A program made the position numbers and the translations under genes. Positions 1 through 64,000 of a stretch of 64,000 bases of DNA are shown here, one piece after another. Source of the DNA: a virus (Duplodnaviria > Heunggongvirae > Uroviricota > Caudoviricetes). Numbering within the stretch: the first letter of the stretch is position 1; the number at the start of each line of letters is the position of its first letter. The stretch covers positions 8,924 through 72,923 of the IMG/VR virus record IMGVR_UViG_3300028832_000119; one strand, written 5' to 3'. The notes beneath the pieces were generated by a model. The model was given only the letters and a program-made list of their open reading frames with translations. It had not been told where the DNA came from and did no database searches.

Positions 1-1914
1 TTGTGTAAGTTGCTATATCTAATTATTTTCTGCTTTCTATTTCTTAATGGATTTTTTAACCATTGACTTCATTTCAGTCAAACTCTTTGCCGTCATAATA
101 TCCATTAAAATATCTGGAGATACAATTCCTCCTTTTATAAATTCTGGAACAACTGCTCTTATTTGTTCCATCTCCTTCAATAATTCTGAAGAAGTAATTA
201 TATGTATATCGAAATCAGTAACTGTAAAATACTTAGGAAGAGCAGTAAAAATCTTTTGTAACTTATTACCTAATATTAATGTTCCTGTTAATCCATCTTT
301 ATAAACTATTTTAGCACAATTTAATGCATCTAATAAAATTTCTCTTGTTATTAAATCCATTTGGTAATGCCATTGCTTAGTAACTATAAATGAATTATTA
401 ATTCCAGTTTGAACATTAGTTACCGCATCTCTCTATTGGATTCCATTTAATCTTTCTCTGAATACTCCAGTAATTGAAGATGTAGTTTGTTCTACAGAGT
501 CAATAGCTAATTGAATAGCCTGGATAGCTTGTACTTTAACAGTATCATCAAATCCATTGAACATGGTATTTAAAGGAGCCTGTCCAGTATTTACTTGACC
601 TTCTTGAGAAGTATCAATTAATGCAAGTCCAGCTTTTTTATAAGCCTTCCATTTCATTAATCTTTCAGATAAATCATCACCAAGAATTGCAGGAAGAGTT
701 GGAAGATTTACAAAATCACCAACAGAACCAGATTGTGCTATTAAATTATCTCTGTAGAAATGTAAAAGGTCATAACGATCTTGAAGAACCATACATTTTT
801 GAACCATAGAGAAAGGTTCTCCTCCCCTATTATTAAACCATACTCCGTTTACACTAAGAGTAGCTTTATTAGGTTCATCTTTAGTTCTTACAACTTCTTT
901 ATCTAAACCTTTTAATACATAAATTTCTGAACCAATTCTTACTGTAGAATATCTCTATTCAACAAAGTTTTTATCAGTTTCTATCCATTCAACTTCATAT
1001 ACAGGAATTAAATCCTTATTATACCAATGTTGTTCTGGATATCCTGGAGTAACTTCCTCTCCAGCTCTTATTCCATCAGTTGCAGGAGTTCCATCCTAAT
1101 TGTAACTTCTGACAAAATAAGAACCAGTAGTTTCTAAAGCATCTGTCCACATTTCTTCAATCTTGGCCAGATCGTTTTTAGATAAATCTTTTCCATATTT
1201 ACTAAGAATCTAGTTTCTAGTTAGATAAGTTCTAACTACAACTCTATAAGATTCATTAATATATGGAGAATCATAGTTTAAGTCTGGAAACACATTAAGT
1301 GGATTTAAACATTCAATGTGTATATTTTTACCAGAAGAAGAAGGAAGAACTCTATAAAAAGTGAATCCAGAAACCAATAAATCTATAAATAACTACTTTA
1401 ATTTAGTTACTAGATCAACATTTCTAGACTAAATGATGTATTCAACAACATTTTGTCCAGCTATTTCGTATTCAGAAATAAAGTTTTCATTAATATCTTC
1501 TATCAATTTGTCCAACTATTCTTTTATATTTAGATCTTGCATATCCTTGCTTCCTAGTATTCGTAAGAGATTATTTTTGAGATTCATTTGTAGGAGATTT
1601 GCACATTCAGAAGCAATTTGTATTTGTCTTTCTCTAAATATATTATTAATAGTTACAGTATCTTTACAAGAAACCTTTGGTAGAATTGGAACATCTAAAT
1701 ATTCTCCTACTAAAGCATCAATATGTTTCCTAATTAAAGGAATAAACTCAACCGCTGTTGGCTACCCAATGCCAAAGTTTTCTTCTAAGTATTTAAACTA
1801 TTCCTTATCTCGTTTACAGTTATAATAATTATAAGCTTTCTTTATAGCTGTTTTTTCCTAAACAAGTTCGGCAATAGCTAAATCAGTTTTGCTAACAAGT
1901 TCTTCTTTCTTCAT
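1..1914 (-). CDS. large virion structural protein, portal-like; 5' partial (runs off window start); TAG-recoded
   Basis: One frame (ORF fragments 37..360, 433..807 plus the unlisted 808-1914 stretch) translates continuously with only in-frame TAG (positions 37, 433, 955, 1096, 1762, 1798, 1858) and no TAA/TGA. Candidate start Met at 1912-1914 (MKKEELVSKTDLAIAELV...). Lies downstream of TerL as expected for a portal gene. Confidence 0.45.
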
Positions 1915-2179
1915 CTTCTGGATAAATTTTAACTCCTCTAAAGAATTTTACTCTATGTAACTGTCTAGAGACGAGTTCTTGTTCAACAAATTTTAAAAAA
2001 TCTTCTGCAGTTAAATCTGCAGACATTTGTATTACGGGTTTATCTAGATTATCAAAGTCTAATTCAACTTTATAACCTGTCCCACCCTTCCCTAATTTAG
2101 TCACCTTAACATGTCCAGTGTATTTACATTTATATTTACACTCAATCATATTAACAATGGCTTCTTCCATTTCGTTCAT
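1883..2179 (-). CDS. small hypothetical protein
   Basis: ORF 1892..2179 ends at a TAG. If the TAG is read through, three more codons follow before TGA at 1883-1885. Its ATG overlaps the TGA stop of the upstream TerL gene (ATGA). Confidence 0.45.
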
Positions 2180-4449
2180 CTATATCTAGGATTACTTGTT
2201 ATATTAGATCCTGGAATATATCCAGTATTAATTTCTCCTTTAACTTCAAATTTATTTTGAGAAGGAATTATTCCATATCTCTTAACTCCTTTCTCATCAA
2301 TATAATAACCAATATCTCTAAGTCCTTGTCCAACAGGTTTATACTCTCTTGGAATAACATCATTTAATTCTTCATCTCCGACTTCCGCCATTTGACAGGC
2401 TGCCACCATATCAAATTTTCCTTTGTTTTCGTCAGTATAAAGATTTAACTATTCTAAGAATTCTATAAACCAAATATTGTGGCAATAATCTTCTACATAA
2501 GAAGCAACTAAGTCAGTACCATGTTCAATCATAGCTGTAGTAGCTGTAGTACCATACTAGTTATTATTTCTTCTTCTTTCATCTCCTCCATAACAAGCTC
2601 TTGGACGTCTCATAAAGAAATGTGCAAACTTATTATCACGAGCATAAGTTAAAACAGATAAACGTGTAGCCTCTATATTTGCCTTTGCTTGATAATACCA
2701 AAGCATTGCCATAGTTTGTTTATAAGCATCTCTAATATCATCAGGTCTATCAAGATAATAAGCTACATAGGTAGGCTCTTTCATTCCATGTACTCTTCTT
2801 TTTATCATAGTACAGAATTTAGATGGGTCTCTAGTCTAAGTAGAGGTTTCAGCCTAACCTATATCAATACCGTCTATTCCAGCTACATATAAATTCTAAA
2901 TTATAGGACTACCATCTTCCCATAAAGGATGTTCTAGTATCCTAACTGGCCCATTTGGATTAGGTTTAAATCTAACTCCAGTAATAAACTCTCGTTTTCT
3001 TTCAGGACCAGAATAAATAAATTCCATATATCCTCTCTAAATAGGTGGAGCCTATTTTTTAATTCTAATGGAAATTATTTGTTCAGCTATTTTAAGTTTG
3101 TTAAATTTATTAACACCTTCAGCTGCAAAGGCTTCTTCTGCTGTAAAACATTGCTCTGCTTTATGTTCAAGAAGTGTTTGTGGGTCAGTAATATCTGCTC
3201 TTCTCTACTCATAATGTTCTCTTTGTTTCTTCATCAAGTATTCTCCTCGACTTCCAACAAATTTAGAGTTATTCATTGATATATAAGCAGGAATAAAGTA
3301 AGCAGTTTCTACCCAATCCCCATCTTCTGTATAGTTGTGTTTAAAAGGGAGTACCTGGAACATTTTAGGATTATAATAAACCTTTCTAAGTCCTTCAAGG
3401 TTAGGTCCAGCATCTCCACCAGTTCCTACTGCCGCAATAATACCTATTTTATTACCACCAACAGTAACAAGTTCTTCTGCTTTTATAAAAGATCTTTCTA
3501 ATATAGGATTAGAACCAGACTCCTCAAGAAATAGGAAACCTACACGGTCACCACGCATTTTTCTATCTTTGTCTACAACTATACCTTCAATCTAAGACAT
3601 AAAACCTGTTTCAATTTTTTGTCCATTTACTACCTTATAGTGAGAGGCTCTTTTCTTAGTAGCAGTATTAATTACCTATCTAAGTTTAAGCATACCTCCC
3701 TAAGTATTATCATCAGTAAATGTTATTCCAGCATTAATTTTATCAAGAGTTTTCTTAACATAGTTATCATCAAATGCTGTTAACAAACATATACTATTTT
3801 TAAAACAGTTAAAAAAGTTATCAAATATAGAAGCATGTATCTCAGAAAATCCACAACCACGGTTTTTCATTACCGTCATATTCTTTCTTAATTTTCTACA
3901 TAATTCAAAATAATGAAAGAATTCATACTAATAAACAAAGAATCTTGGGAAGATAATAGAACGGCTATCACCTGCAACCTCTTGTTCAGTATTAGGTAAT
4001 TGATAATAGTTTAGGAAGTAATAGTTAAATCCTGTAATCGTATAGCCGTTAACTGTCATTCCTTCTTTACATCTTCTATATTCTTCGTTCCAGAAATCTC
4101 TATAAAGTTTTGAACCAGGATAGTATGAACAATACTATTCTGTATCTAAAAATGTTTCACGAGCTTCAGTAAACCATGAAGGATCAAAATCTAATCCTTC
4201 TGTTTCTGTTATAGGTTTATAACCAGTTAATTCGTAAGAAAGTCTTTTATCGAAATAAGGTACAGGGTCGCCTATTTTAACATCCCATTCACCTTCTCGA
4301 TGTTCTACAGTAGTCTCTGGTTTAATCTCTTCTATTTGCTGTTGAAGTTCTTCTTGTTTTTGTTTAACCTCTTCAACTATAGATTTGACTTCCTCAGGAA
4401 TTTCTGGCATTTTACGTGGGCGGCCTCTTTTCTTTTTGACCTCTTCCAT
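2176..4449 (-). CDS. terL: terminase large subunit (TAG-recoded, ~757 aa)
   Basis: Frame carrying ORFs 4135..4449, 3205..3558, 2557..2808 and 2176..2409 is continuous and broken only by TAG. Walker-A-like segment MKNRGCGFSE (3868-3840) resembles the lambda gpA KSARVGYS motif. N-terminal KRGRPRK motif. Ends at TGA 2176-2178 overlapping the next ATG. The ATG at 4447-4449 overlaps the TAA of the upstream gene (TAATG). Confidence 0.6.
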
Positions 4450-5024
4450 TAATCAGGCATAAATCCTTCAACAGCTCCACCACGTATTTGACTTTGCTCC
4501 ATAACTTCTTTCTTAACAAGAGATTCAATTTGTTTAAGAGTTTCAATCTAATCAGCAGCTTCTTTCATTGAAGCTTGAACATCTTTAACTTTAATAAGGT
4601 ATTTACCCTATTCATCTTGTTCTTGTAAGTCTACATTATGGAAATAGTCTATAATCTTATCAGTTACTTCCTAAGCAGCTTGAAGTAATCTAACATATCT
4701 ATTGGAATCCTATAGTGCTACATACTTTCTACAAGCGGCACGAAATTCTGGATTATTCCATTCTTCCTCAGTAATATGAGCGTCTTTTAGAGCAGCTTCA
4801 TGTCTTTCCTAATTACTATAATTAGCATAAGGTGATTTCCAATCAATAGCTAAATATATATAGGTAAATTCTCTATCAGCTCTAACATGGTCTAATCCTG
4901 AAGGATCCTCTTTACATTTATTTCTGGAAGGTTCTAATAATTTCTTAAATTCATCAATTAGAACTAAATCAGCAGTTACTAATTGAGCTCTTCCAGTTTT
5001 CTAATTATAATCCCATATATTCAT
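4449..5024 (-). CDS. hypothetical protein (possible small terminase subunit); 7 in-frame TAG
   Basis: ATG at 5022-5024 (MNIWDYN...) to TAA at 4449-4451. Coherent ~191-aa translation when TAG is read as sense. Position immediately upstream of terL. Confidence 0.4.
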
Positions 5025-5085
5025 ATTTACATTAACATTTATAAATTAATTAATATTTATTAGTGGTTCTTTTGAATCCAGCAGT

Positions 5086-5529
5086 TTTAGATGTAGCATC
5101 ATCAAATTTCTAGAAAATTCCTGTTCCCATATTTGGACGAGTCTAATCTAAACTTTTTACTCGCAAAGGAGTATACTCTCCAGGAAGTCTTCTTCTAATA
5201 TTTGTTATAGATGAAGCTGCTCTTTGCGGAGTTATATTACCTACCCATCTTCCTAAATATTTATCAGGATCATACATCATTACTTTCATAACATTAGCTC
5301 TTTCTTCTGGAGAAAGTTTATCAAGAATGTTATTAATATTTAATCTTGAGGCTTTTGTCATTTTATATGCATCAAATAATTCCTAATAATTTGGAAGATC
5401 TGGAACTTCAATTTGTGCAGAATAACCGTTACCCTATTTAATTGTCTTAGGTCCTGTTGCTATAGATTTTGGTTTAACTACTTTAGAAACAGTTTTTGCA
5501 GCTTTCTATGCTTTCATAGCTTTAACCAT
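5086..5529 (-). CDS. hypothetical virion protein (start uncertain; may extend to ~5778); in-frame TAGs
   Basis: Frame of ORF 5143..5361 continues through TAG 5143 and TAG 5110 to TAA 5086-5088. Coherent translation also upstream of 5361 through TAGs 5383, 5434, 5506. Confidence 0.3.
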
Positions 5530-5732
5530 TTGCAAAGCTTCCCAAGCATTTTTAGCTTTTACAGGTCCAGGAGCAGTTCCAGTATATAAATAGGGATTGT
5601 TAGAAGTTTTACTTTTTTCTTCAATAAAATTATAAAGATCTGTTAAAGGAAAGTTTGAATAATTTCCTGCTCCTTGAGGAATAGGATTATAATAATATTC
5701 TCCGTTTATACCTCTACCATTTATTCCTCCCC

Positions 5733-6398
5733 TTATAGTACCTTCTTGATAAAAGGGATTCCGTTTAAACTACCTCCCTTACGATGCATTTTAAATTGAG
5801 CAATAACAGAACCTTCTTGGTGTTTCTTTATTTTAGAACCACATTTATTTTTTCCAATTCCTTTATTATCTTTTAAAGCTTGGTCTGTTTGGGTTTTAGC
5901 TTTTGGTCCAGAATTTTCTTGTCCTTTCTGAATATCTTTTCCAACTACTATTTGTCCTTTTCTCCATTTATCTTCTCTCTTTTTCTTTTCTTCCTCAGCT
6001 TTTTTTCTATTTTTATTAGCTTCAGCAAGTTGCATCATTTTATTTCCATATTGCATTTTAAATTTGGCAACTGCAGAACCTCCACAATCTTTTTTTACTT
6101 GACCGCCATCTTCTTTCTTCTTGCAGCCACAACCAACAGAACCGCCTTTCTTATAATAAACTACTTCTTCATCTTCAGCACATTGATTCTTCAAAGATTT
6201 GAAGTAATTTAATTTAGCACCATGAGCGGCTTTTTGAGCTTGTGCTTTAGAAGCTTGGGCCTTTTCTTTTTGGTATTCAGCATAATATTTTTTTACTTCA
6301 TCCTAATTCTTTGGGCTATATTTCTTAGCTTCTAGCCATTTCTTAAAATTTGCTAATTCCTTCTATTCTTCTGGAGAAAGTTTTTTGTTATTATCCAT
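5733..6398 (-). CDS. Lys/Glu-rich hypothetical protein, ~221 aa, 2 in-frame TAG
   Basis: ATG 6396-6398 (MDNNKKLSPEE-TAG-KELANFKK...) continues into ORF 5733..6194 and ends at TAA 5733-5735. Confidence 0.45.
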
Positions 6399-6400
6399 AA

Positions 6401-6619
6401 TTAATCGACTAAGATTAAATCTTTTGTAGAGAATACTGCTTCTTGTAAAAAGCCGTTCTCTGTAAACCATCTTACCTTTACTCCTTTAAGTAAGGCATTT
6501 TTATCGTCACTTCTAATTATAGAGCGTTCAACTCTATATACCAACATAATAGGTTTATTTGGTATGTCCTGGCGAAGGGTTACCTTCTAGCCAGGAACAA
6601 AATAAATCTTTTCATCCAT
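6401..6619 (-). CDS. small hypothetical protein (72 aa, one in-frame TAG)
   Basis: ATG 6617-6619 (MDEKIYFVPG-TAG-KVTLRQ...) to TAA 6401-6403. Not in the ORF track because of the TAG. Confidence 0.35.
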
Positions 6620-6621
6620 CA

Positions 6622-7206
6622 TTATTTATTCTTATTAAATCTTTCTGTTAAACCTTCATTTACAACTGCAAGAACTCTATTTTCACATACAAGGTGTAAG
6701 TTCTGCTTATAGAAAGGAACTGGAACTGCTGAGTTCTTAGTAAAGAAAATAGTATCATCAGGTTGACACCATTTACATTCAGGACCAACTTCCTGAATAA
6801 CTCCTACCTTAATAAATTGTTCTTCTTCCTCAATTTGTCCATTATCAGTGTTTTTATACTGAGGAGCCATACCTCCCATATCAAGAATAAGTCCAGATTT
6901 AGAATCACGAACAATTCTTTGGAAAGGATTGTCTTCAAATTGTTTTACAAGAACATAATTACCAATAGGCATGATTTCGATGTTAGCCATATTTTCATTT
7001 ACTTTCTTAGCAAATTCTTCTACATTAGTAAATTGTTTGTCAATTTTTTCTGTAAACTTATCAACTTCTTCATTGAAGTTTTTTACATTGCGTTGTTCAA
7101 TAACGTCATCTGCTGTAGTTCCATCTAAAGTCATAACTCTACTTGTACTTTCACCTGCTACATGCATAGCAATTTTTTCATTCTCGCTTAAAATTGGATG
7201 TTCCAT
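6622..7206 (-). CDS. hypothetical protein (194 aa, no TAG)
   Basis: Intact ORF ending at TAA. In-frame TGA lies 5 codons upstream of the Met. Confidence 0.55.
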   Translation of the reverse strand: MEHPILSENEKIAMHVAGESTSRVMTLDGTTADDVIEQRNVKNFNEEVDKFTEKIDKQFTNVEEFAKKVNENMANIEIMPIGNYVLVKQFEDNPFQRIVRDSKSGLILDMGGMAPQYKNTDNGQIEEEEQFIKVGVIQEVGPECKWCQPDDTIFFTKNSAVPVPFYKQNLHLVCENRVLAVVNEGLTERFNKNK

Positions 7207-7207
7207 A

Positions 7208-7480
7208 TTACCATTTATTCATTAAACATTTCTCGGATTCAACGCTTACTTTACTTTTTATTATACAACCGCATTGATCACATATATATGAGCCCATGTA
7301 TTTTATTCTATGCTCACACTTATTACAAATATCTAGTCTTCTTCTTTGTTCATCTGAAGTGTAACCAGTTAAGTTCCTCCAGTTACCTACTATTATATTT
7401 CGTAATTTTAGAAAGAGATTCATAATTTTAAAGATTTCACTTTGTTTCACAAAGTAAAAATTACCACTTACCAGCAACAC
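7208..7480 (-). CDS. Cys-rich zinc-ribbon protein
   Basis: ORF with CNKCEH...CDQCGC motifs. Confidence 0.45.
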   Translation of the reverse strand: MLLVSGNFYFVKQSEIFKIMNLFLKLRNIIVGNWRNLTGYTSDEQRRRLDICNKCEHRIKYMGSYICDQCGCIIKSKVSVESEKCLMNKW

Positions 7481-7656
7481 AGTGGTTACTAAGATTTCTC
7501 ATCTTTATTAATATATGACAACCACAACCTCTGATATATCCTGCTTTTGCGGAAGTTGAAACTTCATTAGTGTCAGGATTTAACCAGAGTTTGGGGTTGC
7601 AAAGACCTAAAGCAGGACTATATATTGGACATTTTTTACATATCTCTTTACGTTCT

Positions 7657-8568
7657 TCAATACTCTATTCGTGCATACTTAGCCTTTTGTTTTTCAAGTT
7701 TGTTTTGTTTAGCATAATGCTTAAGCATCTTTTCCACATCATCTTTTAAATAAGAACAGTGGTATAACGTATTCTTTCCAGAGTGGTCATAGTGATTTAA
7801 AATCAAATCTTTAATAACAAATTCTGGATTTAGTTTTTGAAGCATCCAAGCATAGGTGGATAATTGCAACTGATAATGATTAAAGTTACATTCATCTAAA
7901 TGTCCTAAAGGATACTTCATTTTATCAGCACAACGATTTGCACTATTATAAAATCCTTTTAAGTCTATTTTAGCGTTAGTCTTATGGTCTATGATATAAA
8001 TATCATTTCCATTTTTTACTATAAGGTCTATCTGTCCTGCTAGGTGTAAATCAATTTTAGGATTGTCATAATATATTAAGTATTCAGGATACACTCCATA
8101 ATCTAAGTTTAAATCAGTATAGTCTTTTTTACATACAAACTTTCCACCAATTCCAAACTTTTTTAAAGTAATATTAGAACCTGCATCATAGAATGAATGT
8201 TCTAATTGAGCATGAATCTTAGTTCCTCTTTCACAAGCAATTCTATTTGTTTCAGTCCATTCATCGAGTATATCTTGTTGAACCTTATTTAAATCCTCTT
8301 GAGTTATATTATATACTTCTAAAAAATCTTTAGGTATTTTATGATTCTTCCAAATACCTCCTTTTTCTTTCTTCCAGTCTTCTGGATTCATTATTCTTTC
8401 TAATGCTTTATAAGCACTAACGAATTCCTTATCAAATTCTTTTCCATACTTTTCAATCAAAGTAGTTACTGAAATATATTTGATAGTAGGATCATTCAAA
8501 TTTCCATAATAATGGTCTGCTTCTCTAAATCCCACAGAACCATTAATTTTATCATACTGCATTTCCAT
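7657..8568 (-). CDS. PD-(D/E)XK superfamily nuclease (RecB/Cas4/YqaJ-like exonuclease)
   Basis: 303-aa intact ORF. Motifs GTKIHAQLEH, IDLIV...IIDHKT (D...D/ExK) and QLQLSTYAWM (QxxxY) are typical of the RecB-family nuclease fold. Confidence 0.55.
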   Translation of the reverse strand: MEMQYDKINGSVGFREADHYYGNLNDPTIKYISVTTLIEKYGKEFDKEFVSAYKALERIMNPEDWKKEKGGIWKNHKIPKDFLEVYNITQEDLNKVQQDILDEWTETNRIACERGTKIHAQLEHSFYDAGSNITLKKFGIGGKFVCKKDYTDLNLDYGVYPEYLIYYDNPKIDLHLAGQIDLIVKNGNDIYIIDHKTNAKIDLKGFYNSANRCADKMKYPLGHLDECNFNHYQLQLSTYAWMLQKLNPEFVIKDLILNHYDHSGKNTLYHCSYLKDDVEKMLKHYAKQNKLEKQKAKYARIEY

Positions 8569-8587
8569 TAAACATATAAATTTTTCA

Positions 8588-9199
8588 TTACTTAGAATTA
8601 TCTTTTATATACTATAAAATTCCTTCAACGTGAAGTCTTACAATAGCATGAAAGCCTTCATCACTGAGTAAATAATCTACATCTTTTTTATTATCCTAAA
8701 AAAAGTTTTCCGTTAGTACCGCAGGACAATTAGTATTTTTAAGAACATATAAATGAGCTTCTTTATCTGGATCTCCATCCGAAAAATCAGTTCTCATTTT
8801 AGCGTCCTTTAGATTTGTTTTTGCTGCATTATATAAACAGGTTGCAAGCTCATCAGCTTTAGTTTTACCAACTGATGTAAAAACTTCCCAACCTGTTCCC
8901 TCATGCCATTTACCGTCAGAACCGGAGGCATTTACATGTATAGAAACATAAATACAGTTTTTGTACTGTTTTACTAATTCATTAACAACTTTACATCTTA
9001 AACATAATTCTTTTGATTGAGATACTCCTAAGTCATCATCTTCTACATCAATAAAGACTTTATATCCCATATCTTTAAGAATCGCTGCAGCAGCTTTACA
9101 AACTTCTCTAGAATATTTATATTCTCTAAATTTTCCATCTGGAGAACCTTTTCCTAAGATGCTTTTCTAATGAGCTGTGCCAAAAACAACTGTAATCAT
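8588..9199 (-). CDS. N-acetylmuramoyl-L-alanine amidase (Amidase_3) endolysin; 3 in-frame TAG
   Basis: Core ORF 8696..9070 has SIHVNA and NCPAVLTENFF motifs. Reading through TAG 8696 gives the canonical Amidase_3 C-terminus (DNKKDVDYLLSDEGFHAIVRLHVEGIL-TAG-YIKDNSK) ending at TAA 8588. N-terminus MITVVFGTAH-TAG-KSILGKGSPDGK starts at ATG 9197-9199, which overlaps the upstream TGA (ATGA). Confidence 0.65.
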
Positions 9200-9870
9200 T
9201 TCTTATTGTTATAATCTAATAGTAAAGCTAACTTCTAAATATGTGGTAAAACTTTTCCTGTATAAATGTATCCATATTTCTTAGGAGCTTTATACAACAA
9301 AACAATCATTCCTATTTGTGAATCAGTACCTTCAATAGTAAAGAAAGTAACAGATTCTGCATCACTTGCTTTTACAAGTCGATATAATTTTGGAAGGCTT
9401 GTTTTCATTTCCTCAATATCTAGAAATTTCACATAACTTTGATTATGGATTTTAAATAATTCATCTGCATAATAAATATAATCTAATTTATTCCACTACT
9501 ATCTTAAAGTAGGAACATCTACTGATCTTGGAGCTTCCGTGAGACAAGATAAATACAAATATTTATAACCTTGCAAACTTTGAGTATTATTATGATAATT
9601 CAAAAGTAATACATCAAAAGCATCCTTATCTATTTCTGCTATTGCTTGGATTTGACGGTTTATTTCAACGGCGGTTTCTTTAGAGTACTATTCTGCCTTT
9701 TTATTGGCAATAATTTCCTATTCGAACTTTTGTTGAATCTGATGACCAGTTTCTCCAATTATCTGAGAATATAAAATCCATCCAAATAGAAAAATAATAA
9801 TTACATTTCTAGTTTCAGGCTTAATTTTATTTAATATTCCCCACAAATACTTAATCCAATTTAAATTCAT
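9196..9870 (-). CDS. membrane protein directly upstream of endolysin (holin-like?); 5 in-frame TAG
   Basis: ATG 9868-9870 (MNLNWIKYLWGILNKIKPETRNVIIIFLFGWILYSQII = N-terminal TM helix). Same frame continues through TAGs into ORF 9235..9432 and ends at TGA 9196-9198. Confidence 0.4.
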
Positions 9871-9999
9871 CTTTTTGTTTGTTATAAAATAAAAATATTT
9901 GTATTTATCCAAATGTATTAGTATATTTAGTAATGTCAAAATAATTAATATTCGTTTCGTTAAAGAAATTAAATTTAAGCTTAAAAAATATTTTAGATT

Positions 10000-11361
10000 A
10001 TGAACAACGTTGTTAAAAATTTTAAAAAAGGACACAAAATTCGAATCAAGGAGTCTCAAAAAGGTTCTTTTACTAAATGGTGTGGAGGGGATGTCACAAA
10101 TGAATGTATTTAGAGGGGAAAGAATAGTCCTAACCCTAAGATAAGAAAAAAGGCAACTTTTGCTGCAAATGCTAGAAAGTGGAAACATTAGGAAGGAGGA
10201 AGTATTGAAAGATTTAAGAATCCTTCTGGACCTATCACTGCTAAATAGAAAGCAAGAGCCAACTTAACTAAAAGAAAAACTCCTGATTGGGATAATTTAG
10301 ATAGAGGTTATAGATATTTGACTTAGGATATGAAACTTCCTCATGATTAGGCTATTGCATTAATGGGTAATGTTGTTGAAGAAAGTCAAGGAAATTATAA
10401 GGCTGCTCAAAAGAATGGAAGAGGTAGAGGACTCATTCAATGGGATGGAAGACCTGCTCCTGAAGGTAGATATGGACAATGGGGAAGTATTTGGGCTTCT
10501 GTTGCCAAGAAAGCTAATGTTTACGATCCAGATACTGATACAGTTAAAAATTATTGGGCCCCTTGGAATGGGTTAAAAGGAGAATAGGTTAGACAAAAGT
10601 TTATATCTGCTCCTTTAAAATAGAAAGCTAGAATATATGCTGAATCATACCTTCGTCCTGGAAAACCTAGAATTGCTGATAGACAATTAAGTGCTATGCA
10701 ATTAGATTCTATTTATAATCCTAAAATAAAAAATATTGTAGTACAATAGAAAGTGGGAGGTAAAATAGATTTTCTTAGTTTAGGAGGAAATTTCTCTAAT
10801 ATTCTAAAAAATGTAGGTTCTTGGGCATAGGATAATAAAGATTTAATTAATGGAGTTGGTGGAGCCCTTGTTTCTGGAATAGGTTTATTTAAAAATTCTA
10901 GTGCTTCTGCAGATTTTCGTGATTCAGATAATAAGAGAATCCAAGAAGGCTATAATGCAATAGTTAATGATCTTGGCGATGGAATTGATGAAGAAGTAAA
11001 CTCTCTTATTGCACAAATGAAAGAACAAAATCCAGATTAGAATTTTGGAGAGATTGATTATTAGATGTTACGATAGAAAGTGGAACAATAGCGTAGATAG
11101 AAAAATATGTAGAAAGCTGATATGTATAAATAGTAGGAACTTGAAAAACAAGGAAAAGTTTTAAGTTCTATGGAAGAATCTAATACATCTTTATTAGGAG
11201 GACTTCTAAGTAAATTAGGAGGAATTGGTACTGATGTTTTAAATAGTAAATCTGCTTCTGCAACTAAAGGAACAGCTACAGGTTCTACTGTTGGAACTGG
11301 AGAAACGACTACTTATGTTGGAAGTAATGGAAGTTTAAAATTAAATAACATGTTAGCATAA
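10000..11361 (+). CDS. SLT-domain lytic transglycosylase (virion or lysis peptidoglycan hydrolase); TAG-recoded; C-terminal extent uncertain
   Basis: Frame from ATG 10000 includes ORFs 10363..10587 and 11170..11361 with only TAG interruptions. SLT motif EESQGNYKAAQKNGRGRGLIQW (E-S...G-L-I-Q). TAG density rises sharply at 11040-11170, so the true end could be earlier. Confidence 0.45.
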
Positions 11362-11371
11362 CACAAAGAAA

Positions 11372-11405
11372 CCCCGATAGGATTAATTTCCTACCGGGGT
11401 TTTTA
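11372..11405 (+). terminator. rho-independent terminator-like hairpin
   Basis: aaccccgatagg...cctaccgggg stem followed by TTTTT. Confidence 0.4.
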
Positions 11406-11574
11406 CTCAAGTACAAGTATGAAAAAGAATTATCTATCAATATCGATTGATAGTTTATTAAGTTCATCTTTCCAATGAAGGTAATAACCATTATCTAACA
11501 TATTATGGTCTATAGATAATTGTTCTATTGCCTTAATCTCGTCTATATTTGCTTGATATAAATCTCTAAAAATT

Positions 11575-11994
11575 TCAGTTCTCATAATACAATGTCATTA
11601 AATATTCTTCTGTTATTTCTTTAATTCCAGTTTTAGTAGTTGGGTTCCATATATGATTCTTAAAGAGTTCTCTCATTGTAGGACGAGGTTCATCTTTTTT
11701 AATAAAGCATACTCTTCTAGTATCATCTATGTTCGAACGAACTATTACTTTTGTTACATCTTTCATATAATCCTCTAGCTCATTGCTAGGGGATTTTTCT
11801 TTTTTAATAGGATTATCTATAATTTCTATATCATCTATAGATAATTTCATCCTTTTTAATTTCTTCTCCAGATTTGGAGTAGTGATTATTGTTCCTTTAT
11901 ATTTAAATGTTGTTTCCATAGTTGTCCCACTAGGATTCGAACCCAGGCTAAAGGATTTAGAGTCCCCTGTACTGACCATTATACTATAGGACAA
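11575..11994 (-). CDS. hypothetical protein (139 aa)
   Basis: Intact ORF, standard code. Confidence 0.45.
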   Translation of the reverse strand: MSYSIMVSTGDSKSFSLGSNPSGTTMETTFKYKGTIITTPNLEKKLKRMKLSIDDIEIIDNPIKKEKSPSNELEDYMKDVTKVIVRSNIDDTRRVCFIKKDEPRPTMRELFKNHIWNPTTKTGIKEITEEYLMTLYYEN

Positions 11995-12005
11995 TAAAGG
12001 CTGCT

Positions 12006-12371
12006 TTAAGCTAGCAGTCTTTTTAAAGCTTTAACTTTACGAGCAGCAATCTCTTTAGTTTTAGCTTTAACTTTGTCTATAGCCTTCTTATAATCTGGAG
12101 ACTTGTACAAAGCTTCAATATCCATTATTCCCTCTTTTTCTGCAAGTTCACTAAGAACTTCTGAGAATAATTCATCATCTACTAGCTTTAACCAATTTTC
12201 AAATTCTTTCTTATCTTCATTGTCTAAAAGTTGTACCTTAATGGTTAAGGTATTCCCTTCTTTTGTCGAATCTATTACAAAATGAGTATCATTGTCTTGA
12301 TATTCTTGATGTAATTCGTCCAGTCCCATCAGCTCCGCTACGAGAGCTTTTAATATTTCTTCTTTTTTCAT
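12006..12371 (-). CDS. acidic hypothetical protein (121 aa)
   Basis: Intact ORF. Confidence 0.5.
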   Translation of the reverse strand: MKKEEILKALVAELMGLDELHQEYQDNDTHFVIDSTKEGNTLTIKVQLLDNEDKKEFENWLKLVDDELFSEVLSELAEKEGIMDIEALYKSPDYKKAIDKVKAKTKEIAARKVKALKRLLA

Positions 12372-12419
12372 ATCACTACTAATATATTGGTTATTTATAA
12401 AAACAAAATATAAAAAATG

Positions 12420-13112
12420 TTAAATTATTATTTCGTCTGTATATTGATTCTTTTTAAGTTCTTTTACTTCTTTAGTTAAAGCTTGTATTTGTGCTTTCAA
12501 TTCAGAAATATCCTCCTCGTTATTTTCTATTCTTTGTTCGTGGTTAAGTAATACTTTAACAATTCCTTGATGATATTTTTCTAATGCAAATTCCATTTGT
12601 TGTTTACCAGATGGAAGTTTTGTAGTATTGATAATATTTTTATTAGCCAATTCTCTAGTAGCTTTTACTAAAGTAGAATATGGCATATTTATTAATTCTG
12701 CCAATTCCATCTTAGAATATTTTATTATTCCTTTTCCTGTTTCTTTGTCTTTCATATATTGTTGAGAAGAGGCAAGGAGAGCTCTTTGAGTAAAGGTAAT
12801 ATTTCTATCTTCTAAAAATTCATAAGAAAAAGGTTCGAATTGTTTTAATTTATTAAACTTGTAAATTTGTTTTCTTCCTTCTTTTTCTATTTCTATATAC
12901 TCTTTATCCACTAAATTTTGAATGCATTTTCTCACAGTTTTCTCACAGCATCCAACTCTATCTGCAATAGATTTCTGTGAAGGAAAAGCTTTCATAGTAT
13001 CTTTATTCATATAGGATCTTATTCCAAGATAAATTAATTGATCCTGGGGTGTTAAATCATTTATTCCTTCAGTCGAAGGTAACTCAATATGTCTTTTTGT
13101 TTCATTTTCCAT
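12420..13112 (-). CDS. double winged-helix DNA-binding protein, replication-initiator/regulator-like
   Basis: 230 aa with two HTH-like segments (FPSQKSIADRVGCCEKTVRKCIQNLV; YSKMELAELINMPYSTLVKATRELA) and a C-terminal coiled coil. Adjacent to iterons. Confidence 0.5.
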   Translation of the reverse strand: MENETKRHIELPSTEGINDLTPQDQLIYLGIRSYMNKDTMKAFPSQKSIADRVGCCEKTVRKCIQNLVDKEYIEIEKEGRKQIYKFNKLKQFEPFSYEFLEDRNITFTQRALLASSQQYMKDKETGKGIIKYSKMELAELINMPYSTLVKATRELANKNIINTTKLPSGKQQMEFALEKYHQGIVKVLLNHEQRIENNEEDISELKAQIQALTKEVKELKKNQYTDEIII

Positions 13113-13170
13113 AGTATAAATATATTAGTTCCTATATAATTCCCAAATAATTCCTATGTTAATTTTTGTT

Positions 13171-13256
13171 AAAAATCTTAAATGCCGCAATTAAAATCTT
13201 AAATTCCGTTTTTAAAATCTTAAATGCCGTAATCAAAATCTTAAGTGCCGTCTAAC
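13171..13256. repeat. four direct ~21-bp iterons AAAATCTTAAATGCCG(N5)
   Basis: aaaaatcttaaatgccgcaatt / aaaatcttaaattccgttttt / aaaatcttaaatgccgtaatc / aaaatcttaagtgccgtctaac, spaced ~21 bp apart. Confidence 0.55.
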
Positions 13257-13299
13257 TATACTTATTACTATACTTAATGAAACTATACTTAGGGCCGTC

Positions 13300-13440
13300 C
13301 GGCTTTTATTTTTTGGATAGAGTTTAACACTTGTATAAAAATTTTTTCTAAAATTTTATTTTTTGAAATTTTTTTTATTTTTCTAAAATTTTTCTGAAAA
13401 TTTTTTTGGAATTTTTAAAATTTTTTTTAGTTGTGGGAGA
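13300..13440. promoter_or_regulatory. AT-rich DNA-unwinding-element-like tract (putative origin)
   Basis: Near-pure A/T with repeated AAAATTTT units, directly next to the iterons. Confidence 0.4.
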
Positions 13441-13535
13441 GAGGGTGCACTACCGCTCGACTCCCCCAGGGGTGAGCGCTGGGAAAATGAAAAACTTAAG
13501 CCACTGTCTAAAGCATTATACAAATTTGAACAAAT

Positions 13536-13847
13536 TTGTTTATCCCTATGAAACAAGAAAGGATTAATTCAATCTGGGCTTCGATAGAAGCTCAGAGTGA
13601 CGTACAGGCTACGAAACAGCCTTGCTTCCCAACACCTTACACACTGATGATGGTTCATCGTCCAGCAGCTGGAGGAAAGAAGGGAATTGTTCCTTGTGTT
13701 GAACTCAAGACTCTTGCAGGAGGCTATCGGATTCGTCGTTGTGACGAAATTCTGACACCAGCTCCTAATGAGCCTATTGACCTCTATCTCAAGAGATTTC
13801 AATGGGAGCTTGACCGTAAGAACATTTTAGGTGAAACTATTCTTTAA
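13536..13847 (+). CDS. hypothetical protein (GC-richer, host-like codon usage)
   Basis: 103-aa ORF with ~50% GC in a ~30% GC background. Followed by a hairpin terminator. Confidence 0.5.
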   Translation: MFIPMKQERINSIWASIEAQSDVQATKQPCFPTPYTLMMVHRPAAGGKKGIVPCVELKTLAGGYRIRRCDEILTPAPNEPIDLYLKRFQWELDRKNILGETIL

Positions 13848-13863
13848 CATTATACAGAGTTGT

Positions 13864-13900
13864 GCCTCCTCACTCTTCCCAAAGTAGGAGGCATTATTTT
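13864..13900 (+). terminator. rho-independent terminator
   Basis: gcctcct...aggaggc stem then ATTATTTT. Confidence 0.4.
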
Positions 13901-13915
13901 AAATAACTTAACAAT

Positions 13916-14395
13916 ATGACACTTAAAGAAGCTATAGCACAGAGTAGAGACATGATTAATCTAATTTACATAATTAAAGATTCACATATCCATAAGTACA
14001 CTACAAAAGATGGAAAAACTTACAAAATACAATCAAAAGAGTGCATAGGAGTTCTTATGCCTAAAAGTGAGTTTAAAAAGAAAAAGCTTAAGGCTCGCCA
14101 TCATTCTGGTAATATTTACTTTTCTACCAGAAAAATTGTGGTAAATTGCAATTCTAACATTAAAGCTGACTTATGCAGACAGGGGTTCATTAGGTTAGGA
14201 CTTATTCCTGAACCAGATTTAATGATTAAAATATCCATGACTCCTGAAGTTACTCTTAATATTCCAGTAATAGAATCTAATCATAAAAGATTAACTTTCC
14301 TTAATGATGATAGAGATAAAAAGATTCTTTTAGCACTGGTAGGAAAGACTTTAGTCTGCACTGGACATAATACATTTAAAATCTTGGAGAAATAA
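13916..14395 (+). CDS. hypothetical protein (159 aa)
   Basis: ORF with AACTTAACAATATG start context. Confidence 0.5.
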   Translation: MTLKEAIAQSRDMINLIYIIKDSHIHKYTTKDGKTYKIQSKECIGVLMPKSEFKKKKLKARHHSGNIYFSTRKIVVNCNSNIKADLCRQGFIRLGLIPEPDLMIKISMTPEVTLNIPVIESNHKRLTFLNDDRDKKILLALVGKTLVCTGHNTFKILEK

Positions 14396-14545
14396 TCCAA
14401 GATTTTAAATTTTAAACTTAAGCCTATATAAAATACTATATATATTTAGTGGTTAGAAATAATCGAAGAACATAGGAGTCTTCGACCTTCTATTCCATCG
14501 TGGTTACGGCTTGCACTTCGCCGAGTTTGCCTAATCCCTATAATA

Positions 14546-15073
14546 ATGGCAGACATTAAAAACATCACCTTCGTTGAAGGTGCTGCGGACTCTAATAAGG
14601 GTTTCCGCATCGGACATGCTCAGAGCATGTTCCAAAATAACGTGACCTACAAAGTCACAGGTTACAAACTTGGCTCTTACCAGATTGAGCACAGCAACGG
14701 TGAGGTCTCTAAGACCAAATACGCTGACTCTGCTCAGTCCATCGTCTTCACCACTTCGGTGGATGAGGACCTGCCACTGAACCGCCTCTTGCACAAGAAG
14801 ACTGTCCTTTACAATGCTAAGGGCGAGGCCAAAATCATCTATGGCTCCGACTTTGGTGCACAGCTGATGAAGCATTTGCTTCAACTTGGCCGTCGTGACG
14901 ATGACCCCTCAATGCTGAAAGGCAGTGCTGAGGACGTTGCTAAGCACGCTCTCAAGTTCTTCGATGGCAAGGAGATGATTTGCAAGGCCAATGAGGGCTT
15001 CTTTGCCAAAGATGACAAAGGAGTGCTGCAGAGCTTGATTAGCCCGAGCATTACCCATTGCATCAAAGGGTAG
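14546..15073 (+). CDS. hypothetical protein (175 aa; GC-richer island)
   Basis: ORF followed by a GC-rich hairpin (15091-15126) and a T tract. Confidence 0.55.
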   Translation: MADIKNITFVEGAADSNKGFRIGHAQSMFQNNVTYKVTGYKLGSYQIEHSNGEVSKTKYADSAQSIVFTTSVDEDLPLNRLLHKKTVLYNAKGEAKIIYGSDFGAQLMKHLLQLGRRDDDPSMLKGSAEDVAKHALKFFDGKEMICKANEGFFAKDDKGVLQSLISPSITHCIKG

Positions 15074-15147
15074 TCCTCTTCCCTTTAACTGGCTGGCTCA
15101 CCTTCGGGTGGGCTGGCCTTTTATTAACATTTTAAAGTTTGTAACAT

Positions 15148-15480
15148 ATGACAATACGAGAATTAATGAATTCTAATCTGACTGATAAGCAGATTCTGAA
15201 TAAACTATTAGGATTACACGTTGGTGTTCACGTTGGTTATTATATCTGGGACAGATATATTAGTGGTTCAATGTGGACTATTAGCAGCAATATTCCTACA
15301 TTAAAATGGGTAAAAGAAGTTCGTAAATCCATTAATGATATAGATAGTCTAATTAAATTAGGTTCTTATCCAGAAGATAATTGGTTAGATAGACCTTTGC
15401 ATCAACAACATAATTGGATGAAATCTAAGGCTATGTGTGGTTTAGTTACTACAATGTTTAAAAAAGGTGCTTTCTATTAA
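15148..15480 (+). CDS. hypothetical protein (110 aa)
   Basis: ORF followed by the agaggac...tcctct TTTTTT terminator at 15481-15510. Confidence 0.5.
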   Translation: MTIRELMNSNLTDKQILNKLLGLHVGVHVGYYIWDRYISGSMWTISSNIPTLKWVKEVRKSINDIDSLIKLGSYPEDNWLDRPLHQQHNWMKSKAMCGLVTTMFKKGAFY

Positions 15481-15767
15481 AGAGGACTAACAATCCTCTT
15501 TTTTATTATTAAAACCTAAGCCAACTTTCTAAAGGGTTATGTAACTTTAGAGAGAAGTAATTCGGTGAATGAACCGTAAGTACACTTTTGTGTCCCGTAA
15601 GGTTCTCTCTTCTCTACTAAAACTTAAGCCAAATGTATAAAGGGCTATGTAGCTGTAGGCATACAACCAATAACTTGCTGCTACTATTTTGTAAATGTAT
15701 TGGCATTATATGTGTTATGTGCACAAGTAAAAATATTAATTAACAATTTAAAAAATTTTAAAGCCGT

Positions 15768-16331
15768 ATGACAATTAAAGAGGCTATTGCTGCTGACTTG
15801 GGTCGTAGCAATGTTCAGAAAGTTGACAAGTTCAGCAAGGCATTCCGTGTTGACGAGCTGAGTAACATTGAATCTGGTGAAGAATTCACCATTCCTACTG
15901 GTGAGGACTATGTGATTCTGTCTCAGCGTATGATGCGTGGTGGTCAGCCTGTTCTGGATCGTGATGGTAATCCTGTTACTGCTGAGTACATTAAGTGCTT
16001 GACTACCGCAGGTCGTACTGTAAACTTCTTCCCATCTTCTCTGACAAAGGTTGCATTCCGTGTAAACCCAGAGACTGGTAAGGATGTAGAAGAGAATCGT
16101 ATCGTTCGTACTAAGGGTGATGTAGTTGCTTATGTCAAGAAGCATCCTGATATGAATGCTACGATGGAAATGTTGAAGGGTTGTACTCTGAAGCTGGAGT
16201 CTGTTGAAAAGATTCCTGTTCGTGCTTTCGGCGTACCCAACGACAAGGCTACCAAGAAGGATGTTGAAAACAGCAACATTGGTACCTGGAATCTGGTTGG
16301 TGAGAAGAAGCCTGAGAACTGGACTGTCTAA
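15768..16331 (+). CDS. hypothetical protein (187 aa; GC-richer, host-like codon usage)
   Basis: ORF rich in cgt/ctg/gac codons, unlike the AT-rich majority. Confidence 0.55.
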   Translation: MTIKEAIAADLGRSNVQKVDKFSKAFRVDELSNIESGEEFTIPTGEDYVILSQRMMRGGQPVLDRDGNPVTAEYIKCLTTAGRTVNFFPSSLTKVAFRVNPETGKDVEENRIVRTKGDVVAYVKKHPDMNATMEMLKGCTLKLESVEKIPVRAFGVPNDKATKKDVENSNIGTWNLVGEKKPENWTV

Positions 16332-16898
16332 TGGATGGTTTAGTATGTCTACGTGGGAGATTATTGTCTTCCACTAGACTACTCTCAGATGAGGGAGAAT
16401 TTCAAGTTGCTTCAGAAACTTTCTATAAAGTAGGGCAAAGGTATGTATTCCTCATCAATACCAGAGAATTCCCATGGAGAATTTGGAGAGCAGTTTCACT
16501 TAAATTTTAGGGGATTTAGGTGAAACACTCTCTTTCTCAATTTTGGGGGTTGAGTGTATAAAATTGTGAAATGTGATAGTGGTTTTGAAAAAATTCTTGT
16601 GTTCGAGATATGCTCGAAGGCACTGTCACCAACGCCCACTTCAACACAACTTTCACAACAAACTCAATCTCAAAGTTGGCTGCTTTCCGTTAGTAAATGA
16701 AAAGTAGCTATTCAATCTTCAAAAAATCTCAAATTTTCAATAATCAGAGATTTTTTAAAAAATATTAGTTGAGAATTATCTATAGGAAATAATAAATCCT
16801 AAAAAATTCCCGTCATTCTGGAAGACGTTAAAAAGGTTTGCTGATGAGGCCAGAACGAAATACAAAAATGTATACAAACAAACAAAATTAATAGCAAT

Positions 16899-17387
16899 AT
16901 GAAAGAAAAAATGACAATTGATCAGTTCAACACCATACTGATTGACTTAGAGTCTGGGAAGGATACTCCTCATGCTCACATGGGTGTACGTATAGTCGCT
17001 GGAAATTCTTTGGATTTAGACTATTTGTCTGAAATTCCAAGTTATATGAAAGCCAGCCTTTGTAGAAAAGTTCTTCGCTATGTGGCGAAAACTGCTCTTA
17101 AAGGAACAATGGAAATTGATGGCTTAGCATCTTCATGCAGTTTCTGTGCTATGGAAGATGGTCATGCAGTTTCTTTTGGCTCTAACGTTGAGTGGTCATT
17201 CAACCATAAAGGTGAACTCATCAATGTTACAATAGATTCTAAGGGTAAAGAAGTATATTACTACGACAAATACTCTAAAGAATTGTATCATTGTGAGATT
17301 CCTTATGGAGTTCATTGGACACAATCCATTGGTCGTATTGATCTTATAGGTATTTTTGAACATTGGGATTTAGTAGCTAGAAGATAA
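16899..17387 (+). CDS. hypothetical protein (162 aa)
   Basis: ORF preceded by ACAAACAAACAAAATTAATAGCAATATG. Confidence 0.5.
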   Translation: MKEKMTIDQFNTILIDLESGKDTPHAHMGVRIVAGNSLDLDYLSEIPSYMKASLCRKVLRYVAKTALKGTMEIDGLASSCSFCAMEDGHAVSFGSNVEWSFNHKGELINVTIDSKGKEVYYYDKYSKELYHCEIPYGVHWTQSIGRIDLIGIFEHWDLVARR

Positions 17388-17388
17388 T

Positions 17389-17646
17389 ATGACTTGGCAA
17401 GAGGTACTACAATCAAACCATGAGACTGTCACAGTACAGTCTTATGGTTATGAAGAGAGGTCATTTATTGGAAGACATTTTGAACCTTTTAAAACTAAAC
17501 GTTCTTTTAAGTTTAGAATTGATAGGAATTTTAAAATGTTAGATCATAATTGGCTTTTCTTAGATGATCCAGAAGAAGAACTCTTTTTCGAAGAAAAGGA
17601 TGGAGAGATTATTCTTGATGATCCAGATCTTTGGGCAAGACCATAA
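17389..17646 (+). CDS. hypothetical protein (85 aa)
   Basis: ORF with a TAATATG junction to the previous gene. Confidence 0.45.
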   Translation: MTWQEVLQSNHETVTVQSYGYEERSFIGRHFEPFKTKRSFKFRIDRNFKMLDHNWLFLDDPEEELFFEEKDGEIILDDPDLWARP

Positions 17647-17708
17647 AAGCTTATGCTCCCTCAGCTTATCCAAAGTAGGGAGCACAAACAAACAAACAAT
17701 TTGAAATT

Positions 17709-17942
17709 ATGTATTCAATTAGGATTGATAAAGAAATTATTGCAGTTTCTGAAAGTATGTTAACTGCAATGAATAGCGTGAGAAAATTGGTTGCAGATTA
17801 TATAGGAGTAAGAAATGAAAATGTTATTGAGTTTAAAACTCACGGTATTGAATATCTTCCTTGGGCAGATTCAGCTACTGCTGTTCTTAAACATGATGAT
17901 GAACTATTTACAGTCTTTATTACTTCAGTTAAATCAATATAA
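17709..17942 (+). CDS. hypothetical protein (77 aa)
   Basis: ORF with ACAAACAAACAAACAATTTGAAATTATG context. Confidence 0.45.
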   Translation: MYSIRIDKEIIAVSESMLTAMNSVRKLVADYIGVRNENVIEFKTHGIEYLPWADSATAVLKHDDELFTVFITSVKSI

Positions 17943-17958
17943 ACAAACAACTAACAAT

Positions 17959-18114
17959 ATGGACAAGAAAACATTCGATCTCTTGGACTCATTTTTTCCA
18001 AAGATGACTCCAACACAGCAAAAGAAAATGCTTCGTCAGCTTGTAAAAGAAGCTAATGAGGATAGTCGCAAACAAGCTCTCTTGGATCCTTTAGCAAGGA
18101 TTCCGAGAGCGTAA
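17959..18114 (+). CDS. small hypothetical protein (51 aa)
   Basis: ATG at 17959 after AAACAAACAACTAACAAT. Track ORF 17815..18114 is in the same frame, but its N-terminal part overlaps the previous gene. Confidence 0.4.
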   Translation: MDKKTFDLLDSFFPKMTPTQQKKMLRQLVKEANEDSRKQALLDPLARIPRA

Positions 18115-18356
18115 ATTTATTCCGTTATGAAATTACTCTAAGTGTGGGTTGGCCTCAACCTTCATGCAGCAGTGTATGTAAATTAAGTGGCAATACATTA
18201 CTTATGGTTTATTAGTTAAAAAACTCAATATAAAATATCTCTTGTATCGCTTTTTAGAGAGATTTCCAAGATGTTGAGGACGCCAGTTTCTTATTTTAAC
18301 GGTTCATGACAGTTTAATAAGTTTTAGGTGTAAAACACAAATAAATAATTAACAAT

Positions 18357-18629
18357 ATGAAAACAGTAATATTAATAATCTCTCCTACTTCTAAAGCTGG
18401 AGAAATTGAGGACATTAAAGATAAAATAATTAAATATCTTGGTTCTCGAATGATTGAACAAGTTCCTGATGATGTTCCAGGATTAGTTCTAAATTGTTTA
18501 CTTGATTCTACAGATAAAAATGCTATTGTCAATGTCGTAACAAGTAGAGATGATAGAAGTTGTGTTCTATTTTTGGAAACAGAAAAAGAAACATTGCCAA
18601 GTAACGACTATTATGTATTCGAAATTTGA
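18357..18629 (+). CDS. hypothetical protein (90 aa)
   Basis: ORF with A-rich start context. Confidence 0.45.
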   Translation: MKTVILIISPTSKAGEIEDIKDKIIKYLGSRMIEQVPDDVPGLVLNCLLDSTDKNAIVNVVTSRDDRSCVLFLETEKETLPSNDYYVFEI

Positions 18630-19158
18630 AACGTTAAGTCTTCCGACGTATAAGTGGAGGACATAATAAAAATTCTTATCGATATTTCACAACTCCTATA
18701 ACCAAGAGGGGAGGTTAAATAAGAAGCTTGGTTGGAGAAAAATTGAATGTGCATATCTCTGTAGAAAAAGAACATTACAAAGCGACATAAGGTTCACAGT
18801 CGTATAGTGGGGTGACGGACTATTCCCCATTTCTCGAATGCCAGTCTGATCAGCTGACCGAGATATCCTCAAAAATGATAGGGAGAAGAAGACATTATCT
18901 GTTCTATTAACATTGCAGTGTTGATAGTTCCGTATCGCAGTAGTCTGCAAGCTACTGTTTGACGTATGCTGACTAACTACTTATACCTAGTCTTTTAGAA
19001 TGTTAGCAGTGGGATTCTAATGAAGTGAAGAGTCCCAAAATTTTTAAAGATCTGGATACTAATGAAAGAGTTTTCTCTTATCAAGTCCCAATGCCAGACA
19101 AACGTCCCAATAGTGGTGAGGGATATTTTATAATCATTTGTTTTATTAAAAGTGGTTA

Positions 19159-19231
19159 GGTTTCATAGCTCAGCAGGTAGAGCAGTAGATTTTTAATCTA
19201 CGTGTCCAGAGTTCGAATCTCTGTGGAGCCA
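19159..19231 (+). tRNA. tRNA-Lys (anticodon TTT)
   Basis: Canonical cloverleaf: GGTTTCA/TGGAGCC acceptor, GCTC-AGCAGGTA-GAGC D-arm, GTAGA-TTTTTAA-TCTAC anticodon arm, CAGAG-TTCGAAT-CTCTG T-arm. Confidence 0.6.
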
Positions 19232-19855
19232 CTGTTTAATTTGTGCGATGATAAAGAAATGTTTAATTCAAAGAACTTTGTTGTGATAATAAGGTTCTTT
19301 TCTTAAGGCTGTAAGTATCCATAATATATAAACTCGAAAATTCACTGATGATTACTGGGGATTAATGCCCAGATTCACTGTAAGTGTTATAGTGCACTAT
19401 GAGTGGGGATAAACGAGTATAAAGAAATCCCGAAATTGTTAAAGTTTGTTTGCTCTCCACATCAATATAGGTGTGGAGAGTTTTTATTAACTTACAATCT
19501 GAAATTACATCAAGATAAAGATGACACCAAAGTCTTTATGTGGATAGGGAAACAGGCGGTGCTGTCCTTGATAGAAAAAGATGTGAGACAGCTAGGGAGT
19601 CTATAAAATCCTCACTGATGAGACCTAGACGAAAGTAGGATACTCCAGTGAATAATAGTAGCTGGAGTTTTTTTAATGACTAACTTAATAATAATAATAA
19701 TGAAAACAAGAGAAAAAGAAATTAATGACTTTCTTAAAAGTCGTCGGGGTCTTGCATACCTTGGTATGAAGTATCCCAAACTCTCAGTACAGGATGCAAT
19801 CAATGAGTATAAACTTGCAGCATCTAAGTAATAACCTATATAAACAAACAGCAAT

Positions 19856-20293
19856 ATGAAAAGGAATGAAATTGACGGATTAATCCGTAAGCTGAATGAA
19901 TTTAGAATGGCTAATTTAAACAAGTCATTCACTGGTGCAGAACTTAATGAAGCTCTTGTAGCTCTTGGATTTAAGAGTTATGATGCCTCCCGAATTGCAC
20001 AGAAGTGTTTTCCATTTGAATATATGGGAAAGAATAGACTTTATGAAGTTCCCAAAGAACCAATACATAAGAGTATTCTTATTTCCATTAACAATAAGGC
20101 TACTGAAAGTGTAAAGAAATGCCAGGCTTTTCATAAAGCTAAAGTTCAAATGGAACTCACTGAAGAAGCTGCTCTCGCTGCTCTCCAAGCAAAAGGTTAT
20201 CAAATCCGCAAATGTGTAGGATTTGATCTAGAACGTTTTGCTAAGGAGAATCCGGTGTTGTATAAGAAATACTTGAAGTATGAAATCATATAA
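19856..20293 (+). CDS. hypothetical protein (145 aa)
   Basis: ORF with ACAAACAGCAATATG context. Confidence 0.5.
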   Translation: MKRNEIDGLIRKLNEFRMANLNKSFTGAELNEALVALGFKSYDASRIAQKCFPFEYMGKNRLYEVPKEPIHKSILISINNKATESVKKCQAFHKAKVQMELTEEAALAALQAKGYQIRKCVGFDLERFAKENPVLYKKYLKYEII

Positions 20294-20879
20294 TAATTGT
20301 CCTCTAAAAAGAGATATACAATTATGTATGTGGATTACGGAACCACATCATAGAACTATCTTAGGACTATCTAGTCCTGAGGTAGTTCAAGATTATCTCC
20401 AGGTACTTCCTAAACATGATAATTTGATTTTAGTAAATTTTGAGCCAATAGATGAAGTAATTAATTGTAATTCTTTAATAGGAATGTTTGATATTCTATT
20501 ATATAGAAATATTATTCCAACTTTTATTGATGCAGATTTTTGTAAGTCTATTAAAAGTTGTGGAGATGATTTAATATATATCTATAATAAGTGTAAAAAA
20601 CTTAATAAAGATATTACTATTTCATTTACATTTTCTATTAGAGGTGTCGGATTAAATTCTACAATTGATTGGCTTAGAAATAATTTTTATGAAATTTGTG
20701 TTAGTAATCAATGTTTTAGAAGAAATCCTAAAGAAGTTCTTGGAAAAAGACAATTCTCTTTTTATTGTGGAAGAGATTGTATTTATTATCGAGAAACAGG
20801 AGATCAAATGATTACTGGACTAATTAGAATTAAAAAAGATGACAAACAAGGATGCAATCATGATAGCCAGGAAGTATAA
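20280..20879 (+). CDS. hypothetical Cys-rich protein (199 aa)
   Basis: ORF overlapping the previous stop. Confidence 0.5.
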   Translation: MKSYNNCPLKRDIQLCMWITEPHHRTILGLSSPEVVQDYLQVLPKHDNLILVNFEPIDEVINCNSLIGMFDILLYRNIIPTFIDADFCKSIKSCGDDLIYIYNKCKKLNKDITISFTFSIRGVGLNSTIDWLRNNFYEICVSNQCFRRNPKEVLGKRQFSFYCGRDCIYYRETGDQMITGLIRIKKDDKQGCNHDSQEV

Positions 20880-20942
20880 TCTTGAAGCCGAAATTCGTCA
20901 AGAATTGGCTTCAGGATTAACTCCTGAAGAGGCTCTTCAAGA

Positions 20943-21404
20943 ATGGGATATATTATGATAACAAATTTTGTTTATAATGATATTGTCCTTTATTGCAAAG
21001 GCTGGTATCAGACTCCTGAAGGAGATACAATGCTGGATGATTTAGGATATCTATTAAGTAAAATATATGCTTGGACTCCAAAAACTGAATCAGAAATAGC
21101 ACATTTCATGATAATAATTTTAGATAAATTATATTCTGAAATGAAATTAGAGCATAATAATGATTTTTCTAAGTTGTTTGAAGAAATAAATAGAAATACT
21201 CGTTTATATAAGTGTTCTTTTAATATGGCTATAATTTTATATGTTCATTCAGTTCTTCAAGGTCTTCCAGTAGATAAAATCAAACTAAATGCTCCTCATT
21301 ATGGTAAAAAAGAACATTTTAGATTAGGAATGTTATTAGGAAAATATCCTATTTCGCAGACTTATACTGAAATGAATCATATAGCACAAAAAGCATTTTG
21401 TTAA
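20943..21404 (+). CDS. hypothetical protein (153 aa)
   Basis: ORF. Confidence 0.5.
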   Translation: MGYIMITNFVYNDIVLYCKGWYQTPEGDTMLDDLGYLLSKIYAWTPKTESEIAHFMIIILDKLYSEMKLEHNNDFSKLFEEINRNTRLYKCSFNMAIILYVHSVLQGLPVDKIKLNAPHYGKKEHFRLGMLLGKYPISQTYTEMNHIAQKAFC

Positions 21405-21764
21405 TGAAAAAAGATATTCTAAAAGAAATTGAGAAACTAGATAAGTCTCTTCTTGAATCTATAGAAGAATTAACTGCAGAACAAGAAGAGGCTTTGTTTT
21501 ATACACCTTAAAGTAACAGAAGATGAGGTCGTCCAGTAGCATAAGTTGGCTATAAATATTGGAAAGTCAAATGAGGAGAATCCAATAATGCGTCTGTTAT
21601 TTTTAAAATTTTTAAAATATGGATCATACAATTTTAATATCTATTCCATTACAGAGCCCATTAACTGAATCTGAATTCATGGCACTAAAAAGAAGTATTG
21701 CTGAAACTCTTTATAATATGGAACAATATATTAATATTTCAGATATTGAATGTTTTGTAAAAAG

Positions 21765-22094
21765 ATGAAGAAATACTTAATAATTCTTTTAGTAGTATTA
21801 GCAGGAGTTTCTATTGTTATCAATTATCAGCAAGCTGATAAAATAATAGCTACTGTTAATTCTCTCTCTGTTCAACAAAGTATTAATGGAAGTGATGGTT
21901 CTATATCTACTTCTTATTCATACTTGGTGAATACTGATAAAGGTGTATTTGAAATATCTCCTGATGGAATATATTCATCTGTATCTTTTGGATCGTTAAA
22001 AGAGGGAAATACCTATGAACTTTATACTAGAGGATTTTCTTATCCTCTATTAGGTATATACCCTCATATAATAAAAGCTACAAAGAAAGATTAG
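21765..22094 (+). CDS. membrane-anchored or secreted hypothetical protein
   Basis: ATG at 21765 gives MKKYLIILLVVLAGVSIVINY, a signal/TM segment. Track ORF 21750 starts at an upstream non-ATG start. Confidence 0.45.
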   Translation: MKKYLIILLVVLAGVSIVINYQQADKIIATVNSLSVQQSINGSDGSISTSYSYLVNTDKGVFEISPDGIYSSVSFGSLKEGNTYELYTRGFSYPLLGIYPHIIKATKKD

Positions 22095-22775
22095 CTCTGA
22101 ATTACCCTAAAAAGGACAGGGCATCCTAAGAGCACCCTAAGCTCTCACACACAACCGGTTAGTGGAGTGAGTCTGTGGTGAAATCCAGATATAAGTATGC
22201 GTGCACAATAAAACTGGAGACTAATCTTTTGGTAAACAACTATTCACTTAGCTCTAAACTTTGTAAGAATGGTAGAAGCTTGTTTCAACAAATACTTTTT
22301 AGCTTCATTTTTGAAGTGTTTGCCAAAGAAAAATATGATTGTAATATATCAGGCTCAATCTTAGTCGATAAAGTTCGAAAGATAAGACTGCTTGTCCAAA
22401 GTAACACTTCATTTTACTCAGATAGCTCAGATAATATAAGAGCGTTTCTGCTAACAAGCACATCATATGACTTGCACAATGTTCGGACAAACCATGAGGT
22501 ATAACCCCGATTAGCATATAGAAAAGGTCGTTGGTGTAAATCCAACTCTGAGTACTAAAATAATTAATGAGGGCGGATGATGAAGTAAACTTTTACAGTA
22601 AAGTTAGGCTATATTAGGATATAAGTCATGCGTTAATCTGTATAATACGCATGGAAGGGAATCTTTCATAAGTACATTGAAGAGATTCGTGTAATTAATT
22701 ATTTTAAAAATAAACTCTACAATCGGCCGTGATAATAGAAGAAGAGAAATCGATAGCTATTTATAATGTAGAGTT

Positions 22776-22855
22776 TCGGAGATAGTTCTAATTGGTAAAA
22801 CAGCGCTCAACACATAGTGCCAATCTAGGTTCGAGTCCTAGTCTCCTTCAAATAA
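22776..22855 (+). ncRNA. tRNA-like element with degenerate acceptor stem (pseudo-tRNA or Y-RNA-like?)
   Basis: GGAGA...CTAGG-TTCGAGT-CCTAG-TCTCC has a T-arm and a short 5-bp acceptor, but the D-arm and anticodon arm are non-canonical. Confidence 0.25.
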
Positions 22856-23195
22856 AATTCCTATAGCTAGCTTTAAAGAATATGGTAGAATTCTTTATTA
22901 TCTAATTATAGGTATTCTAGGTCGCTCCTAGAATTAAGCGGGTTGGTGTATAGACGGAGGAATCCGATAGTCTACCACTATTAACATATTTCCTAAGGAA
23001 AAGTAGGAGGTTTGAGTCCTTCGCCCGTTATAAATAAAAATAATTATCATGACAAGATATCTTATTCCTCTATAGCCAAGAGAGTCATTTAAGATCTGGG
23101 GTGAACAAATCGATTTTCATCATTGTTATACTAGTTACATGTGATGAATGGAATAATTGAGAGTGGCTTCTCACACGATAATTGTTTTTAAATAT

Positions 23196-23325
23196 GAAGA
23201 AGAAACCACTCATGGTGGAGCACGATACATTAGTATCAAAGATCCTGTCTACTTGGGTAGCTCCCAAGTCCTGTCTCGCTAACAGTATAAGACAGAAAGG
23301 TGGTTCGATTCCGCGCTTCTTCACT
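23196..23325 (+). ncRNA. tRNA-like RNA with ~60-nt internal insertion (GAAGAAG...CTTCTTC closing stem, T-arm GGTGG-TTCGATT-CCGCG)
   Basis: 7-bp complementary ends 130 nt apart enclosing a T-arm-like hairpin and two internal hairpins (CTTGGG/CCCAAG, CTGTCT/AGACAG). Confidence 0.25.
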
Positions 23326-23589
23326 ACCTTCCATACTAGGTAAAGTATGGTGACGTATGGCTTGGTGACCCATACAATATCCGAACCAAATTTTAATAAA
23401 AGAACTACACTTTAATATTGGACCGGTATGTCCGGATAAGCATGTTTGATTGCATTGTAGTTATATAGAAGTTCTCTATGATTGAATGCCTAAAACCTAA
23501 TACGAACACTGAGAATGAAACTATATAGAAGACCTCTTCACTGAGATACTCCAATATTTATTTTTAATAATTTTAAAACAAACAGCAAT

Positions 23590-24024
23590 ATGAAATGTCC
23601 AACTTGTGGTAAAGAATTAGGAACGAATAGTCTGTATAGTTCAGATGAACGTTCTATGAAAGAAAAAGGAGAATGTTTTGAATGTTCTATTTGGCGTGAT
23701 AGATTACTTCTTGTAGGTAAACCTAATATTGCTATCATCGATGGTACATTCTATACTATTGATGATGAAGATAGTCCATCTCCTTTCCGTGGATTTGGTG
23801 GTGATAAATTTGTTATCCGTTTTAAGAATGGTAGACAAATTACTACTACAAATCTCTGGTGTGGTGGTAATATCTCTAATGCTTGGAAATCTAAGTTTCC
23901 TAATAATGCCGACTTTGATTGGCAATGGAAGAAAATAGGTAATTGTAATTATCTTATTCCAAAGAAAATTGAAGAAATTCCTGATGAATTAATAGCTCAA
24001 GCTGAAACTAACGCTGGAATGTAA
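23590..24024 (+). CDS. zinc-ribbon hypothetical protein (144 aa)
   Basis: ORF with CPTCG...CFEC motif and AAACAAACAGCAATATG start context. Confidence 0.5.
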   Translation: MKCPTCGKELGTNSLYSSDERSMKEKGECFECSIWRDRLLLVGKPNIAIIDGTFYTIDDEDSPSPFRGFGGDKFVIRFKNGRQITTTNLWCGGNISNAWKSKFPNNADFDWQWKKIGNCNYLIPKKIEEIPDELIAQAETNAGM

Positions 24025-24147
24025 TGAAAAAGATAGATTTAAGCCACGATGCACAAATTGCTGTATCGTGGTTCTTTTGTGGATTTTCATTTATGCTCCT
24101 ACTTTTTGTATTAGGAGTTATGTCTAACCATATAAAAGTAATCTAAA

Positions 24148-24339
24148 ATGACTAAGCAAGAACAAAAATTTGCATGTGAGTTAATCTCACTAGTAGGTGA
24201 TGCTGTAGCAACTGGAACTATTCCAGAAGCTGAAGACTATTTAGTAGGAAGGTATGCAGGAGTGGATGATCCAGTTCTTGAACATACTTATAACGTATTA
24301 TCAAACATTAACAGAAAGCTGGTAGGAGCAGCAAGATGA
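24148..24339 (+). CDS. small hypothetical protein (63 aa)
   Basis: ORF. Confidence 0.4.
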   Translation: MTKQEQKFACELISLVGDAVATGTIPEAEDYLVGRYAGVDDPVLEHTYNVLSNINRKLVGAAR

Positions 24340-24449
24340 AAACAAACTGAACGATATGAATGACGTTGTTATTCTGGAATGGTCAATCATTCCATCTGGT
24401 AAATAATCCAGGCTTGCAAGTGGTGCTCTAGCAGAGAGGAGTGACCTAA

Positions 24450-24701
24450 ATGGAATTCTCTGAAAAACACATTGGATGGGAGTATAAGGATCGCTACCTT
24501 AGAAATCTATGTGGAACAGGTTTTGGACCAAGGAGGGTTTACTGTTCATTTTTAACAAATTTTTACACTTTTTCACAACTTTTTAATATGGAAGAAGAAA
24601 TTAAATCATATATTAGTCGTAGTATTTCTGATATAGCAAGAAAATGCCATGTCTATAATGATGAAGTAGTAAAAATTATAAAACAAATGTTAGCAATATG
24701 A
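24450..24701 (+). CDS. hypothetical protein (83 aa)
   Basis: ORF. Confidence 0.4.
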   Translation: MEFSEKHIGWEYKDRYLRNLCGTGFGPRRVYCSFLTNFYTFSQLFNMEEEIKSYISRSISDIARKCHVYNDEVVKIIKQMLAI

Positions 24702-24955
24702 GTGGAACACGTAGTCGAATTAAAAAGGCTATTAAGATAGCTGAATCAACAGATTACTTTGGCTATCGAATCTCTAGAATAGAAGAACTTAGAAAAAATC
24801 ATGAGGAGAACAAAGAATTTTTACAAGAAGTTCTTAATCGTCCTGTAAAAGTTAAAGTTACTTCTAATTGTATAGTGTCAATTTTGGGAACATTACTTAA
24901 AGTTCCTACAGAAATGGCTGAAAAAGCTAAATATGTGATACTTAGATATGTATAG
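24698..24955 (+). CDS. hypothetical protein (85 aa)
   Basis: ORF overlapping the previous stop (ATGA). Confidence 0.45.
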   Translation: MSGTRSRIKKAIKIAESTDYFGYRISRIEELRKNHEENKEFLQEVLNRPVKVKVTSNCIVSILGTLLKVPTEMAEKAKYVILRYV

Positions 24956-25085
24956 AATTTTAACAAAGAACAAAATCGTAAAATTCAACAGTCTCACAAA
25001 GGCTTTAGAATTTCGTCATCAATGTGGAGGAACCCTTTATCAATGGGTTTGCTCTAGTAATTAACAAACAAAACATTTAAACAAA

Positions 25086-25514
25086 ATGGCAAAAATTAAT
25101 TTCACAAAGGAACATGAAGCTAAGCTAGATGCTTTGGCAGTAAAGATGCTTAAAGAGAATGGTATTGTTCGTACATCAATGGGACAACCCCTTAATATAG
25201 TTGAATTGATGCATACCACATCAATCACTACCCTTAATACTATAAAGGCGAATCTGGCTAAACAGATTCAGAAGAAAGAAGAAGGTGACGAATGGGTTGA
25301 GACTGATTCTTCTGCTCTCGATAAGATGAAGGAAATCAAGGATTTGGTTAACCTGATTATCGGTTGGAAGCGTTACAACATGGAAGTTGCCGAGAATAAG
25401 GCTAAGAAAGCTGAGCTGACTAAGAAACTTGCTGAGCTTAAGGAATCTACTAAGACTCCTCAAGATCGTATCAAGGAGATGGAGGATGCTCTGGCTGAAC
25501 TTGAAGAGTTTTAA
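25086..25514 (+). CDS. coiled-coil hypothetical protein (142 aa, host-like codon usage)
   Basis: ORF with GC-richer codons. Confidence 0.5.
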   Translation: MAKINFTKEHEAKLDALAVKMLKENGIVRTSMGQPLNIVELMHTTSITTLNTIKANLAKQIQKKEEGDEWVETDSSALDKMKEIKDLVNLIIGWKRYNMEVAENKAKKAELTKKLAELKESTKTPQDRIKEMEDALAELEEF

Positions 25515-25914
25515 ATTATAAAGACTGAAGCCGATACCGGGGATGCAGCTGAGGTGAGCATTATGAAGTAGGTATATAACCGACCGAAGCCAGTCTTTTA
25601 ATTAATAAAGAAAGAAGATTCGTAGAAGGGAATCCAGGAGTGTGGTTCGATGCGTGGTTACTAGTGAAGGCACTCTAATCCTAAAGATAAATCCACGTGA
25701 ATCCCTTCCTTTCTTTTAAAAAAAATTTATCTAACGCCTTATAGGCTAAGTCTATAAGTTTTATAATTATCCGAGGCTAAACAAATCGCCAGTATTAAAG
25801 AAACAAAGAAGGTAGTAGATAAGTTAAATGGTGTGGTGGAGGTACTAATAATTCGATCGTAAAAAGTACCGGGTAGGATAATTATCTTTTTACTTACAAA
25901 CAAAATAAATTAAA

Positions 25915-27747
25915 ATGATACAAGTAGAATTTAATAAGAAGAATGAAAACCAGTTTTATGGTTTGAGAAACTGTCTGAAGTTGCTTCAAGCCTCAACTGA
26001 TGGTTCAATTAGTATGTATCTAGTAGATGATGCATGGAATGAAGTTAAGAACTCTAAGGAAAATAGAGAACTTTTCTATTCATTGCTGTTCTCTATTGGC
26101 GACATTACTAATAGACAACACAATATTTTCAAGGGTAAGAAGAAAGATAGTGGTGGTGCTGCTAATCGTGAATTCTTCTATGAAATTGTTCATTGGCTTT
26201 GGAAGAACAACAAGGAGCAGTTCATTAAGTTCCTGAATGCCCAACTCTTTAATGAGTATGCTTGTTTCGATGTTCTGTTAAAGAACAGAGTACAAACTAA
26301 GGGTAATAAAGTACTTCATGTGTTTAAGGCATTTGAAGACAAAGAGTATCGTAAGGCTCTGTTAGATTATGTATATGCTGTTGTAAATGGAACTAATCCA
26401 TTCAATAAGCTTCTGATTGCTAAGTTCCTGACTATTCCTCGTACTTCTAAGCGTAAGGGACACAAGAAGATGTTGCCTGAAACTAAGGAGATTATGAAGG
26501 AGAAGTTGAGTTTCTTGACTGATCTTTCTAAGATGATGGGCTGGGAAACAGAATACTTGAAGGGTTATCGTGAGTGGCGTAAGCAGTACAATGGTGACCT
26601 GGAAAGTGTGATGTTTACTACTGGAAAGATTAATGATTTCACTAAGGATGAATTCATTGATTGGTTCGGCAAACTTCCAGCACAAGCTCGTTTCCGTGTA
26701 AAGAATAGAATTCTCTATTCTGAGCAGGAGATAGAACATCCTAATGGAGGTAAGTGCACTGTATATAAGTGGGCTAATTTCCAGCCTTGGATTAAAGAGT
26801 GGGAAACTTATAAGGAACAGAAGCAGCAAGAGCAACGTAATCTTGAGGAAAAGGTTCGTCAAGGTCAAGCTTCTGAGGAAGATAAGGTTAAGCTCCAGAA
26901 GGTTAAGAAGGAGGCCAAGGTAACAGTTGGTGCTACTAACTTTAAGGAGATTTATGATCAGATTGGTACTGGACGACTGGATAAGTTGAAGGTAGAATCT
27001 TTCATGAATAAGGTTAACCTGCCTTATAACTCTTTGGTAATTATTGATAGCTCTGGTTCTATGTCTGGCAAGCCATTCCTATATGCAGCATTTATTGCAG
27101 CAGTATGTTTGTGCAAGAATCCAGATGATGACGGTCGTAACCTGATTGGTATGTTTGATACAAACTCTAAGTGGTTTGCACATATTGATTCACAGGCTTA
27201 TGCTAAGAATTCCATCTTGAGAACTAAGGTTGCTAAGACTAAGGCTCAGCCATTGGTTGATCCTACTAAGAGTTTCTTGGATAACTATGCAGCTATTGCT
27301 AATTTCCTGAGAGATAAGTTCCATGGAGGTTCAACACGTATTGACTCTATTGCTGAAGGTCTGAAGGTAGCTTGTGATGAAGCTCCAGAGATTCTGGATG
27401 CTCTTCGTAACTATCCTGTATGGACTATCATCAGTGATGGTGAGTTCAATAGTATGTACTCTCCAGAAGCTTCAATGGCTGACTTCTTCCGTAAGTGTGA
27501 GAAGTACTTTGGATTCCGTCCTTATGTAGTTCTTATGGACATTTGTGTTGGTTGGAGAAGTCCAGAATCTCTCAAGGCTGACAGATTTAGTGGAATTGAC
27601 AACATGTTGTACATTCCTTCTAATCCTGCTATGATTGAGATGTTCTTGACTAACTTCAAGGATATGGAGACATTTGATGTATATACTCCTCTGTTGAGTA
27701 TGTATCGTTCAAATCGTTATCAACTCGTGCGTGAGAATACTCTTTGA
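25915..27747 (+). CDS. von Willebrand factor A (MIDAS) domain protein, 610 aa; possible TROVE/Ro60-like architecture (unverified)
   Basis: Complete MIDAS: VIIDSSGSMSG (DxSxS) ... T ... TIISDGE. The ~370-aa N-terminal helical region before the vWA domain matches Ro60/Rsr domain order. Host-like codon usage. Confidence 0.55.
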   Translation: MIQVEFNKKNENQFYGLRNCLKLLQASTDGSISMYLVDDAWNEVKNSKENRELFYSLLFSIGDITNRQHNIFKGKKKDSGGAANREFFYEIVHWLWKNNKEQFIKFLNAQLFNEYACFDVLLKNRVQTKGNKVLHVFKAFEDKEYRKALLDYVYAVVNGTNPFNKLLIAKFLTIPRTSKRKGHKKMLPETKEIMKEKLSFLTDLSKMMGWETEYLKGYREWRKQYNGDLESVMFTTGKINDFTKDEFIDWFGKLPAQARFRVKNRILYSEQEIEHPNGGKCTVYKWANFQPWIKEWETYKEQKQQEQRNLEEKVRQGQASEEDKVKLQKVKKEAKVTVGATNFKEIYDQIGTGRLDKLKVESFMNKVNLPYNSLVIIDSSGSMSGKPFLYAAFIAAVCLCKNPDDDGRNLIGMFDTNSKWFAHIDSQAYAKNSILRTKVAKTKAQPLVDPTKSFLDNYAAIANFLRDKFHGGSTRIDSIAEGLKVACDEAPEILDALRNYPVWTIISDGEFNSMYSPEASMADFFRKCEKYFGFRPYVVLMDICVGWRSPESLKADRFSGIDNMLYIPSNPAMIEMFLTNFKDMETFDVYTPLLSMYRSNRYQLVRENTL

Positions 27748-27839
27748 TTGAGTAATTATGCATATTCTTAAGTTTACTAGAAGAGGGATTTAATTCTCTC
27801 TTCTAGTTTTAAATTAGATAATTAAATAAATTTAATAAT

Positions 27840-28217
27840 ATGAGTGAATTATATTGGATTACTAGATGTGATCCTATTGGAACTGCTGCATTGGTATTTC
27901 TTATTATAAGTTCCGTTCTTCTTGGATTATTAATAATAGGATATGCTGCTTGTTCATCTGATAAAGATGAATCTGGAATTAGCTTGGCTAAAAAATTATT
28001 AAAAATAGTTGTTCCAGTATTTACAGTTAGTTTATTAGTAGAGGTATTTATTCCTACTACTAAAGAAGCTCTAGTAATATATGGAGTAGGTGGAACAGTA
28101 GATTATCTTAAATCTAATCCAACTGCAAAGAAACTTCCAGATAAGTGTATCAATGCTTTGGATAAATGGGTAGACAGTTTCACCTCCGAGAAAAATGATT
28201 CAACTAAAAAGAAATGA
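27840..28217 (+). CDS. small membrane protein (125 aa)
   Basis: Two hydrophobic helices (AALVFLIISSVLLGLLIIGYAA; IVVPVFTVSLLVEVFI). Confidence 0.5.
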   Translation: MSELYWITRCDPIGTAALVFLIISSVLLGLLIIGYAACSSDKDESGISLAKKLLKIVVPVFTVSLLVEVFIPTTKEALVIYGVGGTVDYLKSNPTAKKLPDKCINALDKWVDSFTSEKNDSTKKK

Positions 28218-28252
28218 TGTTGTCATAGTTAGGATACTTACAAAATGGTAAA

Positions 28253-28329
28253 TATATATTAGTTCATTAGGTTAGAACGTTAGCTTGTCATGCTGAAAGT
28301 AGGAGGTTCAATCCCTTCATATATAACCA
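28253..28329 (+). tRNA. tRNA-Asp (GTC), CCA encoded; acceptor stem all A/T
   Basis: TATATAT-TA-GTTC-ATTAGGTTA-GAAC-G-TTAGC-TTGTCAT-GCTGA-AAGTA-GGAGG-TTCAATC-CCTTC-ATATATA-A-CCA. The TTACTTACAA motif ends ~10 nt upstream. Confidence 0.55.
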
Positions 28330-28393
28330 TAGTATCCTTTATTTTGACTGCTGTTTGTTTTTAATATAAATTTTAGGTACTTACAATCACATA

Positions 28394-28466
28394 ATTACAT
28401 TAGCTCATTAGGTAGAGCATCCGATTTTTAATCAGAGTGTAGCTGGTTCGATTCCAGTATGTAGAG
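28394..28466 (+). tRNA. tRNA-Lys (TTT)
   Basis: D-arm GCTC-ATTAGGTA-GAGC, anticodon loop TTTTTAA, T-arm GCTGG-TTCGATT-CCAGT. The TACTTACAA motif ends 7 nt upstream. Confidence 0.5.
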
Positions 28467-28602
28467 AAATTAGTACCTATTTTTAAATAGTACATAGTTA
28501 TTTTCATTTTTATAATGAATTTGTCGTTTCAATAGAAACAGTGGGTTTAGGCAGTAAAGTTAGGATAGGAATAAGAGCACCCCTAACCTATGTACTATAA
28601 TT

Positions 28603-28745
28603 TGGGGAGTTTGGGCATTGGTTAGGCCCGTTGTGATATGTGTAACTTAGGACAATCTTATGATTTAGAGTTACATACAAGCTCACTTATTAACACAATT
28701 TCTGGGACACAATCCAGAAGTGGAAGTTCGAACCTTTCACTCCCC
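28603..28745 (+). tRNA. tRNA with ~70-nt insertion (putative intron) in the anticodon region; isotype undetermined
   Basis: GGGGAGT/ACTCCCC acceptor, GGGC-ATTGGTTAG-GCCC D-arm, GGAAG-TTCGAAC-CTTTC T-arm. TTGTG...CACAA stems flank a 72-nt insert holding a GTAACT...AGTTAC hairpin plus ATACAA (motif variant). Confidence 0.4.
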
Positions 28746-28995
28746 GCTAATCCAAACTATAACAAGAAGTATAGACGGAACTGTGATACTGATAGGAACA
28801 AACGTAGGTGTGACTAATCGAGTATCTGAAGGTTAGGATAATAGCAGTACTAATCCTACGGAATGAATTGTTATTCTGTACAGAGTTTGGATTAAATTAT
28901 TAGACTAGACAAAAGGCAAATAGAATGGCCATTCTAAATATAATTGTGAAAAATATTCTAAACGTAAGTGCCTAGGATATTTCTAGTCTAAATCT

Positions 28996-29109
28996 GGCGG
29001 AGTAGTTAAACGGAAAATGAGTATCTGTTTAGTTACTTACAATATCGTATTTATTAACGCAAATTTGTCACATTTGAAAATAGGGGTTCGACTCCCCTCT
29101 CCGCCGCCA
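28996..29109 (+). tRNA. tRNA-Asp-like (GTC) with ~40-nt insertion in the D-loop; CCA encoded
   Basis: GGCGGAG...CTCCGCC-G-CCA acceptor, D-stem GTTA/TAAC enclosing AACGG + insertion (contains TTACTTACAA), canonical CAAAT-TTGTCAC-ATTTG anticodon arm, AGGGG-TTCGACT-CCCCT T-arm. Confidence 0.45.
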
Positions 29110-29172
29110 AGGTACAGAGAACTTGGGTACTGAGTCAAGGGTGCTGAGACTTTAAATAATGCACCATATCAA

Positions 29173-29297
29173 GGGGGAGTAGCTAAGTTAGAGAATTTTC
29201 TAGTAACTTAAGTTACTTACAATCTAATAATAAAAAATTACAGGTAAAGCATTTGTGTGAAAACAAAAGTACGTTGGTTCGATTCCAACCTCCCCCA
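29173..29297 (+). tRNA. tRNA with ~45-nt D-loop insertion (palindrome AGTAACTTAAGTTACT + TACAA); anticodon arm atypical (possible GAA in a 6-nt loop)
   Basis: GGGGGAG/CTCCCCC acceptor, GCTA D-stem, GTTGG-TTCGATT-CCAAC T-arm. TTTGT-GTGAAA-ACAAA stem-loop. Confidence 0.35.
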
Positions 29298-29457
29298 CAC
29301 TTGTCCACGGGTCCGTCTAGTAATAGACAATGGGACATTGTAGTATCACACCGCCTCTGATGCTACACGCAACCTAATAGTGTGTGTTCTATTTCAGCCT
29401 ATCTTGAAATATAAATTATTAGGAACAATAGGTGACAACTCGGAAAGACGAGTAACT

Positions 29458-29581
29458 GCCCAGGTAACTTAGTAATAAATTTTTTAGTAGCTAAAGTTAC
29501 TTACAATATCATAATTAAATTTTCGGTAAAAGTATTTGTCTGTTAAACAAAGTATCGCTGGTTCGAGTCCAGCCCTGGGCG
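29458..29581 (+). tRNA. tRNA-Asn (GTT) with ~45-nt D-loop insertion carrying AGTAGCTAAAGTTACTTACAA
   Basis: GCCCAGG/CCTGGGC acceptor, D-stem ACTT/AAGT around the insertion, TTTGT-CTGTTAA-ACAAA anticodon arm, GCTGG-TTCGAGT-CCAGC T-arm. Confidence 0.45.
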
Positions 29582-29694
29582 CTTTTTGATTGTTTGATTA
29601 TTTATTGTTGTGAAACAAAGAATGATTGTTTTAGGTTAGTCAAATTTTAAGGTTAGTAATTTAGTCCAGAAAGCGTTCTGGACATTTTTAAAAT

Positions 29695-29819
29695 GGGGAA
29701 GTAGTGAAATGGTAATTTCTAGTAGCTACTTTGTTACTTACAATATCATAATATAAATTCAAGGTAAACACGCAAATTTTAGGTATTTGAAACTCCGGGT
29801 TCGAGTCCCGGCTTCCCCA
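29695..29819 (+). tRNA. tRNA with D-loop insertion; anticodon loop TTTAGGT (UAG anticodon, Leu-type loop) but a short variable arm
   Basis: GGGGAAG/CTTCCCC acceptor, CAAAT-TTTAGGT-ATTTG anticodon arm, CCGGG-TTCGAGT-CCCGG T-arm. Insertion contains GTTACTTACAA. Confidence 0.4.
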
Positions 29820-30002
29820 CTTCCCAGTTTCCTAAACTTTTACTGTGAAAAGTTTTAGAGAAAATAGAGATTATCTGCTTAAGTGATAACTCCACTTATC
29901 CTACGGGTGAAAGTAAGCGTAGGTAGGTCTTTTAGTATAATATATAGGACGCTATATATTGAATAAAGATAACAGATGTGGAATGGAATCCCACATCTAT
30001 TC

Positions 30003-30079
30003 GAAGGGTTCGTCCAGTGGTAAGACTGCAGTTATGGTTATGTCAGCTGTAGAACAGGGGTTCGATTCCTCTACCCTTC
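30003..30079 (+). tRNA. tRNA-like gene with enlarged (15-nt) anticodon-region loop; isotype undetermined
   Basis: GAAGGGT/ACCCTTC acceptor, GGGG-TTCGATT-CCTCT T-arm, TGCAG...CTGTA stem around TTATGGTTATGTCAG. Confidence 0.3.
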
Positions 30080-30186
30080 TCAATTATCTATGGAACTTGA
30101 CGAAATAGGGGTCGCGCAGGAAGCAGCTTATAAATCATGACCCGCTGCTAAGATCAATAAAGTAGATAATTTGTCCGACGGGACAG

Positions 30187-30251
30187 TGTCAATAGCTTAG
30201 TGGAAAGAGCTCCTGCAAAGGACGACGGTGGTTCGAATCCATCTTGACACA
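30187..30251 (+). tRNA. tRNA-like gene (clear acceptor/D/T arms, irregular anticodon arm)
   Basis: GTGTCAA/TTGACAC acceptor, GCTT-AGTGGAAA-GAGC D-arm, GGTGG-TTCGAAT-CCATC T-arm. Confidence 0.3.
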
Positions 30252-30261
30252 CAATTATAGG

Positions 30262-30300
30262 TTACTTACAAAAACAATTATCGTTGGTTCGATTCCTCTA
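30262..30300 (+). other. TTACTTACAA motif followed by a duplicated tRNA 3' half (copy of 30059-30086)
   Basis: ggttcgattcctctacccttc is repeated verbatim downstream of the motif. No 5' half present. Confidence 0.4.
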
Positions 30301-30439
30301 CCCTTCACTATGAAAAATTTAGATGTAAATACAATGTATCAACATGATACAGAAATAAGTCCTGCTTTAAGATATTGTCAACCAGGATTATTAATTAATT
30401 TAAAAAAGTTTTTAAAATTATTAAACAAAGATTAACAAT

Positions 30440-30955
30440 ATGGAACAAATTATTTATGGAATTACAGCAGTAATCTATGCCGTATTCATTATTCGATTTA
30501 TCCTTAGTTGGGTAGGTGGAGATTTTGATTTTGACATAGATGACATTGATTTGGATTTAAGTGATGTAGTTTCCTTTAAAGGTGCTACTCATTTTCTAAT
30601 GGGATTCTTTAGTTGGTTATCAACTACATTATTAACTACTCATACTATAGAATGGTATGATTATATTTTAGCATTTATATTAGGTGTAATATTCGTAGTG
30701 ATATTATTTTATACCTATAAATTAATGTTAAATTTAGAAAGTAATCCAACTATATTAAAAGAAAGGGATTTAATTGGAACACCTGCAAAAATATATCTAT
30801 CTTCTAAAAAGAAAAGAGATGATGATTACCATTATTTAATTACAGTAGAAAATAGTACTGGAACATTCGAAGTTCCTGCTAAATCTGTTGATCTTTATAG
30901 TATTGGTGATATGGTGCAAATTAAAGACTTCAGTGGATCTTATTACATTATTTAA
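30440..30955 (+). CDS. NfeD-like membrane protein (partner of flotillin)
   Basis: N-terminal TM helices plus a C-terminal beta-rich domain (GTPAKIY...VENSTGTFEVPAKS...GDMVQIKDFSGSYYII), typical of short NfeD/YuaF-type proteins. Directly precedes the flotillin gene. Confidence 0.5.
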   Translation: MEQIIYGITAVIYAVFIIRFILSWVGGDFDFDIDDIDLDLSDVVSFKGATHFLMGFFSWLSTTLLTTHTIEWYDYILAFILGVIFVVILFYTYKLMLNLESNPTILKERDLIGTPAKIYLSSKKKRDDDYHYLITVENSTGTFEVPAKSVDLYSIGDMVQIKDFSGSYYII

Positions 30956-30971
30956 ATAACAAACAAACATT

Positions 30972-33044
30972 ATGACATTAACAACTATTATTGTTGCAGG
31001 AGTAATTGTTCTCCTAGTGATTTTAACAATTATCGGGCTTTTGTCTCGTTATCGTAGATGTCCCAGTGATAAACTGTTAGTTGTATTTGGTCGAAATAAG
31101 ACCAAAACAGTTGAGGAAACCTACAAAGATGTAGATGGTAAAGAGAAAACTCGTAAAGTAACTCTTCATCTCCCTGCTAAGATTATTCAAGGTGGTGGTA
31201 CATTTGTATGGCCTATTGTCCAGGATTATCGTGAGATGTCTCTCAGACCTATTCTTCTTAGTAAGAAGATTGAGGGTGTATCATCTCAGATGATTAAGAC
31301 CTTTGTATCAATTGAATTGTCAGTAGCTATTGGTAATGAAGAAGAGCTTCGTATGAATGCAGCTTCTCGTTTCTTGAGTGCTAATGAGAGTGAAATTAAG
31401 AACTCTATTGAGGCTATCTATGTAGGTGAGGTAAGATCTCTGATGGCTCGTATGACCATTGAGGAACTGAACTCTGATAGAGAGGCATTCTTGACTGATG
31501 CTAAGAGAAATATTGAAATTGAGCTGCAAAAGGTTGGTTTCGTTATTCTTAACATTAACATTTCAGACCTGGATGATGATGCAGATTATATCACCAACTT
31601 AGGTCAGAAAGCTGCTACTCAGGCTAAGGCAACAGCTGAGGCTGATATTGCTGAGCAGGAGAAGATTGGAGAGGTTAAGATTGCGAATACTCGTAAGGAG
31701 AAATCTATCCAGTTAGCAGAAGCACAGAAAGAAGAGGAAATCCAGGTAGCTGCACAGAATAAAGATCGAGAGACTACTGTTGCTCAAACTAAACAGGAAC
31801 AAGAAGTTCGTGTTGCAGAGATTGAGAAAGAAAAGCAGACTAAGATTGCTGATACTCAGAAGGCTAAGGAAGTACAGCTTGCTGAGATTAAGAAGGATAA
31901 GGAATCTGGTATTGCTAGTCAGAAGGCTCTTGAGATTGCTGCTGTGGCAGAGGCTGATGCAAATGCTGAATCAAGTAAGGCTGAAGCTGAAGCACGTAAG
32001 GTTGCTGCAGTTGCTGCTCAGAAAGCAAAGGCAGAGTCTTCTAAGGCAGAATCTGAGTCTAATCAGCGTAAGGCTGTAGCTGCTGCACAGGCAGATGCAG
32101 AGGCAACTGAGAATGAGAAGGAAGCTCTTAAGCAGACTCGTATTGCTCAAGCTAATCAGAAGAAGGAAGCTGATATTATCCAGGCTACTCAGGAGAAGGA
32201 AGCTAAACAGGCTGAGTTCGAATCACAAAAGCAGATTCGTAAGGCTAAGGCTGACCAGGATGCTGGTGTAGCAGAACAGAATGCAAAGATTCTCGTAGCC
32301 CAGGCTCGTGCAAAGGCTGGTCAAGCAGAAGCTGATGCTGATAAGACTGTAAAGGTTGCTAAGATTGAAGCTGACATGAAGGCAGCTAAGACCCAACAGG
32401 AACGTCAGTTAGAGGTAAATGAGGCTGAGGCATTGGCAGTTGAAGCTAAGTTGAATGCTGAGCAGGTTGTACCTGCTGAGCAGGCTAAGAGAAAGACCAT
32501 CATCGAAGCAGAAGCTATTAAGGAACAGGCTATTCTTCAGGCAGAAGCGGAAAAGCAACGTATTCTTAAGAAGGCTGAAGCTGATGCAGAACAGGTTCGT
32601 CTAAAGATGAATGCTGAAGCTGAAGGTATTAAGAATAAGAAGCTTGCTGAGGCTGAAGGTCAGAAGGCTCTGTTGTTTGCAGAAGCAGAGGCTCTCCAGA
32701 AGAGAGAGATGGCTCCTGCACTGGCTCTGCAGAAGATGGTAGAATCATTCGGCGGTAACCCTGATCTTCTTGTTCAGTACAAGATGGTTGATCAGTATAA
32801 GGGCATTGCTGAGGCTCAGGCTCATGTACTTGAACATATTCAGCTTGGTAATGTTACTGTTTATGGTGACTCCAACACTGGTGCTCAAGTTGCTAAGAGT
32901 TTCGTTGAGAACTTCTCACCTGCTCTGGATATTATCAACAAAGGATTTGGTAAGCAATTTGGACAGCTCTTTAATAAAGAGAAGAAAGAAGAGTTGCCAG
33001 CTCCTGAAGAGAAAAAGGATGAAACTTTTGAGGAAGTAAAGTAA
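30972..33044 (+). CDS. flotillin-like SPFH/band-7 protein with long Ala/Glu-rich coiled-coil repeats (690 aa)
   Basis: N-terminal membrane anchor, SPFH-like region, then an extended EA-repeat coiled coil (KAEAEARKVAAVAAQKAKAE...), as in bacterial FloT/YqiK. GC-richer, host-like codon usage. Confidence 0.6.
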   Translation: MTLTTIIVAGVIVLLVILTIIGLLSRYRRCPSDKLLVVFGRNKTKTVEETYKDVDGKEKTRKVTLHLPAKIIQGGGTFVWPIVQDYREMSLRPILLSKKIEGVSSQMIKTFVSIELSVAIGNEEELRMNAASRFLSANESEIKNSIEAIYVGEVRSLMARMTIEELNSDREAFLTDAKRNIEIELQKVGFVILNINISDLDDDADYITNLGQKAATQAKATAEADIAEQEKIGEVKIANTRKEKSIQLAEAQKEEEIQVAAQNKDRETTVAQTKQEQEVRVAEIEKEKQTKIADTQKAKEVQLAEIKKDKESGIASQKALEIAAVAEADANAESSKAEAEARKVAAVAAQKAKAESSKAESESNQRKAVAAAQADAEATENEKEALKQTRIAQANQKKEADIIQATQEKEAKQAEFESQKQIRKAKADQDAGVAEQNAKILVAQARAKAGQAEADADKTVKVAKIEADMKAAKTQQERQLEVNEAEALAVEAKLNAEQVVPAEQAKRKTIIEAEAIKEQAILQAEAEKQRILKKAEADAEQVRLKMNAEAEGIKNKKLAEAEGQKALLFAEAEALQKREMAPALALQKMVESFGGNPDLLVQYKMVDQYKGIAEAQAHVLEHIQLGNVTVYGDSNTGAQVAKSFVENFSPALDIINKGFGKQFGQLFNKEKKEELPAPEEKKDETFEEVK

Positions 33045-33195
33045 ACTTCTTTTCTGTGAATAAAAATAGGATACTTACAATAATATATGCATTACATTGA
33101 TAGTTCGAATCTATCTTTTGGCTCCATGCCTAAATCGCTCAATGGTAGAGCATCAAATTTGTAATTTGACGTAAATTATTAGTATCCTTTTATGT

Positions 33196-33302
33196 GAGGT
33201 CTTAGTTTTTAAGGGGTAGAATGGCTATGCTGTGGTAAAGAGCTTCGGGTTAGAAAGTGTTCCCATATCATAGAAGGTGTTGGTTCAAATCCAACAGACC
33301 TC
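33196..33302 (+). tRNA. tRNA-like gene (~107 nt) with internal insertion; isotype undetermined
   Basis: GAGGTCT/AGACCTC acceptor 107 nt apart, GTTGG-TTCAAAT-CCAAC T-arm. Confidence 0.3.
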
Positions 33303-33308
33303 CCGGCT

Positions 33309-33379
33309 AAGAGAGTGTAAGTTCGATTCTTACAATATAGGTTCGAGTCCTATGCAGGTTCGAATCCTGCAACTCTCTT
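33309..33379 (+). ncRNA. acceptor-like stem enclosing three tandem T-arm hairpins
   Basis: GAGAGTG - TAAG-TTCGATT-CTTA - TAGG-TTCGAGT-CCTA - CAGG-TTCGAAT-CCTG - CAACTCTC. Confidence 0.35.
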
Positions 33380-33386
33380 AAATCTC

Positions 33387-33465
33387 TCTATGGGCAAATT
33401 GGTAAAGTCGTTTGGTTCAAACCCAAAAGTTGTGTAGGTTCGAATCCTACTAGGGAGACTATAAG
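33387..33465 (+). tRNA. tRNA-like gene; anticodon-position hairpin TTTGG-TTCAAAC-CCAAA (CAA, Leu-like?)
   Basis: TCTCTAT/TAGGGAGA ends, GTAGG-TTCGAAT-CCTAC T-arm, D-arm irregular. Confidence 0.3.
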
Positions 33466-33485
33466 TTACTTACAATATTAAATGG

Positions 33486-33530
33486 GCACATTAAATCACG
33501 GGTTCGATTCCCGTAAGAACCGCCATTTTT
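33486..33530 (+). other. motif + tRNA 3' half (T-arm ACGGG-TTCGATT-CCCGT plus AAGAACC-G-CC) with no matching 5' half nearby
   Basis: Preceded by AAGTTACTTACAA. No GGTTCTT partner strand upstream. Confidence 0.3.
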
Positions 33531-33632
33531 GGTTTTTTAGTCTAGTGGTTAGGACAAATGTTTAAGTAACTTTTTTATGAACTTCTTGTAATAAATCCAT
33601 AATTTCAAAGATTAGAGATACTTACAATCTCA

Positions 33633-33690
33633 TTCGTATGAATGAATTGAGGGTTCGAATCCCTTCTTTGCTTATGCAATGTGGCGGAAT
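33633..33690 (+). ncRNA. small cloverleaf-like tRNA mimic with the ACTTACA motif as the loop of the D-arm-position hairpin
   Basis: TCAAAGA-TTA-[GAGAT-ACTTACA-ATCTC]-[CATTC-GTAT-GAATG]-AATT-[GAGGG-TTCGAAT-CCCTT]-CTTTGC. Confidence 0.3.
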
Positions 33691-33756
33691 GGTAAACGCG
33701 AAACACTGAAGATGTTTTTTCGAAACAAATAAATACAAAGTATCTCTACATGGGAG

Positions 33757-33870
33757 GTAGTGTAGTGGTAACACGCAGTAGTTTTTTAGTATTATAATTA
33801 ATACTTACAAATTCTATTTAACGTTGCTTATGGTGCCTGTATCCCAGTGTTCGATTCCTGGCCTCCTGAC
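33757..33870 (+). tRNA. tRNA-like gene with canonical D-arm and ~50-nt insertion (hairpin AGTATT/AATACT + TACAA)
   Basis: GGGAGG...CCTCC acceptor, GTGT-AGTGGTA-ACAC D-arm, TTCGATT T-loop. Confidence 0.3.
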
Positions 33871-33884
33871 TAATTTTTATTATT

Positions 33885-34379
33885 ATGAAAATAGAAGATA
33901 GAATACAGAATATTAAGAAATTACTTAGTTATTGTCCAAAGGCCAGTAATGAAGTAATGATTAATGATGAAACTTGTACAAAATTCTTTGGTAAATTTTT
34001 TTCATCTCAACCAAATAGATTTAAAAAACCTGAATTTGATGAATGTAGAGTTCAGATAGAATTAATTGATATATTAGATAAAGATGTCAGAACAAAACAC
34101 TATACAGTAGGTTTACGATATTGTTATAATTGGGATAGAGAAGGAGAAGCTTGGACTCTTTATTATTTTAATGATCCTGAGTGTTACTTTAGAGAATGGC
34201 AACAGCCTGAATTAGAATATTTTGAAATTCCAAACGATATTTGGGAAAAGATACAAAATATTCTTTATGATAAAGCAACAGAAACTATTAATAAAGAACT
34301 CAAATCTGCCAAAAAATCCGTTGAATATTGGGAAGAAAAATTATTTGAATTTAATTATAATTTAAAATTAAATAAATAA
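33885..34379 (+). CDS. hypothetical protein (164 aa)
   Basis: ORF between tRNA arrays. Confidence 0.5.
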   Translation: MKIEDRIQNIKKLLSYCPKASNEVMINDETCTKFFGKFFSSQPNRFKKPEFDECRVQIELIDILDKDVRTKHYTVGLRYCYNWDREGEAWTLYYFNDPECYFREWQQPELEYFEIPNDIWEKIQNILYDKATETINKELKSAKKSVEYWEEKLFEFNYNLKLNK

Positions 34380-34384
34380 AGTTT

Positions 34385-34612
34385 ATGGGAAAAGGTAAAG
34401 GTACATTAGTAGTTCGTGAAAGAGCAGCTTTAAAAAGATTGGAGGCAGCTTATGAGAAATTTAAGGCTGCTGGTGAAGATAAGAAACCTTGGGATTCAAC
34501 CCGAAATGGTTTTCCTATCCATCACAAAGGTAGAAGTTATAATGAAGAATGTGAAAGAATGAAAAGAGAAATTTCCAATTTAAAGGAGAATATCTCTAAA
34601 AATTCTATTTAA
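34385..34612 (+). CDS. small basic hypothetical protein (75 aa)
   Basis: ORF. Confidence 0.45.
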   Translation: MGKGKGTLVVRERAALKRLEAAYEKFKAAGEDKKPWDSTRNGFPIHHKGRSYNEECERMKREISNLKENISKNSI

Positions 34613-34743
34613 CATTTTTTAACTGTAACATCTAAAAAATAAAAAATAAATTTAATGTCTAAGATACTTACAAATTTTCGTAAAATATTGTGTAAAAATT
34701 AATAATAAATGTTGGTGAAATTCTGGAAATAAGTATCTTAAAG

Positions 34744-34826
34744 TGCCTCAATATTCGAATTGGTATAGAAGGCAGACTTAAAATCTGCTCCGGTTAACGG
34801 GTCGGGGTTCGAGTCCCCGTTGAGGT
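34744..34826 (+). tRNA. tRNA-Leu (TAA), type II
   Basis: GCCTCAA/TTGAGGT acceptor, GCAGA-CTTAAAA-TCTGC anticodon arm, long variable arm CCGGTTAACGGG, CGGGG-TTCGAGT-CCCCG T-arm. Confidence 0.55.
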
Positions 34827-34966
34827 ACAAAACACGTGTTAAAGAGGATGACTTATTGTAATAAAGGACAATCTGTGGTAGAATAACAATATTACAATAT
34901 GGTGAATAAATTCGTTGGGATCTTTTAATGGAATAATCTGTCTAACCAACAGCACCCTCAAAACAT

Positions 34967-35038
34967 TGGACCTTAGTGTAATTGGCAACACATAACTTTT
35001 TGGCAGTTAGGTAATCAGTTCGAGTCTGGTAGGTCCAA
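34967..35038 (+). tRNA. tRNA-Gln (TTG)
   Basis: TGGACCT/AGGTCCA acceptor, GTGT-AATTGGCA-ACAC D-arm, TAACT-TTTTGGC-AGTTA anticodon arm, ATCAG-TTCGAGT-CTGGT T-arm. Confidence 0.5.
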
Positions 35039-35249
35039 CAATAATCCACACTGAGAACAACGATCCTTTATATACATTCCCGGGGCTTCATATGTATATA
35101 TTGTGAGACAGGTCAGTTAGTTTATCTACTTGCGAAAGGGGTAGTGAAGAGTTGGATTATATTTTTAATATCCGGGGGGAGAGAAACAGTTTACTCGTTA
35201 GTCTCATAAGCTAAAGACATCAGGCGCGACTCCTGAACCCCGAACCAAT

Positions 35250-35323
35250 CTCGAAATAGCTTAGTGGCCTAAAGCGCAGCACTCATAATGCTGAGACCGA
35301 TAGTTCAAATCTATCTTTCGAGA
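35250..35323 (+). tRNA. tRNA-Met (CAT; could also be an fMet or Ile-lysidine type)
   Basis: CTCGAAA/TTTCGAG acceptor, GCTT-AGTGGCCTA-AAGC D-arm, CAGCA-CTCATAA-TGCTG anticodon arm, GATAG-TTCAAAT-CTATC T-arm. Confidence 0.55.
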
Positions 35324-35339
35324 CTTAACTAAAAATCTT

Positions 35340-35525
35340 TTGACTATGATAGGAACAACTATATATTTGATAGGAATGATTGTTGCCTTTATAATATGTC
35401 TAAGACTTATTTATAAAGAACCAAATAAAGCTGATTTACAATATGATATAATAGCACCTTGTTGTATAATGTCATGGATTTTTGTAATATTAGCATTATG
35501 GAAATTAAGAGATAAAATATTTTAA
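35340..35525 (+). CDS. small membrane protein (61 aa) embedded in the tRNA array
   Basis: ORF with two hydrophobic helices. Confidence 0.4.
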   Translation: MTMIGTTIYLIGMIVAFIICLRLIYKEPNKADLQYDIIAPCCIMSWIFVILALWKLRDKIF

Positions 35526-35527
35526 AT

Positions 35528-35598
35528 GCGGATGTAGTTTAATGGTAGAACCTCAGATTTTCAGCCTGAAGACGACGGATCGTAACCGTCCTTCCGTA
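35528..35598 (+). tRNA. tRNA-Glu (TTC), atypical T-loop ATCGTAA
   Basis: GCGGATG/CTTCCGT acceptor (6/7 paired), GTTT-AATGGTA-GAAC D-arm, TCAGA-TTTTCAG-CCTGA anticodon arm. Confidence 0.4.
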
Positions 35599-35790
35599 CT
35601 AGTCCCACCAAATCCTGTAGGGTGGTTAAAGATAAATAGGGGCCTGCTCTAGTACAGGCTGGCATTACTAGAAGTAGGGGAGAAACTTTTCCTTGGTACT
35701 GACATCAAAAAAAAGTTCGTCCAGAAATGGAAGTAGAACCCGAAGGTATTAGAATGATGACTATAGGAGGTCTAAGAGAATAGGGTTATG

Positions 35791-35863
35791 GGACGGGTGA
35801 TGTAATTGGCTAACATACCTCCCTTGCAAGGAGGAATTAAGGGTTCGAGTCCCTCTCGCTCCA
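35791..35863 (+). tRNA. tRNA-Ala-like (TGC) with poorly paired acceptor stem (possible pseudogene)
   Basis: ATGT-AATTGGCTA-ACAT D-arm, CCTCC-CTTGCAA-GGAGG anticodon arm, AGGG-TTCGAGT-CCCT T-arm. 5' GGACGGG vs 3' TCGCTCC pairs imperfectly. Confidence 0.35.
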
Positions 35864-35956
35864 CTCGGTTTTAGTTAAACAATTTTGAGATACTTACCAT
35901 ATCAAAGAACTAAATATTGGTAAAAATACAAATTTAAAAAATAGTATCTCTATGAT

Positions 35957-36549
35957 GGCTCCATAGCTCAGCTGGATAGAGCAACTGCCTTCTATTAAAA
36001 TTGGATGCTATGGCAGGAAACTCCATAGTAGAATCTCCCTAAAACGGTGGAAATCCTTTTAGCCCTAATATATTTTAGGAGGATTTTCTGCGCTGAACAA
36101 TTGCAGAACACTAACCAATAATGTGTAAGGATAATACCGTGCTAAATTGAGTATAATATTAATGACTTGGTAACATAGAAACGAGTAGCGCAGTTGATAT
36201 TAAGACTCATAAATGTGTAGAGAGTATAGAGGAGATACCTAAGTTGAAATTTTAGATTTGTGAAGTTAGTCTAAGTATTTTCAGGTGAAATAAACTGCGC
36301 TCCCTTATGGTGAATACGTTAAGCTGTAAGACAAGTTGCGGAAAAATAAAAGAAAGGACTATATAAGCAAATTTAATCTTGCAAGAGTTTCAATATGGTA
36401 AAGATGTATTCCAGACTACAACAAACAACACAATTGTCCTTACGAGGGCATGAAACTGTGAATTAACACTGGTCTGTGAAAATGTTTGGCTATGGTAACA
36501 TAGAGTAGCAGGAAGCAGTAGGTCCTTGGTTCGAATCCAAGTGGAGTCA
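35957..36549 (+). tRNA. tRNA gene (probably Arg, TCT) split by a ~500-nt putative group I intron in the anticodon loop
   Basis: 5' half GGCTCCA-TA-GCTC-AGCTGGATA-GAGC-A-ACTGC-CTTCT... at 35957-36004. Matching 3' half ...GCAGT-AGGTC-CTTGG-TTCGAAT-CCAAG-TGGAGTC-A at ~36509-36549. The intervening sequence is structured and contains a group-I R-like element (CCAGACTACA, ~36412) and a candidate P7 partner (ACTGGTCTG). No alternative 5' acceptor strand lies near the 3' half. Confidence 0.45.
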
Positions 36550-36652
36550 CAAATTCTTATACTAGATACAGAATGTTTTTTTTCTTTCATGATAAAATTA
36601 AATTTTTCCATTTGATTATAGATAGGAGGAAATTCTAGTTAATCCTCCAATC

Positions 36653-36727
36653 GGTCTATTCGTATAATGGTTATTATGCTTGACTGTCTATCATGAGAAA
36701 AGGGTTCGATTCCCTTATAGACCGCCG
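36653..36727 (+). tRNA. tRNA-like gene (clean acceptor GGTCTAT/ATAGACC and T-arm; anticodon arm irregular, possibly GTC)
   Basis: AAGGG-TTCGATT-CCCTT T-arm. Loop CTGTCTA. Confidence 0.35.
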
Positions 36728-37393
36728 CCTATCTTTAATGCATAGATATAAAACAGCATTAGTGGTACTATTCCTTCTCAAAGTTAATAGCGTAAGTTAA
36801 TGTCTTTTACGATAGTAAAGCATCGATTTTCTCCTTAAAGTTAGAAAGTGAGACGTTTGGTTTTGTTAGTTTTACAGCGTGAAGTAAAAACTAATAGGAT
36901 TATCGGAACGATAGGTCGCTCCTATGGGTAGATAATTAACAATAATGGAGTTTGGCAGATTCCATTATTAATTGGGCCTTACAGGATTAGACGGCTGTTG
37001 AAGGTAATAAGAACAAGCAAAGACGGATGGAAAGACATCAAATAATTAAATGGCAATAAAGCTAAAACTGTAACCATCGGTAGCAGAAGCTTCCGTATGG
37101 CTGCCTAAGTTGGTAACTTACTTAGTCGTCAGAAAGTTACAATAATAGAAATTATTAAACTTAAGTCATTAAACAAGGGAGCCTTGGTCCTTCTAATTGA
37201 CTGATTAGTAAATTATAGGCTGGTGGAACTGATGACTATCCAGTCATCCCCTTGGAGAAGAATAACTCCTTAAAAAATTGAAAAGCTTGTATAATTCTTA
37301 TAGAATAAGCAGTTCGGACGAGGTTTCGACTACCTCAAGGTCCACTTTATTACGTTATTTATTAACGAGATACTTTACAAAATCATATTTTAT

Positions 37394-37467
37394 GAATTTT
37401 TAGCTCATTTGGATAGAGCAATATCCTGCTAAGATGTGTGTAGTCGGTTCGATTCCGGCAAAATTTA
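37394..37467 (+). tRNA. tRNA with anticodon GCT but a short variable arm (type I)
   Basis: GAATTTT/AAAATTT acceptor, GCTC-ATTTGGATA-GAGC D-arm, ATATC-CTGCTAA-GATGT anticodon arm, GTCGG-TTCGATT-CCGGC T-arm. The GATACTTTACAA motif ends 9 nt upstream. Confidence 0.45.
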
Positions 37468-37485
37468 TTTTTAGTATCTCCTTAT

Positions 37486-37559
37486 AGTTCCATGGTGTAG
37501 TGGTCAAACATGTCACTCTTACAAAGTGAAGATCCTCAGTTCAAATCTGAGTGGAACTA
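37486..37559 (+). tRNA. tRNA-Val (TAC)
   Basis: AGTTCCA/TGGAACT acceptor, GTGT-AGTGGTCAA-ACAT D-arm, TCACT-CTTACAA-AGTGA anticodon arm, CTCAG-TTCAAAT-CTGAG T-arm. Its anticodon loop CTTACAA resembles the array-wide ACTTACAA motif. Confidence 0.55.
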
Positions 37560-37816
37560 CTACTTTTTTCATCGTTATATGAAAATTTGTTAGTTTTGTG
37601 CGGCAAGGGGAGCTTCAACTATTATTAGTTGAGGTTCCCCTAATTTTTTTATTGAGTTTATGGAAAAATTAACTAAACAACAACAACTTATTATAGAAGA
37701 ATTAAAATTATTAATAGCTCTTCATATAAATAGACTTCAGCAACTCGGAATGACTGAAGAAGATGCTACTGAACAAACTTATAGAGAGATTAATTATCTA
37801 TTAAAGGAATAGAGTT

Positions 37817-38113
37817 ATGAAAGAAATAAATTATAAAGTAGAAGGAAATATATTATACCCTGATAAAGAAATGCTTACTTGGGGTCCATATTATTATCAT
37901 TCAATAGATAAAGCAAAAGAAAGAATGCCTAATATTTTGGATGATATTGTTGCTTGGGTCAACTCAAAAGATCCTACTCTTTATATTAAGCCTGAAAATG
38001 TAATAAATATGAGTAGTCTAATTACATTCCATATTAAGGCTTGGAAAGATGATAATACATTACAAAATTGTAGTGGAATTGTTGATATAGAAATATTTGA
38101 ATTTGAAGATTAA
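37817..38113 (+). CDS. hypothetical protein (98 aa)
   Basis: ORF. Confidence 0.45.
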   Translation: MKEINYKVEGNILYPDKEMLTWGPYYYHSIDKAKERMPNILDDIVAWVNSKDPTLYIKPENVINMSSLITFHIKAWKDDNTLQNCSGIVDIEIFEFED

Positions 38114-38182
38114 ATATGCAAGTACCAGAAAAAGTATATTTGCAACAATAAAATATTCACTTGAAAATTTAATTTAATTAAT

Positions 38183-38581
38183 ATGACACAAGAAGAAAAA
38201 TCACTATTACTCCAAGACCTTTCTGCAAGATTACCTTACAAAATTATGGTAAAGGTTAATGACACACAAGGTATAATGGATGAAATAGATATTCCTAATG
38301 AAAGAATTTTCGTTAGTAGTTTAAATCCTTTTCTATATGGTGGGGCAAAGGCTAGTTGGTTTACTGTCAATGGTGATAAAATTTATCCATATCTTCGTCC
38401 AATGTCTTCAATGACTGAGGAAGAAAAGAGAACATTTAAAAGACTTAAAGGGGAAATTAAACTATATAACAGTATAGGAACAAAATTACATGATTGGCTC
38501 AACACGCATCATTTTGATTATAGAGGACTTATTCCTATGGGTCTTGCACTTGAAGCACCTGAAGGAATGTATAATGTATAA
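38183..38581 (+). CDS. hypothetical protein (132 aa)
   Basis: ORF. Confidence 0.45.
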   Translation: MTQEEKSLLLQDLSARLPYKIMVKVNDTQGIMDEIDIPNERIFVSSLNPFLYGGAKASWFTVNGDKIYPYLRPMSSMTEEEKRTFKRLKGEIKLYNSIGTKLHDWLNTHHFDYRGLIPMGLALEAPEGMYNV

Positions 38582-38593
38582 AGCTATACAAAT

Positions 38594-38911
38594 ATGATAG
38601 ATAAATTCGAAACATTACGCCCAGAATTTTTAACTGCAACAAACTTATGGTACAATGATGAACCTTATGCTTATTGGTTGTCTGCTCCAGAGTATAATGT
38701 ATATGAATGGGTATTATATAAAGAATACAACGACTATGAGTCAGTTGTTGGTAACAGCGGATTAAAAGGCGTGTCTTATGAAGAATTAATGAATAGTTTT
38801 AGAACGTATACCTTTTATGATAATATAGACAGAGAAATGTTATGTAGAACATTTAGACAACGTTCTTTGTACGATGATTCCTATGATTTTGAAGATTTTA
38901 TAGACGAATAA
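38594..38911 (+). CDS. hypothetical protein (105 aa)
   Basis: ORF. Confidence 0.45.
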   Translation: MIDKFETLRPEFLTATNLWYNDEPYAYWLSAPEYNVYEWVLYKEYNDYESVVGNSGLKGVSYEELMNSFRTYTFYDNIDREMLCRTFRQRSLYDDSYDFEDFIDE

Positions 38912-38923
38912 GATTATAAAACT

Positions 38924-39370
38924 ATGATTACAGAAGATTACGTTAGTTTTGAAACAGCAAAGCTATTGAAGGAGAAAGGATTTGATGAAAGATGTTTTGC
39001 TTTCTATTACATCATGCCTCATAAGACTGCAATCACTTACAATACTGATTTCCCAACTAATAGTGATTTGGAGTTAATATACAAATACAAGGAGTTTGGT
39101 TCATTGCCTACTCTCCAGATGGCAATGAAGTGGTTGAGAGAAGTGCATAAGTGTTATATTACATTTACGTGGGAATTTAAAGAATATGATAATAATTATA
39201 AACCTATATATAAAGATATTACTTGGTCTTTTAATATAGCTATTCCAAAGTATAATAGCGCAAGAAAAGGTGATGGTAGTTATTTTGATTTAGATTCTGA
39301 TAAAGAATATGATTCTTATGAACAAGCCTGTGAAGTAGCATTAAAGTATTGTCTTGAAAATTTAATTTAA
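38924..39370 (+). CDS. hypothetical protein (148 aa)
   Basis: ORF. Confidence 0.45.
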   Translation: MITEDYVSFETAKLLKEKGFDERCFAFYYIMPHKTAITYNTDFPTNSDLELIYKYKEFGSLPTLQMAMKWLREVHKCYITFTWEFKEYDNNYKPIYKDITWSFNIAIPKYNSARKGDGSYFDLDSDKEYDSYEQACEVALKYCLENLI

Positions 39371-39376
39371 ATAACT

Positions 39377-39745
39377 ATGGCAACAATTAAAAGTTATACT
39401 ACTGTGGAGCAAAGTCGTAAGCTGGCAGAGATACTGCCGCTTGAAAGCGCAGATATGAAGTGGTATTTTTGGAAATCTGAAATAGACGCACCTAAACTCC
39501 CTACTTTTGGATATAGTAAAGATGCTGCTGAAAATTATAAATCTACAGAGGCTGTTTATCTGCCTTGTTGGAGTCTTGCAGCATTGCTTGGTGTTTTGCC
39601 AAAAGGATATTCTCTTGGTGCTAGAACAAATAGAAAATATTATGTTTGTATGACTCACATAAACCATAATGTATCCGAATTTGACAATCCAGTTGATGCT
39701 TGCTACGAAATGATACTGAAGTTACATGAACTTAAAATGTTGTAA
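39377..39745 (+). CDS. hypothetical protein (122 aa)
   Basis: ORF. Confidence 0.45.
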   Translation: MATIKSYTTVEQSRKLAEILPLESADMKWYFWKSEIDAPKLPTFGYSKDAAENYKSTEAVYLPCWSLAALLGVLPKGYSLGARTNRKYYVCMTHINHNVSEFDNPVDACYEMILKLHELKML

Positions 39746-39877
39746 TTATGACCAAAAAACAACTCGTAGAACTATGGAATAGTCTTGATGATGATACAGA
39801 GATAGAATTTCCTTGTGCGTCGTATAAGAAAGATGGGAAATTTAAAAAGATTATTATAATTACAGATTGTTAGAATT

Positions 39878-40660
39878 ATGAAAGAATTATCAATAGAAGA
39901 AAAAGCTAAAGCGTATGATGAAGCTTTGGAAAAAGCAAAAAATTATCATTCTCCAGAAACTGCATGTAATGTAAGAATTGCTATGGAGAATCTTTTCCCC
40001 GAACTCAAAGAGTCCGAGGATGAGAGGATAAGGAGAGAGATTATTGATTTTCTAAGAATCTCAGCAAATACATTCAATGCCGATTATGATAATTGGATTG
40101 CTTGGCTTGAAAAGCAAGGTGAGTGTCACATTAGTCATGACGATAAAATTATGATTAAGCAACTTACTGAATATTTTACCACAGGTCATGGATTACAGAA
40201 TACTAATGGAACTGTTGTAGAATGGCTTAATGATGTTAAGGAAAAGCTTGAAAAGCAAGGGGAGCAGAAGCCTGCAACGATGTCTCTTGATGAAGCCATT
40301 AAACATTGTAAGGAAAAATCTTGCGGTAATAATGCTTGTGCTTTAGAACACAAGCAACTTGAAAAGTGGCTGATTGAACTAAAGGAACTAAAAGAGCAGA
40401 AACCTGCTGAGTGGAGCGAAGAGGATAGAGAAATGAGGTTAAAGATACTCAGATATCTTTCTACTCGTTGTAACGTGAATGAGTATGAAGAAGCTGAAGA
40501 GTGGCTCAAATCTCTCAGACCCCAGAAACGTTGGAAGCCGAGTGACCGAGAACTTGGTGCAATACTTACGGCGATAGGTGATGAAAGACAAAAAGGCAGT
40601 GATGTAGCAAAAGAACTGCTAAATATTTATCAACATTTAAAGAAACTAAGGGAGAAATAA
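39878..40660 (+). CDS. hypothetical coiled-coil protein (260 aa)
   Basis: ORF. Confidence 0.5.
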   Translation: MKELSIEEKAKAYDEALEKAKNYHSPETACNVRIAMENLFPELKESEDERIRREIIDFLRISANTFNADYDNWIAWLEKQGECHISHDDKIMIKQLTEYFTTGHGLQNTNGTVVEWLNDVKEKLEKQGEQKPATMSLDEAIKHCKEKSCGNNACALEHKQLEKWLIELKELKEQKPAEWSEEDREMRLKILRYLSTRCNVNEYEEAEEWLKSLRPQKRWKPSDRELGAILTAIGDERQKGSDVAKELLNIYQHLKKLREK

Positions 40661-40663
40661 ATT

Positions 40664-40930
40664 ATGAAAGTAGACAAAGCGCCAGAAAAGATTATATTGT
40701 CAGCAGATAGAGATACAAAAGAATTGTATACTGAATGGGTTACAAGAGATTTAACTGATAATATAAAAATTGAGTACACTCGTACTGATGCCTTTATTGA
40801 AAAGGCGCAGTTGTTCTTAATTGATAAACTTAAGGAGATACCTATGGGTAGTGGCAAAATGAAAATCAAGGCCGAATGTTCACTTGACAAGTTTATCGAG
40901 GACTTCAAAAACTATATGGAAGGAGAGTAA
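40664..40930 (+). CDS. hypothetical protein (88 aa); N-terminal paralog of the next gene
   Basis: Shares MK(V/A)(D/N)(K/E)APEKI...EYTRT(D/N)AFIEKA with 40934..41398. Confidence 0.45.
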   Translation: MKVDKAPEKIILSADRDTKELYTEWVTRDLTDNIKIEYTRTDAFIEKAQLFLIDKLKEIPMGSGKMKIKAECSLDKFIEDFKNYMEGE

Positions 40931-40933
40931 GTT

Positions 40934-41398
40934 ATGAAAGCAAACGAAGCGCCAGAGAAGATTTATCTCTTTGAAAATTCTATAAATAATATACTTAGCT
41001 ATAGGGGATTATCATTATCTAAAAGGAGTGACGAGAATGATATTGAATATACCCGCACTAATGCTTTTATTGAGAAAGCATTGAAGTGGTACTGCCTTGA
41101 TTGCGAATGTAATGACAACTGTAAAGATACTAAATGTTTTTTCCATAATGCATATAAACGTTTTCTTGAAGGGGACAAAAATGCTTGTCCTCCAAAGTTC
41201 GTATGTACAATATTAAATCCAGACGGTAGTACATCTGACAACTGGCGTTATAGGCATTTTATAAGAAAAATGCAAGATGCCTTTATAAAGAAAGCGGTTG
41301 AATGGTTTGAACAAAACCAGCACATGTATAACACCTCTGAATGTTTAGGTGATAGGAAGGAGTTTATTGAAGACTTTAAAAAAGCAATGAAGCTATGA
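40934..41398 (+). CDS. hypothetical Cys-rich protein (154 aa)
   Basis: ORF with an N-terminus similar to the previous gene. Confidence 0.45.
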   Translation: MKANEAPEKIYLFENSINNILSYRGLSLSKRSDENDIEYTRTNAFIEKALKWYCLDCECNDNCKDTKCFFHNAYKRFLEGDKNACPPKFVCTILNPDGSTSDNWRYRHFIRKMQDAFIKKAVEWFEQNQHMYNTSECLGDRKEFIEDFKKAMKL

Positions 41399-41721
41399 CA
41401 AAATATCAGTTAGAACATACTCCAGGAGTCGATAAAGTGTTGACTTTTGGAAAATTTAAAGGTAAAACTATCTTGCAGGTCATTAATGAAAAACCTGCTT
41501 ATATAATATGGTGTATCAGAAATGTTGCAGGATTCTCTATTGACCCCATCTTAAGTAAAGAGCTATGTAAACAGTATGATGAACACTTCAGGAGATATAA
41601 TCTTGCCCAAGCTAATGGATATACTTCTGCTGATGTTAGAAGACTTATGGAGAAGCCTTACTGTATGCATGCTACTGAAGCTATGGATTATTTAGAGTAT
41701 GATGTACCCGAATGTTATTAA
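41395..41721 (+). CDS. hypothetical protein (108 aa)
   Basis: ORF with ATGA overlap. Confidence 0.45.
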   Translation: MTKYQLEHTPGVDKVLTFGKFKGKTILQVINEKPAYIIWCIRNVAGFSIDPILSKELCKQYDEHFRRYNLAQANGYTSADVRRLMEKPYCMHATEAMDYLEYDVPECY

Positions 41722-42080
41722 AAGAGTTTATAATTATGAAACTGATAGACAAAGACGCTTTAATAGCGGCGATAGAGAGATTAAAATCTATTCAACTATC
41801 TATATTTAGTAAAGGGGAAACCAAAGAGAGTTGTTGTGATTCTCTCACTTGTATATCGGTCTATAATGAAATCCTTTCTTTCCTTGACACCCTCGAAGTG
41901 AAAGAGGTGGACTTGGAAACAAGTATTGACGACTATATCAATTCGCACTTTACAGAAGGATGTGATGGCGGGATGAATAGCGATTGGTATAAAGTCATTG
42001 GAGGTGTTCATTATAAAGATTTGAAAGACATCGCCAAACATTTCTTTGAACTTGGACTTAAAGCACAGAAAGGAGAATAA
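41712..42080 (+). CDS. hypothetical protein (122 aa)
   Basis: ORF. Confidence 0.45.
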   Translation: MLLKEFIIMKLIDKDALIAAIERLKSIQLSIFSKGETKESCCDSLTCISVYNEILSFLDTLEVKEVDLETSIDDYINSHFTEGCDGGMNSDWYKVIGGVHYKDLKDIAKHFFELGLKAQKGE

Positions 42081-42082
42081 AT

Positions 42083-42391
42083 ATGAAAACAGGTATTGAA
42101 CTAATTGCTGAAGAAAGGCAGAGACAAATTGAGGTTGAGGGTTGGACAAAAGAGCATGATGCCGAACATAAAAATGACGAATTAGCAAAAGCAGCAATTT
42201 GCTATATTGACCCAAATGTTTATTATCATCAAGTTAATAGAACAGTAAGTTTTAGGATTCCAAACGAATTTTGGCCAGAACAGTGGGATATACGTTGGTT
42301 TAAACCAACAAATAGAATACGGGATCTTGTTAAAGCTGGAGCTCTTATTGCTGCTGAAATTGATAGACTACAAACACAAAAAGAAGAATAA
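42083..42391 (+). CDS. hypothetical protein (102 aa)
   Basis: ORF. Confidence 0.45.
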   Translation: MKTGIELIAEERQRQIEVEGWTKEHDAEHKNDELAKAAICYIDPNVYYHQVNRTVSFRIPNEFWPEQWDIRWFKPTNRIRDLVKAGALIAAEIDRLQTQKEE

Positions 42392-42393
42392 AT

Positions 42394-42606
42394 ATGGTAG
42401 AAGTAATTGAAGAGAAAAAGGTACCTAAGGCTAGAATAACTTGTAGTAATTGTAAAAGTGTTTTGAGGTATGGTAATGCAGATTTACATAAAGATTATGA
42501 AGCAGATAAATCTAATATAACTGCTTGGACTACATTACATGGTCCAATGTGTTTTACATGTCCTGTATGTGGATGTAAAGTAAGTGCAGGCTGGATAATT
42601 AAATAA
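42394..42606 (+). CDS. zinc-ribbon protein (70 aa)
   Basis: CSNCKS...CPVCGC motifs. Confidence 0.45.
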   Translation: MVEVIEEKKVPKARITCSNCKSVLRYGNADLHKDYEADKSNITAWTTLHGPMCFTCPVCGCKVSAGWIIK

Positions 42607-42710
42607 ACTTAACAATATGATTATATTAGGAACAATTTTAGGTTTATTATTCTTATTAGGACTTATATTATTCATATACGGAATAGTTGTAGCTCCTATT
42701 ATTCCAGATG

Positions 42711-42857
42711 ATGACTTATAAACGTTATGAGTATTGGACTAATGAGGGAAAGAAATGGACTGAATGGTTTGAATGGGATTCAGATTTAAGACCAGAACTT
42801 CAACTCACAGATAGAAGAATAATTAGCAGATTAAAAAATGAATATAGAGAATTATGA
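42711..42857 (+). CDS. small Trp-rich hypothetical protein (48 aa)
   Basis: ATG 42711, MTYKRYEYWTNEGKKWTEWFEWDSD..., ends at TGA. Not in the ORF track. Confidence 0.3.
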   Translation: MTYKRYEYWTNEGKKWTEWFEWDSDLRPELQLTDRRIISRLKNEYREL

Positions 42858-43072
42858 TTAGAAGATTTGGAGTAGTATTCATCCTTTATCCTATTTTTAT
42901 ATTATGTTATTTACTGCATATTGTATTTGTAATAACATGTGCTGTATGGGGTCCAATATACTACATAATTACTGGACTTGATCCTCTAGAACAAGATATT
43001 ATATTCTTTTTTGTGAATTGTGCTTCAGATTTTTATGACTGGTATATAGATAAATTAGGACCAAATGGATAA
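42854..43072 (+). CDS. small membrane protein (72 aa)
   Basis: ORF with two hydrophobic helices. Confidence 0.4.
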   Translation: MIRRFGVVFILYPIFILCYLLHIVFVITCAVWGPIYYIITGLDPLEQDIIFFFVNCASDFYDWYIDKLGPNG

Positions 43073-43232
43073 AGATTATATTGAAGATGAAGAACAGTTT
43101 GAAACATTTTGTTCTGAACATAGAATTGGAAAAGATATAGAAAATCCTCCTTATGAGTATCCTTGTATTATAGTATATAGAGAGATAATGGGATGGTATG
43201 ACTATACTTTTGTATATTTAAGTGATTTTTAA

Positions 43233-43481
43233 ATGAACGCTAGAAAATATTTTTTAAATGAACATATTCTTCCACAAGCAGTAATTGGCTCCTATAATAT
43301 GGAAGCTAGTTTATATCCAGAACCATTTATTAGTCATAATGATTTAATTTATGGTTTACAGCTTAAAGTAAATGAAGCTGCTTGTGCAATACTTAATGCT
43401 CCTGATGAAAATGAAAAACATGAGTGTGAAGTTACTTGGAGAGTATTGTATAATTTGTTAACAGAAATTCAAAAGATATGA
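43233..43481 (+). CDS. hypothetical protein (82 aa)
   Basis: ORF. Confidence 0.4.
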   Translation: MNARKYFLNEHILPQAVIGSYNMEASLYPEPFISHNDLIYGLQLKVNEAACAILNAPDENEKHECEVTWRVLYNLLTEIQKI

Positions 43482-43593
43482 TTAATAATTTATTAATGGA
43501 ATTACCTACTGTTTCTGATTGGCCTTCTGCTATTGTAGGAGCTGCTTTAATTATAGCAGGAGCTTGGGTAATAGTAACATTTATTAAAAGATT

Positions 43594-43815
43594 ATGAAGA
43601 AAGTATTTGTTCAGATAGTTGATACCAAAACTGGTGGCTATCAATTTGAAATGATTCAAGAATCCGTTAAAAACGGAATGGAAGTGTTGAATGCGTTAAA
43701 GTATTTTGGTATCGGTGATGTAAACTGGACAAATACTAATGCTAATGATCTCTGGGAAGCCAAGTTTGGAATTATAGAAGGAACCAATAAAGTAATAACT
43801 ATTATTATTATTTAA
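43594..43815 (+). CDS. hypothetical protein (73 aa)
   Basis: ORF. Confidence 0.4.
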   Translation: MKKVFVQIVDTKTGGYQFEMIQESVKNGMEVLNALKYFGIGDVNWTNTNANDLWEAKFGIIEGTNKVITIIII

Positions 43816-43818
43816 TTC

Positions 43819-44049
43819 ATGAGAATAATAGAAAATCCAAATCCACTTGATGAAGAAATTATTGTATGCTCAGAATGTAAATGTAAATATGCATACAATA
43901 AAAATGATATTCATACAAAAAGTGGTAATAATGGAATATTAGGTCCAGGATTTATGAGTTGGTGTGATAGATGGGTTAATTGCCCTAATTGTGGAAAAAG
44001 ATATACAATTAAAAGTGATTACGGATTCGGATGTGAGAACTTGTATTGA
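43819..44049 (+). CDS. zinc-ribbon protein (76 aa)
   Basis: CSECKC...CPNCG motifs. Confidence 0.45.
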   Translation: MRIIENPNPLDEEIIVCSECKCKYAYNKNDIHTKSGNNGILGPGFMSWCDRWVNCPNCGKRYTIKSDYGFGCENLY

Positions 44050-44373
44050 TAAATCCTGGGAAGCTGGAAGGCAATCAATGCTTGATGATATTTGTAAATG
44101 TCTAGAAAATAATATTCCAGTTATTATCAAACAACTTAAAGAAAATCTCAATAATACATTTATTGTTGAGCAATCTGATTATTCTAAAGATAAAGAAATA
44201 ATTGAGGGTATTATTGAATATCTTGAATGCTGGAATGACTTCGATTCTGGAGATGAACCTTTTGAAGAATATTGTGCAAGATTCGAAAGATATATTAAGT
44301 TTATGAAAGAACTTTTAAATAGATTATATTCAAATGGAAAATAATGAATATTTAATTATTATTATAAATAATT

Positions 44374-45099
44374 ATGAAAGATTTTGAAAAAATTCCTGCA
44401 GAATGTTGTTATTATGTAAGAAGTAATCCTGGATTTCAATTTCTTGAAGGAAATAGAGATCCTATTAATCCCCATATAAGAGAAATTGCAAGGGCATTAA
44501 AGAAACATGAACATATTCCTGCTATTATGGTAGCAAGATATGAAGGGGAACTTTATATTGTAGATGGACAACATCGGTATCTTGCAGCATGTTCTTTATG
44601 GGATGAGGGTGAACCATATAAACTTCTTGTAGAAGAATATGATTCAGTTAATCCTTTTATGGATGCCATTAAATTCAATAACACAGCAATGGATTGGGAT
44701 ATGTCTACTTATCTAAGAGCTTTTGCTGCATGGAATTATCCTAATTTTAGAGAATTTTTAGAATGGATTAGTTCTAAAGAATGGAATCGTGATAAACTTC
44801 CATATACTTTAGGATTGGCTATGTTAGGGGTTAGAGGAAGAGATAAAATTAAACAAGGAGTACTTCAATTAGGTTCTTCTTTTAGAGAAGGGGATCGTCT
44901 TTATAATGAAATTAAAAACAGTTCTTGTTTTAATATTGTTCTCACAAATGAAGCCTCTGTAAAAGCTTTCTATAGGTTATATAATGGAAGTACTATAGGA
45001 CTCCATAGATTTATTGAAAGTTTTGAGGATAGAGAACATATCTATCCTCCAACAACTTCTAAAATTAAGGATTGGGTAGAATTTTTTGAAACTGTCTAA
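44374..45099 (+). CDS. ParB-like nuclease / DUF262-family protein (DGQHR motif)
   Basis: YIVDGQHRYLAA matches the ParB N-terminal/DUF262 signature. 241 aa. Confidence 0.5.
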   Translation: MKDFEKIPAECCYYVRSNPGFQFLEGNRDPINPHIREIARALKKHEHIPAIMVARYEGELYIVDGQHRYLAACSLWDEGEPYKLLVEEYDSVNPFMDAIKFNNTAMDWDMSTYLRAFAAWNYPNFREFLEWISSKEWNRDKLPYTLGLAMLGVRGRDKIKQGVLQLGSSFREGDRLYNEIKNSSCFNIVLTNEASVKAFYRLYNGSTIGLHRFIESFEDREHIYPPTTSKIKDWVEFFETV

Positions 45100-45107
45100 T
45101 ATTAGAT

Positions 45108-45278
45108 CAGGTTGTGTCCGACCAACCTTCTGAGGCGGTACGATTGGGTCAGCCGAAGCTAAGTTATCAGTAAACCGATCGGTGATTGGGGCAACCCTTA
45201 ACAAAATTGGGAAGAGTCAAAGGCATGACTGGAAATTATGCACAAGATTTGAGTGAGAGACTACCTCTCACTTATTTT
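45108..45278 (+). ncRNA. GC-rich structured noncoding segment ending in a rho-independent terminator
   Basis: ~55% GC island (aggttgtgtccgaccaacct hairpin etc.) in an AT-rich genome. Terminator gtgagagactacctctcac + TTATTTTT at 45252-45278. Confidence 0.3.
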
Positions 45279-45654
45279 TAAAACTTAATAATATGAAACT
45301 AAGAGTATTAAAAAAGAAGCATCCATCTAAATTAGAAAGGATATGGATTGAACACTATTTAGTATGGAAATCCTTAAAATGGTTAAATGAGGATTATCAA
45401 TCAATAAGACTTTATTATATGGAGTCTTGTAAAAAACATATTGGACTATGATAATAGATTTTAGTAAATATGATTGCTTTATAGCAGAATGTTATGAAGC
45501 AGAAGATGAATTTTGGAAAGGAATTTATGAAGATATTGAGTCTGATTATTGGATAAATGAAAATAAAAATAATTTTTGATTTTTTAACAACTATTAATAG
45601 TATTAACTGTTAATAGTAGATAGTTCAATTTTTTAACGTTAAAAATCAAAATTT

Positions 45655-47979
45655 ATGAATAAATTAGTTTCTAAAAACCCTATTTAGAGGTTTAAAGAGG
45701 GTAGAAAAATTGAAAAGTTTGAAACCGGAGGTTTTACATATAATGGAAAACATTATGTTGGTGGAGGAACTAAAATTGTTAATTGGCTAAAAAAATAGAT
45801 GATGCCGTTTGGAGCAATTCCTGTAAAATAGCAATCTTAGAAAACAAAAAGAACTGTTTATCCTTTATATAATTCAACTACTGGAGAAACAACTTATTAT
45901 AATTCTTTAGAAGAAAGGGAAGCTGCTAAACAAAATATAATTAATTCAAAAAATAATATTACAATAAATAATTCTGGAGTAATTCCTGGAGTTAATGATA
46001 TTGATACTCAAATGAGAATTAATCAATTACCTTCTGCAAAATTAAAAAAGCCTCTTAAGACTCAAGAATAGTGGAATACAGAGTTTCAAAATAACTTTAT
46101 TAATAATTTAACCCAGGATTAGAGATAGTATTTAGATTCTCAAGGAGTTAATTTTAATGATGTTAAAGCGGTACAAAAATTTATAGGTACCAATGATGAT
46201 GGAAAATGGGGAAGAAATTCTATAAATGCTTGGAATAAATTTATTTCTACAATTCCTTAGAACTTTTCTTAGACAAGAGAAGAACAATCTATGATGCAAG
46301 GAACAACTCCATATGTAGAAACCCCAATAACTCCTACTAAATATACTACAAATAATACTTATATGGATAAAACTCAATTTAGAGACAATATCAGAGGATT
46401 GGGTATTTAGAGTAATGCAGATTTAATTAATTGGATGCATTAGACTGGAGCTGAAGGATATGATTTTGGAGGAAATCAATGGGCTAAACAATTTAGAAAC
46501 GACGTTGATAGAGTTCTTGGAGGAGACTATTCTGATGCTAATATTAGAAAAACATTTAATACTGCTGGAAATTGGGGTAGAGGTTTTTTAGGTGGAGGAG
46601 ATTTAAGTGATTTCCAAAATGCAATGGCAACTAATGCTGGAGTATGGAATGGAATAGCTGATGCTGGAAAGTAGCCTACAATTCAATTTGATCGCTCAGC
46701 TACAAGAGAATGGTTAAGAAATAATGCTGGAGGCTCAGCATATGCATTTACTGGTGATTAGAGAAAAGCAGTAAGAAATATATTAAATGGCTAGGGAACA
46801 GACCAAGATAAAGAATTAATTAAAGGAAATGCTGATTTAGTAAAAGCATTAACAGGTTATTTTAAAACAGGAGGAAATATGATATTACCATCAAGAAATA
46901 TTGTTGAAAGATTTAAACAAGGAAAGAAAATAGAATATTTTTAGAATGGAGGAGTAAAAAGATTTAAAGTAAGTTATAAAACTAGAACTGGAGGAGATTG
47001 GCTTGAAAAATAGTTTAATACTTAGGAAGAAGTAAATGCTTTTAGAAAAAGACTTAGCCATGTTCCAGTTTTTAAAGTTGATGATATGAAAGGAGCTTCT
47101 AGGGGTTCTGTAGTAAAAGCTGATAGAACTAAAGGAAAAGATGCTGCTACAACTGCCTATGATAGATAGGAAGCTGAAAAAAATAACATGATGTCTTTTA
47201 AACAAGCTTATTCTCAAGCTAGAAAATCTGGAAATAAATATTTTGCTTATAAAGGAAAAGTATATAAATCTGATTTAGAAAATGGAAAAGATAATATGAC
47301 TGAAATGCAATAGCTTTATGGAACTCATTTAGGTTATTCATCCAATCCAAAATTACAAAATAAACAATCAAGAACAGCTAGAGAATAGTATAGAAAAGAT
47401 ACTAAAGCTACTAATACTAATAGAAATGCTAATTTCAAGGGAGAAACAAATTCTCAAGCAAATGCTAGGGCTGACAAAAATTTTGATAGAAAATTGGGAG
47501 TAAGTACATTAGCTCCAGATTTTATTGATGCAGTATCTCCTCAAACAGCTATTGGGAACTTTATGAATATGGCAGGCTCTGCTATAACCGGAGAACATTT
47601 TACTCCAAAAATTTATTAGAATGGATTTAATATCCCAGGATATGCTTCAGATTTAACTTAGAGTAAATATAAAGATTTAGCATTTAGAGGATTAGACGCT
47701 TATTTATCTTTGGGAGCTCCTGGTGCTAGAGTAAATATGACTCCTGGAGGTACTAATGTAACTGAAGGTGCTACAATATTACCTAATGGAACAAGAGAAT
47801 TTTCTAAATGGCATTTAAGATCTTTAGGACCTAATGCTACTAGACCTATGGAAGGAGTATTAAGAAGTTCTAGAGGCACTACTTATTATATTGATAATGG
47901 ACAATTTATGAAAAATTTAACTATTCCAGCATTAGTATCTAATCCAATTATTCAATAGATATAGAATTTAGAAAAATAA
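45655..47979 (+). CDS. large TAG-recoded protein (~775 aa, ~30 in-frame TAG) with a peptidoglycan-binding domain; probable virion/tail-associated protein
   Basis: ATG 45655 after an in-frame TAA. Single frame to TAA 47977-47979 with only TAG interruptions (e.g. caa TAG ctt tat gga at 47311). PG_binding_1-like motif VKAVQKFIGTNDDGKWGRNSINAWNKF. The TAA overlaps the next ATG (TAATG). Confidence 0.5.
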
Positions 47980-48206
47980 TGAAATATATTAAAGGAATAA
48001 TCTTATTCTTAACATTATTTATTTGTTGCAGTTGTTCCGATTTACAAGTAACAAATCCTGAGTATAGAATTCATTATACTTATGTAACAACTGTAGATTA
48101 TCATTATAATAGAAGATATATTCCTTATAGACATCATCGATTTCACGATGTTCCAAGGTATAGAACTCACTTGGAACATCGTGAATATCGATTTAACAAA
48201 TATTAA
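47979..48206 (+). CDS. His/Tyr/Arg-rich secreted or lipo-protein (75 aa)
   Basis: Signal-peptide-like MKYIKGIILFLTLFICCSCS. Confidence 0.4.
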   Translation: MKYIKGIILFLTLFICCSCSDLQVTNPEYRIHYTYVTTVDYHYNRRYIPYRHHRFHDVPRYRTHLEHREYRFNKY

Positions 48207-48390
48207 CTTTTGAATTTTAAAATTCATTAGTAAATTTATAATCCAATTTCAGTTGGAGATAATTGTTTTAATTTTAAAAATTTATGCTTATGAAACGTAT
48301 ATGAACACGTAACAAAGGTCCAGATTACAATCATTAATTAAAGAGTTTTTAGTAGATAGTTAAAAATAAATTAATTAAAATGATTGTATT

Positions 48391-48663
48391 ATGAAACCTA
48401 ATGTATTAAAATTTAAAGACGATATTAAAATTCAAGTAGCTCAACAAAAAGAGAAAGATTATTGTGATTGGTGGATGCATCCTGCATATTGTGCTTATTA
48501 CATTTTAAAACATGGAATAACAGACTTTGATAAATGTATTGAAGAAGATGTTAAACGTTCTTATAAAGCATTACCCGATGAATGGAGTAAAGATCACTTT
48601 AGAGAAAAAGTAATGAAATATCTTGCACAATATGAAGAACAACCTGTATGTACTGATAAGTAA
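48391..48663 (+). CDS. hypothetical protein (90 aa)
   Basis: ORF. Confidence 0.45.
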   Translation: MKPNVLKFKDDIKIQVAQQKEKDYCDWWMHPAYCAYYILKHGITDFDKCIEEDVKRSYKALPDEWSKDHFREKVMKYLAQYEEQPVCTDK

Positions 48664-48973
48664 TAAATTAGATCCAATTTATGGTGCAGTACAGGGAGGT
48701 CATGCAGTTGCTGAATGGTTATTAGTAAATGCTAATCTTAATAGAGAAAGTATAAAATGGGATTGGACTAATGACTATCTAATCTATCTGTCTGTAGATG
48801 TTGAACAATGGAAAAAAGATTTATGGAGATTTTCTCCTAATAAATATCAATGGACTTGGTTTGATGAACCAGATTTAAACAACCAAACCACTGCTATTGC
48901 AATTTATGAAAAAGATTTTCCCGGATTTATTCGTCGAAAATTAAAACAAGAAAAACTACTAACTGGGTTGTAA
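48623..48973 (+). CDS. hypothetical protein (116 aa; start uncertain)
   Basis: ORF overlapping the previous one. Confidence 0.35.
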   Translation: MHNMKNNLYVLISNKLDPIYGAVQGGHAVAEWLLVNANLNRESIKWDWTNDYLIYLSVDVEQWKKDLWRFSPNKYQWTWFDEPDLNNQTTAIAIYEKDFPGFIRRKLKQEKLLTGL

Positions 48974-48990
48974 TATACCCAGTTTTTTAA

Positions 48991-49063
48991 GCTCGTATAG
49001 TTCAATTGGCAGAACGGTGGTCCTCAAAACCAAATGTTGAGAGTTCGATCCTCTCTATGAGCA
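48991..49063 (+). tRNA. tRNA-Trp-like with apparent UCA anticodon (candidate opal/UGA-reading suppressor); C at position 33
   Basis: GCTCGTA/TATGAGC acceptor, GTTC-AATTGGCA-GAAC D-arm, TGGT-CCTCAAA-ACCA anticodon stem-loop (anticodon TCA at 49024-49026), ATGTT variable loop, GAGAG-TTCGATC-CTCTC T-arm. The body closely parallels the CCA-anticodon tRNA-Trp at 51545 and E. coli tRNA-Trp, except loop CCTCAAA versus CTCCAAA. Confidence 0.4.
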
Positions 49064-49171
49064 CTAAATAATAAATTGTTAATTTTTATTAAATTCATAA
49101 GTTTGAGTTTGAATTTTCAAACTTAAAAATATATTTATAGTACGAAGATTAAAACCCCTTCGTCTATTAAT

Positions 49172-49759
49172 ATGTCAAAATGGGAATCTGAAAAAGAAGA
49201 ATTAGAAAGACTTATAAATGTAGAAAAAGTTAGTTATGAAGAAATAGGTAGAAGATATGGTTGTTCTGGAACTAATATTAAAAAAGTTGCAAAACAATTA
49301 GGAATAGAACTTCCCCAACGTAGAAAAATAAACCCTTGTGAAACTTTTGATAGAAGTTCTAGAAAAATAATATATTATTGTTTAAATTGTGGAAAAGAAT
49401 TAAATCAAGGTTCTAGTAGTTCTCATAGATTTTGTGATAGTAAATGTCATAATGAATATAAATATAAAGAATTTATAGAAAAATGGAAAAATGGAGAAGA
49501 AAATGGAATTAGAGGAGCTTCTGCAATTTCTATGTATATAAAAAGATATTTATTTAAAAAATTTCATAATAGATGTCAAAAATGTGGTTGGGGAGAGGAA
49601 AATCCCTATTCTCATACTATCCCTTTAGAAATTCATCATATTGATGGAGATTGTACTAACAATAAAGAAGAAAATCTTCAATTGCTTTGTCCAAATTGCC
49701 ATTCATTAACTGATAATTTTAGGTCTTTAAATAAAAATACTACTAGATTTAGATATTAA
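49172..49759 (+). CDS. HNH endonuclease (standard code) inside the tRNA array
   Basis: EIHHIDGDCTNNKEENLQLLCPNCHS HNH motif. Zinc-finger Cys pairs. Confidence 0.6.
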   Translation: MSKWESEKEELERLINVEKVSYEEIGRRYGCSGTNIKKVAKQLGIELPQRRKINPCETFDRSSRKIIYYCLNCGKELNQGSSSSHRFCDSKCHNEYKYKEFIEKWKNGEENGIRGASAISMYIKRYLFKKFHNRCQKCGWGEENPYSHTIPLEIHHIDGDCTNNKEENLQLLCPNCHSLTDNFRSLNKNTTRFRY

Positions 49760-49958
49760 AATATTATAATCCTTTTCGGGTAAGGTAAAGCAGAACCTGT
49801 GAGTTTGCCGACTGGTAAGTGAATCAAAGCCTGGGGTAAGAAGCACCTATTGCTTTAGTATAGGTAAACCTTCTAAGAGACGACGCTACCCACAAATATT
49901 TTTTAGCGGTTAGTCTAAAGAAAATCTGCAAAGCTAGGTAAAGGAAGTCCTAGCAAAT

Positions 49959-50032
49959 TCTGATGTAGCATAGTTGGTTAATGCACTTGACTGATAATCA
50001 AGAGATCTCTGGTTCAAGTCCAGACGTCAGAA
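49959..50032 (+). tRNA. tRNA-Ile (GAT)
   Basis: TCTGATG/CGTCAGA acceptor, GCAT-AGTTGGTTA-ATGC D-arm, CTTGA-CTGATAA-TCAAG anticodon arm, TCTGG-TTCAAGT-CCAGA T-arm. Confidence 0.55.
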
Positions 50033-50035
50033 CTA

Positions 50036-50110
50036 TAGTGGCGAAGCTTAACTGGTATAAGCACCAGCCTTATAAGCTGGAGATAGTGGGTTCAACTCCC
50101 ACGGCCACCA
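50036..50110 (+). tRNA. tRNA-like gene with anticodon TAT (Ile-AUA-type?), acceptor imperfect
   Basis: GCTT-AACTGGTAT-AAGC D-arm, CCAGC-CTTATAA-GCTGG anticodon arm, GTGGG-TTCAACT-CCCAC T-arm. Confidence 0.35.
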
Positions 50111-50198
50111 CATATCTCGGTATGGGTGAAAGATTAAGCCAACAGTCTGCAAAACTGTGTGTGGAAGTTTGAGTCTTCCTACCGAGTCAATTTTATTT

Positions 50199-50272
50199 AG
50201 GGGAGTGGCCTAATGGGTTAAGGCTCTTGGTTTGGGACCAAGTGATTGTCGGTTCGAGTCCGGTCTTCCCTA
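50199..50272 (+). tRNA. tRNA-Pro (TGG)
   Basis: AGGGGAG/CTTCCCT acceptor, GCCT-AATGGGTTA-AGGC D-arm, CTTGG-TTTGGGA-CCAAG anticodon arm, TTCGAGT T-loop. Confidence 0.5.
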
Positions 50273-50310
50273 CTAATAGTAGATAGTTCTTTTAACTTAA
50301 TTAATGTAAA

Positions 50311-50499
50311 ATGAAAAAAATTTTAGTATTTTTGATGACTGTGATGATGTTTGTAGCTTGTAATGGCTGTCACCAATCACAACAAGAAAGTTTAGGAGCA
50401 ACTGACTCTACTGAAATTGTAGTTAAGGACTCAGTCATTGACACAATTGATGTAGACCATACAATTGCTACAGATAGACAGACAATGCACATGAACTAA
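50311..50499 (+). CDS. small lipoprotein-like protein (62 aa)
   Basis: MKKILVFLMTVMMFVACNGC has a lipobox-like signal peptide. Confidence 0.4.
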   Translation: MKKILVFLMTVMMFVACNGCHQSQQESLGATDSTEIVVKDSVIDTIDVDHTIATDRQTMHMN

Positions 50500-50620
50500 T
50501 CATGCATTTCCAGAGGAAAAGGAATTCAAAATGCCTCTAGGAGAGTGGCCCTAAGAAAAATTGATTTGATAGAACCTTGAATACAATAGTATTCATTCTG
50601 TGAATAAAAATTAAAATTAC

Positions 50621-50646
50621 GGAGCTACGAGTTAGCTCCTTTTTAT
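50621..50646 (+). terminator. rho-independent terminator
   Basis: ggagctacgagttagctcc + TTTTTAT. Confidence 0.45.
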
Positions 50647-50718
50647 TCCCCATTAGTATAAAGGTTATTACACTCGATTTGTAATCCTGTGATGGCCGTT
50701 CGATTCGACCATGGGGAT
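50647..50718 (+). tRNA. tRNA-like gene (TGT-type loop TTTGTAA) with degenerate anticodon stem
   Basis: TCCCCAT/ATGGGGA acceptor (7 bp), TTCGATT T-loop, weak anticodon stem. Confidence 0.3.
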
Positions 50719-50983
50719 CCATTTGGCTATATAGTAGTTGCAAATGCTATATAGACGTAAGGCTCTTAGTTACGGCTAGGAGGGGAATCGTAAGTCCACT
50801 ATCTTGTACGACGGGAGATAGTCTGTAGTTCAGTAAAAACTTCATTAATGCCGAGGAGTACACAAATACGAGCTGTCGTGTTTTCAGTAAAACTGAATAT
50901 CCGTACTAATCAATCAGGAGAAAGGTGGTAGATTAATGAGTATTTTAGCAAGGTTTAGCACTGTACCTTAAACAGTGCAAATT

Positions 50984-51072
50984 GGGAAGACTGCAATGAT
51001 GGTGGTATTGCGCAGCACTGTAAATGCTGTCCTGTATGGTAAACAACGGGAGTTCGAATCTCTCTCTTCCCA
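50984..51072 (+). tRNA. tRNA-Tyr (GTA), type II
   Basis: GGGAAGA/TCTTCCC acceptor, CAGCA-CTGTAAA-TGCTG anticodon arm, long variable arm, GGGAG-TTCGAAT-CTCTC T-arm. Confidence 0.5.
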
Positions 51073-51321
51073 CTATAGCAACTGCCTTAGATACGAGGGT
51101 ACCAGTCTAAGGTCATAAGAACTAGTAAGCAGGCATAGATGATTTAGGTTCTTTTTAATTAGTATAAAAATCGTTAGACAATAAGAACCGAGAGCGGCGG
51201 AGTGGTTAAACGGCAATAGCGTTAAGGTGAAATTCCTTTGGATAAGATGCCTCTGCTTAAGACCACATTCAAGATTAAAACGTTAAATCAGCGCGGTGTC
51301 ATAATTTATACTAATTAATAT

Positions 51322-51394
51322 TGGGTAGTGGCAGAGGTGGTCAATGCGGAGGTCTGAAAAACCTTAGATATTCGTTCAATTCGAATCTATCCAA
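51322..51394 (+). tRNA. tRNA-Phe (GAA)
   Basis: TGGGTAG/CTATCCA acceptor, GAGGT-CTGAAAA-ACCTT anticodon arm, ATTCG-TTCAATT-CGAAT T-arm. Confidence 0.4.
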
Positions 51395-51544
51395 CTATAA
51401 TTACACTGGTCAACGGACTGAACACTGCAGAGAGCAACTTTTCGTAAGTCTCATAAAAAGATGCCTCAATGGCGGATAAGCGAGTTATCGTAGGTAGAAG
51501 TAAGGTATAGGAAAGCTATACACGATGGAAGGTGTAATTATTAT

Positions 51545-51616
51545 GCAGACTTAGTTCAGGGGTAGAACGTTGCTCTCCAAAAGCAAATGTCGGGGGTTCA
51601 AATCCTTCAGTCTGTG
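51545..51616 (+). tRNA. tRNA-Trp (CCA)
   Basis: GCAGACT/AGTCTGT acceptor, GTTC-AGGGGTA-GAAC D-arm, TTGCT-CTCCAAA-AGCAA anticodon arm, TTCAAAT T-loop. Confidence 0.55.
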
Positions 51617-51621
51617 CAAAT

Positions 51622-51694
51622 GCCCTGGTAGTTCAATGGATTAGAATACATCACTACGGATGATATGATGAGGGTTCGATTCCTTCTCGGGGTA
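51622..51694 (+). tRNA. tRNA-Arg (ACG)
   Basis: GTTC-AATGGATTA-GAAT D-arm, CATCA-CTACGGA-TGATA anticodon arm, GAGGG-TTCGATT-CCTTC T-arm. Acceptor has several G-U pairs. Confidence 0.45.
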
Positions 51695-51829
51695 CAAAGT
51701 CAACACATTTCTTTATTAGTTTCTAATGTAAAAACGAAACTGATTGATACTCTACTATTCAATGACATAGGACAGGAAGTTGTTGATACCTGTTAAAAAA
51801 GGAAATCCTATTGAGAATAGTAGAAAAAT

Positions 51830-51916
51830 AGTGGTATGGCTGAGTGGCCGAAAGCACTTGTCTTGAAAACAAGAGAACGGTAACACGTTCCGTGGGTTCG
51901 AATCCTACTGCCACTA
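51830..51916 (+). tRNA. tRNA-Ser (TGA), type II
   Basis: AGTGGTA/TGCCACT acceptor, CTTGT-CTTGAAA-ACAAG anticodon arm, long variable arm, GTGGG-TTCGAAT-CCTAC T-arm. Confidence 0.55.
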
Positions 51917-51918
51917 CT

Positions 51919-52050
51919 ATGAGTACATTTGAATTAAAAGATGGACAGATTGTCTGTAAAAAGTGTGGAAGTAAAAATGTTTCTATCAAAGCTGGAATGA
52001 TGGTTGATAGAGCATGGTGTAGAGAGTGTAATAATGAAGATTATTTATAA
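51919..52050 (+). CDS. small zinc-ribbon protein (43 aa)
   Basis: MSTFELKDGQIVCKKCGS...CRECNNEDYL. Track ORF 51844 starts inside the tRNA. Confidence 0.4.
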   Translation: MSTFELKDGQIVCKKCGSKNVSIKAGMMVDRAWCRECNNEDYL

Positions 52051-52138
52051 AGAGGGTTGCGTGAGTGGTTTAAACGACTGACCTGCTAAGTCAGCAACCG
52101 CCAAAAGTGGTTCATTGGTTCAAATCCAATACCCTCTA
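52051..52138 (+). tRNA. tRNA-Ser (GCT), type II
   Basis: AGAGGGT/ACCCTCT acceptor, CTGAC-CTGCTAA-GTCAG anticodon arm, long variable arm, ATTGG-TTCAAAT-CCAAT T-arm. Confidence 0.55.
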
Positions 52139-52260
52139 CTAAATTTTATGTATTATGAAAGAAAAAATATTTTCTTATGGGAAATTTTATAATGAAGAGG
52201 ATATGATCAATTTTGTTAATAGTAGAGAATCAGTAACTCCTGTTTCTATAATAAAAGAAG

Positions 52261-52548
52261 ATGGAGTATATAAATTGTTTTATTTATGGTAATATGGGAA
52301 AATATTTTGGACAACAATGCCAGAATGATACTTTAAATCAGAAATTTAGAGAACTTCATGGCAGATTAGTAAATGATATTATTTCTTTTTGTAAAGATAA
52401 TAATATTGAAGCCGAAGAAGTAATATTAAAGGTTGATGGATTGAAAGGTTCTATTCCTTATGAAGAATGGCAACCTTGTACTGACTCTTGTTTAGAAATA
52501 TATAAAGAAGATTCTAGATATGAATTACCAATTTTAATATCATTATGA
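52261..52548 (+). CDS. hypothetical protein (95 aa)
   Basis: ORF. Confidence 0.45.
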   Translation: MEYINCFIYGNMGKYFGQQCQNDTLNQKFRELHGRLVNDIISFCKDNNIEAEEVILKVDGLKGSIPYEEWQPCTDSCLEIYKEDSRYELPILISL

Positions 52549-52772
52549 TAATTGCTAAATGTTTAAATAATGTCAATCCTTGGGGAGGAAATAAATACCC
52601 TCTTGAAATAGGAAAAAACTATGAAGTAGAAGATATTGATATGGGACAATCTTATACTACTATTAAATTGGCTGGCATAAAAGAACCCATTAATTCAGTT
52701 TGTTTAGAATTTTTTATTGATGGAGCTCCTATCAATATTTATTCTGATAAACGATTTAATCCTTATTTATAA
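52545..52772 (+). CDS. hypothetical protein (75 aa)
   Basis: ORF with ATGA overlap. Confidence 0.45.
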   Translation: MIIAKCLNNVNPWGGNKYPLEIGKNYEVEDIDMGQSYTTIKLAGIKEPINSVCLEFFIDGAPINIYSDKRFNPYL

Positions 52773-52774
52773 TT

Positions 52775-53053
52775 ATGGAATATACATTAGAAACAAGATT
52801 TGATATCGGAGATTCTGTCTTTGGATTTGTTGATGGAGAAATTCATAATTTGGTTATAGATAGAATAGAAATAAGTTTTGAACGATTTAGTAAAACTGAT
52901 AAATATACTAGATATAAAGTAGTGTATTTGGCTACTACAACAGATTGTGAAAAATTTAATTGTCAACATAGATTTAAAGAAGGAACATTATTTACTAAAG
53001 AAGAATTGAAAAATCATGTTAATGAATATTTTGAAAATAGAGAAAATTCTTAA
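52775..53053 (+). CDS. hypothetical protein (92 aa)
   Basis: ORF. Confidence 0.45.
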   Translation: MEYTLETRFDIGDSVFGFVDGEIHNLVIDRIEISFERFSKTDKYTRYKVVYLATTTDCEKFNCQHRFKEGTLFTKEELKNHVNEYFENRENS

Positions 53054-53486
53054 TCATCAACAGCATTTATATTTTAATTGTAAACGGCCTGAAGATTATG
53101 ATTATGAAGCTGGAAGAAATGCTGGAATAGCACAAATTACTAAAGATTTGTGGAATATTCCAATTCAAACAGAACTAGGAGAGAAATTTCCTTTTACTGG
53201 ATTTGTAGAAATTGATGGAACAATTCATAAATGTAATTCTTGTGAACATGAGGATTTAGTTCGCAGTATTGTTTATGATAATCCAGAATACTTTAAAAAG
53301 TATAGAAATGTTCCTGCAGTATTCTATGACCACAAGCCTCAAGGTATGTTACAAGAGGAATATTTCTTAATGAAATATCTTGGATTTGTTAAAGTATCTT
53401 CTTTTAAAGATGCTCCTACTAAGAAGATATTATTTAGGTATGAGAATTTAACTTGGAAACAATCTGATATAATTTATCCACAATGA
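53016..53486 (+). CDS. hypothetical protein (156 aa)
   Basis: ORF. Confidence 0.45.
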   Translation: MLMNILKIEKILNHQQHLYFNCKRPEDYDYEAGRNAGIAQITKDLWNIPIQTELGEKFPFTGFVEIDGTIHKCNSCEHEDLVRSIVYDNPEYFKKYRNVPAVFYDHKPQGMLQEEYFLMKYLGFVKVSSFKDAPTKKILFRYENLTWKQSDIIYPQ

Positions 53487-53923
53487 AAATAGTTAAGCAA
53501 ATAGATGAGACACATTTTGAAGTAGAAATGGAACCTTGGGATAAAGATAAAGAAATTAAAGTTTCTATAGCTCATGATTATTTAGCTATAGGAGCTCCCA
53601 ATAGTTTCTGTACTTCTATTGATATTAAGGGAGAATACAATAGTGGTCCCATAAATGGGCTTCTTAATTATAATACTCTTCAAATTCCTATTAGAGCTAC
53701 TCAAGAAATATTAAGACTTATTAAAGATTATAAGTATTTAAAACCAGAACATCTTATTTGTAGAGATGGAAAACTAAACTATCTTTGGAATAATTATCCA
53801 ATAAAATTTAAAGATGAAGATGGTGTTTGGAGAGTAGCAGTTAGAGGAGATAATGAAGAAAAGTATTCAATTCTCTCACTTGCTGTTTATAATAAATTAA
53901 CTAAAGGTTTAGAAAATGACTAA
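53483..53923 (+). CDS. hypothetical protein (146 aa)
   Basis: ORF with ATGA overlap. Confidence 0.45.
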   Translation: MKIVKQIDETHFEVEMEPWDKDKEIKVSIAHDYLAIGAPNSFCTSIDIKGEYNSGPINGLLNYNTLQIPIRATQEILRLIKDYKYLKPEHLICRDGKLNYLWNNYPIKFKDEDGVWRVAVRGDNEEKYSILSLAVYNKLTKGLEND

Positions 53924-54128
53924 AGGTGAACTATTAGATTTTCTTACTGCAAGAGCTAAGGAATTTAGAAATGATACTACAGCTATTTGTAGGAATAAGC
54001 ATTTAACAGGAGTTAATGAACAAGAAATGCCTAGAGCTTTTCAAATAGATGGAACATTAGTTGCATTTATTAATTATGTTGGAATGCATCAAGGTATTGA
54101 TTATGCTTTAAGTGTTAAAGATTTATGA
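53916..54128 (+). CDS. hypothetical protein (70 aa)
   Basis: ORF. Confidence 0.4.
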   Translation: MTKGELLDFLTARAKEFRNDTTAICRNKHLTGVNEQEMPRAFQIDGTLVAFINYVGMHQGIDYALSVKDL

Positions 54129-54460
54129 GTTATACAGAAACACATTTTGGTAAATTTAAAGTTCTTGCCAAAGGAGAAGAAAATATTAGACAATATATTA
54201 AAGAACATAATATAGAAACTGATAAGTATGAAGATACTTGGCCTTCTGATACAGATAAATATTGTGTAACATATCCTTATGAAAAGGATGGAGATAAATA
54301 TCTTATAGAATTTATTGAACACGAAGAACTTGATGAAGGAGATGACTTTGAAAAATTTCGACAGAATGAAGATGGTACTATAAGTTTTGGAGTACAATTT
54401 TATAATGGAGGATGTGGTTTATTTGAAGCTCTTGGAGGTTTCTATAAATGTTTAAAATAA
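54125..54460 (+). CDS. acidic hypothetical protein (111 aa)
   Basis: ORF. Confidence 0.45.
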   Translation: MSYTETHFGKFKVLAKGEENIRQYIKEHNIETDKYEDTWPSDTDKYCVTYPYEKDGDKYLIEFIEHEELDEGDDFEKFRQNEDGTISFGVQFYNGGCGLFEALGGFYKCLK

Positions 54461-54469
54461 TTTTAGGTT

Positions 54470-54553
54470 GGGATAGTGGTGGAACTGGTGAGACACGCTA
54501 GTCTTAGGAACTAGTACATTGATACATTGTAGGTTCGAATCCTACCTGTCCTA
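54470..54553 (+). tRNA. tRNA-Leu (TAG), type II
   Basis: GGGATAG/CTGTCCT acceptor, CTAGT-CTTAGGA-ACTAG anticodon arm, long variable region, GTAGG-TTCGAAT-CCTAC T-arm. Confidence 0.45.
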
Positions 54554-54677
54554 CATCAAAAGAGATTTGAGACTCAACGTAACGTCAATAGTCCCTGAAG
54601 AAATTCAAACTATTGCTTCATCGTAAGTGGAAGAAGTTTTTTAGCTCAGTTTTACGGTTATAAAAACTGAGATCTTT

Positions 54678-54755
54678 GCGGGTATGGTGTAGTTGCAGGC
54701 GCACACCTGACTTCCAATCAGGAGGCATGCGTGGGTTGGATCCCCACTATCCGCA
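54678..54755 (+). tRNA. tRNA-Gly (TCC)
   Basis: GCGGGTA/TATCCGC acceptor, CCTGA-CTTCCAA-TCAGG anticodon arm, GTGGG-TTGGATC-CCCAC T-arm. Variable region longer than usual. Confidence 0.45.
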
Positions 54756-54761
54756 CAATTT

Positions 54762-54839
54762 GCAGTGTTAGTGTAGTTGGAGGTGCATATCTGCTTGCCA
54801 TGCAGAAGGCTTACGCTGGTTCGATTCCAGTACACTGCT
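54762..54839 (+). tRNA. tRNA-Gly (GCC)
   Basis: GCAGTGT/ACACTGC acceptor, TCTGC-TTGCCAT-GCAGA anticodon arm, GCTGG-TTCGATT-CCAGT T-arm. Confidence 0.45.
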
Positions 54840-54859
54840 CAATTAAATGTAAATGTGGT

Positions 54860-55585
54860 ATGTATAGAAAATTTAAAGAACTTACAAAGGAAGAATTAAT
54901 ACAAACTATAGAAGAAGTTGAATATCTTGGATAGGTATTAAAAAACTTAGGTTGTGTAGATAATAGTTATAATAGAAACAAGTTAAAAGAATTTATAGAA
55001 TTAAACAATATTTCTACTTCTCATATTAAAACTAAATTAACTAGAGAAACATATGAATAGAATCCAAAACATTGTAAATGTTGTAATAAAGTAATTCCTT
55101 ATGAAAAAAGAGAAAATGATTTTTGTGATCATTCTTGTGCAGCTAGTTATAATAATCGTGGAATATGTAGAAATGGTACTCCACTTCCAGAACATTCATA
55201 TTGCTTAAATTGTGGTAAAGAAATTACCAGAGGAAATAAATTTTGTGATAATACTTGTGCTGCTAAGTATAGAGAAAAACAATATATTGAACGTTGGAAA
55301 AATGGAGAAGAGGATGGATTAAGTGGTAAATATGGAATAATAACTGCAGTTAGAAATTATATATTTGAAAAGAATAATAATGAATGTGAATGTTGTCATA
55401 AAAATTATATAAATCCTTATACTGGTTTATCTATATTACAAATCCATCATATAGATGGTGATTGTACTAATAATTCTGAAGAAAATTTAAAATTATTATG
55501 TCCAAATTGTCATGCAATGACTGAAAATTATGGTTCTTTAAACAAAGGAAAAGCAACTAGAGTAGATAATAGAATGAGATATTAA
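54860..55585 (+). CDS. HNH endonuclease paralog, TAG-recoded (2 in-frame TAG)
   Basis: ATG 54860 (MYRKFKELTKEEL...EYLG-TAG-VLKNLG...RETYE-TAG-NPKHCKCCNK...ILQIHHIDGDCTNNSEENLKLLCPNCHAM...). Same frame to TAA 55583-55585. Homologous to 49172..49759. Confidence 0.5.
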
Positions 55586-55596
55586 ATATCTCTAAT

Positions 55597-55668
55597 GCTT
55601 CTATGGCAGAAGGGATTATGCACCAGACTCTTAATCTGGCTATCAAGGTTCGAGTCCTTGTAGGAGTA
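55597..55668 (+). tRNA. tRNA-Lys (CTT)
   Basis: GCTTCTA/TAGGAGT acceptor, CCAGA-CTCTTAA-TCTGG anticodon arm, CAAGG-TTCGAGT-CCTTG T-arm. Confidence 0.45.
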
Positions 55669-55678
55669 CTAAATCATT

Positions 55679-55748
55679 GGGTTTGTAGCTCGAAGGTCGA
55701 GCAGGTGGCTGTTAACCACTCGGTGGGGGTTCGATTCCCTCCATTCCC
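55679..55748 (+). tRNA. tRNA-Asn-like (GTT), weakly paired acceptor
   Basis: CTCG-AAGGT-CGAG D-arm, GGTGG-CTGTTAA-CCACT anticodon arm, GGGGG-TTCGATT-CCCTC T-arm. Confidence 0.3.
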
Positions 55749-55764
55749 GCCCTTATTTTTTAAT

Positions 55765-55838
55765 GGGACAGTTGGCCGAGAGACTTAGGCACAAGTTTGT
55801 GGCACTTGGATACGTGGGTTTGAATCCCTCACTGCCCC
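55765..55838 (+). tRNA. tRNA-His (GTG) with extra 5' G(-1)
   Basis: G-1 + GGACAGT/ACTGCCC + C73, CAAGT-TTGTGGC-ACTTG anticodon arm, GTGGG-TTTGAAT-CCCTC T-arm. Confidence 0.45.
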
Positions 55839-56116
55839 CAATAACTAAAACTCTTATAAAATAAAGTCATAAATAAATTTTGATTTTTTATCCTTGATTT
55901 ATGATAAGAAAGTATGTGCAGTATTTGATTATTCTAAATTGAGGATATATTTATTTTGTGATTAGATAATTATTTATAAACTTTAAATTTGTAAAGAGTT
56001 ATGAAAAAAGTAAAAAGTGTTTTTAAGAAAATTGGTCAAATTTACATGAATAGTGTAATAGAATATTACAGACCATTGATTGATGCAAAAGTCAATCCTT
56101 TAATTTAATAGTTTTT

Positions 56117-56187
56117 ACACTCATAGCTTAGTGGTAAAGCCTCGGACTTTTAATCCGGTGACCTGGGTCCGATTCCCAGTGGGTGTA
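56117..56187 (+). tRNA. tRNA-Lys (TTT), third copy; T-loop TCCGATT
   Basis: ACACTCA/TGGGTGT acceptor, GCTT-AGTGGTA-AAGC D-arm, TCGGA-CTTTTAA-TCCGG anticodon arm. Confidence 0.45.
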
Positions 56188-56695
56188 CCTCTAAGGAGGA
56201 AATTAATTTAATTAGTATTAGTTATGAAAAATAAATTAAAAATATTTGCAATATGTGCCACAACTATTGCAGCTTCTATATATTCCTTTTATTTAGTAAA
56301 AAGTGGTTATATGCTATGACATTAGATTAGTTAAAACCTATTTTAAGGAATGGAAAATATTATAATTGGGGAATAATTCCAGGATGGATTGGATTTATAA
56401 AATATAATTATTTCTTAGATGAAGTATTTTTTGTAAATGGGGATTATAGATTATGTGAAAAAGAATTAAGAGATAAATTAAAAGATAGAAATGACTTATA
56501 CTATATAATATGATAACATTAAGTGTAATATTAATAATATTAGTAATTATAGGTATTTACGATCCTTATATTGATTGTTTTTACGATTATAGAGGAAAAT
56601 ATCATATTATATTATGGTATAATGATTCTAAAGGACAACGTAAATATATAAATATTATAGGCAATCAAGATAGATGATTGCCTTTTTTTGTGCTT

Positions 56696-57217
56696 ATGAA
56701 AAAGTTTGAATGTGATTTTTTTAAAGATTGGATATTTATTAACATATTTAATATGATATCCTTTTCCTCAGATAAACTAGAATTATTAAGAGCAACTAAA
56801 GGAATCTTTGTTTCTTTGCAATGTAAGTTTATATTTTCACGTCATTGTCCATTTATATATAATTTACATAGAGGTAAATTATTATCTATATGTATTCAAG
56901 ATGTTCAGTGGAAAGATAAATGGCAAAGCCCAAGACATGAAGAAGATCCTTTTATAAGTATTGGATTATTTAATAAATTCTATTTTAACTGGACATGGAA
57001 ACTGCCTGCTCATTTAAGAACAGATAAAATAGATGAATTAGATTATTGGGAGCAATTCATTTGGTATAAACATTACTATTATGAATATTCTAATGGAACT
57101 CTAGGTGAACCAAATCTTAAAATGGCTAAAGAAAAATGGCCCTGGCAAGATATGGAAAATAATAGTACTTGGAATGATAGATTTTTAACTAATAAAGCAT
57201 TAAATGAAATACGTTAA
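56696..57217 (+). CDS. hypothetical Trp-rich protein
   Basis: ATG at 56696 inside track ORF 56678..57217 (which starts at a TTG). Confidence 0.45.
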   Translation: MKKFECDFFKDWIFINIFNMISFSSDKLELLRATKGIFVSLQCKFIFSRHCPFIYNLHRGKLLSICIQDVQWKDKWQSPRHEEDPFISIGLFNKFYFNWTWKLPAHLRTDKIDELDYWEQFIWYKHYYYEYSNGTLGEPNLKMAKEKWPWQDMENNSTWNDRFLTNKALNEIR

Positions 57218-57364
57218 AGTTGAATGGCCCGAAATCCAGGACTATATGTGTCTTAGTGATTTCCAAGAAGAAAGTTTTTATGACCCACAGAAAGATGTTT
57301 GGTTTATTCCAGATTGGTGGGAAACTGAAAGAGATTTAGAAGAAGATAATAAATCAATTTAATT

Positions 57365-57748
57365 ATGTGTTTAATATCAAAATTAAGATTTCCTAGAAAA
57401 GCTTTAAGAGATATAGAATGTTTTAAAGTATTATATAAAAATGGAGATGAATATTTTACTCCATATATGGATACTGTTGTAAATGTTAATGAACCTCTAA
57501 AAGCGAAAGGATGGAGTATTTCAATAATTCCATATGAAAAAGCCCGAGGATATATTCATACATATTCTTCTTTAAATGTGGCAAGAGCAAGTATTATGGT
57601 ATTAGATGATCCCTCTGTAGTTATATTTAAATGTATTATTCCAAAAGGAACTAAGTATCATATATCTGCATATTACACAGAATATTGTTCTAAACAAATT
57701 AAATTTATTTCTCAAATTCCTTCCTATGAAATACACAATATACACTGA
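57365..57748 (+). CDS. hypothetical protein (127 aa)
   Basis: ORF. Confidence 0.45.
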   Translation: MCLISKLRFPRKALRDIECFKVLYKNGDEYFTPYMDTVVNVNEPLKAKGWSISIIPYEKARGYIHTYSSLNVARASIMVLDDPSVVIFKCIIPKGTKYHISAYYTEYCSKQIKFISQIPSYEIHNIH

Positions 57749-58157
57749 TGGTTCTTGTAGAGGTAATGGTAATGGAGGATTAGGGGTAGTTTGGTTAAAG
57801 AATGGAAAGAAAGTTTTAGAATTTTCTAAAGGATTTAAGAATACTACTAATAATCAAATGGAATTGTTTGCAATTTTTATTGGAATAAAAGCTATTACTA
57901 AACCAATAGATTCTTTAGAAATTGTGTCTGATTCTGAATATGCTTTAGGATGCATATTTAATCCTAAATGGAATCCAAAAAAGAACCAAAAATTAATTGT
58001 TAGAATTAAAAAGCAATTAGAGGTTACTCAAAAACTTGTTAAAGAGCCAATTAAATATCGTCATGTTTATGGTCATCAGAAAGAAGGTAATGAGGATATG
58101 ATTTGGAATAATTATTGTGATAAATTAGCTGCTAATGAATCAAGTATAATAATATGA
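57726..58157 (+). CDS. rnhA: ribonuclease H (RNase HI-like)
   Basis: YTDGSCRGNGNGGLGVVW ... TNNQMELFAI ... DSEYA motifs of the RNase H fold. Confidence 0.55.
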   Translation: MKYTIYTDGSCRGNGNGGLGVVWLKNGKKVLEFSKGFKNTTNNQMELFAIFIGIKAITKPIDSLEIVSDSEYALGCIFNPKWNPKKNQKLIVRIKKQLEVTQKLVKEPIKYRHVYGHQKEGNEDMIWNNYCDKLAANESSIII

Positions 58158-58345
58158 AAGATGTAGAAAGAGAAGTTAGAGAAGGGATTGCTTTAGAAAA
58201 TCAATGCCTTAAAAAACTTGATTTTATTAGAAATGAATTATTACCTATTTATGGTAATGTTACATTAAAAGAAATAGAAGAAAGTTTATGGAATCAATAT
58301 CTAAAATTTCATGATAGAGTAACTAATTATTTCAAAGATGAATAA
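58154..58345 (+). CDS. hypothetical protein (63 aa)
   Basis: ORF. Confidence 0.4.
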   Translation: MKDVEREVREGIALENQCLKKLDFIRNELLPIYGNVTLKEIEESLWNQYLKFHDRVTNYFKDE

Positions 58346-58718
58346 AGAACAATTAAAGAAAGGGGACTATATTCAATCTAATTCTGGAGTTCCTGCATTT
58401 GTTGATAAAATTCTTCCATCTAGAATAAGAGTATGGATAGGAAATAAAAAAGAATATATTCCAGATGATGAATTACAAAGTTGGTCTTACGGAAATCCTA
58501 TTAAAGATAACCGAATAGTAGGAAGTAAAACTTTCGCTGTCCGATTTAAACACTTCTTAGATTGGATTCCTAAGGAATTTTATATGTTTGGTCCACATAT
58601 ACTTGAAGAATATGAGTATATGCAAATAGTAGCTAATGATCTTCTTAAATATCAGATTCAAACAGCTACAGATGAGGAAGAAATTAACTATTTAAAACGA
58701 CTCAACTTATATGAATGA
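58338..58718 (+). CDS. hypothetical protein (126 aa)
   Basis: ORF. Confidence 0.45.
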   Translation: MNKEQLKKGDYIQSNSGVPAFVDKILPSRIRVWIGNKKEYIPDDELQSWSYGNPIKDNRIVGSKTFAVRFKHFLDWIPKEFYMFGPHILEEYEYMQIVANDLLKYQIQTATDEEEINYLKRLNLYE

Positions 58719-58875
58719 AAAAGACGTCCTTGACGAATTTTTTGTATTAATTGGAAAAATTGCTTTACTTTCTGCTAATTGACCTAATAATTCTGCTTTT
58801 TGGGATGAAATTAGTGAAGATGTTCAGAAAGTATTAGGTAAAGTAACTAAAGATAAAATGATTTATGGTTGGTAA
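58711..58875 (+). CDS. small ORF with one in-frame TGA (candidate opal read-through)
   Basis: ATG 58711 MNEKDVLDEFFVLIGKIALLSAN-TGA(58780)-PNNSAFWDEISEDVQKVLGKVTKDKMIYGW-TAA. The 30 stop-free codons after the TGA have no start codon of their own. Confidence 0.25.
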
Positions 58876-59119
58876 ATCTGATTGTATTACCATATTTAAT
58901 GAAATGATTAGAGGTGCTCCTTTTGATAAACTAATTTTGATTTTTTCAGATTATTTAACAGAAATTAAGTGTGGAAAATCTGATAAGATGATAAATTTAG
59001 TTGTACAAAATCCTCAATTAATAAATGTGGCAATGCCTAAAATTGTGGAATATTTTTGTAGAAAATACTGTATTTTAAGTATTATATTTAACAATAAAAC
59101 AATTTTGTATTATGAGTAA
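58865..59119 (+). CDS. hypothetical protein (84 aa)
   Basis: ORF. Confidence 0.4.
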   Translation: MVGKSDCITIFNEMIRGAPFDKLILIFSDYLTEIKCGKSDKMINLVVQNPQLINVAMPKIVEYFCRKYCILSIIFNNKTILYYE

Positions 59120-59597
59120 TGAAAATGTAACTGGAGGTCCAATCCAGACCATTAGAGAAGGTAACAAAATTACCAAGATTTGTGTAGAAGATTACTACAA
59201 GATGATTAACCGTATTGCTGCTGCTGAAGATCGTAGTGCAGAAAAGTGGAATGAGATTTGGGAGTCTATGGGTGAAGATGATACTTGTGTTATCGTTGGA
59301 ACTGGTATTTCTCAGCCTTGTTTAACTGATGCTTTCGATGAAGAAATTGGCAACAATATTGCTTTCATGAAGGCTAAGTTAAATGCCAATATGAAAAAGA
59401 GAAATGTTCTTCGTAAACTGTGGGAAGCTGCAATGATTACTATCGATGCCATTGATGAGGAATGGAGTAAAATTGATAATATGATTGCATTTGACTTAAA
59501 TGGTCTACGTAAGTATAATACTGAGTATCTTAATCATTTAGACGAATTTGGCTATGAAATACAAGAAGAGACTGAAGAACCTAGAAGCGAGGATTAA
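59112..59597 (+). CDS. acidic hypothetical protein (161 aa)
   Basis: ORF with host-like codon usage. Confidence 0.5.
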   Translation: MSNENVTGGPIQTIREGNKITKICVEDYYKMINRIAAAEDRSAEKWNEIWESMGEDDTCVIVGTGISQPCLTDAFDEEIGNNIAFMKAKLNANMKKRNVLRKLWEAAMITIDAIDEEWSKIDNMIAFDLNGLRKYNTEYLNHLDEFGYEIQEETEEPRSED

Positions 59598-59669
59598 AGC
59601 TTGGGAAGCTCGTGGCGGTCAAAATAAAGAGAGTGGACATCTTCATAAAAGACCTGGAAGTAAGAATAA

Positions 59670-60047
59670 ATGAGTAGAAAAGAACTATTTAAACAATTAA
59701 ATAGACTTTGTGAAGAACTTAACTATAAGTATAGTATAAATTGTGGTGGCTGTTGTTATGTAGCTGCTGTTCTTGCTGAACAGTTTGAGTTACATAACAT
59801 TCCATTCACTGTTATTCATTACAATGAATGTGGTTGTCATTATGCTATTAAAGTATCTGATAGATATATTAATAGAGATGACTATAGAAAAAGAGAAATA
59901 TCTGAATACTTAGATTGGAGTTCTTCTGACTTATTTGAGGTCTATAATGATGGAGATTGGAATAAATGTTATAGTACAATACATAATTCCACTGTAAGAA
60001 AAGCCATCGTGAAAGTATTTAGTAAATATGAAAATCGTAGAGCCTGA
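59670..60047 (+). CDS. hypothetical Cys-rich protein (125 aa)
   Basis: ORF. Confidence 0.45.
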   Translation: MSRKELFKQLNRLCEELNYKYSINCGGCCYVAAVLAEQFELHNIPFTVIHYNECGCHYAIKVSDRYINRDDYRKREISEYLDWSSSDLFEVYNDGDWNKCYSTIHNSTVRKAIVKVFSKYENRRA

Positions 60048-60333
60048 TTTTATCATGGAGCCTTCTGGTAGTGGTTCATGTTATGATTTAACTTTTATGA
60101 AAAAAGTTAAAAAACGTGAAACAGGAAAATTTGAAATAGAACCAGGACCTCCTTTATATGGATTAACTCTTACCCATGCTCTTAGTAAGATAGCTCATAA
60201 TAGAACTGCTAGAAAATGGGAAGAAGATAATGTTACCTTAAAAGAATTTCTGAAGGAATTAGATAAGAATTATAAAGAATTATTAAAACTTTGTAAGGAT
60301 CTTCCTCCAGAGAAATTTGATACTGGAGAATGA
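60028..60333 (+). CDS. hypothetical protein (101 aa)
   Basis: ORF. Confidence 0.45.
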   Translation: MKIVEPDFIMEPSGSGSCYDLTFMKKVKKRETGKFEIEPGPPLYGLTLTHALSKIAHNRTARKWEEDNVTLKEFLKELDKNYKELLKLCKDLPPEKFDTGE

Positions 60334-60662
60334 ACAAATGGTTTTTATTAGGAACAATTCTAGGAGTAGTCCTAGTTGTATTTTTATACTATAAAATGGC
60401 TAATTTTCATCCAATTGATAAGGATGATGAGCTATTAAGAAAAATAAATGAGTTAGAATTAAAGATAGATTCTTTGAATAGTCGAAAAGATAGTATTAGA
60501 TCGGTTATTGATTCAACTCATGTTAAAATAATAACAAATGAAAAACATTATCAAGAAAGGATTAATACTATTCTTGTTCAGTCTGCTAGTGCTGACTCCA
60601 GCTTCATCACAGACTACATTAGACTCTATTCAGAGCAAAACTCTTTGTCTAATTCTAAATGA
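60330..60662 (+). CDS. membrane-anchored coiled-coil protein (110 aa)
   Basis: N-terminal TM helix. ATGA overlap. Confidence 0.45.
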   Translation: MNKWFLLGTILGVVLVVFLYYKMANFHPIDKDDELLRKINELELKIDSLNSRKDSIRSVIDSTHVKIITNEKHYQERINTILVQSASADSSFITDYIRLYSEQNSLSNSK

Positions 60663-60896
60663 ACACAAAAAGTATAGTATAGAAAATCCCTTGTTAAAAC
60701 AACAGGTAGAGTCATTAGAGAAGTTGAATCAACTTTATGTAAAGACAGATTCTATTCAAAAAGAAGAGATTCATCTTTATGAAGAAAAAGTTGCATCTGA
60801 TGACAAAAAAATTCAACGATTAAAATCCGCTCAGAAGAAAACATTAATTGGAGCTTCCGTAGGCGGTATTGTTTTATTTATTTTAGGTTTAATTTT

Positions 60897-61199
60897 ATGA
60901 CGTATAATATTTATTACGGAACTATTGGAAAGACTTTAGGTGTTAAGTATCGTTTTACTAGAAATTGTAATCGTGGAGAGCAAGAGGCTCTTAAGATTGC
61001 TAAAAATGCTGCTACTTCATTCTATTATAAGAATGAGGGAAAATATGGTCTTCCATCTTTCGATGATATTAATAAAGAGTCAAAGATTACAGGTCGTTCT
61101 ATAGAAGATCTTTATAATGATCACGTAGAAGACATGTGCAGATGGTATGTAATTCCTACTGAATTGGATACTGTCCCAACGAGTAAGCTTCGTTGGTAA
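60897..61199 (+). CDS. hypothetical protein (100 aa)
   Basis: ORF. Confidence 0.45.
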   Translation: MTYNIYYGTIGKTLGVKYRFTRNCNRGEQEALKIAKNAATSFYYKNEGKYGLPSFDDINKESKITGRSIEDLYNDHVEDMCRWYVIPTELDTVPTSKLRW

Positions 61200-61202
61200 T
61201 TA

Positions 61203-61520
61203 ATGTTGACTGTTTATAGTCAATTAGTTGCTTGTGAAAATGATGCATTAGGTTATATAACCTATGTATTCAAATGTCTAGAGCCTAATCCTGGATTTGG
61301 TCATAGTTATATTATGGTAACAAGGTTTCCAAATTGGGATCACAGATCTCTAGATATTGGAGAAATAGGATATTTAACTTATAATGAAGTTGTAGCAGGC
61401 AAAGATAAATGGTTTTGTCCTGAAAATGGACAATTTGTACCATACAACTATACAAATATTTATTTTGTAAAGTTTGTACAAGAAAAAGTAGATAGTTCTA
61501 AAAAAGATATTATAATATGA
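61203..61520 (+). CDS. hypothetical protein (105 aa)
   Basis: ORF. Confidence 0.45.
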   Translation: MLTVYSQLVACENDALGYITYVFKCLEPNPGFGHSYIMVTRFPNWDHRSLDIGEIGYLTYNEVVAGKDKWFCPENGQFVPYNYTNIYFVKFVQEKVDSSKKDIII

Positions 61521-61529
61521 AAGATTTAA

Positions 61530-62393
61530 ATGAATACTGTATTAGGAGATGCCTTACAGAAGGCAATGAACTCTAAGAAAAATGACTTTTCTTCATTTGT
61601 TTGGAAAGGCGAAAAGAGGAAGGAAGGAGATAAATATGTTCAAGATTCTATTAAGATTGTTGACATGACACCAGATCAACTTAAGAAGTGTTATGAGCAT
61701 TGTGAAAAGATGCTTCATAATGACGATCCAAAGAACCTTGGCCGATATAATGTATTAGACGAAGTAACTGAACAAATCAATAAATGTAATGTAGAATTAC
61801 TTTTGAGATTCTTTGAGAATAGTTATTTGAAGGATAACAGAGAGGATATTCGTAGACGTTCTCTTTGGGTAAGTCTTAGACAATTTAAGGCAAACAACCC
61901 AGAAATAACTGATTTATCTTCAGTACCTCTGACTAAAATTAGTTCTAATCTTCCTTCTGAGTTCGATGATGTAAATATTCAAGATACTATGGACGGTTGT
62001 CTTGATTATCTTGGAGCCTTTAATAAACAACACTTGACTATGACCTTTATTACTAAAATGGGCTTGTGGTTTACTAAAGCTGAAGAGAATGAATTGAAGG
62101 GTAATTCTAATGCTGAGAGATTGAAGATTGCTAAGGAGAAACTCCATCTTCCAGAGAAACTTAACCTTAAATTTAGTGAGAAAGGATTGTCTTATCATGA
62201 AATGAGAGCAATTCTTATTCTACCTAAGAAACAGAAATATTCTGATATGACTACTGAACAACTTGTTACTTTGAGAAATAAAGTATTGCTTCGTTTCCAA
62301 AGAGAGGTTGATGGTCATATTTATAGTTGGAGAAAACTCCAGAAGCAAATCGAATTGGTTGCTAAAAGTAAAGGAGTTGACTTAAATGACTAA
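61530..62393 (+). CDS. hypothetical protein (287 aa)
   Basis: ORF. Confidence 0.5.
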   Translation: MNTVLGDALQKAMNSKKNDFSSFVWKGEKRKEGDKYVQDSIKIVDMTPDQLKKCYEHCEKMLHNDDPKNLGRYNVLDEVTEQINKCNVELLLRFFENSYLKDNREDIRRRSLWVSLRQFKANNPEITDLSSVPLTKISSNLPSEFDDVNIQDTMDGCLDYLGAFNKQHLTMTFITKMGLWFTKAEENELKGNSNAERLKIAKEKLHLPEKLNLKFSEKGLSYHEMRAILILPKKQKYSDMTTEQLVTLRNKVLLRFQREVDGHIYSWRKLQKQIELVAKSKGVDLND

Positions 62394-62580
62394 AAAAGAA
62401 TTGATAGAGATGCTTTCTGAAGTTCCTGATGACTCTGAAATACGTACTGTAGAAATTAGACAAGATTTACTTAGTTCAAGTACATATACAAGAGAAGTTA
62501 ATGGATATTATGAAAATAATGGTTATTACGTTTTATGTGGATTAAACGTAAGGCCTTATAAAATAGAAAAGCATGACTAG
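62386..62580 (+). CDS. hypothetical protein (64 aa)
   Basis: ORF. Confidence 0.4.
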   Translation: MTKKELIEMLSEVPDDSEIRTVEIRQDLLSSSTYTREVNGYYENNGYYVLCGLNVRPYKIEKHD

Positions 62581-63835
62581 AACTGAACGACAACAAGAAT
62601 CTGTTAAAAGGTGGTTAGCTCACAAAGGAAAAGGAACTATTGTAGGAGCTACAGGTTATGGTAAAACTCGTTGTGCTTTAATGGCAATTAAAGCTTTACT
62701 AAATAAATATCCACAGTTTAGGATACTTGTTGTCGTTCCTACTGAAGCTCTTCAAAAACAATGGTTAGGTCATATAGATGAATGGGGTTTTCAGTTTAAT
62801 GTAGAAGTAGTAATTATTAATACTTGCATAAAACATAATTGGACTTGTGATTTACTAGTAATTGATGAATGTCATAGATGTGGTGCTGATGAATTTAGTA
62901 AAGTATTTAAATGTGTTAAATATAGAATAATTCTAGGACTTACTGCAACTATAGAACGTCTTGATGGTAAACATCTTTTAATTCAGAAATATTGTCCAGT
63001 TGTAGATGATATTCCTACATTGGAGTGTCTTGTAAATGGTTGGATCTCTGAATATAAAGAATATCAAGTATTAATTGATGTTGATAATATTGATTACTAT
63101 AAATCTTTAAATAAAGAATGGATTCAACATTTTGAATTCTTCCAATATGACTTTAATTTAGCTATGTCAATGGTTAAACCTAAAGTTGGATGGCAAAATA
63201 AATTAAAATTTAGAGATGAATTATATAAAGGCAATGATGAAAATATGAAAAAGCAAGTTCTTGCTAGTATTAATTATCATTCTGCTGGATTTATTAGAAC
63301 AATGACAGCCAGAAAAGCTTTTATATATAATCATCCTAAAAAGATTGAAATTGCCAGAAAAATAATGGAAGCTAAATCTGGTTCTAAAATTATTACTTTT
63401 AGTACTAATGTTGAAATGGCAGAAGCTATCGAAAATGGGCAAAATGTTTATACAGGAAAAACTTCTAAAAAGAAGGGAAGAGTAATGTTAGAGGATTTTA
63501 TATCTGGCAACATTAAAACTCTCCATTCTTGTAAAAAACTTGATGAAGGTTTTGATTGTCCTGATGCTTCTGTAGCTATAATTCTTGGATTTGATAGTTC
63601 AGAAACTAAATCTACTCAAAGAAGAGGACGTGTAGTTCGAAAGTTTGAAGACAAAGTTGCTGAAATATTTTATATAGTAATTAATGATACACAAGAAACT
63701 AAGTGGTTCACTCAATCACATCAGAAAACTAAAAATTATATAACCATTGATGAAATGGGACTTGAAAAAGTTCTTAGAGGAGAAAATCCAGAACCTGTGA
63801 CAAATAAACCTAGAGAATTAATGTTTAGATTTTAA
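62573..63835 (+). CDS. superfamily-2 DNA helicase (DEAD/DEAH-like; DECH box)
   Basis: Walker A GATGYGKT, motif II VIDECHR, helicase C-terminal motifs (TATIERL, HSCKKLDEGFDCP, QRRGRVVR). Confidence 0.6.
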   Translation: MTRTERQQESVKRWLAHKGKGTIVGATGYGKTRCALMAIKALLNKYPQFRILVVVPTEALQKQWLGHIDEWGFQFNVEVVIINTCIKHNWTCDLLVIDECHRCGADEFSKVFKCVKYRIILGLTATIERLDGKHLLIQKYCPVVDDIPTLECLVNGWISEYKEYQVLIDVDNIDYYKSLNKEWIQHFEFFQYDFNLAMSMVKPKVGWQNKLKFRDELYKGNDENMKKQVLASINYHSAGFIRTMTARKAFIYNHPKKIEIARKIMEAKSGSKIITFSTNVEMAEAIENGQNVYTGKTSKKKGRVMLEDFISGNIKTLHSCKKLDEGFDCPDASVAIILGFDSSETKSTQRRGRVVRKFEDKVAEIFYIVINDTQETKWFTQSHQKTKNYITIDEMGLEKVLRGENPEPVTNKPRELMFRF

Positions 63836-64000
63836 TCTTATGGGAGCAAATGATAGACAGGAATTTATTATAATGCTTTTAATAGAGAATAGAAGCTATT
63901 GTTCTGATGATAGAGGAGCTTTCTATAACTTTTTAAAAGATAATTATGATTTAAACAAATTCAATGAGAGATACATGGAATTGTTAGATGAATTTATGAA

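What the first reader, a model, noticed from the sequence alone, without database searches (positions are those of the whole stretch)
1..11361. Amber (TAG) stop codon reassigned to a sense codon across the whole late/structural-lysis module
No long ORFs exist on the minus strand here. Yet a single frame per gene gives coherent, recognisable proteins if TAG is read as an amino acid.

- The Amidase_3 endolysin is rebuilt across three TAGs into a full-length protein with a canonical C-terminus.
- The terminase large subunit spans 2176-4449 across TAGs, with its Walker-A-like motif intact.
- Genuine stops are TGA/TAA and form overlapping ATGA/TAATG junctions (2176-2179, 4447-4451, 9196-9199), so TGA/TAA are real terminators while TAG is not.

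Genes at 11575-13112 and most plus-strand early genes contain no TAG, so the recoding is module-specific. This fits a temporally regulated code switch, with TAG most plausibly read as Gln as in translation table 15.
Basis: partly seen in the sequence, partly recalled or inferred. Interest (0 to 1): 0.8.

Follow-up and report, generated by a model that had tools for sequence, protein, structure and literature searches.

The report
Amber-recoded late genes, crAss-like phage
This is part of a large crAss-like gut phage that reads the TAG stop codon as glutamine in its packaging, virion and lysis genes, using its own suppressor tRNA; the reading is correct, but this behaviour is already well described for such phages.

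Summary
If TAG is read as sense, minus-strand coverage of 1-11400 by long ORFs rises from 0.32 to 0.86. Full-length portal, large terminase, Amidase_3 endolysin and other proteins appear, and each is conserved past every TAG. Codon-level alignments with four related recoded phage contigs put the window's TAGs opposite CAA/CAG (32%) or TAG (32%), the same profile as its own Gln codons, so TAG = Gln. TAA and TGA remain stops, and the three overlap junctions are confirmed.

Corrections:
- Recoding is gene by gene, not module-wide. The exonuclease and GroES-like genes inside the module are TAG-free here and in relatives.
- The interval includes a plus-strand lysozyme-domain gene (10000-11361, 17 TAGs).
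- A 774-aa gene with 24 TAGs (45655-47979) sits inside the otherwise TAG-free plus-strand block.

TAG-to-Gln recoding of late genes with phage suppressor tRNAs is published for crAss-like phages (Yutin 2021, Borges 2021/22, Peters 2022, the 2025 Zeta-group paper). This is a new member of a known kind. The temporal switch remains inferred.

The parts
1..1914 (-). Portal protein gene. Its C-terminal part is cut off by the window start. 13 in-frame TAGs.
   Evidence: phrog_6547 portal, E 5e-41. 77-91% identical to orthologs in L001/L002/L004/L005 across the TAGs.
1883..2179 (-). Small conserved protein (98 aa) with 1 TAG. Its ATG overlaps the TerL stop (ATGA).
   Evidence: Orthologs are 59-90% identical.
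2176..4449 (-). Terminase large subunit, 757 aa, 13 in-frame TAGs, ends in TGA.
   Evidence: phrog_6681, E 1.8e-64 over residues 52-696. 2,806 homologs. TAG columns are Gln-rich, and three are invariant Gln. Codon-level alignment.
4449..5024 (-). 191-aa conserved protein upstream of TerL, 6 TAGs. Its TAA overlaps the TerL ATG (TAATG).
   Evidence: phrog_16390. Junction. Orthologs are 70-94% identical.
5050..5529 (-). 159-aa basic protein with 5 TAGs against 2 CAA. No ortholog in the four fetched relatives.
5733..6470 (-). 245-aa Lys/Gly-rich protein with 2 TAGs. The true start may be the internal Met near 6398.
6622..7206 (-). GroES-like co-chaperonin, 194 aa, TAG-free. Part of a TAG-free island inside the module.
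   Evidence: phrog_3188, E 1.1e-6. The similarly sized genes at the same position in L001/L002/L004 are also TAG-free; their orthology is inferred from position and size.
7657..8568 (-). PD-(D/E)XK-type exonuclease, 303 aa, TAG-free.
   Evidence: phrog_298, E 1.1e-22. The genes at the same position in L002 and L004 are TAG-free.
8588..9199 (-). Amidase_3 endolysin, 203 aa, 3 in-frame TAGs (codons 11, 168, 194), ends in TAA.
   Evidence: PF01520, E 1.2e-18 over residues 9-194. phrog_435. Aligned with relatives to the same C-terminus; the TAG in TENFFqDNK is shared by three genomes and the last TAG is CAA in L001.
9196..9870 (-). 224-aa protein with an N-terminal hydrophobic segment and 5 TAGs. 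Its TGA overlaps the endolysin ATG (ATGA). Possibly a lysis-associated membrane protein (inferred).
   Evidence: Orthologs are 56-68% identical. No Pfam or PHROG hit.
10000..11361 (+). Plus-strand 453-aa protein with a phage tail lysozyme domain, 17 in-frame TAGs, ends in TAA.
   Evidence: PF18013, E 1.5e-7, above the cutoff. Its N-terminal ~65 aa is conserved in the opposite-strand TAG-rich genes at the same position in relatives.
11369..11402 (.). 14-bp-stem hairpin followed by a T run, between the convergent lysozyme gene and the tRNA-containing unit. Probably a terminator.
11575..11919 (-). Small TAG-free ORF (114 aa) whose ATG lies 1 nt after the end ARAGORN gives for the suppressor tRNA (11921). 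The family is linked to tRNA(CUA) in relatives.
11921..11993 (-). Suppressor tRNA with anticodon CUA, which reads UAG. It has a normal cloverleaf and a U1:A72 pair.
   Evidence: ARAGORN. Rfam tRNA, 62.6 bits. Conserved upstream of the late module in L001, L002 and L004. 82% identical to CUA-anticodon tRNAs that RefSeq annotates as tRNA-Gln in crAss-like cr7_1 and cr124_1.
12006..13112 (-). Two TAG-free genes upstream of the tRNA on the same strand: a 121-aa conserved protein (12006-12371) and a replication-initiation/DnaD-like HTH protein (12420-13112).
   Evidence: PF13730 and PF21984. phrog_8102 and phrog_270, replication initiation. The L001 ortholog of the 121-aa gene is 64% identical.
45655..47979 (+). 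Isolated, heavily recoded gene (774 aa, 24 TAGs) inside the otherwise TAG-free plus-strand block. Function unknown.
   Evidence: Conserved family with 37 hits. The ortholog in distant relative L006 has 14 TAGs among nearly TAG-free neighbours.

Best explanation
The window is a fragment of a large crAss-like gut phage, probably of the Zeta-like group.

**Shown**
- In its packaging, virion and lysis genes, UAG is decoded as glutamine. UAA and UGA terminate.
- The phage carries its own amber-suppressor tRNA (anticodon CUA, 11921-11993, minus strand).
- The tRNA sits in a TAG-free unit with a replication-initiator gene. A hairpin and an opposite-strand gene separate this unit from the recoded genes.
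- The replication-type plus-strand block is almost free of TAG and readable with the standard code.

**Inferred, following the published model**
- After infection, TAG-free genes are translated by the host's standard-code machinery.
- The suppressor tRNA is transcribed and is charged with Gln, presumably by the host GlnRS.
- Once it is abundant enough to outcompete RF1, TAG-containing mRNAs for portal, terminase, endolysin, lysozyme and others yield full-length proteins.
- This adds a translational lock that keeps assembly and lysis proteins off until late.
- The lock acts gene by gene, not strictly by module.
For: - **Coding density.** Minus-strand coverage rises from 0.32 to 0.86 only when TAG is sense.
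- **Homology across TAGs.** Family matches span the TAGs.
- **Gln identity.** TerL TAG columns are Gln-rich, with three invariant Gln columns. At codon level, 10 of 13 TerL TAGs are CAA in the 91%-identical relative L005. The substitution profile of TAG matches that of CAA/CAG across 9 genes and 4 genomes.
- **Relatives.** They are recoded in the same genes, and all TerL genes end in TGA.
- **Suppressor tRNA.** It is found by ARAGORN and Rfam and is conserved in relatives. Its nearest annotated relatives are CUA tRNAs typed as Gln by RefSeq.
- **Standard-code block.** The TAG-free ORFs (nearly all in the plus-strand block) total 7,139 codons with 1 TAG. The plus block tiles under table 11 except for one gene. 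It contains an SNF2 helicase, a ParB-like protein and an HNH endonuclease.
- **Lysis genes.** They are at the high end of TAG preference: endolysin 3 of 5 Gln positions, lysozyme 17 of 31. Borges et al. report the same bias.
- **Literature.** The same pattern and model appear in PMC7886860, bioRxiv 10.1101/2021.08.26.457843 and PMC12386605. PMC9523058 gives proteomic proof of code 15 in crAss-like phages.
Against: - No expression or proteomic data exist for this phage, so the timing, the charging enzyme and the competition with RF1 are all inferred.
- The suppressor tRNA lies in what looks like a replication (early or middle) unit. Suppression could therefore start early, and the timing of late genes might be set mainly by transcription.
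- The partition is imperfect. There are TAG-free genes inside the late module and a TAG-rich gene in the early block.
- No release factor or glutaminyl-tRNA synthetase gene was found among the large ORFs of the window. Only 64 kb of a genome of perhaps 180 kb is visible.
- About a third of the aligned TAG positions face residues other than Gln or TAG (Glu 9%, Lys 4% and others). That is expected for variable sites but is not proof of exclusive Gln insertion.
- The host is unknown.
Confidence: 0.85

Rival explanations
1. The main role of recoding is not timing. Instead the suppressor tRNA damages host gene expression, including defence genes, by read-through of host TAG stops. Alternatively it acts as a barrier that keeps the late genes from being expressed outside a cell holding the phage's own tRNA. 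Under this view the TAGs in phage genes are a tolerated or protective consequence.
For: - Yutin 2021 (PMC7886860) and the Zeta paper (PMC12386605) propose this.
- The window also carries a second suppressor-type tRNA (UCA, 48991-49064) although no TGA is read through. That fits a role beyond decoding the phage's own genes.
- The tRNA(CUA) lies in a probable early or replication unit.
- A phage tmRNA is present. It could deal with ribosomes stalled after read-through (inference).
Against: - The strong, conserved restriction of TAG to packaging, virion and lysis genes, and its near absence from about 7,100 codons of other genes, is not predicted by host damage alone.
- The same genes are TAG-free or TAG-rich across relatives.
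- The two roles are not mutually exclusive.
Confidence: 0.2
2. TAG is decoded as an amino acid other than glutamine, for example pyrrolysine (as ARAGORN labels the tRNA), Glu, Lys, Tyr, Leu or Trp.
For: - ARAGORN prints 'tRNA-Pyl' for any CUA anticodon.
- 9% of aligned TAG positions face Glu codons.
Against: - Gln codons are by far the commonest partner of TAG, and TAG's substitution profile mirrors that of CAA/CAG. Three TerL TAG columns are invariant Gln.
- The tRNA has an ordinary cloverleaf with GG in the D-loop, a TTCGAAT T-loop and a 5-bp anticodon stem (sequence). From established knowledge, tRNA-Pyl has a different architecture.
- A close relative of the tRNA is typed Gln by RefSeq.
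- No Pyl genes were seen among the window ORFs scanned.
Confidence: 0.03
3. The late genes are decayed pseudogenes, or the TAGs are assembly or sequencing errors, so there is no recoding.
For: Under table 11 the genes are fragmented.
Against: - Only TAG interrupts the frames, never TAA or TGA.
- Sequence conservation continues past each TAG at 56-94% identity.
- Independent assemblies of relatives show the same pattern.
- An independent ENA contig is 100% identical over 13.6 kb, including the gene with 24 TAGs.
- A matching suppressor tRNA is present.
Confidence: 0.01
4. The host itself uses a TAG-sense code, so the phage simply matches its host and there is no switch.
For: The host is not identified from the window.
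Against: - About 7,100 codons of non-late genes contain a single TAG, and some of those ORFs appear to end in TAG (7 of 86). That is unexpected if TAG were an ordinary Gln codon throughout infection.
- The phage carries its own suppressor.
- The literature reports standard-code hosts for such phages (Borges preprint, PMC12386605).
Confidence: 0.02

Closest known systems
TAG-to-Gln (genetic code 15) recoding of late genes in crAss-like phages (Yutin et al. 2021, PMC7886860; Borges et al., bioRxiv 10.1101/2021.08.26.457843; proteomic validation by Peters et al. 2022, PMC9523058)
   Same: - In-frame TAGs in TerL, portal, lysis and other late genes.
- TAG aligns with Gln.
- A phage-encoded tRNA(CUA) is present.
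- Replication genes are standard-code compatible.
- The genome has low GC and TAA is the preferred stop.
- The amidase and other lysis genes are among the most TAG-biased.
   Different: - In this lineage TerL is only 25-28% identical to classified Crassvirales.
- Recoding here is patchier than 'a single alternatively coded unit'. There is a conserved TAG-free island (exonuclease, GroES-like) inside the module and an isolated gene with 24 TAGs in the early block.
Zeta crAss-like phages (Yutin 2021; PMC12386605, e.g. phage Lera)
   Same: - Relatives lie on contigs of 170-183 kb.
- GC is about 30-33%.
- There are dozens of tRNAs in the forward replication block.
- Both CTA and TCA suppressor tRNAs are present, with only one stop codon actually reassigned.
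- In the standard-code block, rare TAGs are followed closely by another stop.
   Different: - Lera uses opal (TGA to Trp) and keeps an apparently idle CTA suppressor. This window is the mirror case: amber is used and the TCA tRNA is idle within the 64 kb seen.
- Membership of the Zeta clade was not tested phylogenetically here.
'Code change module' of Jade phages (Borges et al.): suppressor tRNA, aaRS and release factor, in standard code, upstream of the lysis cassette
   Same: A standard-code unit holding the suppressor tRNA lies about 2 kb upstream of the lysis genes, on the same strand as the late module.
   Different: - No aaRS or release factor was found in the window.
- The tRNA's partners here are a replication-initiator gene and two small proteins of unknown function.
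- A terminator-like hairpin and an opposite-strand gene separate the unit from the lysis genes.
Theta (HDV-like) ribozyme-associated suppressor tRNAs of gut phages (Kienbeck et al. 2024, PMC10879173)
   Same: An amber-suppressor tRNA in a recoded gut phage.
   Different: There is no ribozyme downstream. A conserved protein-coding ORF starts 1-2 nt after the tRNA, and Rfam finds no HDV-like element there.
E. coli supE-type amber suppressors (tRNA-Gln with a CUA anticodon); from established knowledge
   Same: A CUA anticodon on a tRNA with a weak or mismatched 1:72 pair (U1:A72 here, U1·U72 in relatives). That pair is a classical GlnRS identity feature.
   Different: The tRNA is phage-encoded and only about 63% identical to the phage's own tRNA-Gln(UUG). 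Charging was not tested.

Membership tests
Code-15 (TAG to Gln) recoded phage | Conserved genes are interrupted by in-frame TAG only, with homology continuing downstream of each TAG. | tested here: met
Code-15 (TAG to Gln) recoded phage | TAG positions correspond to glutamine in homologs. | tested here: met
   At codon level, 10 of 13 TerL TAGs are CAA in L005. Opposite TAG are 32% Gln codons and 32% TAG, matching the profile of CAA/CAG.
Code-15 (TAG to Gln) recoded phage | TAA and TGA are retained as terminators. | tested here: met
   All recoded genes end in TAA or TGA, with overlap junctions. No TGA read-through.
Code-15 (TAG to Gln) recoded phage | A suppressor tRNA with a CUA anticodon is present. 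| tested here: met
   11921-11993 on the minus strand. Conserved in relatives.
Code-15 (TAG to Gln) recoded phage | Gln is found at TAG positions in the expressed protein. | not testable with these tools
   This needs proteomics, as was done for other crAss-like phages in PMC9523058.
Crassvirales / crAss-like phages | TerL and portal are homologous to those of crAss-like phages. | tested here: met
   By tblastn, TerL hits Crassvirales terminases at 25-28% identity, E down to 8e-40, over 66-80% of the query. The crAss-specificity of the portal and TerL PHROG families was not checked.
Crassvirales / crAss-like phages | Signature structural and transcription genes are present (MCP, IHF, giant RNAP with a DxDxD motif). 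| not tested
   These genes would lie outside the 64-kb window.
Zeta crAss-like group | Genome of 145-192 kb with many tRNAs, including suppressors. | tested here: inconclusive
   The window holds 34 or more tRNA genes. Relatives sit on contigs of 170-183 kb. The size of this phage's own genome is not visible.
Zeta crAss-like group | Phylogenetic placement of TerL inside the Zeta clade. | not tested
   No Zeta reference sequences were available in the searchable annotated collections. The best annotated-collection hits are unclassified gut phages at 45-48% identity.
tRNA-Pyl (ARAGORN's label for the CUA tRNA) | The atypical tRNA-Pyl architecture (6-bp anticodon stem, very short variable loop, small D-loop lacking G18G19, no canonical T-loop). 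These features are recalled from established knowledge. | tested here: not met
   The sequence shows a 5-bp anticodon stem, the D-loop AATGGTCA containing GG, and the T-loop TTCGAAT. It scores 62.6 bits against the general tRNA model.
Theta-ribozyme-associated suppressor tRNA | An HDV-like ribozyme with its cleavage site within about 5 nt of the tRNA 3' end. | tested here: not met
   A conserved ORF starts 1-2 nt after the tRNA. No HDV-like match in Rfam at E up to 1. Whether Rfam 15 holds a theta-specific model is unknown.
Code-change module (suppressor tRNA + aaRS + release factor) | An aaRS and a release factor are encoded next to the suppressor tRNA. | tested here: not met
   The neighbours are a replication initiator and small proteins of unknown function. 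The large ORFs of the window show no aaRS or RF domains. The rest of the genome is unseen.

The most novel reading that the evidence does not exclude
The suppressor tRNA may be part of a conserved, undescribed code-switch unit.
- In the window and most relatives examined, a tRNA (the CUA suppressor itself, or a second tRNA placed after it) directly abuts the start codon of a conserved small TAG-free protein.
- 3' maturation of the tRNA would then create an almost leaderless mRNA for that protein.
- This would couple suppressor production to expression of a factor that helps the switch, for example by acting on RF1, GlnRS or the ribosome.
- The phage tmRNA would then deal with ribosomes stalled after read-through.

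Together with the gene-by-gene pattern of TAG use, this would make the code switch an active, multi-component programme rather than a lone tRNA.
Probability: 0.12. Interest if true: 0.55.

Novelty: new member of a known kind. Interest (0 to 1): 0.25.

Why it matters
**Annotation.** With table 11 this phage's terminase, portal and lysins are shredded into fragments. With table 15, or a mixed-code caller, they are complete.

**Biology.** The window adds one more well-resolved example to the published picture of crAss-like phages that lock late genes behind an amber codon. It contributes some useful details:
- a conserved TAG-free island inside the late module;
- a conserved, heavily recoded gene embedded in the standard-code block, which would be a natural test case for translational as opposed to transcriptional timing;
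- the position of the suppressor tRNA in a replication-type unit.

It does not change what is known about the phenomenon.

Tried and rejected
- **TGA or TAA as the reassigned codon.** Reading TGA as sense does not improve the late module (0.32). No two long segments join across a TGA. The gains seen with TAA as sense occur on both strands and in all regions, so they are non-specific in this AT-rich DNA.
- **Circularity of the protein-database alignment.** The homologs were themselves translated with TAG as Q, so I went to their DNA.
- **Near-identical annotated phage.** None found. Megablast of 1-12000 against 50,697 phage records gave only a 138-bp hit.
- **Solved-structure match for TerL, to check the Walker-A claim.** None by sequence.
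- **Similarity of tRNA(CUA) to the window's own tRNAs.** Not discriminating: 62-65% to many isotypes.
- **HDV-like or theta ribozyme next to the suppressor.** Not found.
- **Function of the 774-aa recoded gene and of the small ORF after the tRNA.** No Pfam or PHROG family.
- **Exact-match scan for the tmRNA 3' domain in viral contigs.** Nothing found. A looser pattern found one related contig.
- **Small plus-strand ORFs with 2-5 TAGs** (for example 29983-30435, 54800-55585, and 50435-50845 on the minus strand). They overlap tRNA genes and were treated as spurious. 17080-17646 competes with a TAG-free ORF in another frame and is left undecided.


Full report
**1. What is in the sequence**

Under the standard bacterial code the minus strand of 1-11361 holds mostly short ORFs. 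I measured coverage of 1-11400 (minus strand) by stop-to-stop ORFs of at least 150 codons under four codes:

| Codon read as sense | Coverage |
|---|---|
| none (table 11) | 0.32 |
| TAG | 0.86 |
| TGA | 0.32 |
| TAA | 0.41 |

The TAA gain is non-specific, because similar gains appear on both strands and in every region of this AT-rich DNA.

Reading TAG through gives a compact gene set with overlapping junctions:

| Coordinates (minus strand) | Product | In-frame TAGs |
|---|---|---|
| 1-1914 | portal, cut by the window edge | 13 |
| 1883-2179 | small conserved protein | 1 |
| 2176-4449 | large terminase (TerL) | 13 |
| 4449-5024 | conserved 191-aa protein | 6 |
| 5050-5529 | basic 159-aa protein | 5 |
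| 5733-6470 | Lys/Gly-rich 245-aa protein | 2 |
| 6622-7206 | GroES-like | 0 |
| 7657-8568 | PD-(D/E)XK exonuclease | 0 |
| 8588-9199 | Amidase_3 endolysin | 3 |
| 9196-9870 | membrane-anchored protein | 5 |

Profile matches run across the TAGs:
- TerL matches phrog_6681 over residues 52-696 of 757.
- The portal matches phrog_6547.
- The endolysin matches phrog_435, and Pfam Amidase_3 over residues 9-194 of 203.

**2. Which amino acid**

A search with TAG written as X found 2,806 TerL homologs. In an alignment of 33 of them, the 13 TAG columns are Gln-rich and three are invariant Gln. Those database proteins could themselves have been translated with table 15, so I fetched the DNA of four homologs at 55-91% identity. 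None translates to its database protein under table 11, so all are recoded too.

The codon-level results are as follows.
- Against the closest relative (L005), the window's 13 TerL TAGs face CAA 10 times, GAA twice and TAG once.
- Over nine genes and four genomes, the window's TAGs face Gln codons in 32% of cases, TAG in 32% and Glu in 9% (n=171).
- That is the same profile as the window's own CAA/CAG (45% Gln, 19% TAG).
- The window's Glu and Lys codons face TAG only 2% of the time.

The endolysin aligns with its relatives to the same C-terminus. The TAG inside the TENFF·DNK motif is shared by three genomes, and the last TAG is CAA in L001. TAG is a Gln codon here, as in table 15.

**3.

ARAGORN and Rfam both find a tRNA with anticodon CUA at 11921-11993 on the minus strand (62.6 bits).
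- It has an ordinary cloverleaf (GG in the D-loop, a TTCGAAT T-loop, a 5-bp anticodon stem), so ARAGORN's automatic 'Pyl' label does not fit.
- It has a U1:A72 pair, and its relatives have U1·U72. From established knowledge, a weak 1:72 pair is a classical GlnRS identity feature.
- Its nearest annotated relatives (82% identity) are CUA-anticodon tRNAs that RefSeq types as tRNA-Gln in the crAss-like phages cr7_1 and cr124_1.
- The tRNA is conserved, on the same strand as the late module and upstream of it, in L001, L002 and L004.
- In the window it lies in a TAG-free run of minus-strand genes: a replication-initiation/DnaD-like protein (12420-13112), a conserved 121-aa protein, the tRNA, and a small ORF.
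- A 14-bp hairpin at 11369-11402 closes this run.

**4. How module-specific is it?**

To avoid circularity I used only ORFs of at least 120 aa bounded by TAA/TGA, so TAG was free to occur. Thirty-five ORFs (7,139 codons) hold a single TAG, and 14 ORFs (4,467 codons) hold 100. Under table 11 the plus-strand block from 13.5 to 64 kb tiles into 86 ORFs. Their stops are TAA 57, TGA 22 and TAG 7. The only large gap is at 45452-47709. That block contains an SNF2-type helicase, a ParB-like protein, an HNH endonuclease, an SPFH protein, many small ORFs and most of the tRNAs. This fits a replication or early block, though the timing is inferred.

Three refinements are needed.
- The exonuclease and GroES-like genes inside the 'late' module are TAG-free. 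The genes at the same positions in L001, L002 and L004 are TAG-free too.
- The stretch 10000-11361 of the finding is a plus-strand gene with 17 TAGs and a phage tail lysozyme domain (PF18013).
- A 774-aa gene with 24 TAGs (45655-47979) lies among TAG-free neighbours. It belongs to a conserved family, and its ortholog in a distant relative has 14 TAGs among nearly TAG-free neighbours.

Recoding is therefore gene by gene, and the pattern is conserved.

**5. Lineage and prior knowledge**

- TerL is 25-28% identical to classified Crassvirales terminases and 45-48% identical to two unannotated gut phage contigs.
- Relatives sit on contigs of 170-183 kb.
- GC is about 30-33%.
- These features fit the Zeta crAss-like group (145-192 kb, many tRNAs, amber or opal recoding; PMC7886860, PMC12386605). 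I could not test clade membership.

The phenomenon is published.
- Yutin et al. [quoted passage not shown]
- Borges et al. proposed the temporal code-switch model and found lysis genes the most recoded.
- Peters et al. 2022 verified code 15 by metaproteomics.
- The 2025 Zeta paper describes genomes with both CTA and TCA suppressor tRNAs, of which only one is used. This window is the mirror case: its tRNA(UCA) at 48991-49064 has no detectable TGA read-through.

**6. Mechanism, and what is shown versus inferred**

Shown:
- TAG is a sense (Gln) codon in a defined and conserved set of genes.
- TAA and TGA are stops.
- A dedicated, conserved tRNA(CUA) is present.
- The other genes are standard-code compatible.

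Inferred:
- the tRNA is charged by host GlnRS;
- it competes with RF1;
- it makes late and lysis proteins translatable only after it has accumulated.

One caution applies. The tRNA sits in a replication-type unit, so suppression may begin early, and transcription may still be the main timer. An anti-host role for suppression (Yutin 2021; the Zeta paper) is a live, non-exclusive alternative.

**7. Verdict**

What they describe is a new example of a known kind, so interest is low to moderate. Side observations are listed separately. The main ones are the abutment of the tRNA and a small ORF, a phage tmRNA with a conserved tag ending, and an origin-like repeat region. They are the only points that may go beyond the published picture.

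Noticed in passing
window 11575-11993 (minus strand); L002 191-537; L004 119-455; L009-L011, L015, L016, L018: The ATG of a conserved small TAG-free ORF (ME.TFKYK..NLEKKLK..DDIEII) starts 1-2 nt after the 3' end of the suppressor tRNA(CUA). In two relatives a second tRNA sits between them. 3' processing of the tRNA would leave a nearly leaderless mRNA. The protein has no Pfam or PHROG family. In L001 an HNH-like ORF sits there instead, and in L019 and L020 no tRNA lies within 1.5 kb.
   Followed up: partly
window 36974-37347 (+); L021 768-1125: A phage-encoded tmRNA lies inside the tRNA array (Rfam RF00023: 67 bits, gathering score 47). ARAGORN did not call it. The candidate tag frame is GNKAKTVTIGSRSFRMAA followed by TAA. 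A related tmRNA (79.7 bits) on another viral contig has a diverged tag, GKNNVSFAITSYRVAA followed by TGA (read by eye from the alignment), with the same R-x-A-A ending. The crAss-like recoding papers I read do not mention tmRNA. A link to ribosome rescue after stop-codon read-through is only a thought.
   Followed up: partly
window 48991-49064 (+): A second suppressor-type tRNA (anticodon UCA, 60.3 bits, normal length, so not a SeC tRNA) sits next to an HNH endonuclease gene (49172-49759). No in-frame TGA read-through is detectable anywhere in the window. This mirrors phage Lera, which uses opal and carries an idle amber suppressor (PMC12386605).
   Followed up: partly
window 13113-13915: This is the divergent intergenic region between the minus-strand replication-initiator gene and the plus-strand block. 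It holds 21-bp direct repeats (TTAAAATCTTAAATGCCGT-like) at 13169-13251 (three overlapping 41-nt copies spaced 21 nt, about four units) and A/T tracts at 13359-13433. The GC skew changes sign nearby, with the cumulative minimum around 10-14 kb. It is a candidate replication origin with iterons.
   Followed up: partly
window 45655-47979 (+), 10000-11361 (+), 5733-6470 (-): Recoded proteins share short basic motifs. Examples are RFKEGRKIEKFETGG and RFKQGKKIEYFqNGG within the 774-aa protein, and NFKKGHKIRIK at the N-terminus of the lysozyme-domain protein. The N-terminal ~65 aa of the lysozyme-domain protein recurs on otherwise different TAG-rich proteins in relatives. This may be a shared targeting or packaging module; the function is unknown.
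   Followed up: partly
window 14546-15088, 21750-22100, 62386-62586, 37660-37836 (+): Several standard-code ORFs end in TAG and are followed 2-8 codons later by TAA or TGA, so amber suppression would extend them only slightly. The Zeta paper reports the same pattern. I did not test whether it exceeds chance in this AT-rich DNA.
   Followed up: no
window 28996-29106, 29512-29573, 30003-30081, 30186-30251, 33128-33196 (+): Rfam and ARAGORN disagree on several tRNA-like elements. Rfam finds a 111-nt tRNA match (possibly with an intron or insertion) and weak matches of 62-69 nt. ARAGORN reports a 'tRNA-???' with a two-base anticodon.
   Followed up: no
window 37655-51292: This stretch is 100% identical to an ENA metagenome contig (ERZ27256849, k141_4180643, 42,244 bp). 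The same phage has therefore been assembled independently, or the window derives from that assembly.
   Followed up: yes

What the first reader, a model, noticed from the sequence alone, without database searches (positions are those of the whole stretch)
28230..37560. tRNA arrays in which many tRNA genes carry 40-100-nt insertions (D-loop or anticodon region) sharing a conserved hairpin + TTACTTACAA element
At least eight tRNA genes (28603, 28996, 29173, 29458, 29695, 30003, 33196, 33757) have intact acceptor, T-arm and usually anticodon arms but are 100-145 nt long. The extra sequence is inserted mostly in the D-loop.

The insertions share a palindromic hairpin (AGTAACT-TA-AGTTACT / AGTAGCT-AA-AGTTACT / AGTATT...AATACT) followed by TACAA. 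The same motif (GATACTTACAA) also sits 7-12 nt upstream of intron-less tRNAs (28253, 28394, 37394) and precedes orphan 3' tRNA halves (30262, 33486).

Bacterial or phage tRNA introns at the D-loop are not a described class. Candidates are a new short intron family, a miniature palindromic insertion element targeting tRNA genes, or a processing/recognition signal, perhaps linked to the two HNH endonucleases in the arrays.
Basis: seen in the sequence. Interest (0 to 1): 0.85.

Follow-up and report, generated by a model that had tools for sequence, protein, structure and literature searches.

The report
Phage tRNA-like RNAs sharing one stem
A gut/rumen-type phage carries an array of tRNAs and circularly rearranged tRNA look-alikes that all bear the same small RNA stem, most likely a docking handle for a Ro60-like protein encoded next door, which would make them a new, much expanded version of the "Y RNA" particles rather than intron-containing tRNA genes.

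Summary
Six of the eight listed long tRNA genes carry the hairpin + ACUUACAA element; 30003 and 33196 do not. The element is one module: an 8-10 bp helix (arm A, NNGNYACU, with arm A', AGURNCNN) followed by single-stranded UACAA.

Arm pairing, the acceptor stems split by the insert, and all five helices of a permuted tRNA-Thr(UGU)-like gene covary across related phages.

The motif is at chance level elsewhere in the window. It co-occurs with a 610-aa gene directly upstream (helical domain plus Ro60-type vWA domain). The same stem also encloses that gene's start codon.

Best reading (about 0.45): a protein-binding RNA handle on tRNA scaffolds, working like Ro60/Y RNA (YrlA) particles. It fails the sequence-based membership tests for that family. 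Rivals are a protein-dependent splicing/circularisation signal, a promoter/terminator pair, and a mobile element. RNA end mapping would decide.

The parts
25888..25929 (+). Module copy in the 5' leader of the 610-aa gene: arm A 25888-25894 (UUUUACU), UACAA 25895-25899, partner arm 25923-25929 (AGUAGAA) inside codons 3-5. The stem encloses the start codon at 25915.
   Evidence: The motif lies within 60 nt upstream of the ATG in 42 of 47 loci, and the partner arm covaries with arm A.
25915..27747 (+). 610-aa protein: helical N-domain plus C-terminal MIDAS vWA domain (Ro60-like architecture). Candidate binder of the module.
   Evidence: co-occurrence
28231..28338 (+). Bracket unit around a whole tRNA: arm A 28231-28238, UACAA 28239-28243, tRNA-Asp(GUC) 28253-28329, arm A' 28331-28338.
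28374..28479 (+). Bracket unit around tRNA-Lys(UUU) 28394-28466: arm A 28374-28381, arm A' 28472-28479.
28604..28747 (+). tRNA-like gene with the module as a closed hairpin in the anticodon-loop position: A' 28641-28648, A 28668-28675 (variant ACA/UGU, compensated), UACAA 28676-28680. A conserved extra arm follows.
28996..29109 (+). tRNA-Asp(GUC)-like gene with the module in the D-loop after G18G19. Arm A 29026-29037 pairs with tRNA nt 6-17 (29001-12); UACAA 29038-29042.
29173..29298 (+). tRNA(GAA)-like gene with a D-loop hairpin: A' 29202-29209, A 29210-29217, UACAA 29218-29222.
29458..29582 (+). tRNA-Asn(GUU)-like gene with a D-loop hairpin: A' 29486-29492, A 29495-29501, UACAA 29502-29506.
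29695..29820 (+). Class-I tRNA(UAG)-like gene with a D-loop hairpin: A' 29721-29726, A 29733-29738, UACAA 29739-29743. GGUAA is duplicated on both sides of the insert.
30256..30311 (+). Truncated remnant: arm A + UACAA + start of a Thr-like permuted unit, fused at the T-loop to a copy of the 3' end of tRNA 30003-30081.
33068..33188 (+). Circularly permuted tRNA-Thr(UGU)-like gene. Order: arm A 33068-33075, UACAA, T-arm, acceptor 3' strand + U + CCA, U linker, acceptor 5' strand, D-arm, anticodon arm, arm A' 33181-33188, then a U-run.
33463..33572 (+). Circularly permuted tRNA-like gene opened in the anticodon loop (CCA + UUUUU linker): arms 33463-33470 and 33565-33572.
33613..33748 (+). Circularly permuted tRNA mimic with its acceptor stem closed by a UUAU tetraloop and a variable-arm hairpin. 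The anticodon is not conserved among orthologues. Arms 33613-33622 and 33739-33748 (10 bp).
33751..33870 (+). tRNA-like gene with an intact D-arm and the module hairpin after about nt 26-28: A' 33788-33794, A 33799-33805, UACAA 33806-33810.
34660..34740 (+). Bracket around a 63-nt non-conserved AU-rich spacer, 5 nt upstream of tRNA-Leu(UAA) 34745-34828.
35887..35950 (+). Bracket (variant UACCA) around a 48-nt spacer, just upstream of the interrupted tRNA-Arg(UCU).
37367..37480 (+). Bracket (variant ACUUUACAA) around class-I tRNA(GCU) 37393-37468. Arm A' 37473-37480 lies 5 nt upstream of tRNA-Val.

Best explanation
The shared element is an RNA module, not an intron. It is an 8-10 bp helix with a conserved end (5'-..G.YACU paired with AGUR.C..-3'), followed on the 3' side of arm A by single-stranded UACAA(U/A).

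The helix always points its conserved end at a tRNA or tRNA-like body. Its far end is either closed by a short loop (module sits inside a tRNA) or open (the two arms bracket a whole tRNA, a circularly permuted tRNA mimic, or a decayed spacer).

I propose it is the docking site for the 610-aa Ro60-like protein (helical domain + vWA) encoded directly upstream. The same stem encloses that gene's ribosome-binding region and start codon, which would give feedback repression. The arrays would then encode a large set of Y-RNA-like particles: protein handle plus tRNA mimic.

For bracketed ordinary tRNAs the handle would be leader/trailer, removed by RNase P and 3' trimming. For permuted units it would be the terminal stem, as in Y RNAs. 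The Thr-like unit could additionally be opened by RNase P at its encoded CCA, as shown for M. smegmatis YrlA.

Shown: the structure, its covariation, and its co-occurrence with the gene. Inferred: protein binding, feedback, retention of the module in the mature RNA, and the downstream role (tethering or decoying host tRNA-binding factors).
For: (1) Pairing is real. 76% of motif sites have a perfect partner of at least 7 bp within 220 nt, against 7% of random positions. Arms covary between copies and orthologues.

(2) In 14 D-loop-interrupted genes, the acceptor stem across the insert is 100% paired, with 5 of 7 pairs changed on both sides. The insert hairpin is 99% paired, with 7 G.U cells and no A.C cells.

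(3) In 11 distinct permuted Thr(UGU)-like units, 96.5% of cells are paired and 19 of 29 pairs are compensated across all five helices; 0 of 500 shuffles reach this, and slid controls give at most 47% paired. In-silico rotation of 15 bracket units gives tRNA scores of 113-125.

(4) Architecture matches YrlA: terminal stem, then T-arm, closed acceptor hairpin and D-arm. Rfam gives a full-length but weak YrlA alignment. One family has a tetraloop-closed acceptor and non-conserved anticodons, and anticodons drift among near-identical D-loop orthologues.

(5) The module-bearing tRNAs repeat anticodons (Asp GUC, Lys UUU, Phe GAA, Asn GUU, Thr UGU) that uninterrupted tRNA genes elsewhere in the window also carry, most of them in the second array at 49959-56189.

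(6) Gene link. All 7 loci with the 610-aa gene carry 8-17 motif copies; 5 of 5 related loci without it carry 0-2. Of 40 further loci with the gene, 37 carry 6-13 copies. A homologue at 36% identity still has 6 copies.

(7) The motif lies within 60 nt upstream of the gene's ATG (9-26 nt in all but one) in 42 of 47 loci, with a covarying partner arm inside the first codons.

(9) Precedent: YrlA RNAs lie within 4 kb of Ro60 on the same strand, including in 22 phages; M. smegmatis YrlA is cut by RNase P and CCA-added (PMC4201824). Phage phiLo Ro60 binds two phage Y-like RNAs and host PNPase (PMC12135203).
Against: - No sequence-level TROVE signal in the N-domain (Pfam; hhalign aligns only the vWA part). 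The Ro60 likeness rests on modest structural scores from a model with pLDDT 74.
- The RNA motif (ACUUACAA) is unlike the GNCGAA/GGUCCGA Ro-binding motif, and the best Rfam YrlA score is 22.9 bits against a threshold of 69.
- Co-occurrence could reflect shared ancestry of one phage clade rather than function.
- Asp(GUC) in 6 sequences and Thr(UGU) in 11 keep their anticodons, and the Thr units keep an encoded CCA (CCA or close variants), as expected for real decoders that would need the module removed or tolerated.
- Another conserved product in the array, the 75-aa basic protein at 34385-34612, could be the binder instead.
- No RNA or binding data exist.
Confidence: 0.45

Rival explanations
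1. Splicing/circularisation signal. A phage or host endonuclease recognises the stem-UACAA module and cuts on both sides of it, and an RNA ligase joins the tRNA parts. D-loop-interrupted genes would then yield normal tRNAs, and permuted genes would yield circles that RNase P and 3' processing open at the acceptor end.
For: - Removing the module in silico gives high-scoring tRNAs.
- Acceptor, T, D and anticodon stems are maintained by compensatory change across the insert or the permutation point.
- Asp(GUC) is conserved in 6 sequences and Thr(UGU) in 11, the latter with a 7-bp acceptor, a discriminator base and CCA or close variants.
- A 50-nt arm at the tRNA elbow would probably clash with the ribosome (inference).
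- AU-rich helices can bring the two insert ends together (own reading).
Against: - No bulge-helix-bulge or other fixed geometry at the junctions. Insert length ranges from 26 to 64 nt and boundaries are ambiguous.
- The same module brackets intact tRNAs and empty spacers, where splicing has no purpose.
- One permuted family has a closed acceptor stem and variable anticodons, so it cannot be a tRNA.
- Anticodons drift in the main D-loop family.
- No EndA, RtcB or Rnl domain was found in the roughly 30 ORFs of the window that were scanned, though only 64 kb was seen and not every ORF in it was scanned.
- The anticodons involved are also carried by uninterrupted tRNA genes elsewhere in the window.
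Confidence: 0.2
2. Transcription signals. UACAAU is a -10-like promoter element of a phage-specific or -35-independent promoter placed before each small RNA gene. Arm A' plus the following T-run is a terminator or insulator that pairs with arm A only in read-through transcripts.
For: - TACAAT resembles TATAAT and lies 5-12 nt upstream of tRNA 5' ends in bracket units.
- The motif precedes the 610-aa gene in 42 of 47 loci. One further copy follows a terminator hairpin at 19490.
- The three bases after A' are T in 60-71% of bracket units.
Against: - No -35 or other upstream conservation, and no sigma-70-type prediction coincides with the motif.
- The last hexamer base is T in only about 55% of copies, while ACU upstream is invariant.
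- Arm A would lie upstream of the start site, yet it covaries with A', including with codons of the 610-aa gene and through G.U pairs.
- Outside the arrays the motif is at chance frequency, and it is absent from the second tRNA array and from the structural genes.
- A promoter inside a D-loop would split the tRNA. Leaders of 2-19 nt would result for the protein gene.
Confidence: 0.1
3. Mobile or recombination element. The hairpin is the joined ends of a small cassette-like or MITE/PATE-like element that inserts into tRNA genes, or carries tRNA cargo between its inverted arms. The permutations reflect integration of a circular form at different break points.
For: - Many copies occur at several positions in tRNA genes.
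- Inserts in different tRNAs are similar beyond the core (29458 and 29695).
- GGUAA is duplicated on both sides of the 29695 insert.
- A recombinant remnant sits at 30256-30311.
- Blocks of tRNA-like genes are gained or lost between relatives.
- GIY-YIG genes lie in the arrays of L129 and L131.
- Permuted and interrupted layouts are circular permutations of one another.
Against: - Arms differ between copies and are kept complementary by compensatory change. They are not identical as in recent transposon copies.
- There is no consistent target-site duplication.
- Units occupy orthologous positions in phages whose marker protein is 54-77% identical.
- All copies lie on the transcribed strand.
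- G.U but no A.C pairs occur in the aligned hairpins.
- No transposase or integrase was found nearby.
Confidence: 0.1

Closest known systems
Bacterial and phage Y RNAs of the YrlA type with Ro60/Rsr (Rfam RF02553; Chen et al. 2014, PMC4201824; phage phiLo Ro60-Yrl1/2, PMC12135203)
   Same: - Small RNAs encoded on the same strand within a few kb of a ring/helical + vWA protein gene.
- A terminal stem formed by the 5' and 3' ends, with a short conserved motif on the 5' strand.
- A tRNA-like domain in permuted order (T-arm, acceptor-like hairpin, D-arm).
- The acceptor of one known member is opened by RNase P and CCA-added.
- Several different RNAs per locus.
   Different: - The motif is ACUUACAA next to an ACU/AGU helix end, not GNCGAA.
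- The protein has no detectable TROVE sequence signature.
- At least 14 units occur in this window and 6-17 per fetched locus, instead of the 1-4 described for known systems.
- The permuted units keep a full anticodon arm.
- The same handle is also grafted as a closed hairpin into D-loops, position 26 and anticodon loops of otherwise canonical tRNAs, and brackets ordinary tRNAs.
- The handle also overlaps the protein gene's start codon.
Circularly permuted tRNA genes of Cyanidioschyzon merolae and some green algae, and Thermofilum pendens (own knowledge and PMC3978253)
   Same: The 3' half is encoded upstream of the 5' half, the halves are joined across the acceptor ends by a short linker, and a leader/trailer helix flanks the unit.
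   Different: Those genes use a bulge-helix-bulge motif cut by the tRNA splicing endonuclease and are matured through a circle. Here no such motif is seen, the host system is bacterial-type, and some units cannot be tRNAs (closed acceptor stem).
Non-canonical tRNA introns of Crenarchaeota and C. merolae, including D-loop positions (PMC3241643, PMC3728597)
   Same: Short insertions at D-loop, anticodon and variable-region positions of otherwise normal tRNA genes.
   Different: Archaeal and eukaryal introns are defined by BHB/hBH motifs and EndA. This insert has a sequence-specific hairpin + UACAA and no BHB, and sits in a phage of bacterial type.
Translational operators bound by their own gene product (for example MS2/R17 coat protein on the replicase start hairpin; own knowledge)
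   Same: A sequence-specific stem that encloses the ribosome-binding site and start codon of the gene.
   Different: Here the operator-like stem is one copy of a module present 6-17 times on other RNAs in each fetched locus. Binding has not been shown.

Membership tests
YrlA / Y RNA (Rfam RF02553) | Score at or above the Rfam gathering threshold (69 bits) | tested here: not met
   Best hit is 22.9 bits at 33078-33184, full model length, E 0.02-0.3. No hit at the gathering threshold in the window.
YrlA / Y RNA (Rfam RF02553) | Permuted tRNA-like domain (T-arm, acceptor-like hairpin, D-arm) enclosed by a stem formed by the RNA's two ends | tested here: met
   Layout read. The alignment to the YrlA consensus covers T-arm, hairpin and D-arm. 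Rotation gives tRNA scores of 113-125. Covariation is seen in all helices.
YrlA / Y RNA (Rfam RF02553) | Conserved Ro60-binding motif GNCGAAN0-1G (or GGUCCGA) near the 5' end | tested here: not met
   The conserved 5'-strand motif is ACUUACAA. No GNCGAA-type conservation is seen.
YrlA / Y RNA (Rfam RF02553) | Encoded within about 4 kb of a Ro60 orthologue on the same strand | tested here: inconclusive
   The arrays start 480 nt downstream of the 610-aa gene on the same strand, and the motif tracks the gene. Orthology of that gene to Ro60 is not established.
YrlA / Y RNA (Rfam RF02553) | Physical association with the Ro60 protein | not testable with these tools
   Needs RIP or EMSA.
Ro60 / TROVE proteins | TROVE (HEAT-repeat ring) domain detectable by sequence | tested here: not met
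   No PF05731 hit for 23 close or 22 distant family members at E up to 10 and 1 respectively. hhalign against a profile of six genuine Ro60 proteins aligns only the vWA part.
Ro60 / TROVE proteins | Helical ring domain followed by a vWA domain, judged by structure | tested here: inconclusive
Ro60 / TROVE proteins | C-terminal vWA domain with a MIDAS motif (DxSxS) | tested here: met
   IIDDSGSM is invariant. hhalign to the Ro60 vWA domain gives 86.7-95.5% probability.
Protein-spliced tRNA introns / permuted tRNAs (EndA + BHB) | Bulge-helix-bulge (3-4-3) motif at both junctions | tested here: not met
   MFE folds and manual inspection of six interrupted and three permuted units show no such motif. 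Junction positions and insert lengths vary. No dedicated BHB scan was run.
Protein-spliced tRNA introns / permuted tRNAs (EndA + BHB) | Splicing endonuclease and RNA ligase available | tested here: inconclusive
   None was found among the roughly 30 ORFs of the 64-kb window that were scanned. The rest of the genome and the host are unseen.
Group I intron in tRNA | Ribozyme core of about 200 nt or more, inserted in the anticodon loop | tested here: not met
   Inserts are 26-64 nt and mostly in the D-loop. No Rfam intron or ribozyme hit at E up to 5.
Sigma-70-type promoter | -35 and -10 hexamers with 16-18 nt spacing | tested here: not met
   No predicted site coincides with the motif, and the number of sites equals the shuffle expectation. 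No conservation upstream of arm A.
MITE / PATE-type mobile element | Near-identical copies with terminal repeats and target-site duplication | tested here: not met
   Arms differ and covary. No consistent duplication is seen. Copies are orthologous across distant relatives.

The most novel reading that the evidence does not exclude
A bacteriophage clade matures tRNAs from D-loop-interrupted and circularly permuted genes by a protein-dependent cut-and-ligate pathway that recognises the stem-UACAA signal. The Ro60-like protein would act as the recognition subunit. This would be the first protein-spliced and permuted tRNA genes outside archaea and eukaryotes.
Probability: 0.15. Interest if true: 0.95.

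Novelty: new variant of a known kind. Interest (0 to 1): 0.8.

Why it matters
If the handle binds the neighbouring protein, this is a large, widespread and so far unannotated family of phage ribonucleoprotein particles. The protein family has more than 1,200 clusters in metagenomes and no member in GenBank phage records. One protein would be coupled to a dozen or more tRNA-shaped RNAs.

That would extend the Ro60/Y RNA paradigm in three ways: a new recognition code, modular grafting of the handle onto real tRNAs, and likely feedback control. It would give a tractable system for asking what tRNA mimicry by Y RNAs is for, for example hijacking PNPase or decoying anticodon nucleases.

If instead the module is excised, it would be a new tRNA splicing system.

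Either way these genes are invisible to, or mis-called by, standard tRNA finders, which distorts tRNA counts in recoded gut phages.

Tried and rejected
- The collection scan with ACTTACAAN{8,38}GGTTCGA returned only single chance matches.
- The scan with GATACTTACAAN{85,115}AGTATC was also dominated by chance hits. It was useful only for finding the distant locus L232.
- Megablast and tblastn against GenBank phages found no relative of the locus or of the 610-aa protein.
- Pfam and PHROGs gave nothing for the array's neighbouring ORFs except SPFH.
- No uninterrupted orthologue of the interrupted tRNAs was found among the fetched loci, so exact insert boundaries could not be fixed.
- A G.U versus A.C strand-asymmetry test on automatically chosen partners was inconclusive (10 against 4). 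The aligned D-loop family gave 7 G.U and no A.C.
- A swapped-arm control for the 5'-leader stem was uninformative because most arms share GUUACU.
- Ribozyme and intron families: no Rfam hit.
- The AFDB fold library was unavailable, and alignment A3 was too divergent for a locus search.
- MazF-type cleavage at UACAA and attC-like or IS200/IS605-like hairpins were considered from memory. They were dropped for lack of any matching defining feature.

Full report
CONTEXT. The window is 32% G+C. It carries 34 ARAGORN tRNAs plus a tmRNA. Its minus-strand structural genes read TAG as sense. It therefore looks like a stop-codon-recoded phage. No GenBank phage is related. Relatives exist only in metagenome collections.

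CHECKING THE OBSERVATION. ACTTACAA occurs 19 times against 3.9 expected. The excess is entirely on the + strand between 28236 and 34673, with close variants at 28673, 35892 and 37372 and one copy at 25892. The remaining six copies are what chance predicts.

Deleting the insert yields tRNA scores of 113-122.5. Two listed genes (30003, 33196) have insertions that lack the element.

The 7-10 nt before UACAA (arm A, ending ACU) always have a complementary arm A' (starting AGU). A' is either just upstream, giving the hairpin inside a tRNA, or 42-120 nt downstream. A perfect partner of at least 7 bp exists at 76% of motif sites against 7% of random sites. Arms differ between copies and are kept complementary.

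THE FOUR LAYOUTS.
- (a) A-UACAA-N5-12-[whole tRNA]-N4-7-A': 28231-28338, 28374-28479, 37367-37480.
- (b) A-UACAA-[3' half, linker, 5' half]-A', a circularly permuted tRNA-like gene: 33068-33188, 33463-33572, 33613-33748.
- (c) 5' part-A'-loop-A-UACAA-3' part: six genes.
- (d) A-UACAA-[42-70 nt of unconserved AU-rich spacer, sometimes with tRNA remnants]-A', lying 3-7 nt before a tRNA: 34660-34740, 35887-35950.

In every layout the conserved helix end and the UACAA strand face the tRNA body. The variable end is looped or open. The layouts are circular permutations of one another.

COMPARATIVE EVIDENCE. Loci were fetched through the SPFH gene and through the 610-aa gene. They share the motif and the layouts.

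Rotating 15 bracket units in silico gives tRNA calls scoring 113-125. For 11 distinct Thr(UGU)-like permuted units, a MAFFT alignment and a structure read from the window copy give 96.5% paired cells. Nineteen of 29 pairs are changed on both sides. All five helices covary. No shuffle of 500 and no slid control comes close.

For 14 D-loop-interrupted genes, the acceptor stem spanning the insert is 100% paired with 5 of 7 pairs compensated. The insert hairpin is 99% paired, with 7 G.U and no A.C cells.

These are structured RNAs under selection, read from the + strand.

ARE THEY tRNAs? Some look like it. Asp(GUC) is kept in six sequences. Thr(UGU) is kept in eleven, with a 7-bp acceptor, a discriminator base, CCA (or close variants) and a U-rich linker.

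Others cannot be tRNAs. One permuted family has its acceptor stem closed by a tetraloop, and its anticodon varies between orthologues (GAA, GAG, AAU, CAA, UGA). In the main D-loop family, near-identical orthologues carry GUU, AUG, GCU, GGU or AUU. Several genes are class-I sized with Leu or Ser anticodons.

All the anticodons involved are also carried by uninterrupted tRNA genes elsewhere in the window, most of them in the motif-free second array at 49959-56189.

THE NEIGHBOURING GENE. The arrays begin 480 nt after a 610-aa ORF (25915-27747). It belongs to a large metagenome-only family (176 representatives at 50% identity). It has no Pfam or PHROG match.

I built a profile of genuine Ro60 proteins. 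It combined human Ro60, recalled from memory and verified at 1224 bits against 9nen, with five phage Ro proteins. That profile aligns to the 610-aa family at 95.5% probability, but only over the vWA domain.

The architecture is therefore Ro60-like. Homology of the N-domain is unproven.

LINK BETWEEN GENE AND MOTIF. Every one of 7 loci with the gene has 8-17 motif copies. Five related loci without it have 0-2, including L125, which is equally close by SPFH identity and rich in tRNAs. Of 40 further loci with the gene, 37 have 6-13 copies, almost all on the gene's strand. A 36%-identical homologue still has six copies with brackets and a permuted Thr-like unit.

In 42 of 47 loci the motif lies within 60 nt upstream of the gene's ATG (9-26 nt in all but one). 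Its partner arm falls in the first 5-25 codons and covaries with arm A:
- UUUUUACU with AGUAGAA or AGUAAAA(A)
- CGUUACU with AGUAACG
- UGUUACU with AGUAACA
- UAGUUACU with AGUAACUG

. The stem therefore encloses the start codon, as in classic autoregulatory operators.

INTERPRETATION. The closest known system is Ro60 with YrlA-type Y RNAs. These are permuted tRNA mimics closed by a terminal stem, with a short conserved 5'-strand motif. They are encoded beside Ro60 on the same strand in bacteria and in 22 phages. M. smegmatis YrlA is cut by RNase P and receives CCA (PMC4201824). Phage phiLo Ro60 binds two phage Y-like RNAs and host PNPase (PMC12135203). Rfam aligns unit 33078-33184 to the whole YrlA model, but at only 22.9 bits.

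I therefore read the element as a protein-binding handle on tRNA scaffolds. It works like Ro60/Y RNA but fails the family's sequence-based membership tests: the motif is different, there is no TROVE signature, and the Rfam score is sub-threshold.

The new features are the recognition motif, the copy number, the grafting of the handle into D-loops, position 26 and anticodon loops of otherwise canonical tRNAs, the bracketing of ordinary tRNAs, and the operator-like copy on the protein's own mRNA.

RIVALS. A cut-and-ligate maturation signal is supported by conserved anticodons and CCA, and by the likely incompatibility of a 50-nt elbow arm with translation. It is weakened by the lack of a BHB-like geometry, by brackets around intact tRNAs and empty spacers, by units that cannot be tRNAs, and by no ligase or endonuclease among the ORFs scanned in the window.

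A promoter/terminator reading is supported by the resemblance of TACAAT to a -10 element and by the T-run after A'. It is weakened by the absence of upstream conservation, by chance-level frequency elsewhere, and by covariation of an arm that would not be transcribed.

A mobile-element reading is supported by similar inserts in different tRNAs, by the remnant at 30256-30311, and by GIY-YIG genes in relatives. It is weakened by covarying arms, orthologous positions and strand bias.

None of the rivals is excluded without RNA end mapping.

AN UNRESOLVED DETAIL. In the interrupted genes, arm A can pair either with the local A' or with tRNA nucleotides 6-17. A' resembles the conserved AGUAGCU of tRNAs. 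In the Asp family the tRNA segment is the better partner. This may reflect origin by duplication, or a conformational switch.

Noticed in passing
window 1-11581 (-), 45643-47976 (+), 11921-11993 (-), 48991-49064 (+): Long ORFs (portal-like, terminase-like, a 778-aa ORF) appear only if TAG is read as sense. A tRNA(CUA) and a tRNA(UCA) are encoded. The phage appears to be stop-codon recoded in its late genes.
   Followed up: partly
window 35953-36550: tRNA-Arg(UCU) is interrupted after the anticodon by an insert of about 520 nt with no Rfam match at E up to 1. The orthologous tRNA is uninterrupted in L121 (15513-15587) and L122 (17300-17373).
   Followed up: partly
window 33196-33304 and 30003-30081: Two tRNA-like genes have anticodon-loop insertions (32 nt and 8 nt) that lack the stem-UACAA module. 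This is a second, unexplained kind of interruption.
   Followed up: partly
window 28749-28893; L121 8752-8895, L122 8425-8567, L129 12864-13011, L131 12666-12808, L133, L135, L137: A conserved structured spacer of about 145 nt is closed by AAUCCAAACU/AGUUUGGAUU, with the same spacing in at least 8 loci. It contains an internal GAUACU...AGUAUC pair without UACAA. It may be another ncRNA family of the array.
   Followed up: partly
window 29437-29450, 29664-29683; L122 and L126 equivalents: Short GC-rich hairpins with GAAAG-type loops sit 3-12 nt upstream of the D-loop-interrupted tRNA genes, in the window and in relatives.
   Followed up: no
window 33384-33459, 37393-37468, 29695-29820: tRNAs of class-I size carry Leu (CAA, UAG) or Ser (GCU) anticodons without a long variable arm, so their amino-acid identity is unclear.
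   Followed up: no
window 34385-34612: A 75-aa lysine/arginine-rich protein inside the array is 77-87% identical in L121, L122, L129 and L131. It is an alternative candidate for binding the module.
   Followed up: partly
window 30256-30311: A chimeric remnant: the start of a Thr-like permuted unit (identical to L126 9062 up to the T-loop) is fused to a copy of the 3' end of tRNA 30003-30081. This indicates recombination at the shared GGUUCGA T-loop.
   Followed up: partly
window 28996-29037 and other interrupted genes: Arm A is complementary to tRNA nucleotides 6-17 (AGUAGUUAAACG) as well as, or better than, to the local A'. MFE folds choose this alternative pairing, which would unfold the D-arm.
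   Followed up: partly
window 49172-49759 and 57576-58154: An HNH endonuclease lies next to the second, ordinary tRNA array, and an RNase H gene lies further downstream. Neither is inside the finding's coordinates.
   Followed up: yes
window 30972-33044 and 30440-30955: A 690-aa SPFH/Band 7 protein and a 171-aa protein are conserved between the two module-bearing arrays in most relatives (L130 lacks both). They also occur in relatives that lack the module and the 610-aa gene.
   Followed up: partly

Follow-up and report, generated by a model that had tools for sequence, protein, structure and literature searches.

Three described architectures come closest to the elements reported here: YrlA-type Y RNAs, two-piece tmRNAs, and the permuted tRNA genes of algae and archaea. 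YrlA-type Y RNAs that have a 7-bp acceptor stem are cut by RNase P and gain CCA in vivo, which leaves them in two pieces, and the sequence GNCGAAN0-1G near the YrlA 5′ end is a putative contact for Ro60 (Chen et al. 2014, PMC4201824). Circularly permuted tRNA genes of algae and archaea depend on a bulge-helix-bulge (BHB) motif and on the splicing endonuclease of archaea and eukaryotes for processing, and their circular intermediates have been demonstrated (Soma 2014, PMC3978253). Within the literature that can be searched, descriptions of permuted and split tRNA genes are confined to archaea and a few algae, and those of tRNA-mimicking Y RNAs to sites next to Ro60 genes.

We analyzed a 64,000-nucleotide stretch (the window) of a Caudoviricetes genome, IMG/VR record IMGVR_UViG_3300028832_000119. 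An initial annotation had proposed that the window encodes structured non-tRNA elements built from tRNA parts, and this core idea is borne out by the tract at 33068-33869, which holds three conserved permuted units and one interrupted gene. The explanation that we favor, with moderate confidence, is that these are permuted and interrupted tRNA-derived small-RNA genes organized by a shared helix-TACAAT module, with a triple T-arm element as a one-off derivative. The plus-strand array would be transcribed as tRNA-derived small-RNA genes, and the products are predicted to be tRNA-shaped particles handled by tRNA enzymes.

The module consists of a helix of 8-10 bp whose 5′ strand, RRGNTACT, runs directly into TACAAT(AT) (TACAATAT) and whose 3′ strand, AGTANCYY, usually has a T-run next to it. 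The hexamer TACAAT or TACAAA is nearly invariant. The sequence ACTTACA is part of this clade-specific module and is present in 25 copies compared to 10.9 expected, with plus-strand copies clustering at 28.2-30.3 kb and 33.07-34.67 kb. A 12-nt extended motif occurs at 10 sites in the window (1.4 expected), all on the plus strand. Three topologies are seen, in which the module brackets ordinary tRNAs, brackets permuted units, or interrupts normal-order tRNAs as a local hairpin. Ordinary tRNAs in normal order are bracketed at 28231-28338 (Asp) and 28374-28479 (Lys) in a sister tract, and at 37367-37480 (GAGATACT...AGTATCTC, with the variant motif TTTACAAAA), all on the plus strand.

Across the window and its relatives there are 113 distinct bracket units with a modal helix length of 8 bp, and 138 of 146 brackets lie on the gene strand. 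The bracket helix is a continuous, perfectly paired duplex of 8-10 bp with U·U flanks, and its outer pairs covary (AGGATACT/AGTATCCT, AAGTTACT/AGTAACTT, AAGCTACT/AGTAGCTT, and GAGATACT/AGTATCTC). A transposon with terminal inverted repeats was rejected, because the outer helix positions covary rather than being fixed and no target duplication was seen; known ribozymes and group I introns were rejected for lack of any Rfam match. AT-rich filler is all that is enclosed in 56 of the 113 bracket units, for example at 34660-34740 (plus strand), which ends 4 nt before tRNA-Leu(UAA) at 34745-34828, and these filler-only brackets are unexplained by a tRNA-mimic model. In bacterial genomes the bracket pattern gave nine matches, equal to the chance expectation, with the T-loop in none of them; the 14-mer AAGATACTTACAAT is too unspecific to serve as a search pattern.

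Unit 3 (33613-33748, plus strand, 136 nt) is a bracketed, circularly permuted tRNA-like gene. Its parts are arranged in the order TAGAGATACT, TACAAT, a variable hairpin, the T-arm, an acceptor stem closed by TTAT, the D-arm, an anticodon arm (GAA), a tail, and AGTATCTCTA, which completes a terminal helix of 10 bp. This fold pairs 99.5% of cells across the homologues, none of 500 shuffles did as well, and covariation reaches 0.485 compared to at most 0.085 in slid controls; the single sequence folds with a z of -3.29. The unit contains the stretch for which a four-stem "mini-cloverleaf" had been proposed at 33633-33690. That fold does not hold, given that the interval is indistinguishable from shuffles (z 0.02) and that 33610-33690 folds marginally (z -1.95) without producing the claimed structure. 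The proposed 7-nt loop presenting ACTTACA, closed by GAGAT/ATCTC, fares no better. The hairpin GAGAT-ACTTACA-ATCTC maps to 33615-33631 (plus strand), outside 33633-33690, and is mutually exclusive with the bracket helix. It was rejected because 71% of cells are paired over 14 homologues, shuffled columns are as good in 391 of 500 trials, and covariation is 0.026. Instead, ACTTACA adjoins a conserved long-range helix, and no conserved loop presents it. Thus, the sequence is indeed conserved and covarying, but in a different, permuted tRNA fold, and the mini-cloverleaf is the 5′ third of Unit 3.

The acceptor stem of Unit 3 has 6 bp with a conserved U·U mismatch, a tetraloop, and no CCA, and the unit probably stays closed at this end. 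Its anticodon is hypervariable and differs among orthologues. The true fold is a tRNA body whose acceptor end is closed and whose termini have moved to the variable/anticodon side, where they are clamped by the module helix. The tRNA-like domain of YrlA-type Y RNAs has this connectivity.

Unit 1 (33068-33188, plus strand) is a bracketed, circularly permuted tRNA-Thr(UGU)-like gene. It begins with AGGATACT, TACAAT, the T-arm, and the 3′ acceptor strand with TCCA, and continues after a 1-nt spacer with the 5′ acceptor strand, the D-arm, an anticodon arm (loop TTTGTAA), AGTATCCT, and a T-run. An alignment of 12 homologues contains 30 pairs, 13 of them compensatory, and the single-sequence fold has a z of -3.86. 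The UGU anticodon is present in 11 of the 12 homologues, and G1-C72/C2-G71 are kept. The invariant arm had no match in 185,579 bacterial and archaeal species genomes, so it was not copied from a sequenced host tRNA.

Unit 2 (33463-33572, plus strand) is likewise bracketed and permuted, and an anticodon arm was found in none of its eight homologues. Its order is AAGTTACT, TACAAT, a variable hairpin, the T-arm, the 3′ acceptor strand, and GCCA, then TTTT, the 5′ acceptor strand, the D-arm, AGTAACTT, and a T-run. The eight homologues provide eight compensatory pairs (the bracket reads AAGCTACT/AGTAGCTT in the syntenic relative L197), and the single-sequence fold has a z of -3.05. In Units 1 and 2 alike, the acceptor stem has 7 bp, the spacer is U-rich, and NCCA is encoded; most Unit 1 homologues and five of the eight for Unit 2 carry NCCA after the 3′ acceptor strand. 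Based on these features, RNase P may open the two units, and 3′ trimming to CCA would then leave two pieces that the acceptor and module helices keep together as one tRNA-like RNA. Such termini and processing, and the stability of the RNAs, are predictions from the sequence.

All three units share one connectivity. RNAalifold independently recovers the bracket, the T-arm, the closed acceptor stem, the D-arm, and the anticodon arm; compensatory pairs number 13 apiece in two unit families and 8 in the third. In Units 1 and 3, the 3′ half precedes the 5′ half, and the rejoined halves make a recognizable tRNA: given un-permuted sequences from four genomes, ARAGORN reports Thr(UGU) for Unit 1 and a tRNA for Unit 3 every time. 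Its calls for Unit 2 are inconsistent.

The permuted and interrupted array is confined to a single clade of uncultivated large phages, and a BLAST search of the tract against GenBank phages returned no match. A protein search with the flotillin gene gave distant matches only. Units 1 to 3 and the interrupted genes are kept across phages whose flanking protein is 55-75% identical, with dozens of compensatory changes and almost no broken pairs. Turnover is nonetheless rapid, as L207, the closest flotillin relative, has Unit 3 alone and L152 has none of the units. This turnover, together with lone T-arm fragments such as that at 30264-30305 and the singleton status of the triple T-arm element, is what would be expected if the tract were a functionless graveyard of decaying tRNA pseudogenes and recombination debris. 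The retention of the units and interrupted genes over such protein divergence, accompanied by so many compensatory changes, is not, and we regard this reading as highly improbable. For Units 1 to 3 it was rejected on the basis of the conserved fold, the compensatory changes, and the near absence of broken pairs.

Within the tract, the gene at 33751-33869 (plus strand) is tRNA-like but interrupted, scoring 25.9 bits against the Rfam tRNA model with a 58-nt insert. Its layout is a 5′ acceptor strand, a D-arm, the insert in the anticodon region, a T-arm, and a 3′ acceptor strand. The insert carries an AGTATTA..TAATACT hairpin and TACAAA, and orthologues keep the acceptor pairing across it. Four further interrupted tRNA genes carry the module in the D-loop (28996-29106, 29173-29297, 29458-29581, and 29695-29819, all plus strand) and fold with z values of -2.5 to -4.2. 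Deleting the insert from interrupted genes restores canonical D-loops, for example GTT-AAACGGAA-AAC and TA+GGTAAA. The acceptor halves covary across the insert, and the insertion site within the D-loop varies between families. Among 43 distinct insert hairpins, variable positions show G·U 40 times and A·C 6 times, compared to a background of ~1.2:1. This excess indicates that in the interrupted genes the helix of the module is an RNA helix. Bracket units proper show G·U 10 times and A·C 5 times, which is a weak test.

One reading of these arrangements is that the disrupted genes mature into decoding tRNAs. An endonuclease of the phage or its host would cut at the module and a ligase would join the ends, such that the module is excised as an intron, bracketed permuted precursors are circularized, and RNase P and 3′ trimming open the circle. 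Viruses of bacteria would then have their own version of the BHB pathway of archaea and algae. The use of one module in three topologies is the pattern by which archaeal and algal introns, split genes, and permuted genes are connected (PMC3978253), but the module is an unbroken 8-bp duplex without BHB geometry, and the window contains no endonuclease or ligase candidate. Un-permuted units are called as tRNAs, and Unit 1 offers a UGU anticodon loop, G1-C72/C2-G71, an encoded CCA, and a spacer as short as that in Thermofilum pendens (1 nt). However, Unit 2 lacks an anticodon arm in all eight homologues, and in Unit 3 the anticodon is hypervariable and the acceptor stem, of 6 bp, has a mismatch, a tetraloop, and no CCA. 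The canonical D-loops obtained by insert deletion, the covariation of acceptor halves across the insert, and the RNA nature of the module helix all fit maturation, whereas the shifting position of the D-loop insert between families and the 56 of 113 brackets without a tRNA inside do not. On balance, we consider maturation rather unlikely. We are similarly doubtful of the broader proposal that the clade runs a protein-dependent tRNA cut-and-rejoin system without group I introns or BHB motifs, in which the helix and UACAAU would be the recognition element and intron-containing, bracketed, and permuted genes would all be matured to working tRNAs.

The hexamer also resembles a promoter element, given that TACAAT matches TATAAT at five of six positions. 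It is possible, though we hold this only tentatively, that the module is transcriptional punctuation, with TACAAT as the -10 element of a phage-specific promoter that has no -35 element, and the downstream complement and T-run as a terminator or insulator. In that case, each half of a permuted or interrupted tRNA would be transcribed separately from its own promoter, and the split halves would assemble in trans. The motif lies 5-11 nt upstream of tRNA 5′ ends, and the strong strand bias and the T-run after the 3′ strand agree with such a role. In four genomes, it also occurs without a bracket 15-23 nt upstream of the ATG of a conserved 610-aa ORF (no match in a PDB sequence search), directly after a terminator-like hairpin at 19450-19490. 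A -10-like hexamer and a motif before a protein gene without a bracket suggest a possible DNA-level role for all or part of the module. As expected for a sigma-70 element, the motif is upstream of the transcript at the 610-aa ORF, but in the interrupted genes it is placed next to an RNA helix and between covarying acceptor halves that must pair. Initiation after TACAAT would leave the 5′ strand of the helix out of the RNA, yet this strand covaries with its partner and, in the insert hairpins, tolerates G·U but not A·C. Moreover, a conserved -35 element or TG extension is lacking for ACTTACAAT, since no positions are conserved 15-23 nt upstream and CT rather than TG precedes the hexamer, and intrinsic termination would be poorly served by a stem of 8 bp whose loop spans 50-130 nt. 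Punctuation at the DNA level is compatible with the RNA-level reading that we favor.

The remaining elements of the tract are built from similar parts. A long tRNA-like element, called X (33196-33302, plus strand), has an acceptor-like GAGGTC/GACCTC stem, a T-arm (GTTGG-TTCAAAT-CCAAC), and a conserved internal core. It has homologues in L002 (7849-7970, 76%) and in L197, where the stem covaries to GAGGTT/AACCTC; its single-sequence fold is not significant. T-loop motifs are enriched in the window (46 compared to 3.2 expected), with nine copies within 33103-33857. Lone T-arm fragments are also present, as at 30264-30305. In addition, the window contains ~30 canonical tRNAs. The loop CTTACAA noted earlier in the anticodon arm of tRNA-Val(UAC) is confirmed.

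The triple T-arm element (33309-33379, plus strand) is a 71-nt cloverleaf in a tRNA-sized slot with spacers of 4-6 nt. As initially annotated, a stem encloses three perfect T-arm hairpins, and this description is fully supported: the minimum free energy structure is exactly this fold (-23.9 kcal/mol, z -3.95, equaled by 1 of 200 shuffles). The 8-bp closing stem pairs 33309-33316 with 33372-33379 (AAGAGAGU/ACUCUCUU), and the plus-strand arms are GUAAG-UUCGAUU-CUUAC (33317-33333), AUAGG-UUCGAGU-CCUAU (33337-33353), and GCAGG-UUCGAAU-CCUGC (33354-33370). An acceptor-like stem is thus set on a T-arm, with one unpaired A between the closing stem and the third arm. The element has no G18G19 D-loop and no distinct anticodon loop, as all three loops read UUCGANU. 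Its best overlap with the Rfam tRNA model RF00005 is 22.7 bits (33297-33361, using different arms), below the gathering threshold of 29 bits, and an ARAGORN "tRNA-Ser(CGA)" at 33289-33361 takes one of its T-loops for an anticodon loop.

No homologue of this element was found in ~80 related loci, in IMG/VR pattern scans, or in the syntenic relative L197, and it thus fails the test of conservation and covariation in related phages that the annotation itself had set. An exact 28-mer had no match in IMG/VR, and a structural pattern of three close T-loops had 18 matches, of which 17 are tandem or coding repeats and 1 is a duplicated tRNA 3′ end. In the relatives L006 and L158, ordinary tRNAs have T-arms identical to arms 2 and 3. 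A copy of the 12-nt extended module motif with one mismatch (TTCTTACAATAT, 11 of 12 positions) lies at 33327-33338 (plus strand), in the 3′ strand of arm 1 and the linker, which suggests descent from an interrupted gene. The most likely origin of the element is recent recombination between copies of the abundant T-arm repeats. We read it as a genome-specific compact derivative of the interrupted tRNA class, composed of an acceptor stem, a hairpin whose 3′ strand is the motif copy, and two hairpins like ordinary tRNA T-arms.

The annotation had suggested that such elements may be decoys or binding platforms for enzymes or defense systems that recognize T-arms or anticodon loops. In this view, the triple T-arm element would act as a sponge for T-arm-recognizing proteins, be it TrmA, TruB, RNase P, CCA-adding enzyme, EF-Tu, or a toxin that cleaves T-loops. 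Its three perfect stems of 5 bp, its consensus T-loops, the 8-bp closing stem, and the z of -3.95 suit this role, and such order is more than expected of a random recombination product, which counts against a mere by-product. Because it is tRNA-sized and takes the place of a tRNA in a dense array, the element would be transcribed along with the array and processed, and tRNA mimics that engage tRNA enzymes have precedent among Y RNAs (PMC4201824). The adjacent class I tRNA(CAA) (33384-33459, plus strand, 56.6 bits), which is specific to the window and absent from L197, likewise has a T-arm-like anticodon arm, TTTGG-TTCAAAC-CCAAA. Against these points, the lack of any homologue in the loci and scans above gives no sign of selection, the arms are ordinary T-arms of related tRNAs, the motif copy points to descent from an interrupted gene, and no partner protein was identified. 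A decoy role is therefore quite improbable. We conclude that the triple T-arm element is real yet one-off, with no function indicated by anything found.

These data indicate that a phage clade retains three or more families of permuted tRNA-like genes, along with several interrupted families, all of which use one shared RNA module. If the genes are matured to tRNAs, then disrupted tRNA genes evolved independently in bacteria-infecting viruses, and a processing activity is yet to be discovered. If the units remain permuted, they would be a new, Ro60-independent class of viral tRNA mimics. A cut-and-rejoin system, if true, would be the first split or permuted tRNA gene system beyond archaea and eukaryotes, and it could shield the phage tRNA supply from host anticodon nucleases or permit rapid anticodon switching. 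That orthologue anticodons vary on conserved bodies suggests that these genes take part in the contest over the host tRNA pool. In addition, because standard tRNA finders miscall or miss permuted and interrupted genes, metagenomic inventories of phage tRNAs are probably incomplete.

Among described systems, the YrlA-type Y RNAs (RF02553) have an end-to-end stem that encloses a T-arm, a closed acceptor-like stem, and a D-arm in the same order as in our units, with conserved sequence on the 5′ strand, and the family is also phage-encoded (PMC4201824). The arm order of the Rfam YrlA consensus is that of the permuted units. However, Unit 1 scores a weak 22.9 bits against a gathering score of 69, Units 2 and 3 have no match, and the 5′-strand motif is TACTTACAAT; a regular-expression search found GNCGAAN0-1G in neither Units 1 to 3 nor the triple T-arm element. 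YrlA is encoded within ~4 kb of Ro60/Rsr on the same strand, whereas Pfam and PHROGs searches of the 28 window ORFs, which include all neighbors of the units, several of them unknowns, found no Ro60 (TROVE), RNA ligase, splicing endonuclease, or CCA-adding enzyme. Units 1 and 3 also differ in having a full anticodon arm, and the module also brackets normal tRNAs and interrupts others. Membership in the YrlA family thus fails on score, motif, and gene neighborhood.

The permuted tRNA genes of Cyanidioschyzon merolae, green algae, and Thermofilum pendens resemble the units in that a short intervening sequence separates an upstream 3′ part from a downstream 5′ part, in that leader and trailer are complementary, and in that their genomes also have tRNA genes with introns; an encoded CCA can occur, and the spacer can be as short as 1 nt (PMC3978253). 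The units differ in their unbroken 8-bp duplex, in the absence of an anticodon arm or a conserved anticodon from some of them, in a host that is presumably bacterial because the phage carries a tmRNA, and in the lack of an endonuclease or ligase among the 28 ORFs. Since the leader and trailer form no bulge-helix-bulge, the units are not BHB-type permuted genes.

The tmRNA of the window (36974-37347) is of the ordinary one-piece type. Keiler, Shapiro and Williams reportedly described in 2000 a bacterial precedent for permutation, a two-piece tmRNA from a circularly permuted ssrA, where the 5′ acceptor strand comes after the 3′ strand that carries CCA and excision of the linking loop is said to give a functional two-piece RNA. 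The two-piece form predicted for Units 1 and 2 may be likened to this RNA and to Mycobacterium smegmatis YrlA. Pseudoknots and an mRNA-like tag reading frame set tmRNA apart from the units, and it lacks the helix-TACAAT module. The interrupted genes resemble the split and intron-containing tRNA genes of archaea (Nanoarchaeum equitans and others) and bacterial tRNA genes with group I introns in being interrupted at the D-loop or anticodon with complementary halves, but they have no BHB, their inserts of 40-60 nt are far too small for a group I intron, and they match no Rfam intron or ribozyme. Finally, the window shares dense, co-oriented arrays with short spacers with the ordinary tRNA clusters of T4, T5, and jumbo phages. 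The genes of such clusters are canonical, in normal order, and uninterrupted, as are those of the window's own cluster at 49-56 kb, where the module is absent, in contrast to the permuted and interrupted genes of the tract.

The stretch at 33633–33690, initially annotated as a four-stem mini-cloverleaf with the ACTTACA motif in a loop closed by GAGAT/ATCTC, was mis-drawn. It is part of a circularly permuted tRNA-like gene, unit 3 (33613–33748, + strand), and it led to a set of rearranged tRNA-like genes, conserved and covarying, that are organized around an RNA module specific to the clade. The GAGAT-ACTTACA-ATCTC hairpin lies at 33615–33631, outside the annotated interval, which itself is no better folded than shuffled sequences (z 0.02). 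The hairpin was rejected as a conserved structure (71% of cells paired, 391 of 500 shuffles as good, covariation 0.026). However, the stretch is conserved and covarying in its permuted form, for which 99.5% of cells are paired, none of 500 shuffles is as good, and covariation reaches 0.485, compared to at most 0.085 with slid partners.

Unit 3 opens with TAGAGATACT and TACAAT, continues through a variable hairpin, T-arm, TTAT-closed acceptor stem, D-arm, and anticodon arm, and finishes with a tail and AGTATCTCTA. Identical connectivity is found in units 1 (33068–33188) and 2 (33463–33572), in which NCCA and a short T-rich spacer separate the 3′ acceptor strand from the 5′ acceptor strand that comes after it; unit 2 lacks an anticodon arm. 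After in silico exchange of the halves, ARAGORN reports tRNA-Thr(UGU) for unit 1 and a tRNA with differing anticodons for unit 3, each in four of four genomes. RNAalifold consensus structures from 14 unit-3, 12 unit-1, and 8 unit-2 homologues include the bracket (the module helix enclosing a unit), T-arm, closed acceptor stem, D-arm, and anticodon arm, with 13, 13, and 8 double-compensatory pairs, respectively, and almost no broken pairs. Single-sequence folds of all three units agree with the permuted structure (z −3.05 to −3.86). The units are probably expressed as discrete RNAs, with units 1 and 2 presumably opened by RNase P, and these rearranged RNAs likely act as tRNA mimics or supplements. 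Among unit-3 orthologues, a conserved body carries the anticodon GAA, GCA, CUA, AGA, AAU, CAA, or CCA. Similarly, a bracketed “ATTACAT” tRNA (28394–28466; 8519–8592 and 7632–7704 in the related loci L001 and L002) presents UUU, GAU, or UUC on a conserved body.

The window is phage-like, AT-rich (32.5% G+C), and tRNA-rich, with 34 tRNA calls by ARAGORN and 35 Rfam matches that include a one-piece tmRNA (36974–37347; 67 bits). Only 26 ORFs of at least 150 aa are present in the 64 kb. Suppressor-type tRNAs with anticodons CUA and UCA are located at 11921–11993 (− strand) and 48991–49064, and an ORF with a weak HNH endonuclease match (49172–49759) has tRNA genes of the second cluster on either side. 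The permuted units lie, together with a triple T-arm element, in a non-coding tract (33045–33884) flanked by an SPFH/flotillin-like gene (30972–33044; Pfam Band_7) and a 164-aa ORF. No DNA relative was found among GenBank phages. Scans of IMG/VR and metagenomes anchored on the flotillin gene yielded ~75 related loci (54–98% protein identity) on contigs of up to 376 kb from few sample series.

ACTTACA is enriched in the window, with 25 copies where 10.9 would be expected. The copies on the + strand cluster in two non-coding tracts and align to an extended motif, TACTTACAAT(AT). For the 8 nt that end in TACT, a perfect complement lies 50–130 nt downstream, usually with a T-run next. In total, 146 such bracket units (113 distinct) were found in the window and its relatives, 138 of them on the gene strand. 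The distribution of helix lengths has a sharp maximum at 8 bp (consensus RRGNTACT/AGTANCYY), T·T is what most often lies immediately outside, and positions 1, 2, and 4 undergo compensatory changes between units. The brackets contain a normal-order tRNA (29), members of the unit 1 and unit 3 families (28), or other sequence (56), mostly AT-rich filler that often stops a few nucleotides before a tRNA. These units, about half of the total (34660–34740 and 55 in related loci), enclose nothing but 47–130 nt of AT-rich sequence devoid of tRNA features, and often end 4–12 nt upstream of a tRNA. Brackets are absent from tRNAs of the 49–56 kb cluster. Across 185,579 species genomes of bacteria and archaea, matches to the pattern are no more frequent than chance predicts and contain no tRNA; the module is restricted to this phage clade. 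As initially annotated, the tRNA-Val(UAC) anticodon loop is CTTACAA (CUUACAA, 37519–37525), in the same sense as the module motif, and the near-invariant anticodon loop of unit 1, UUUGUAA (33149–33155), is complementary to the module’s UUACAA. These matches may be coincidental.

Normal-order tRNA genes in the sister tract (28996–29819) and at 33751–33869 are interrupted in the D-loop or anticodon region by a 40–60-nt insert, which comprises a local hairpin with a 3′ strand ending in TACT, then TACAAT and a spacer rich in A and T. In orthologues, the acceptor halves on either side of the insert pair perfectly (GGGGAAG/CTTCCCC, GGGGGAG/CTCCCCC, GGGCGAG/CTCGCCC, GGCGAGG/CCTCGCC), and because compensatory changes maintain this pairing, these genes are predicted to give functional RNAs. 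Given the correct ends, their folds comprise an acceptor stem, a long extra hairpin, an anticodon arm, and a T-arm (z −2.5 to −4.2). Variable positions of 43 distinct insert hairpins hold 74 Watson–Crick, 40 G·U, and only 6 A·C combinations against a background G·U:A·C ratio of ~1.2, which indicates that the helix forms in + strand RNA and that the strand directly before TACAAT is transcribed. In the family of 29695–29819, a conserved body carries the anticodon UAG, UUG, or UGG. At 28996–29106, 29173–29297, and 29458–29581, the strand that precedes TACT-TACAAT is complementary to, and pairs with, the tRNA’s own positions ~6–16 (for example, AGUAGUUAAAC with GUUUAGUUACU), in competition with the D-stem. 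This pairing suggests an origin of the module 3′ strand (AGTANCYY) in the 5′ region of a tRNA.

Since the strand upstream of TACAAT covaries with its partner, G·U is favored over A·C, the motif resides in RNAs whose two halves must pair, and neither a −35 element nor a TG extension is conserved, the module helix is an RNA feature. The same observations argue against a purely DNA-level role for the module. TACAAT may also serve as a promoter: the hexamer is promoter-like, the motif stands 5–11 nt upstream of tRNA 5′ ends, a T-run follows the helix 3′ strand, and in four genomes a conserved 610-aa ORF has the motif, without a bracket, 15–23 nt upstream of its ATG. This ORF (25915–27747), directly upstream of the sister tract, has no match in Pfam, PHROG, or PDB.

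Two further tRNA-like sequences were noted. The conserved X element (~105 nt; 33196–33302, with counterparts at 7849–7970 in L002 and ~1590–1760 in the related locus L197) combines a T-arm and a conserved core, CTTCGGGTTAGAAAGTGTTCCC, with an acceptor-like stem in which GAGGTC/GACCTC covaries to GAGGTT/AACCTC; it was not called a tRNA by any tool applied. At 30264–30305, a lone motif, T-arm, and 3′ acceptor strand duplicate the 3′ end of an odd tRNA-like gene (30003–30081).

The initial annotation of three tandem T-arms within an acceptor-like stem (33309–33379, + strand) is confirmed, but the element is a singleton. Its MFE fold (−23.9 kcal/mol; z −3.95 versus shuffles) places three perfect 5-bp hairpins inside an 8-bp closing stem; their loops are UUCGAUU, UUCGAGU, and UUCGAAU. 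T-loop motifs are ~14-fold enriched in the window, with nine in tract 33045–33884. Together with the adjacent class-I tRNA(CAA), the element forms ~150 nt missing from L197, where the order is otherwise identical (flotillin, unit 1, X element, unit 2, unit 3, interrupted tRNA, ORF), and found in no other related locus; IMG/VR, scanned with both exact and structural patterns, gave nothing comparable to the element. Only its single arms have matches, all in T-arms of relatives’ ordinary tRNAs: arm 3 is identical to that of the tRNA preceding unit 2 in one related locus (L158), and arm 2 to one in another (L006). In arm 1, which has the same layout as the interrupted genes’ extra hairpin, the 3′ strand and linker form a one-mismatch copy of the 12-nt module motif (10 sites in the window versus 1.4 expected). 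The element is probably a compact form that descended recently from the interrupted class via recombination among T-arm repeats. Being tRNA-sized (71 nt) with 4–6-nt spacers to its neighbors, it would share their transcript and be cut out as a tRNA is. Given its orderliness, a role as a functional decoy is conceivable but unlikely. The tRNA(CAA) (33384–33459; 56.6 bits), likewise specific to this genome, lacks the long variable arm expected of a Leu tRNA, and its anticodon arm (UUUGG-UUCAAAC-CCAAA) is T-arm-like.

The permuted units share their arm order with the Rfam consensus of YrlA RNAs, which are tRNA mimics also found in phages and of which, in vivo, a variant with a 7-bp acceptor is cleaved by RNase P and acquires CCA (PMC4201824). 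However, unit 1 matches YrlA over its full length at only 22.9 bits (threshold 69), the YrlA motif GNCGAAN0-1G is absent from the units, and no gene for the YrlA partner Ro60 was found among the 28 ORFs of the window. Gene order is also shared with the permuted tRNA genes of algae and Thermofilum, although the BHB motif that, with circular intermediates, defines those genes (PMC3978253) is absent here. As in the window, the algal and Thermofilum genes have an encoded CCA and a very short spacer, and co-occur with intron-bearing genes. In the searchable literature, bacteriophages are nowhere reported to have permuted or split tRNA genes. Two-piece tmRNA (cited in PMC3978253) sets a precedent in bacteria for the arrangement of NCCA, spacer, and 5′ acceptor strand.
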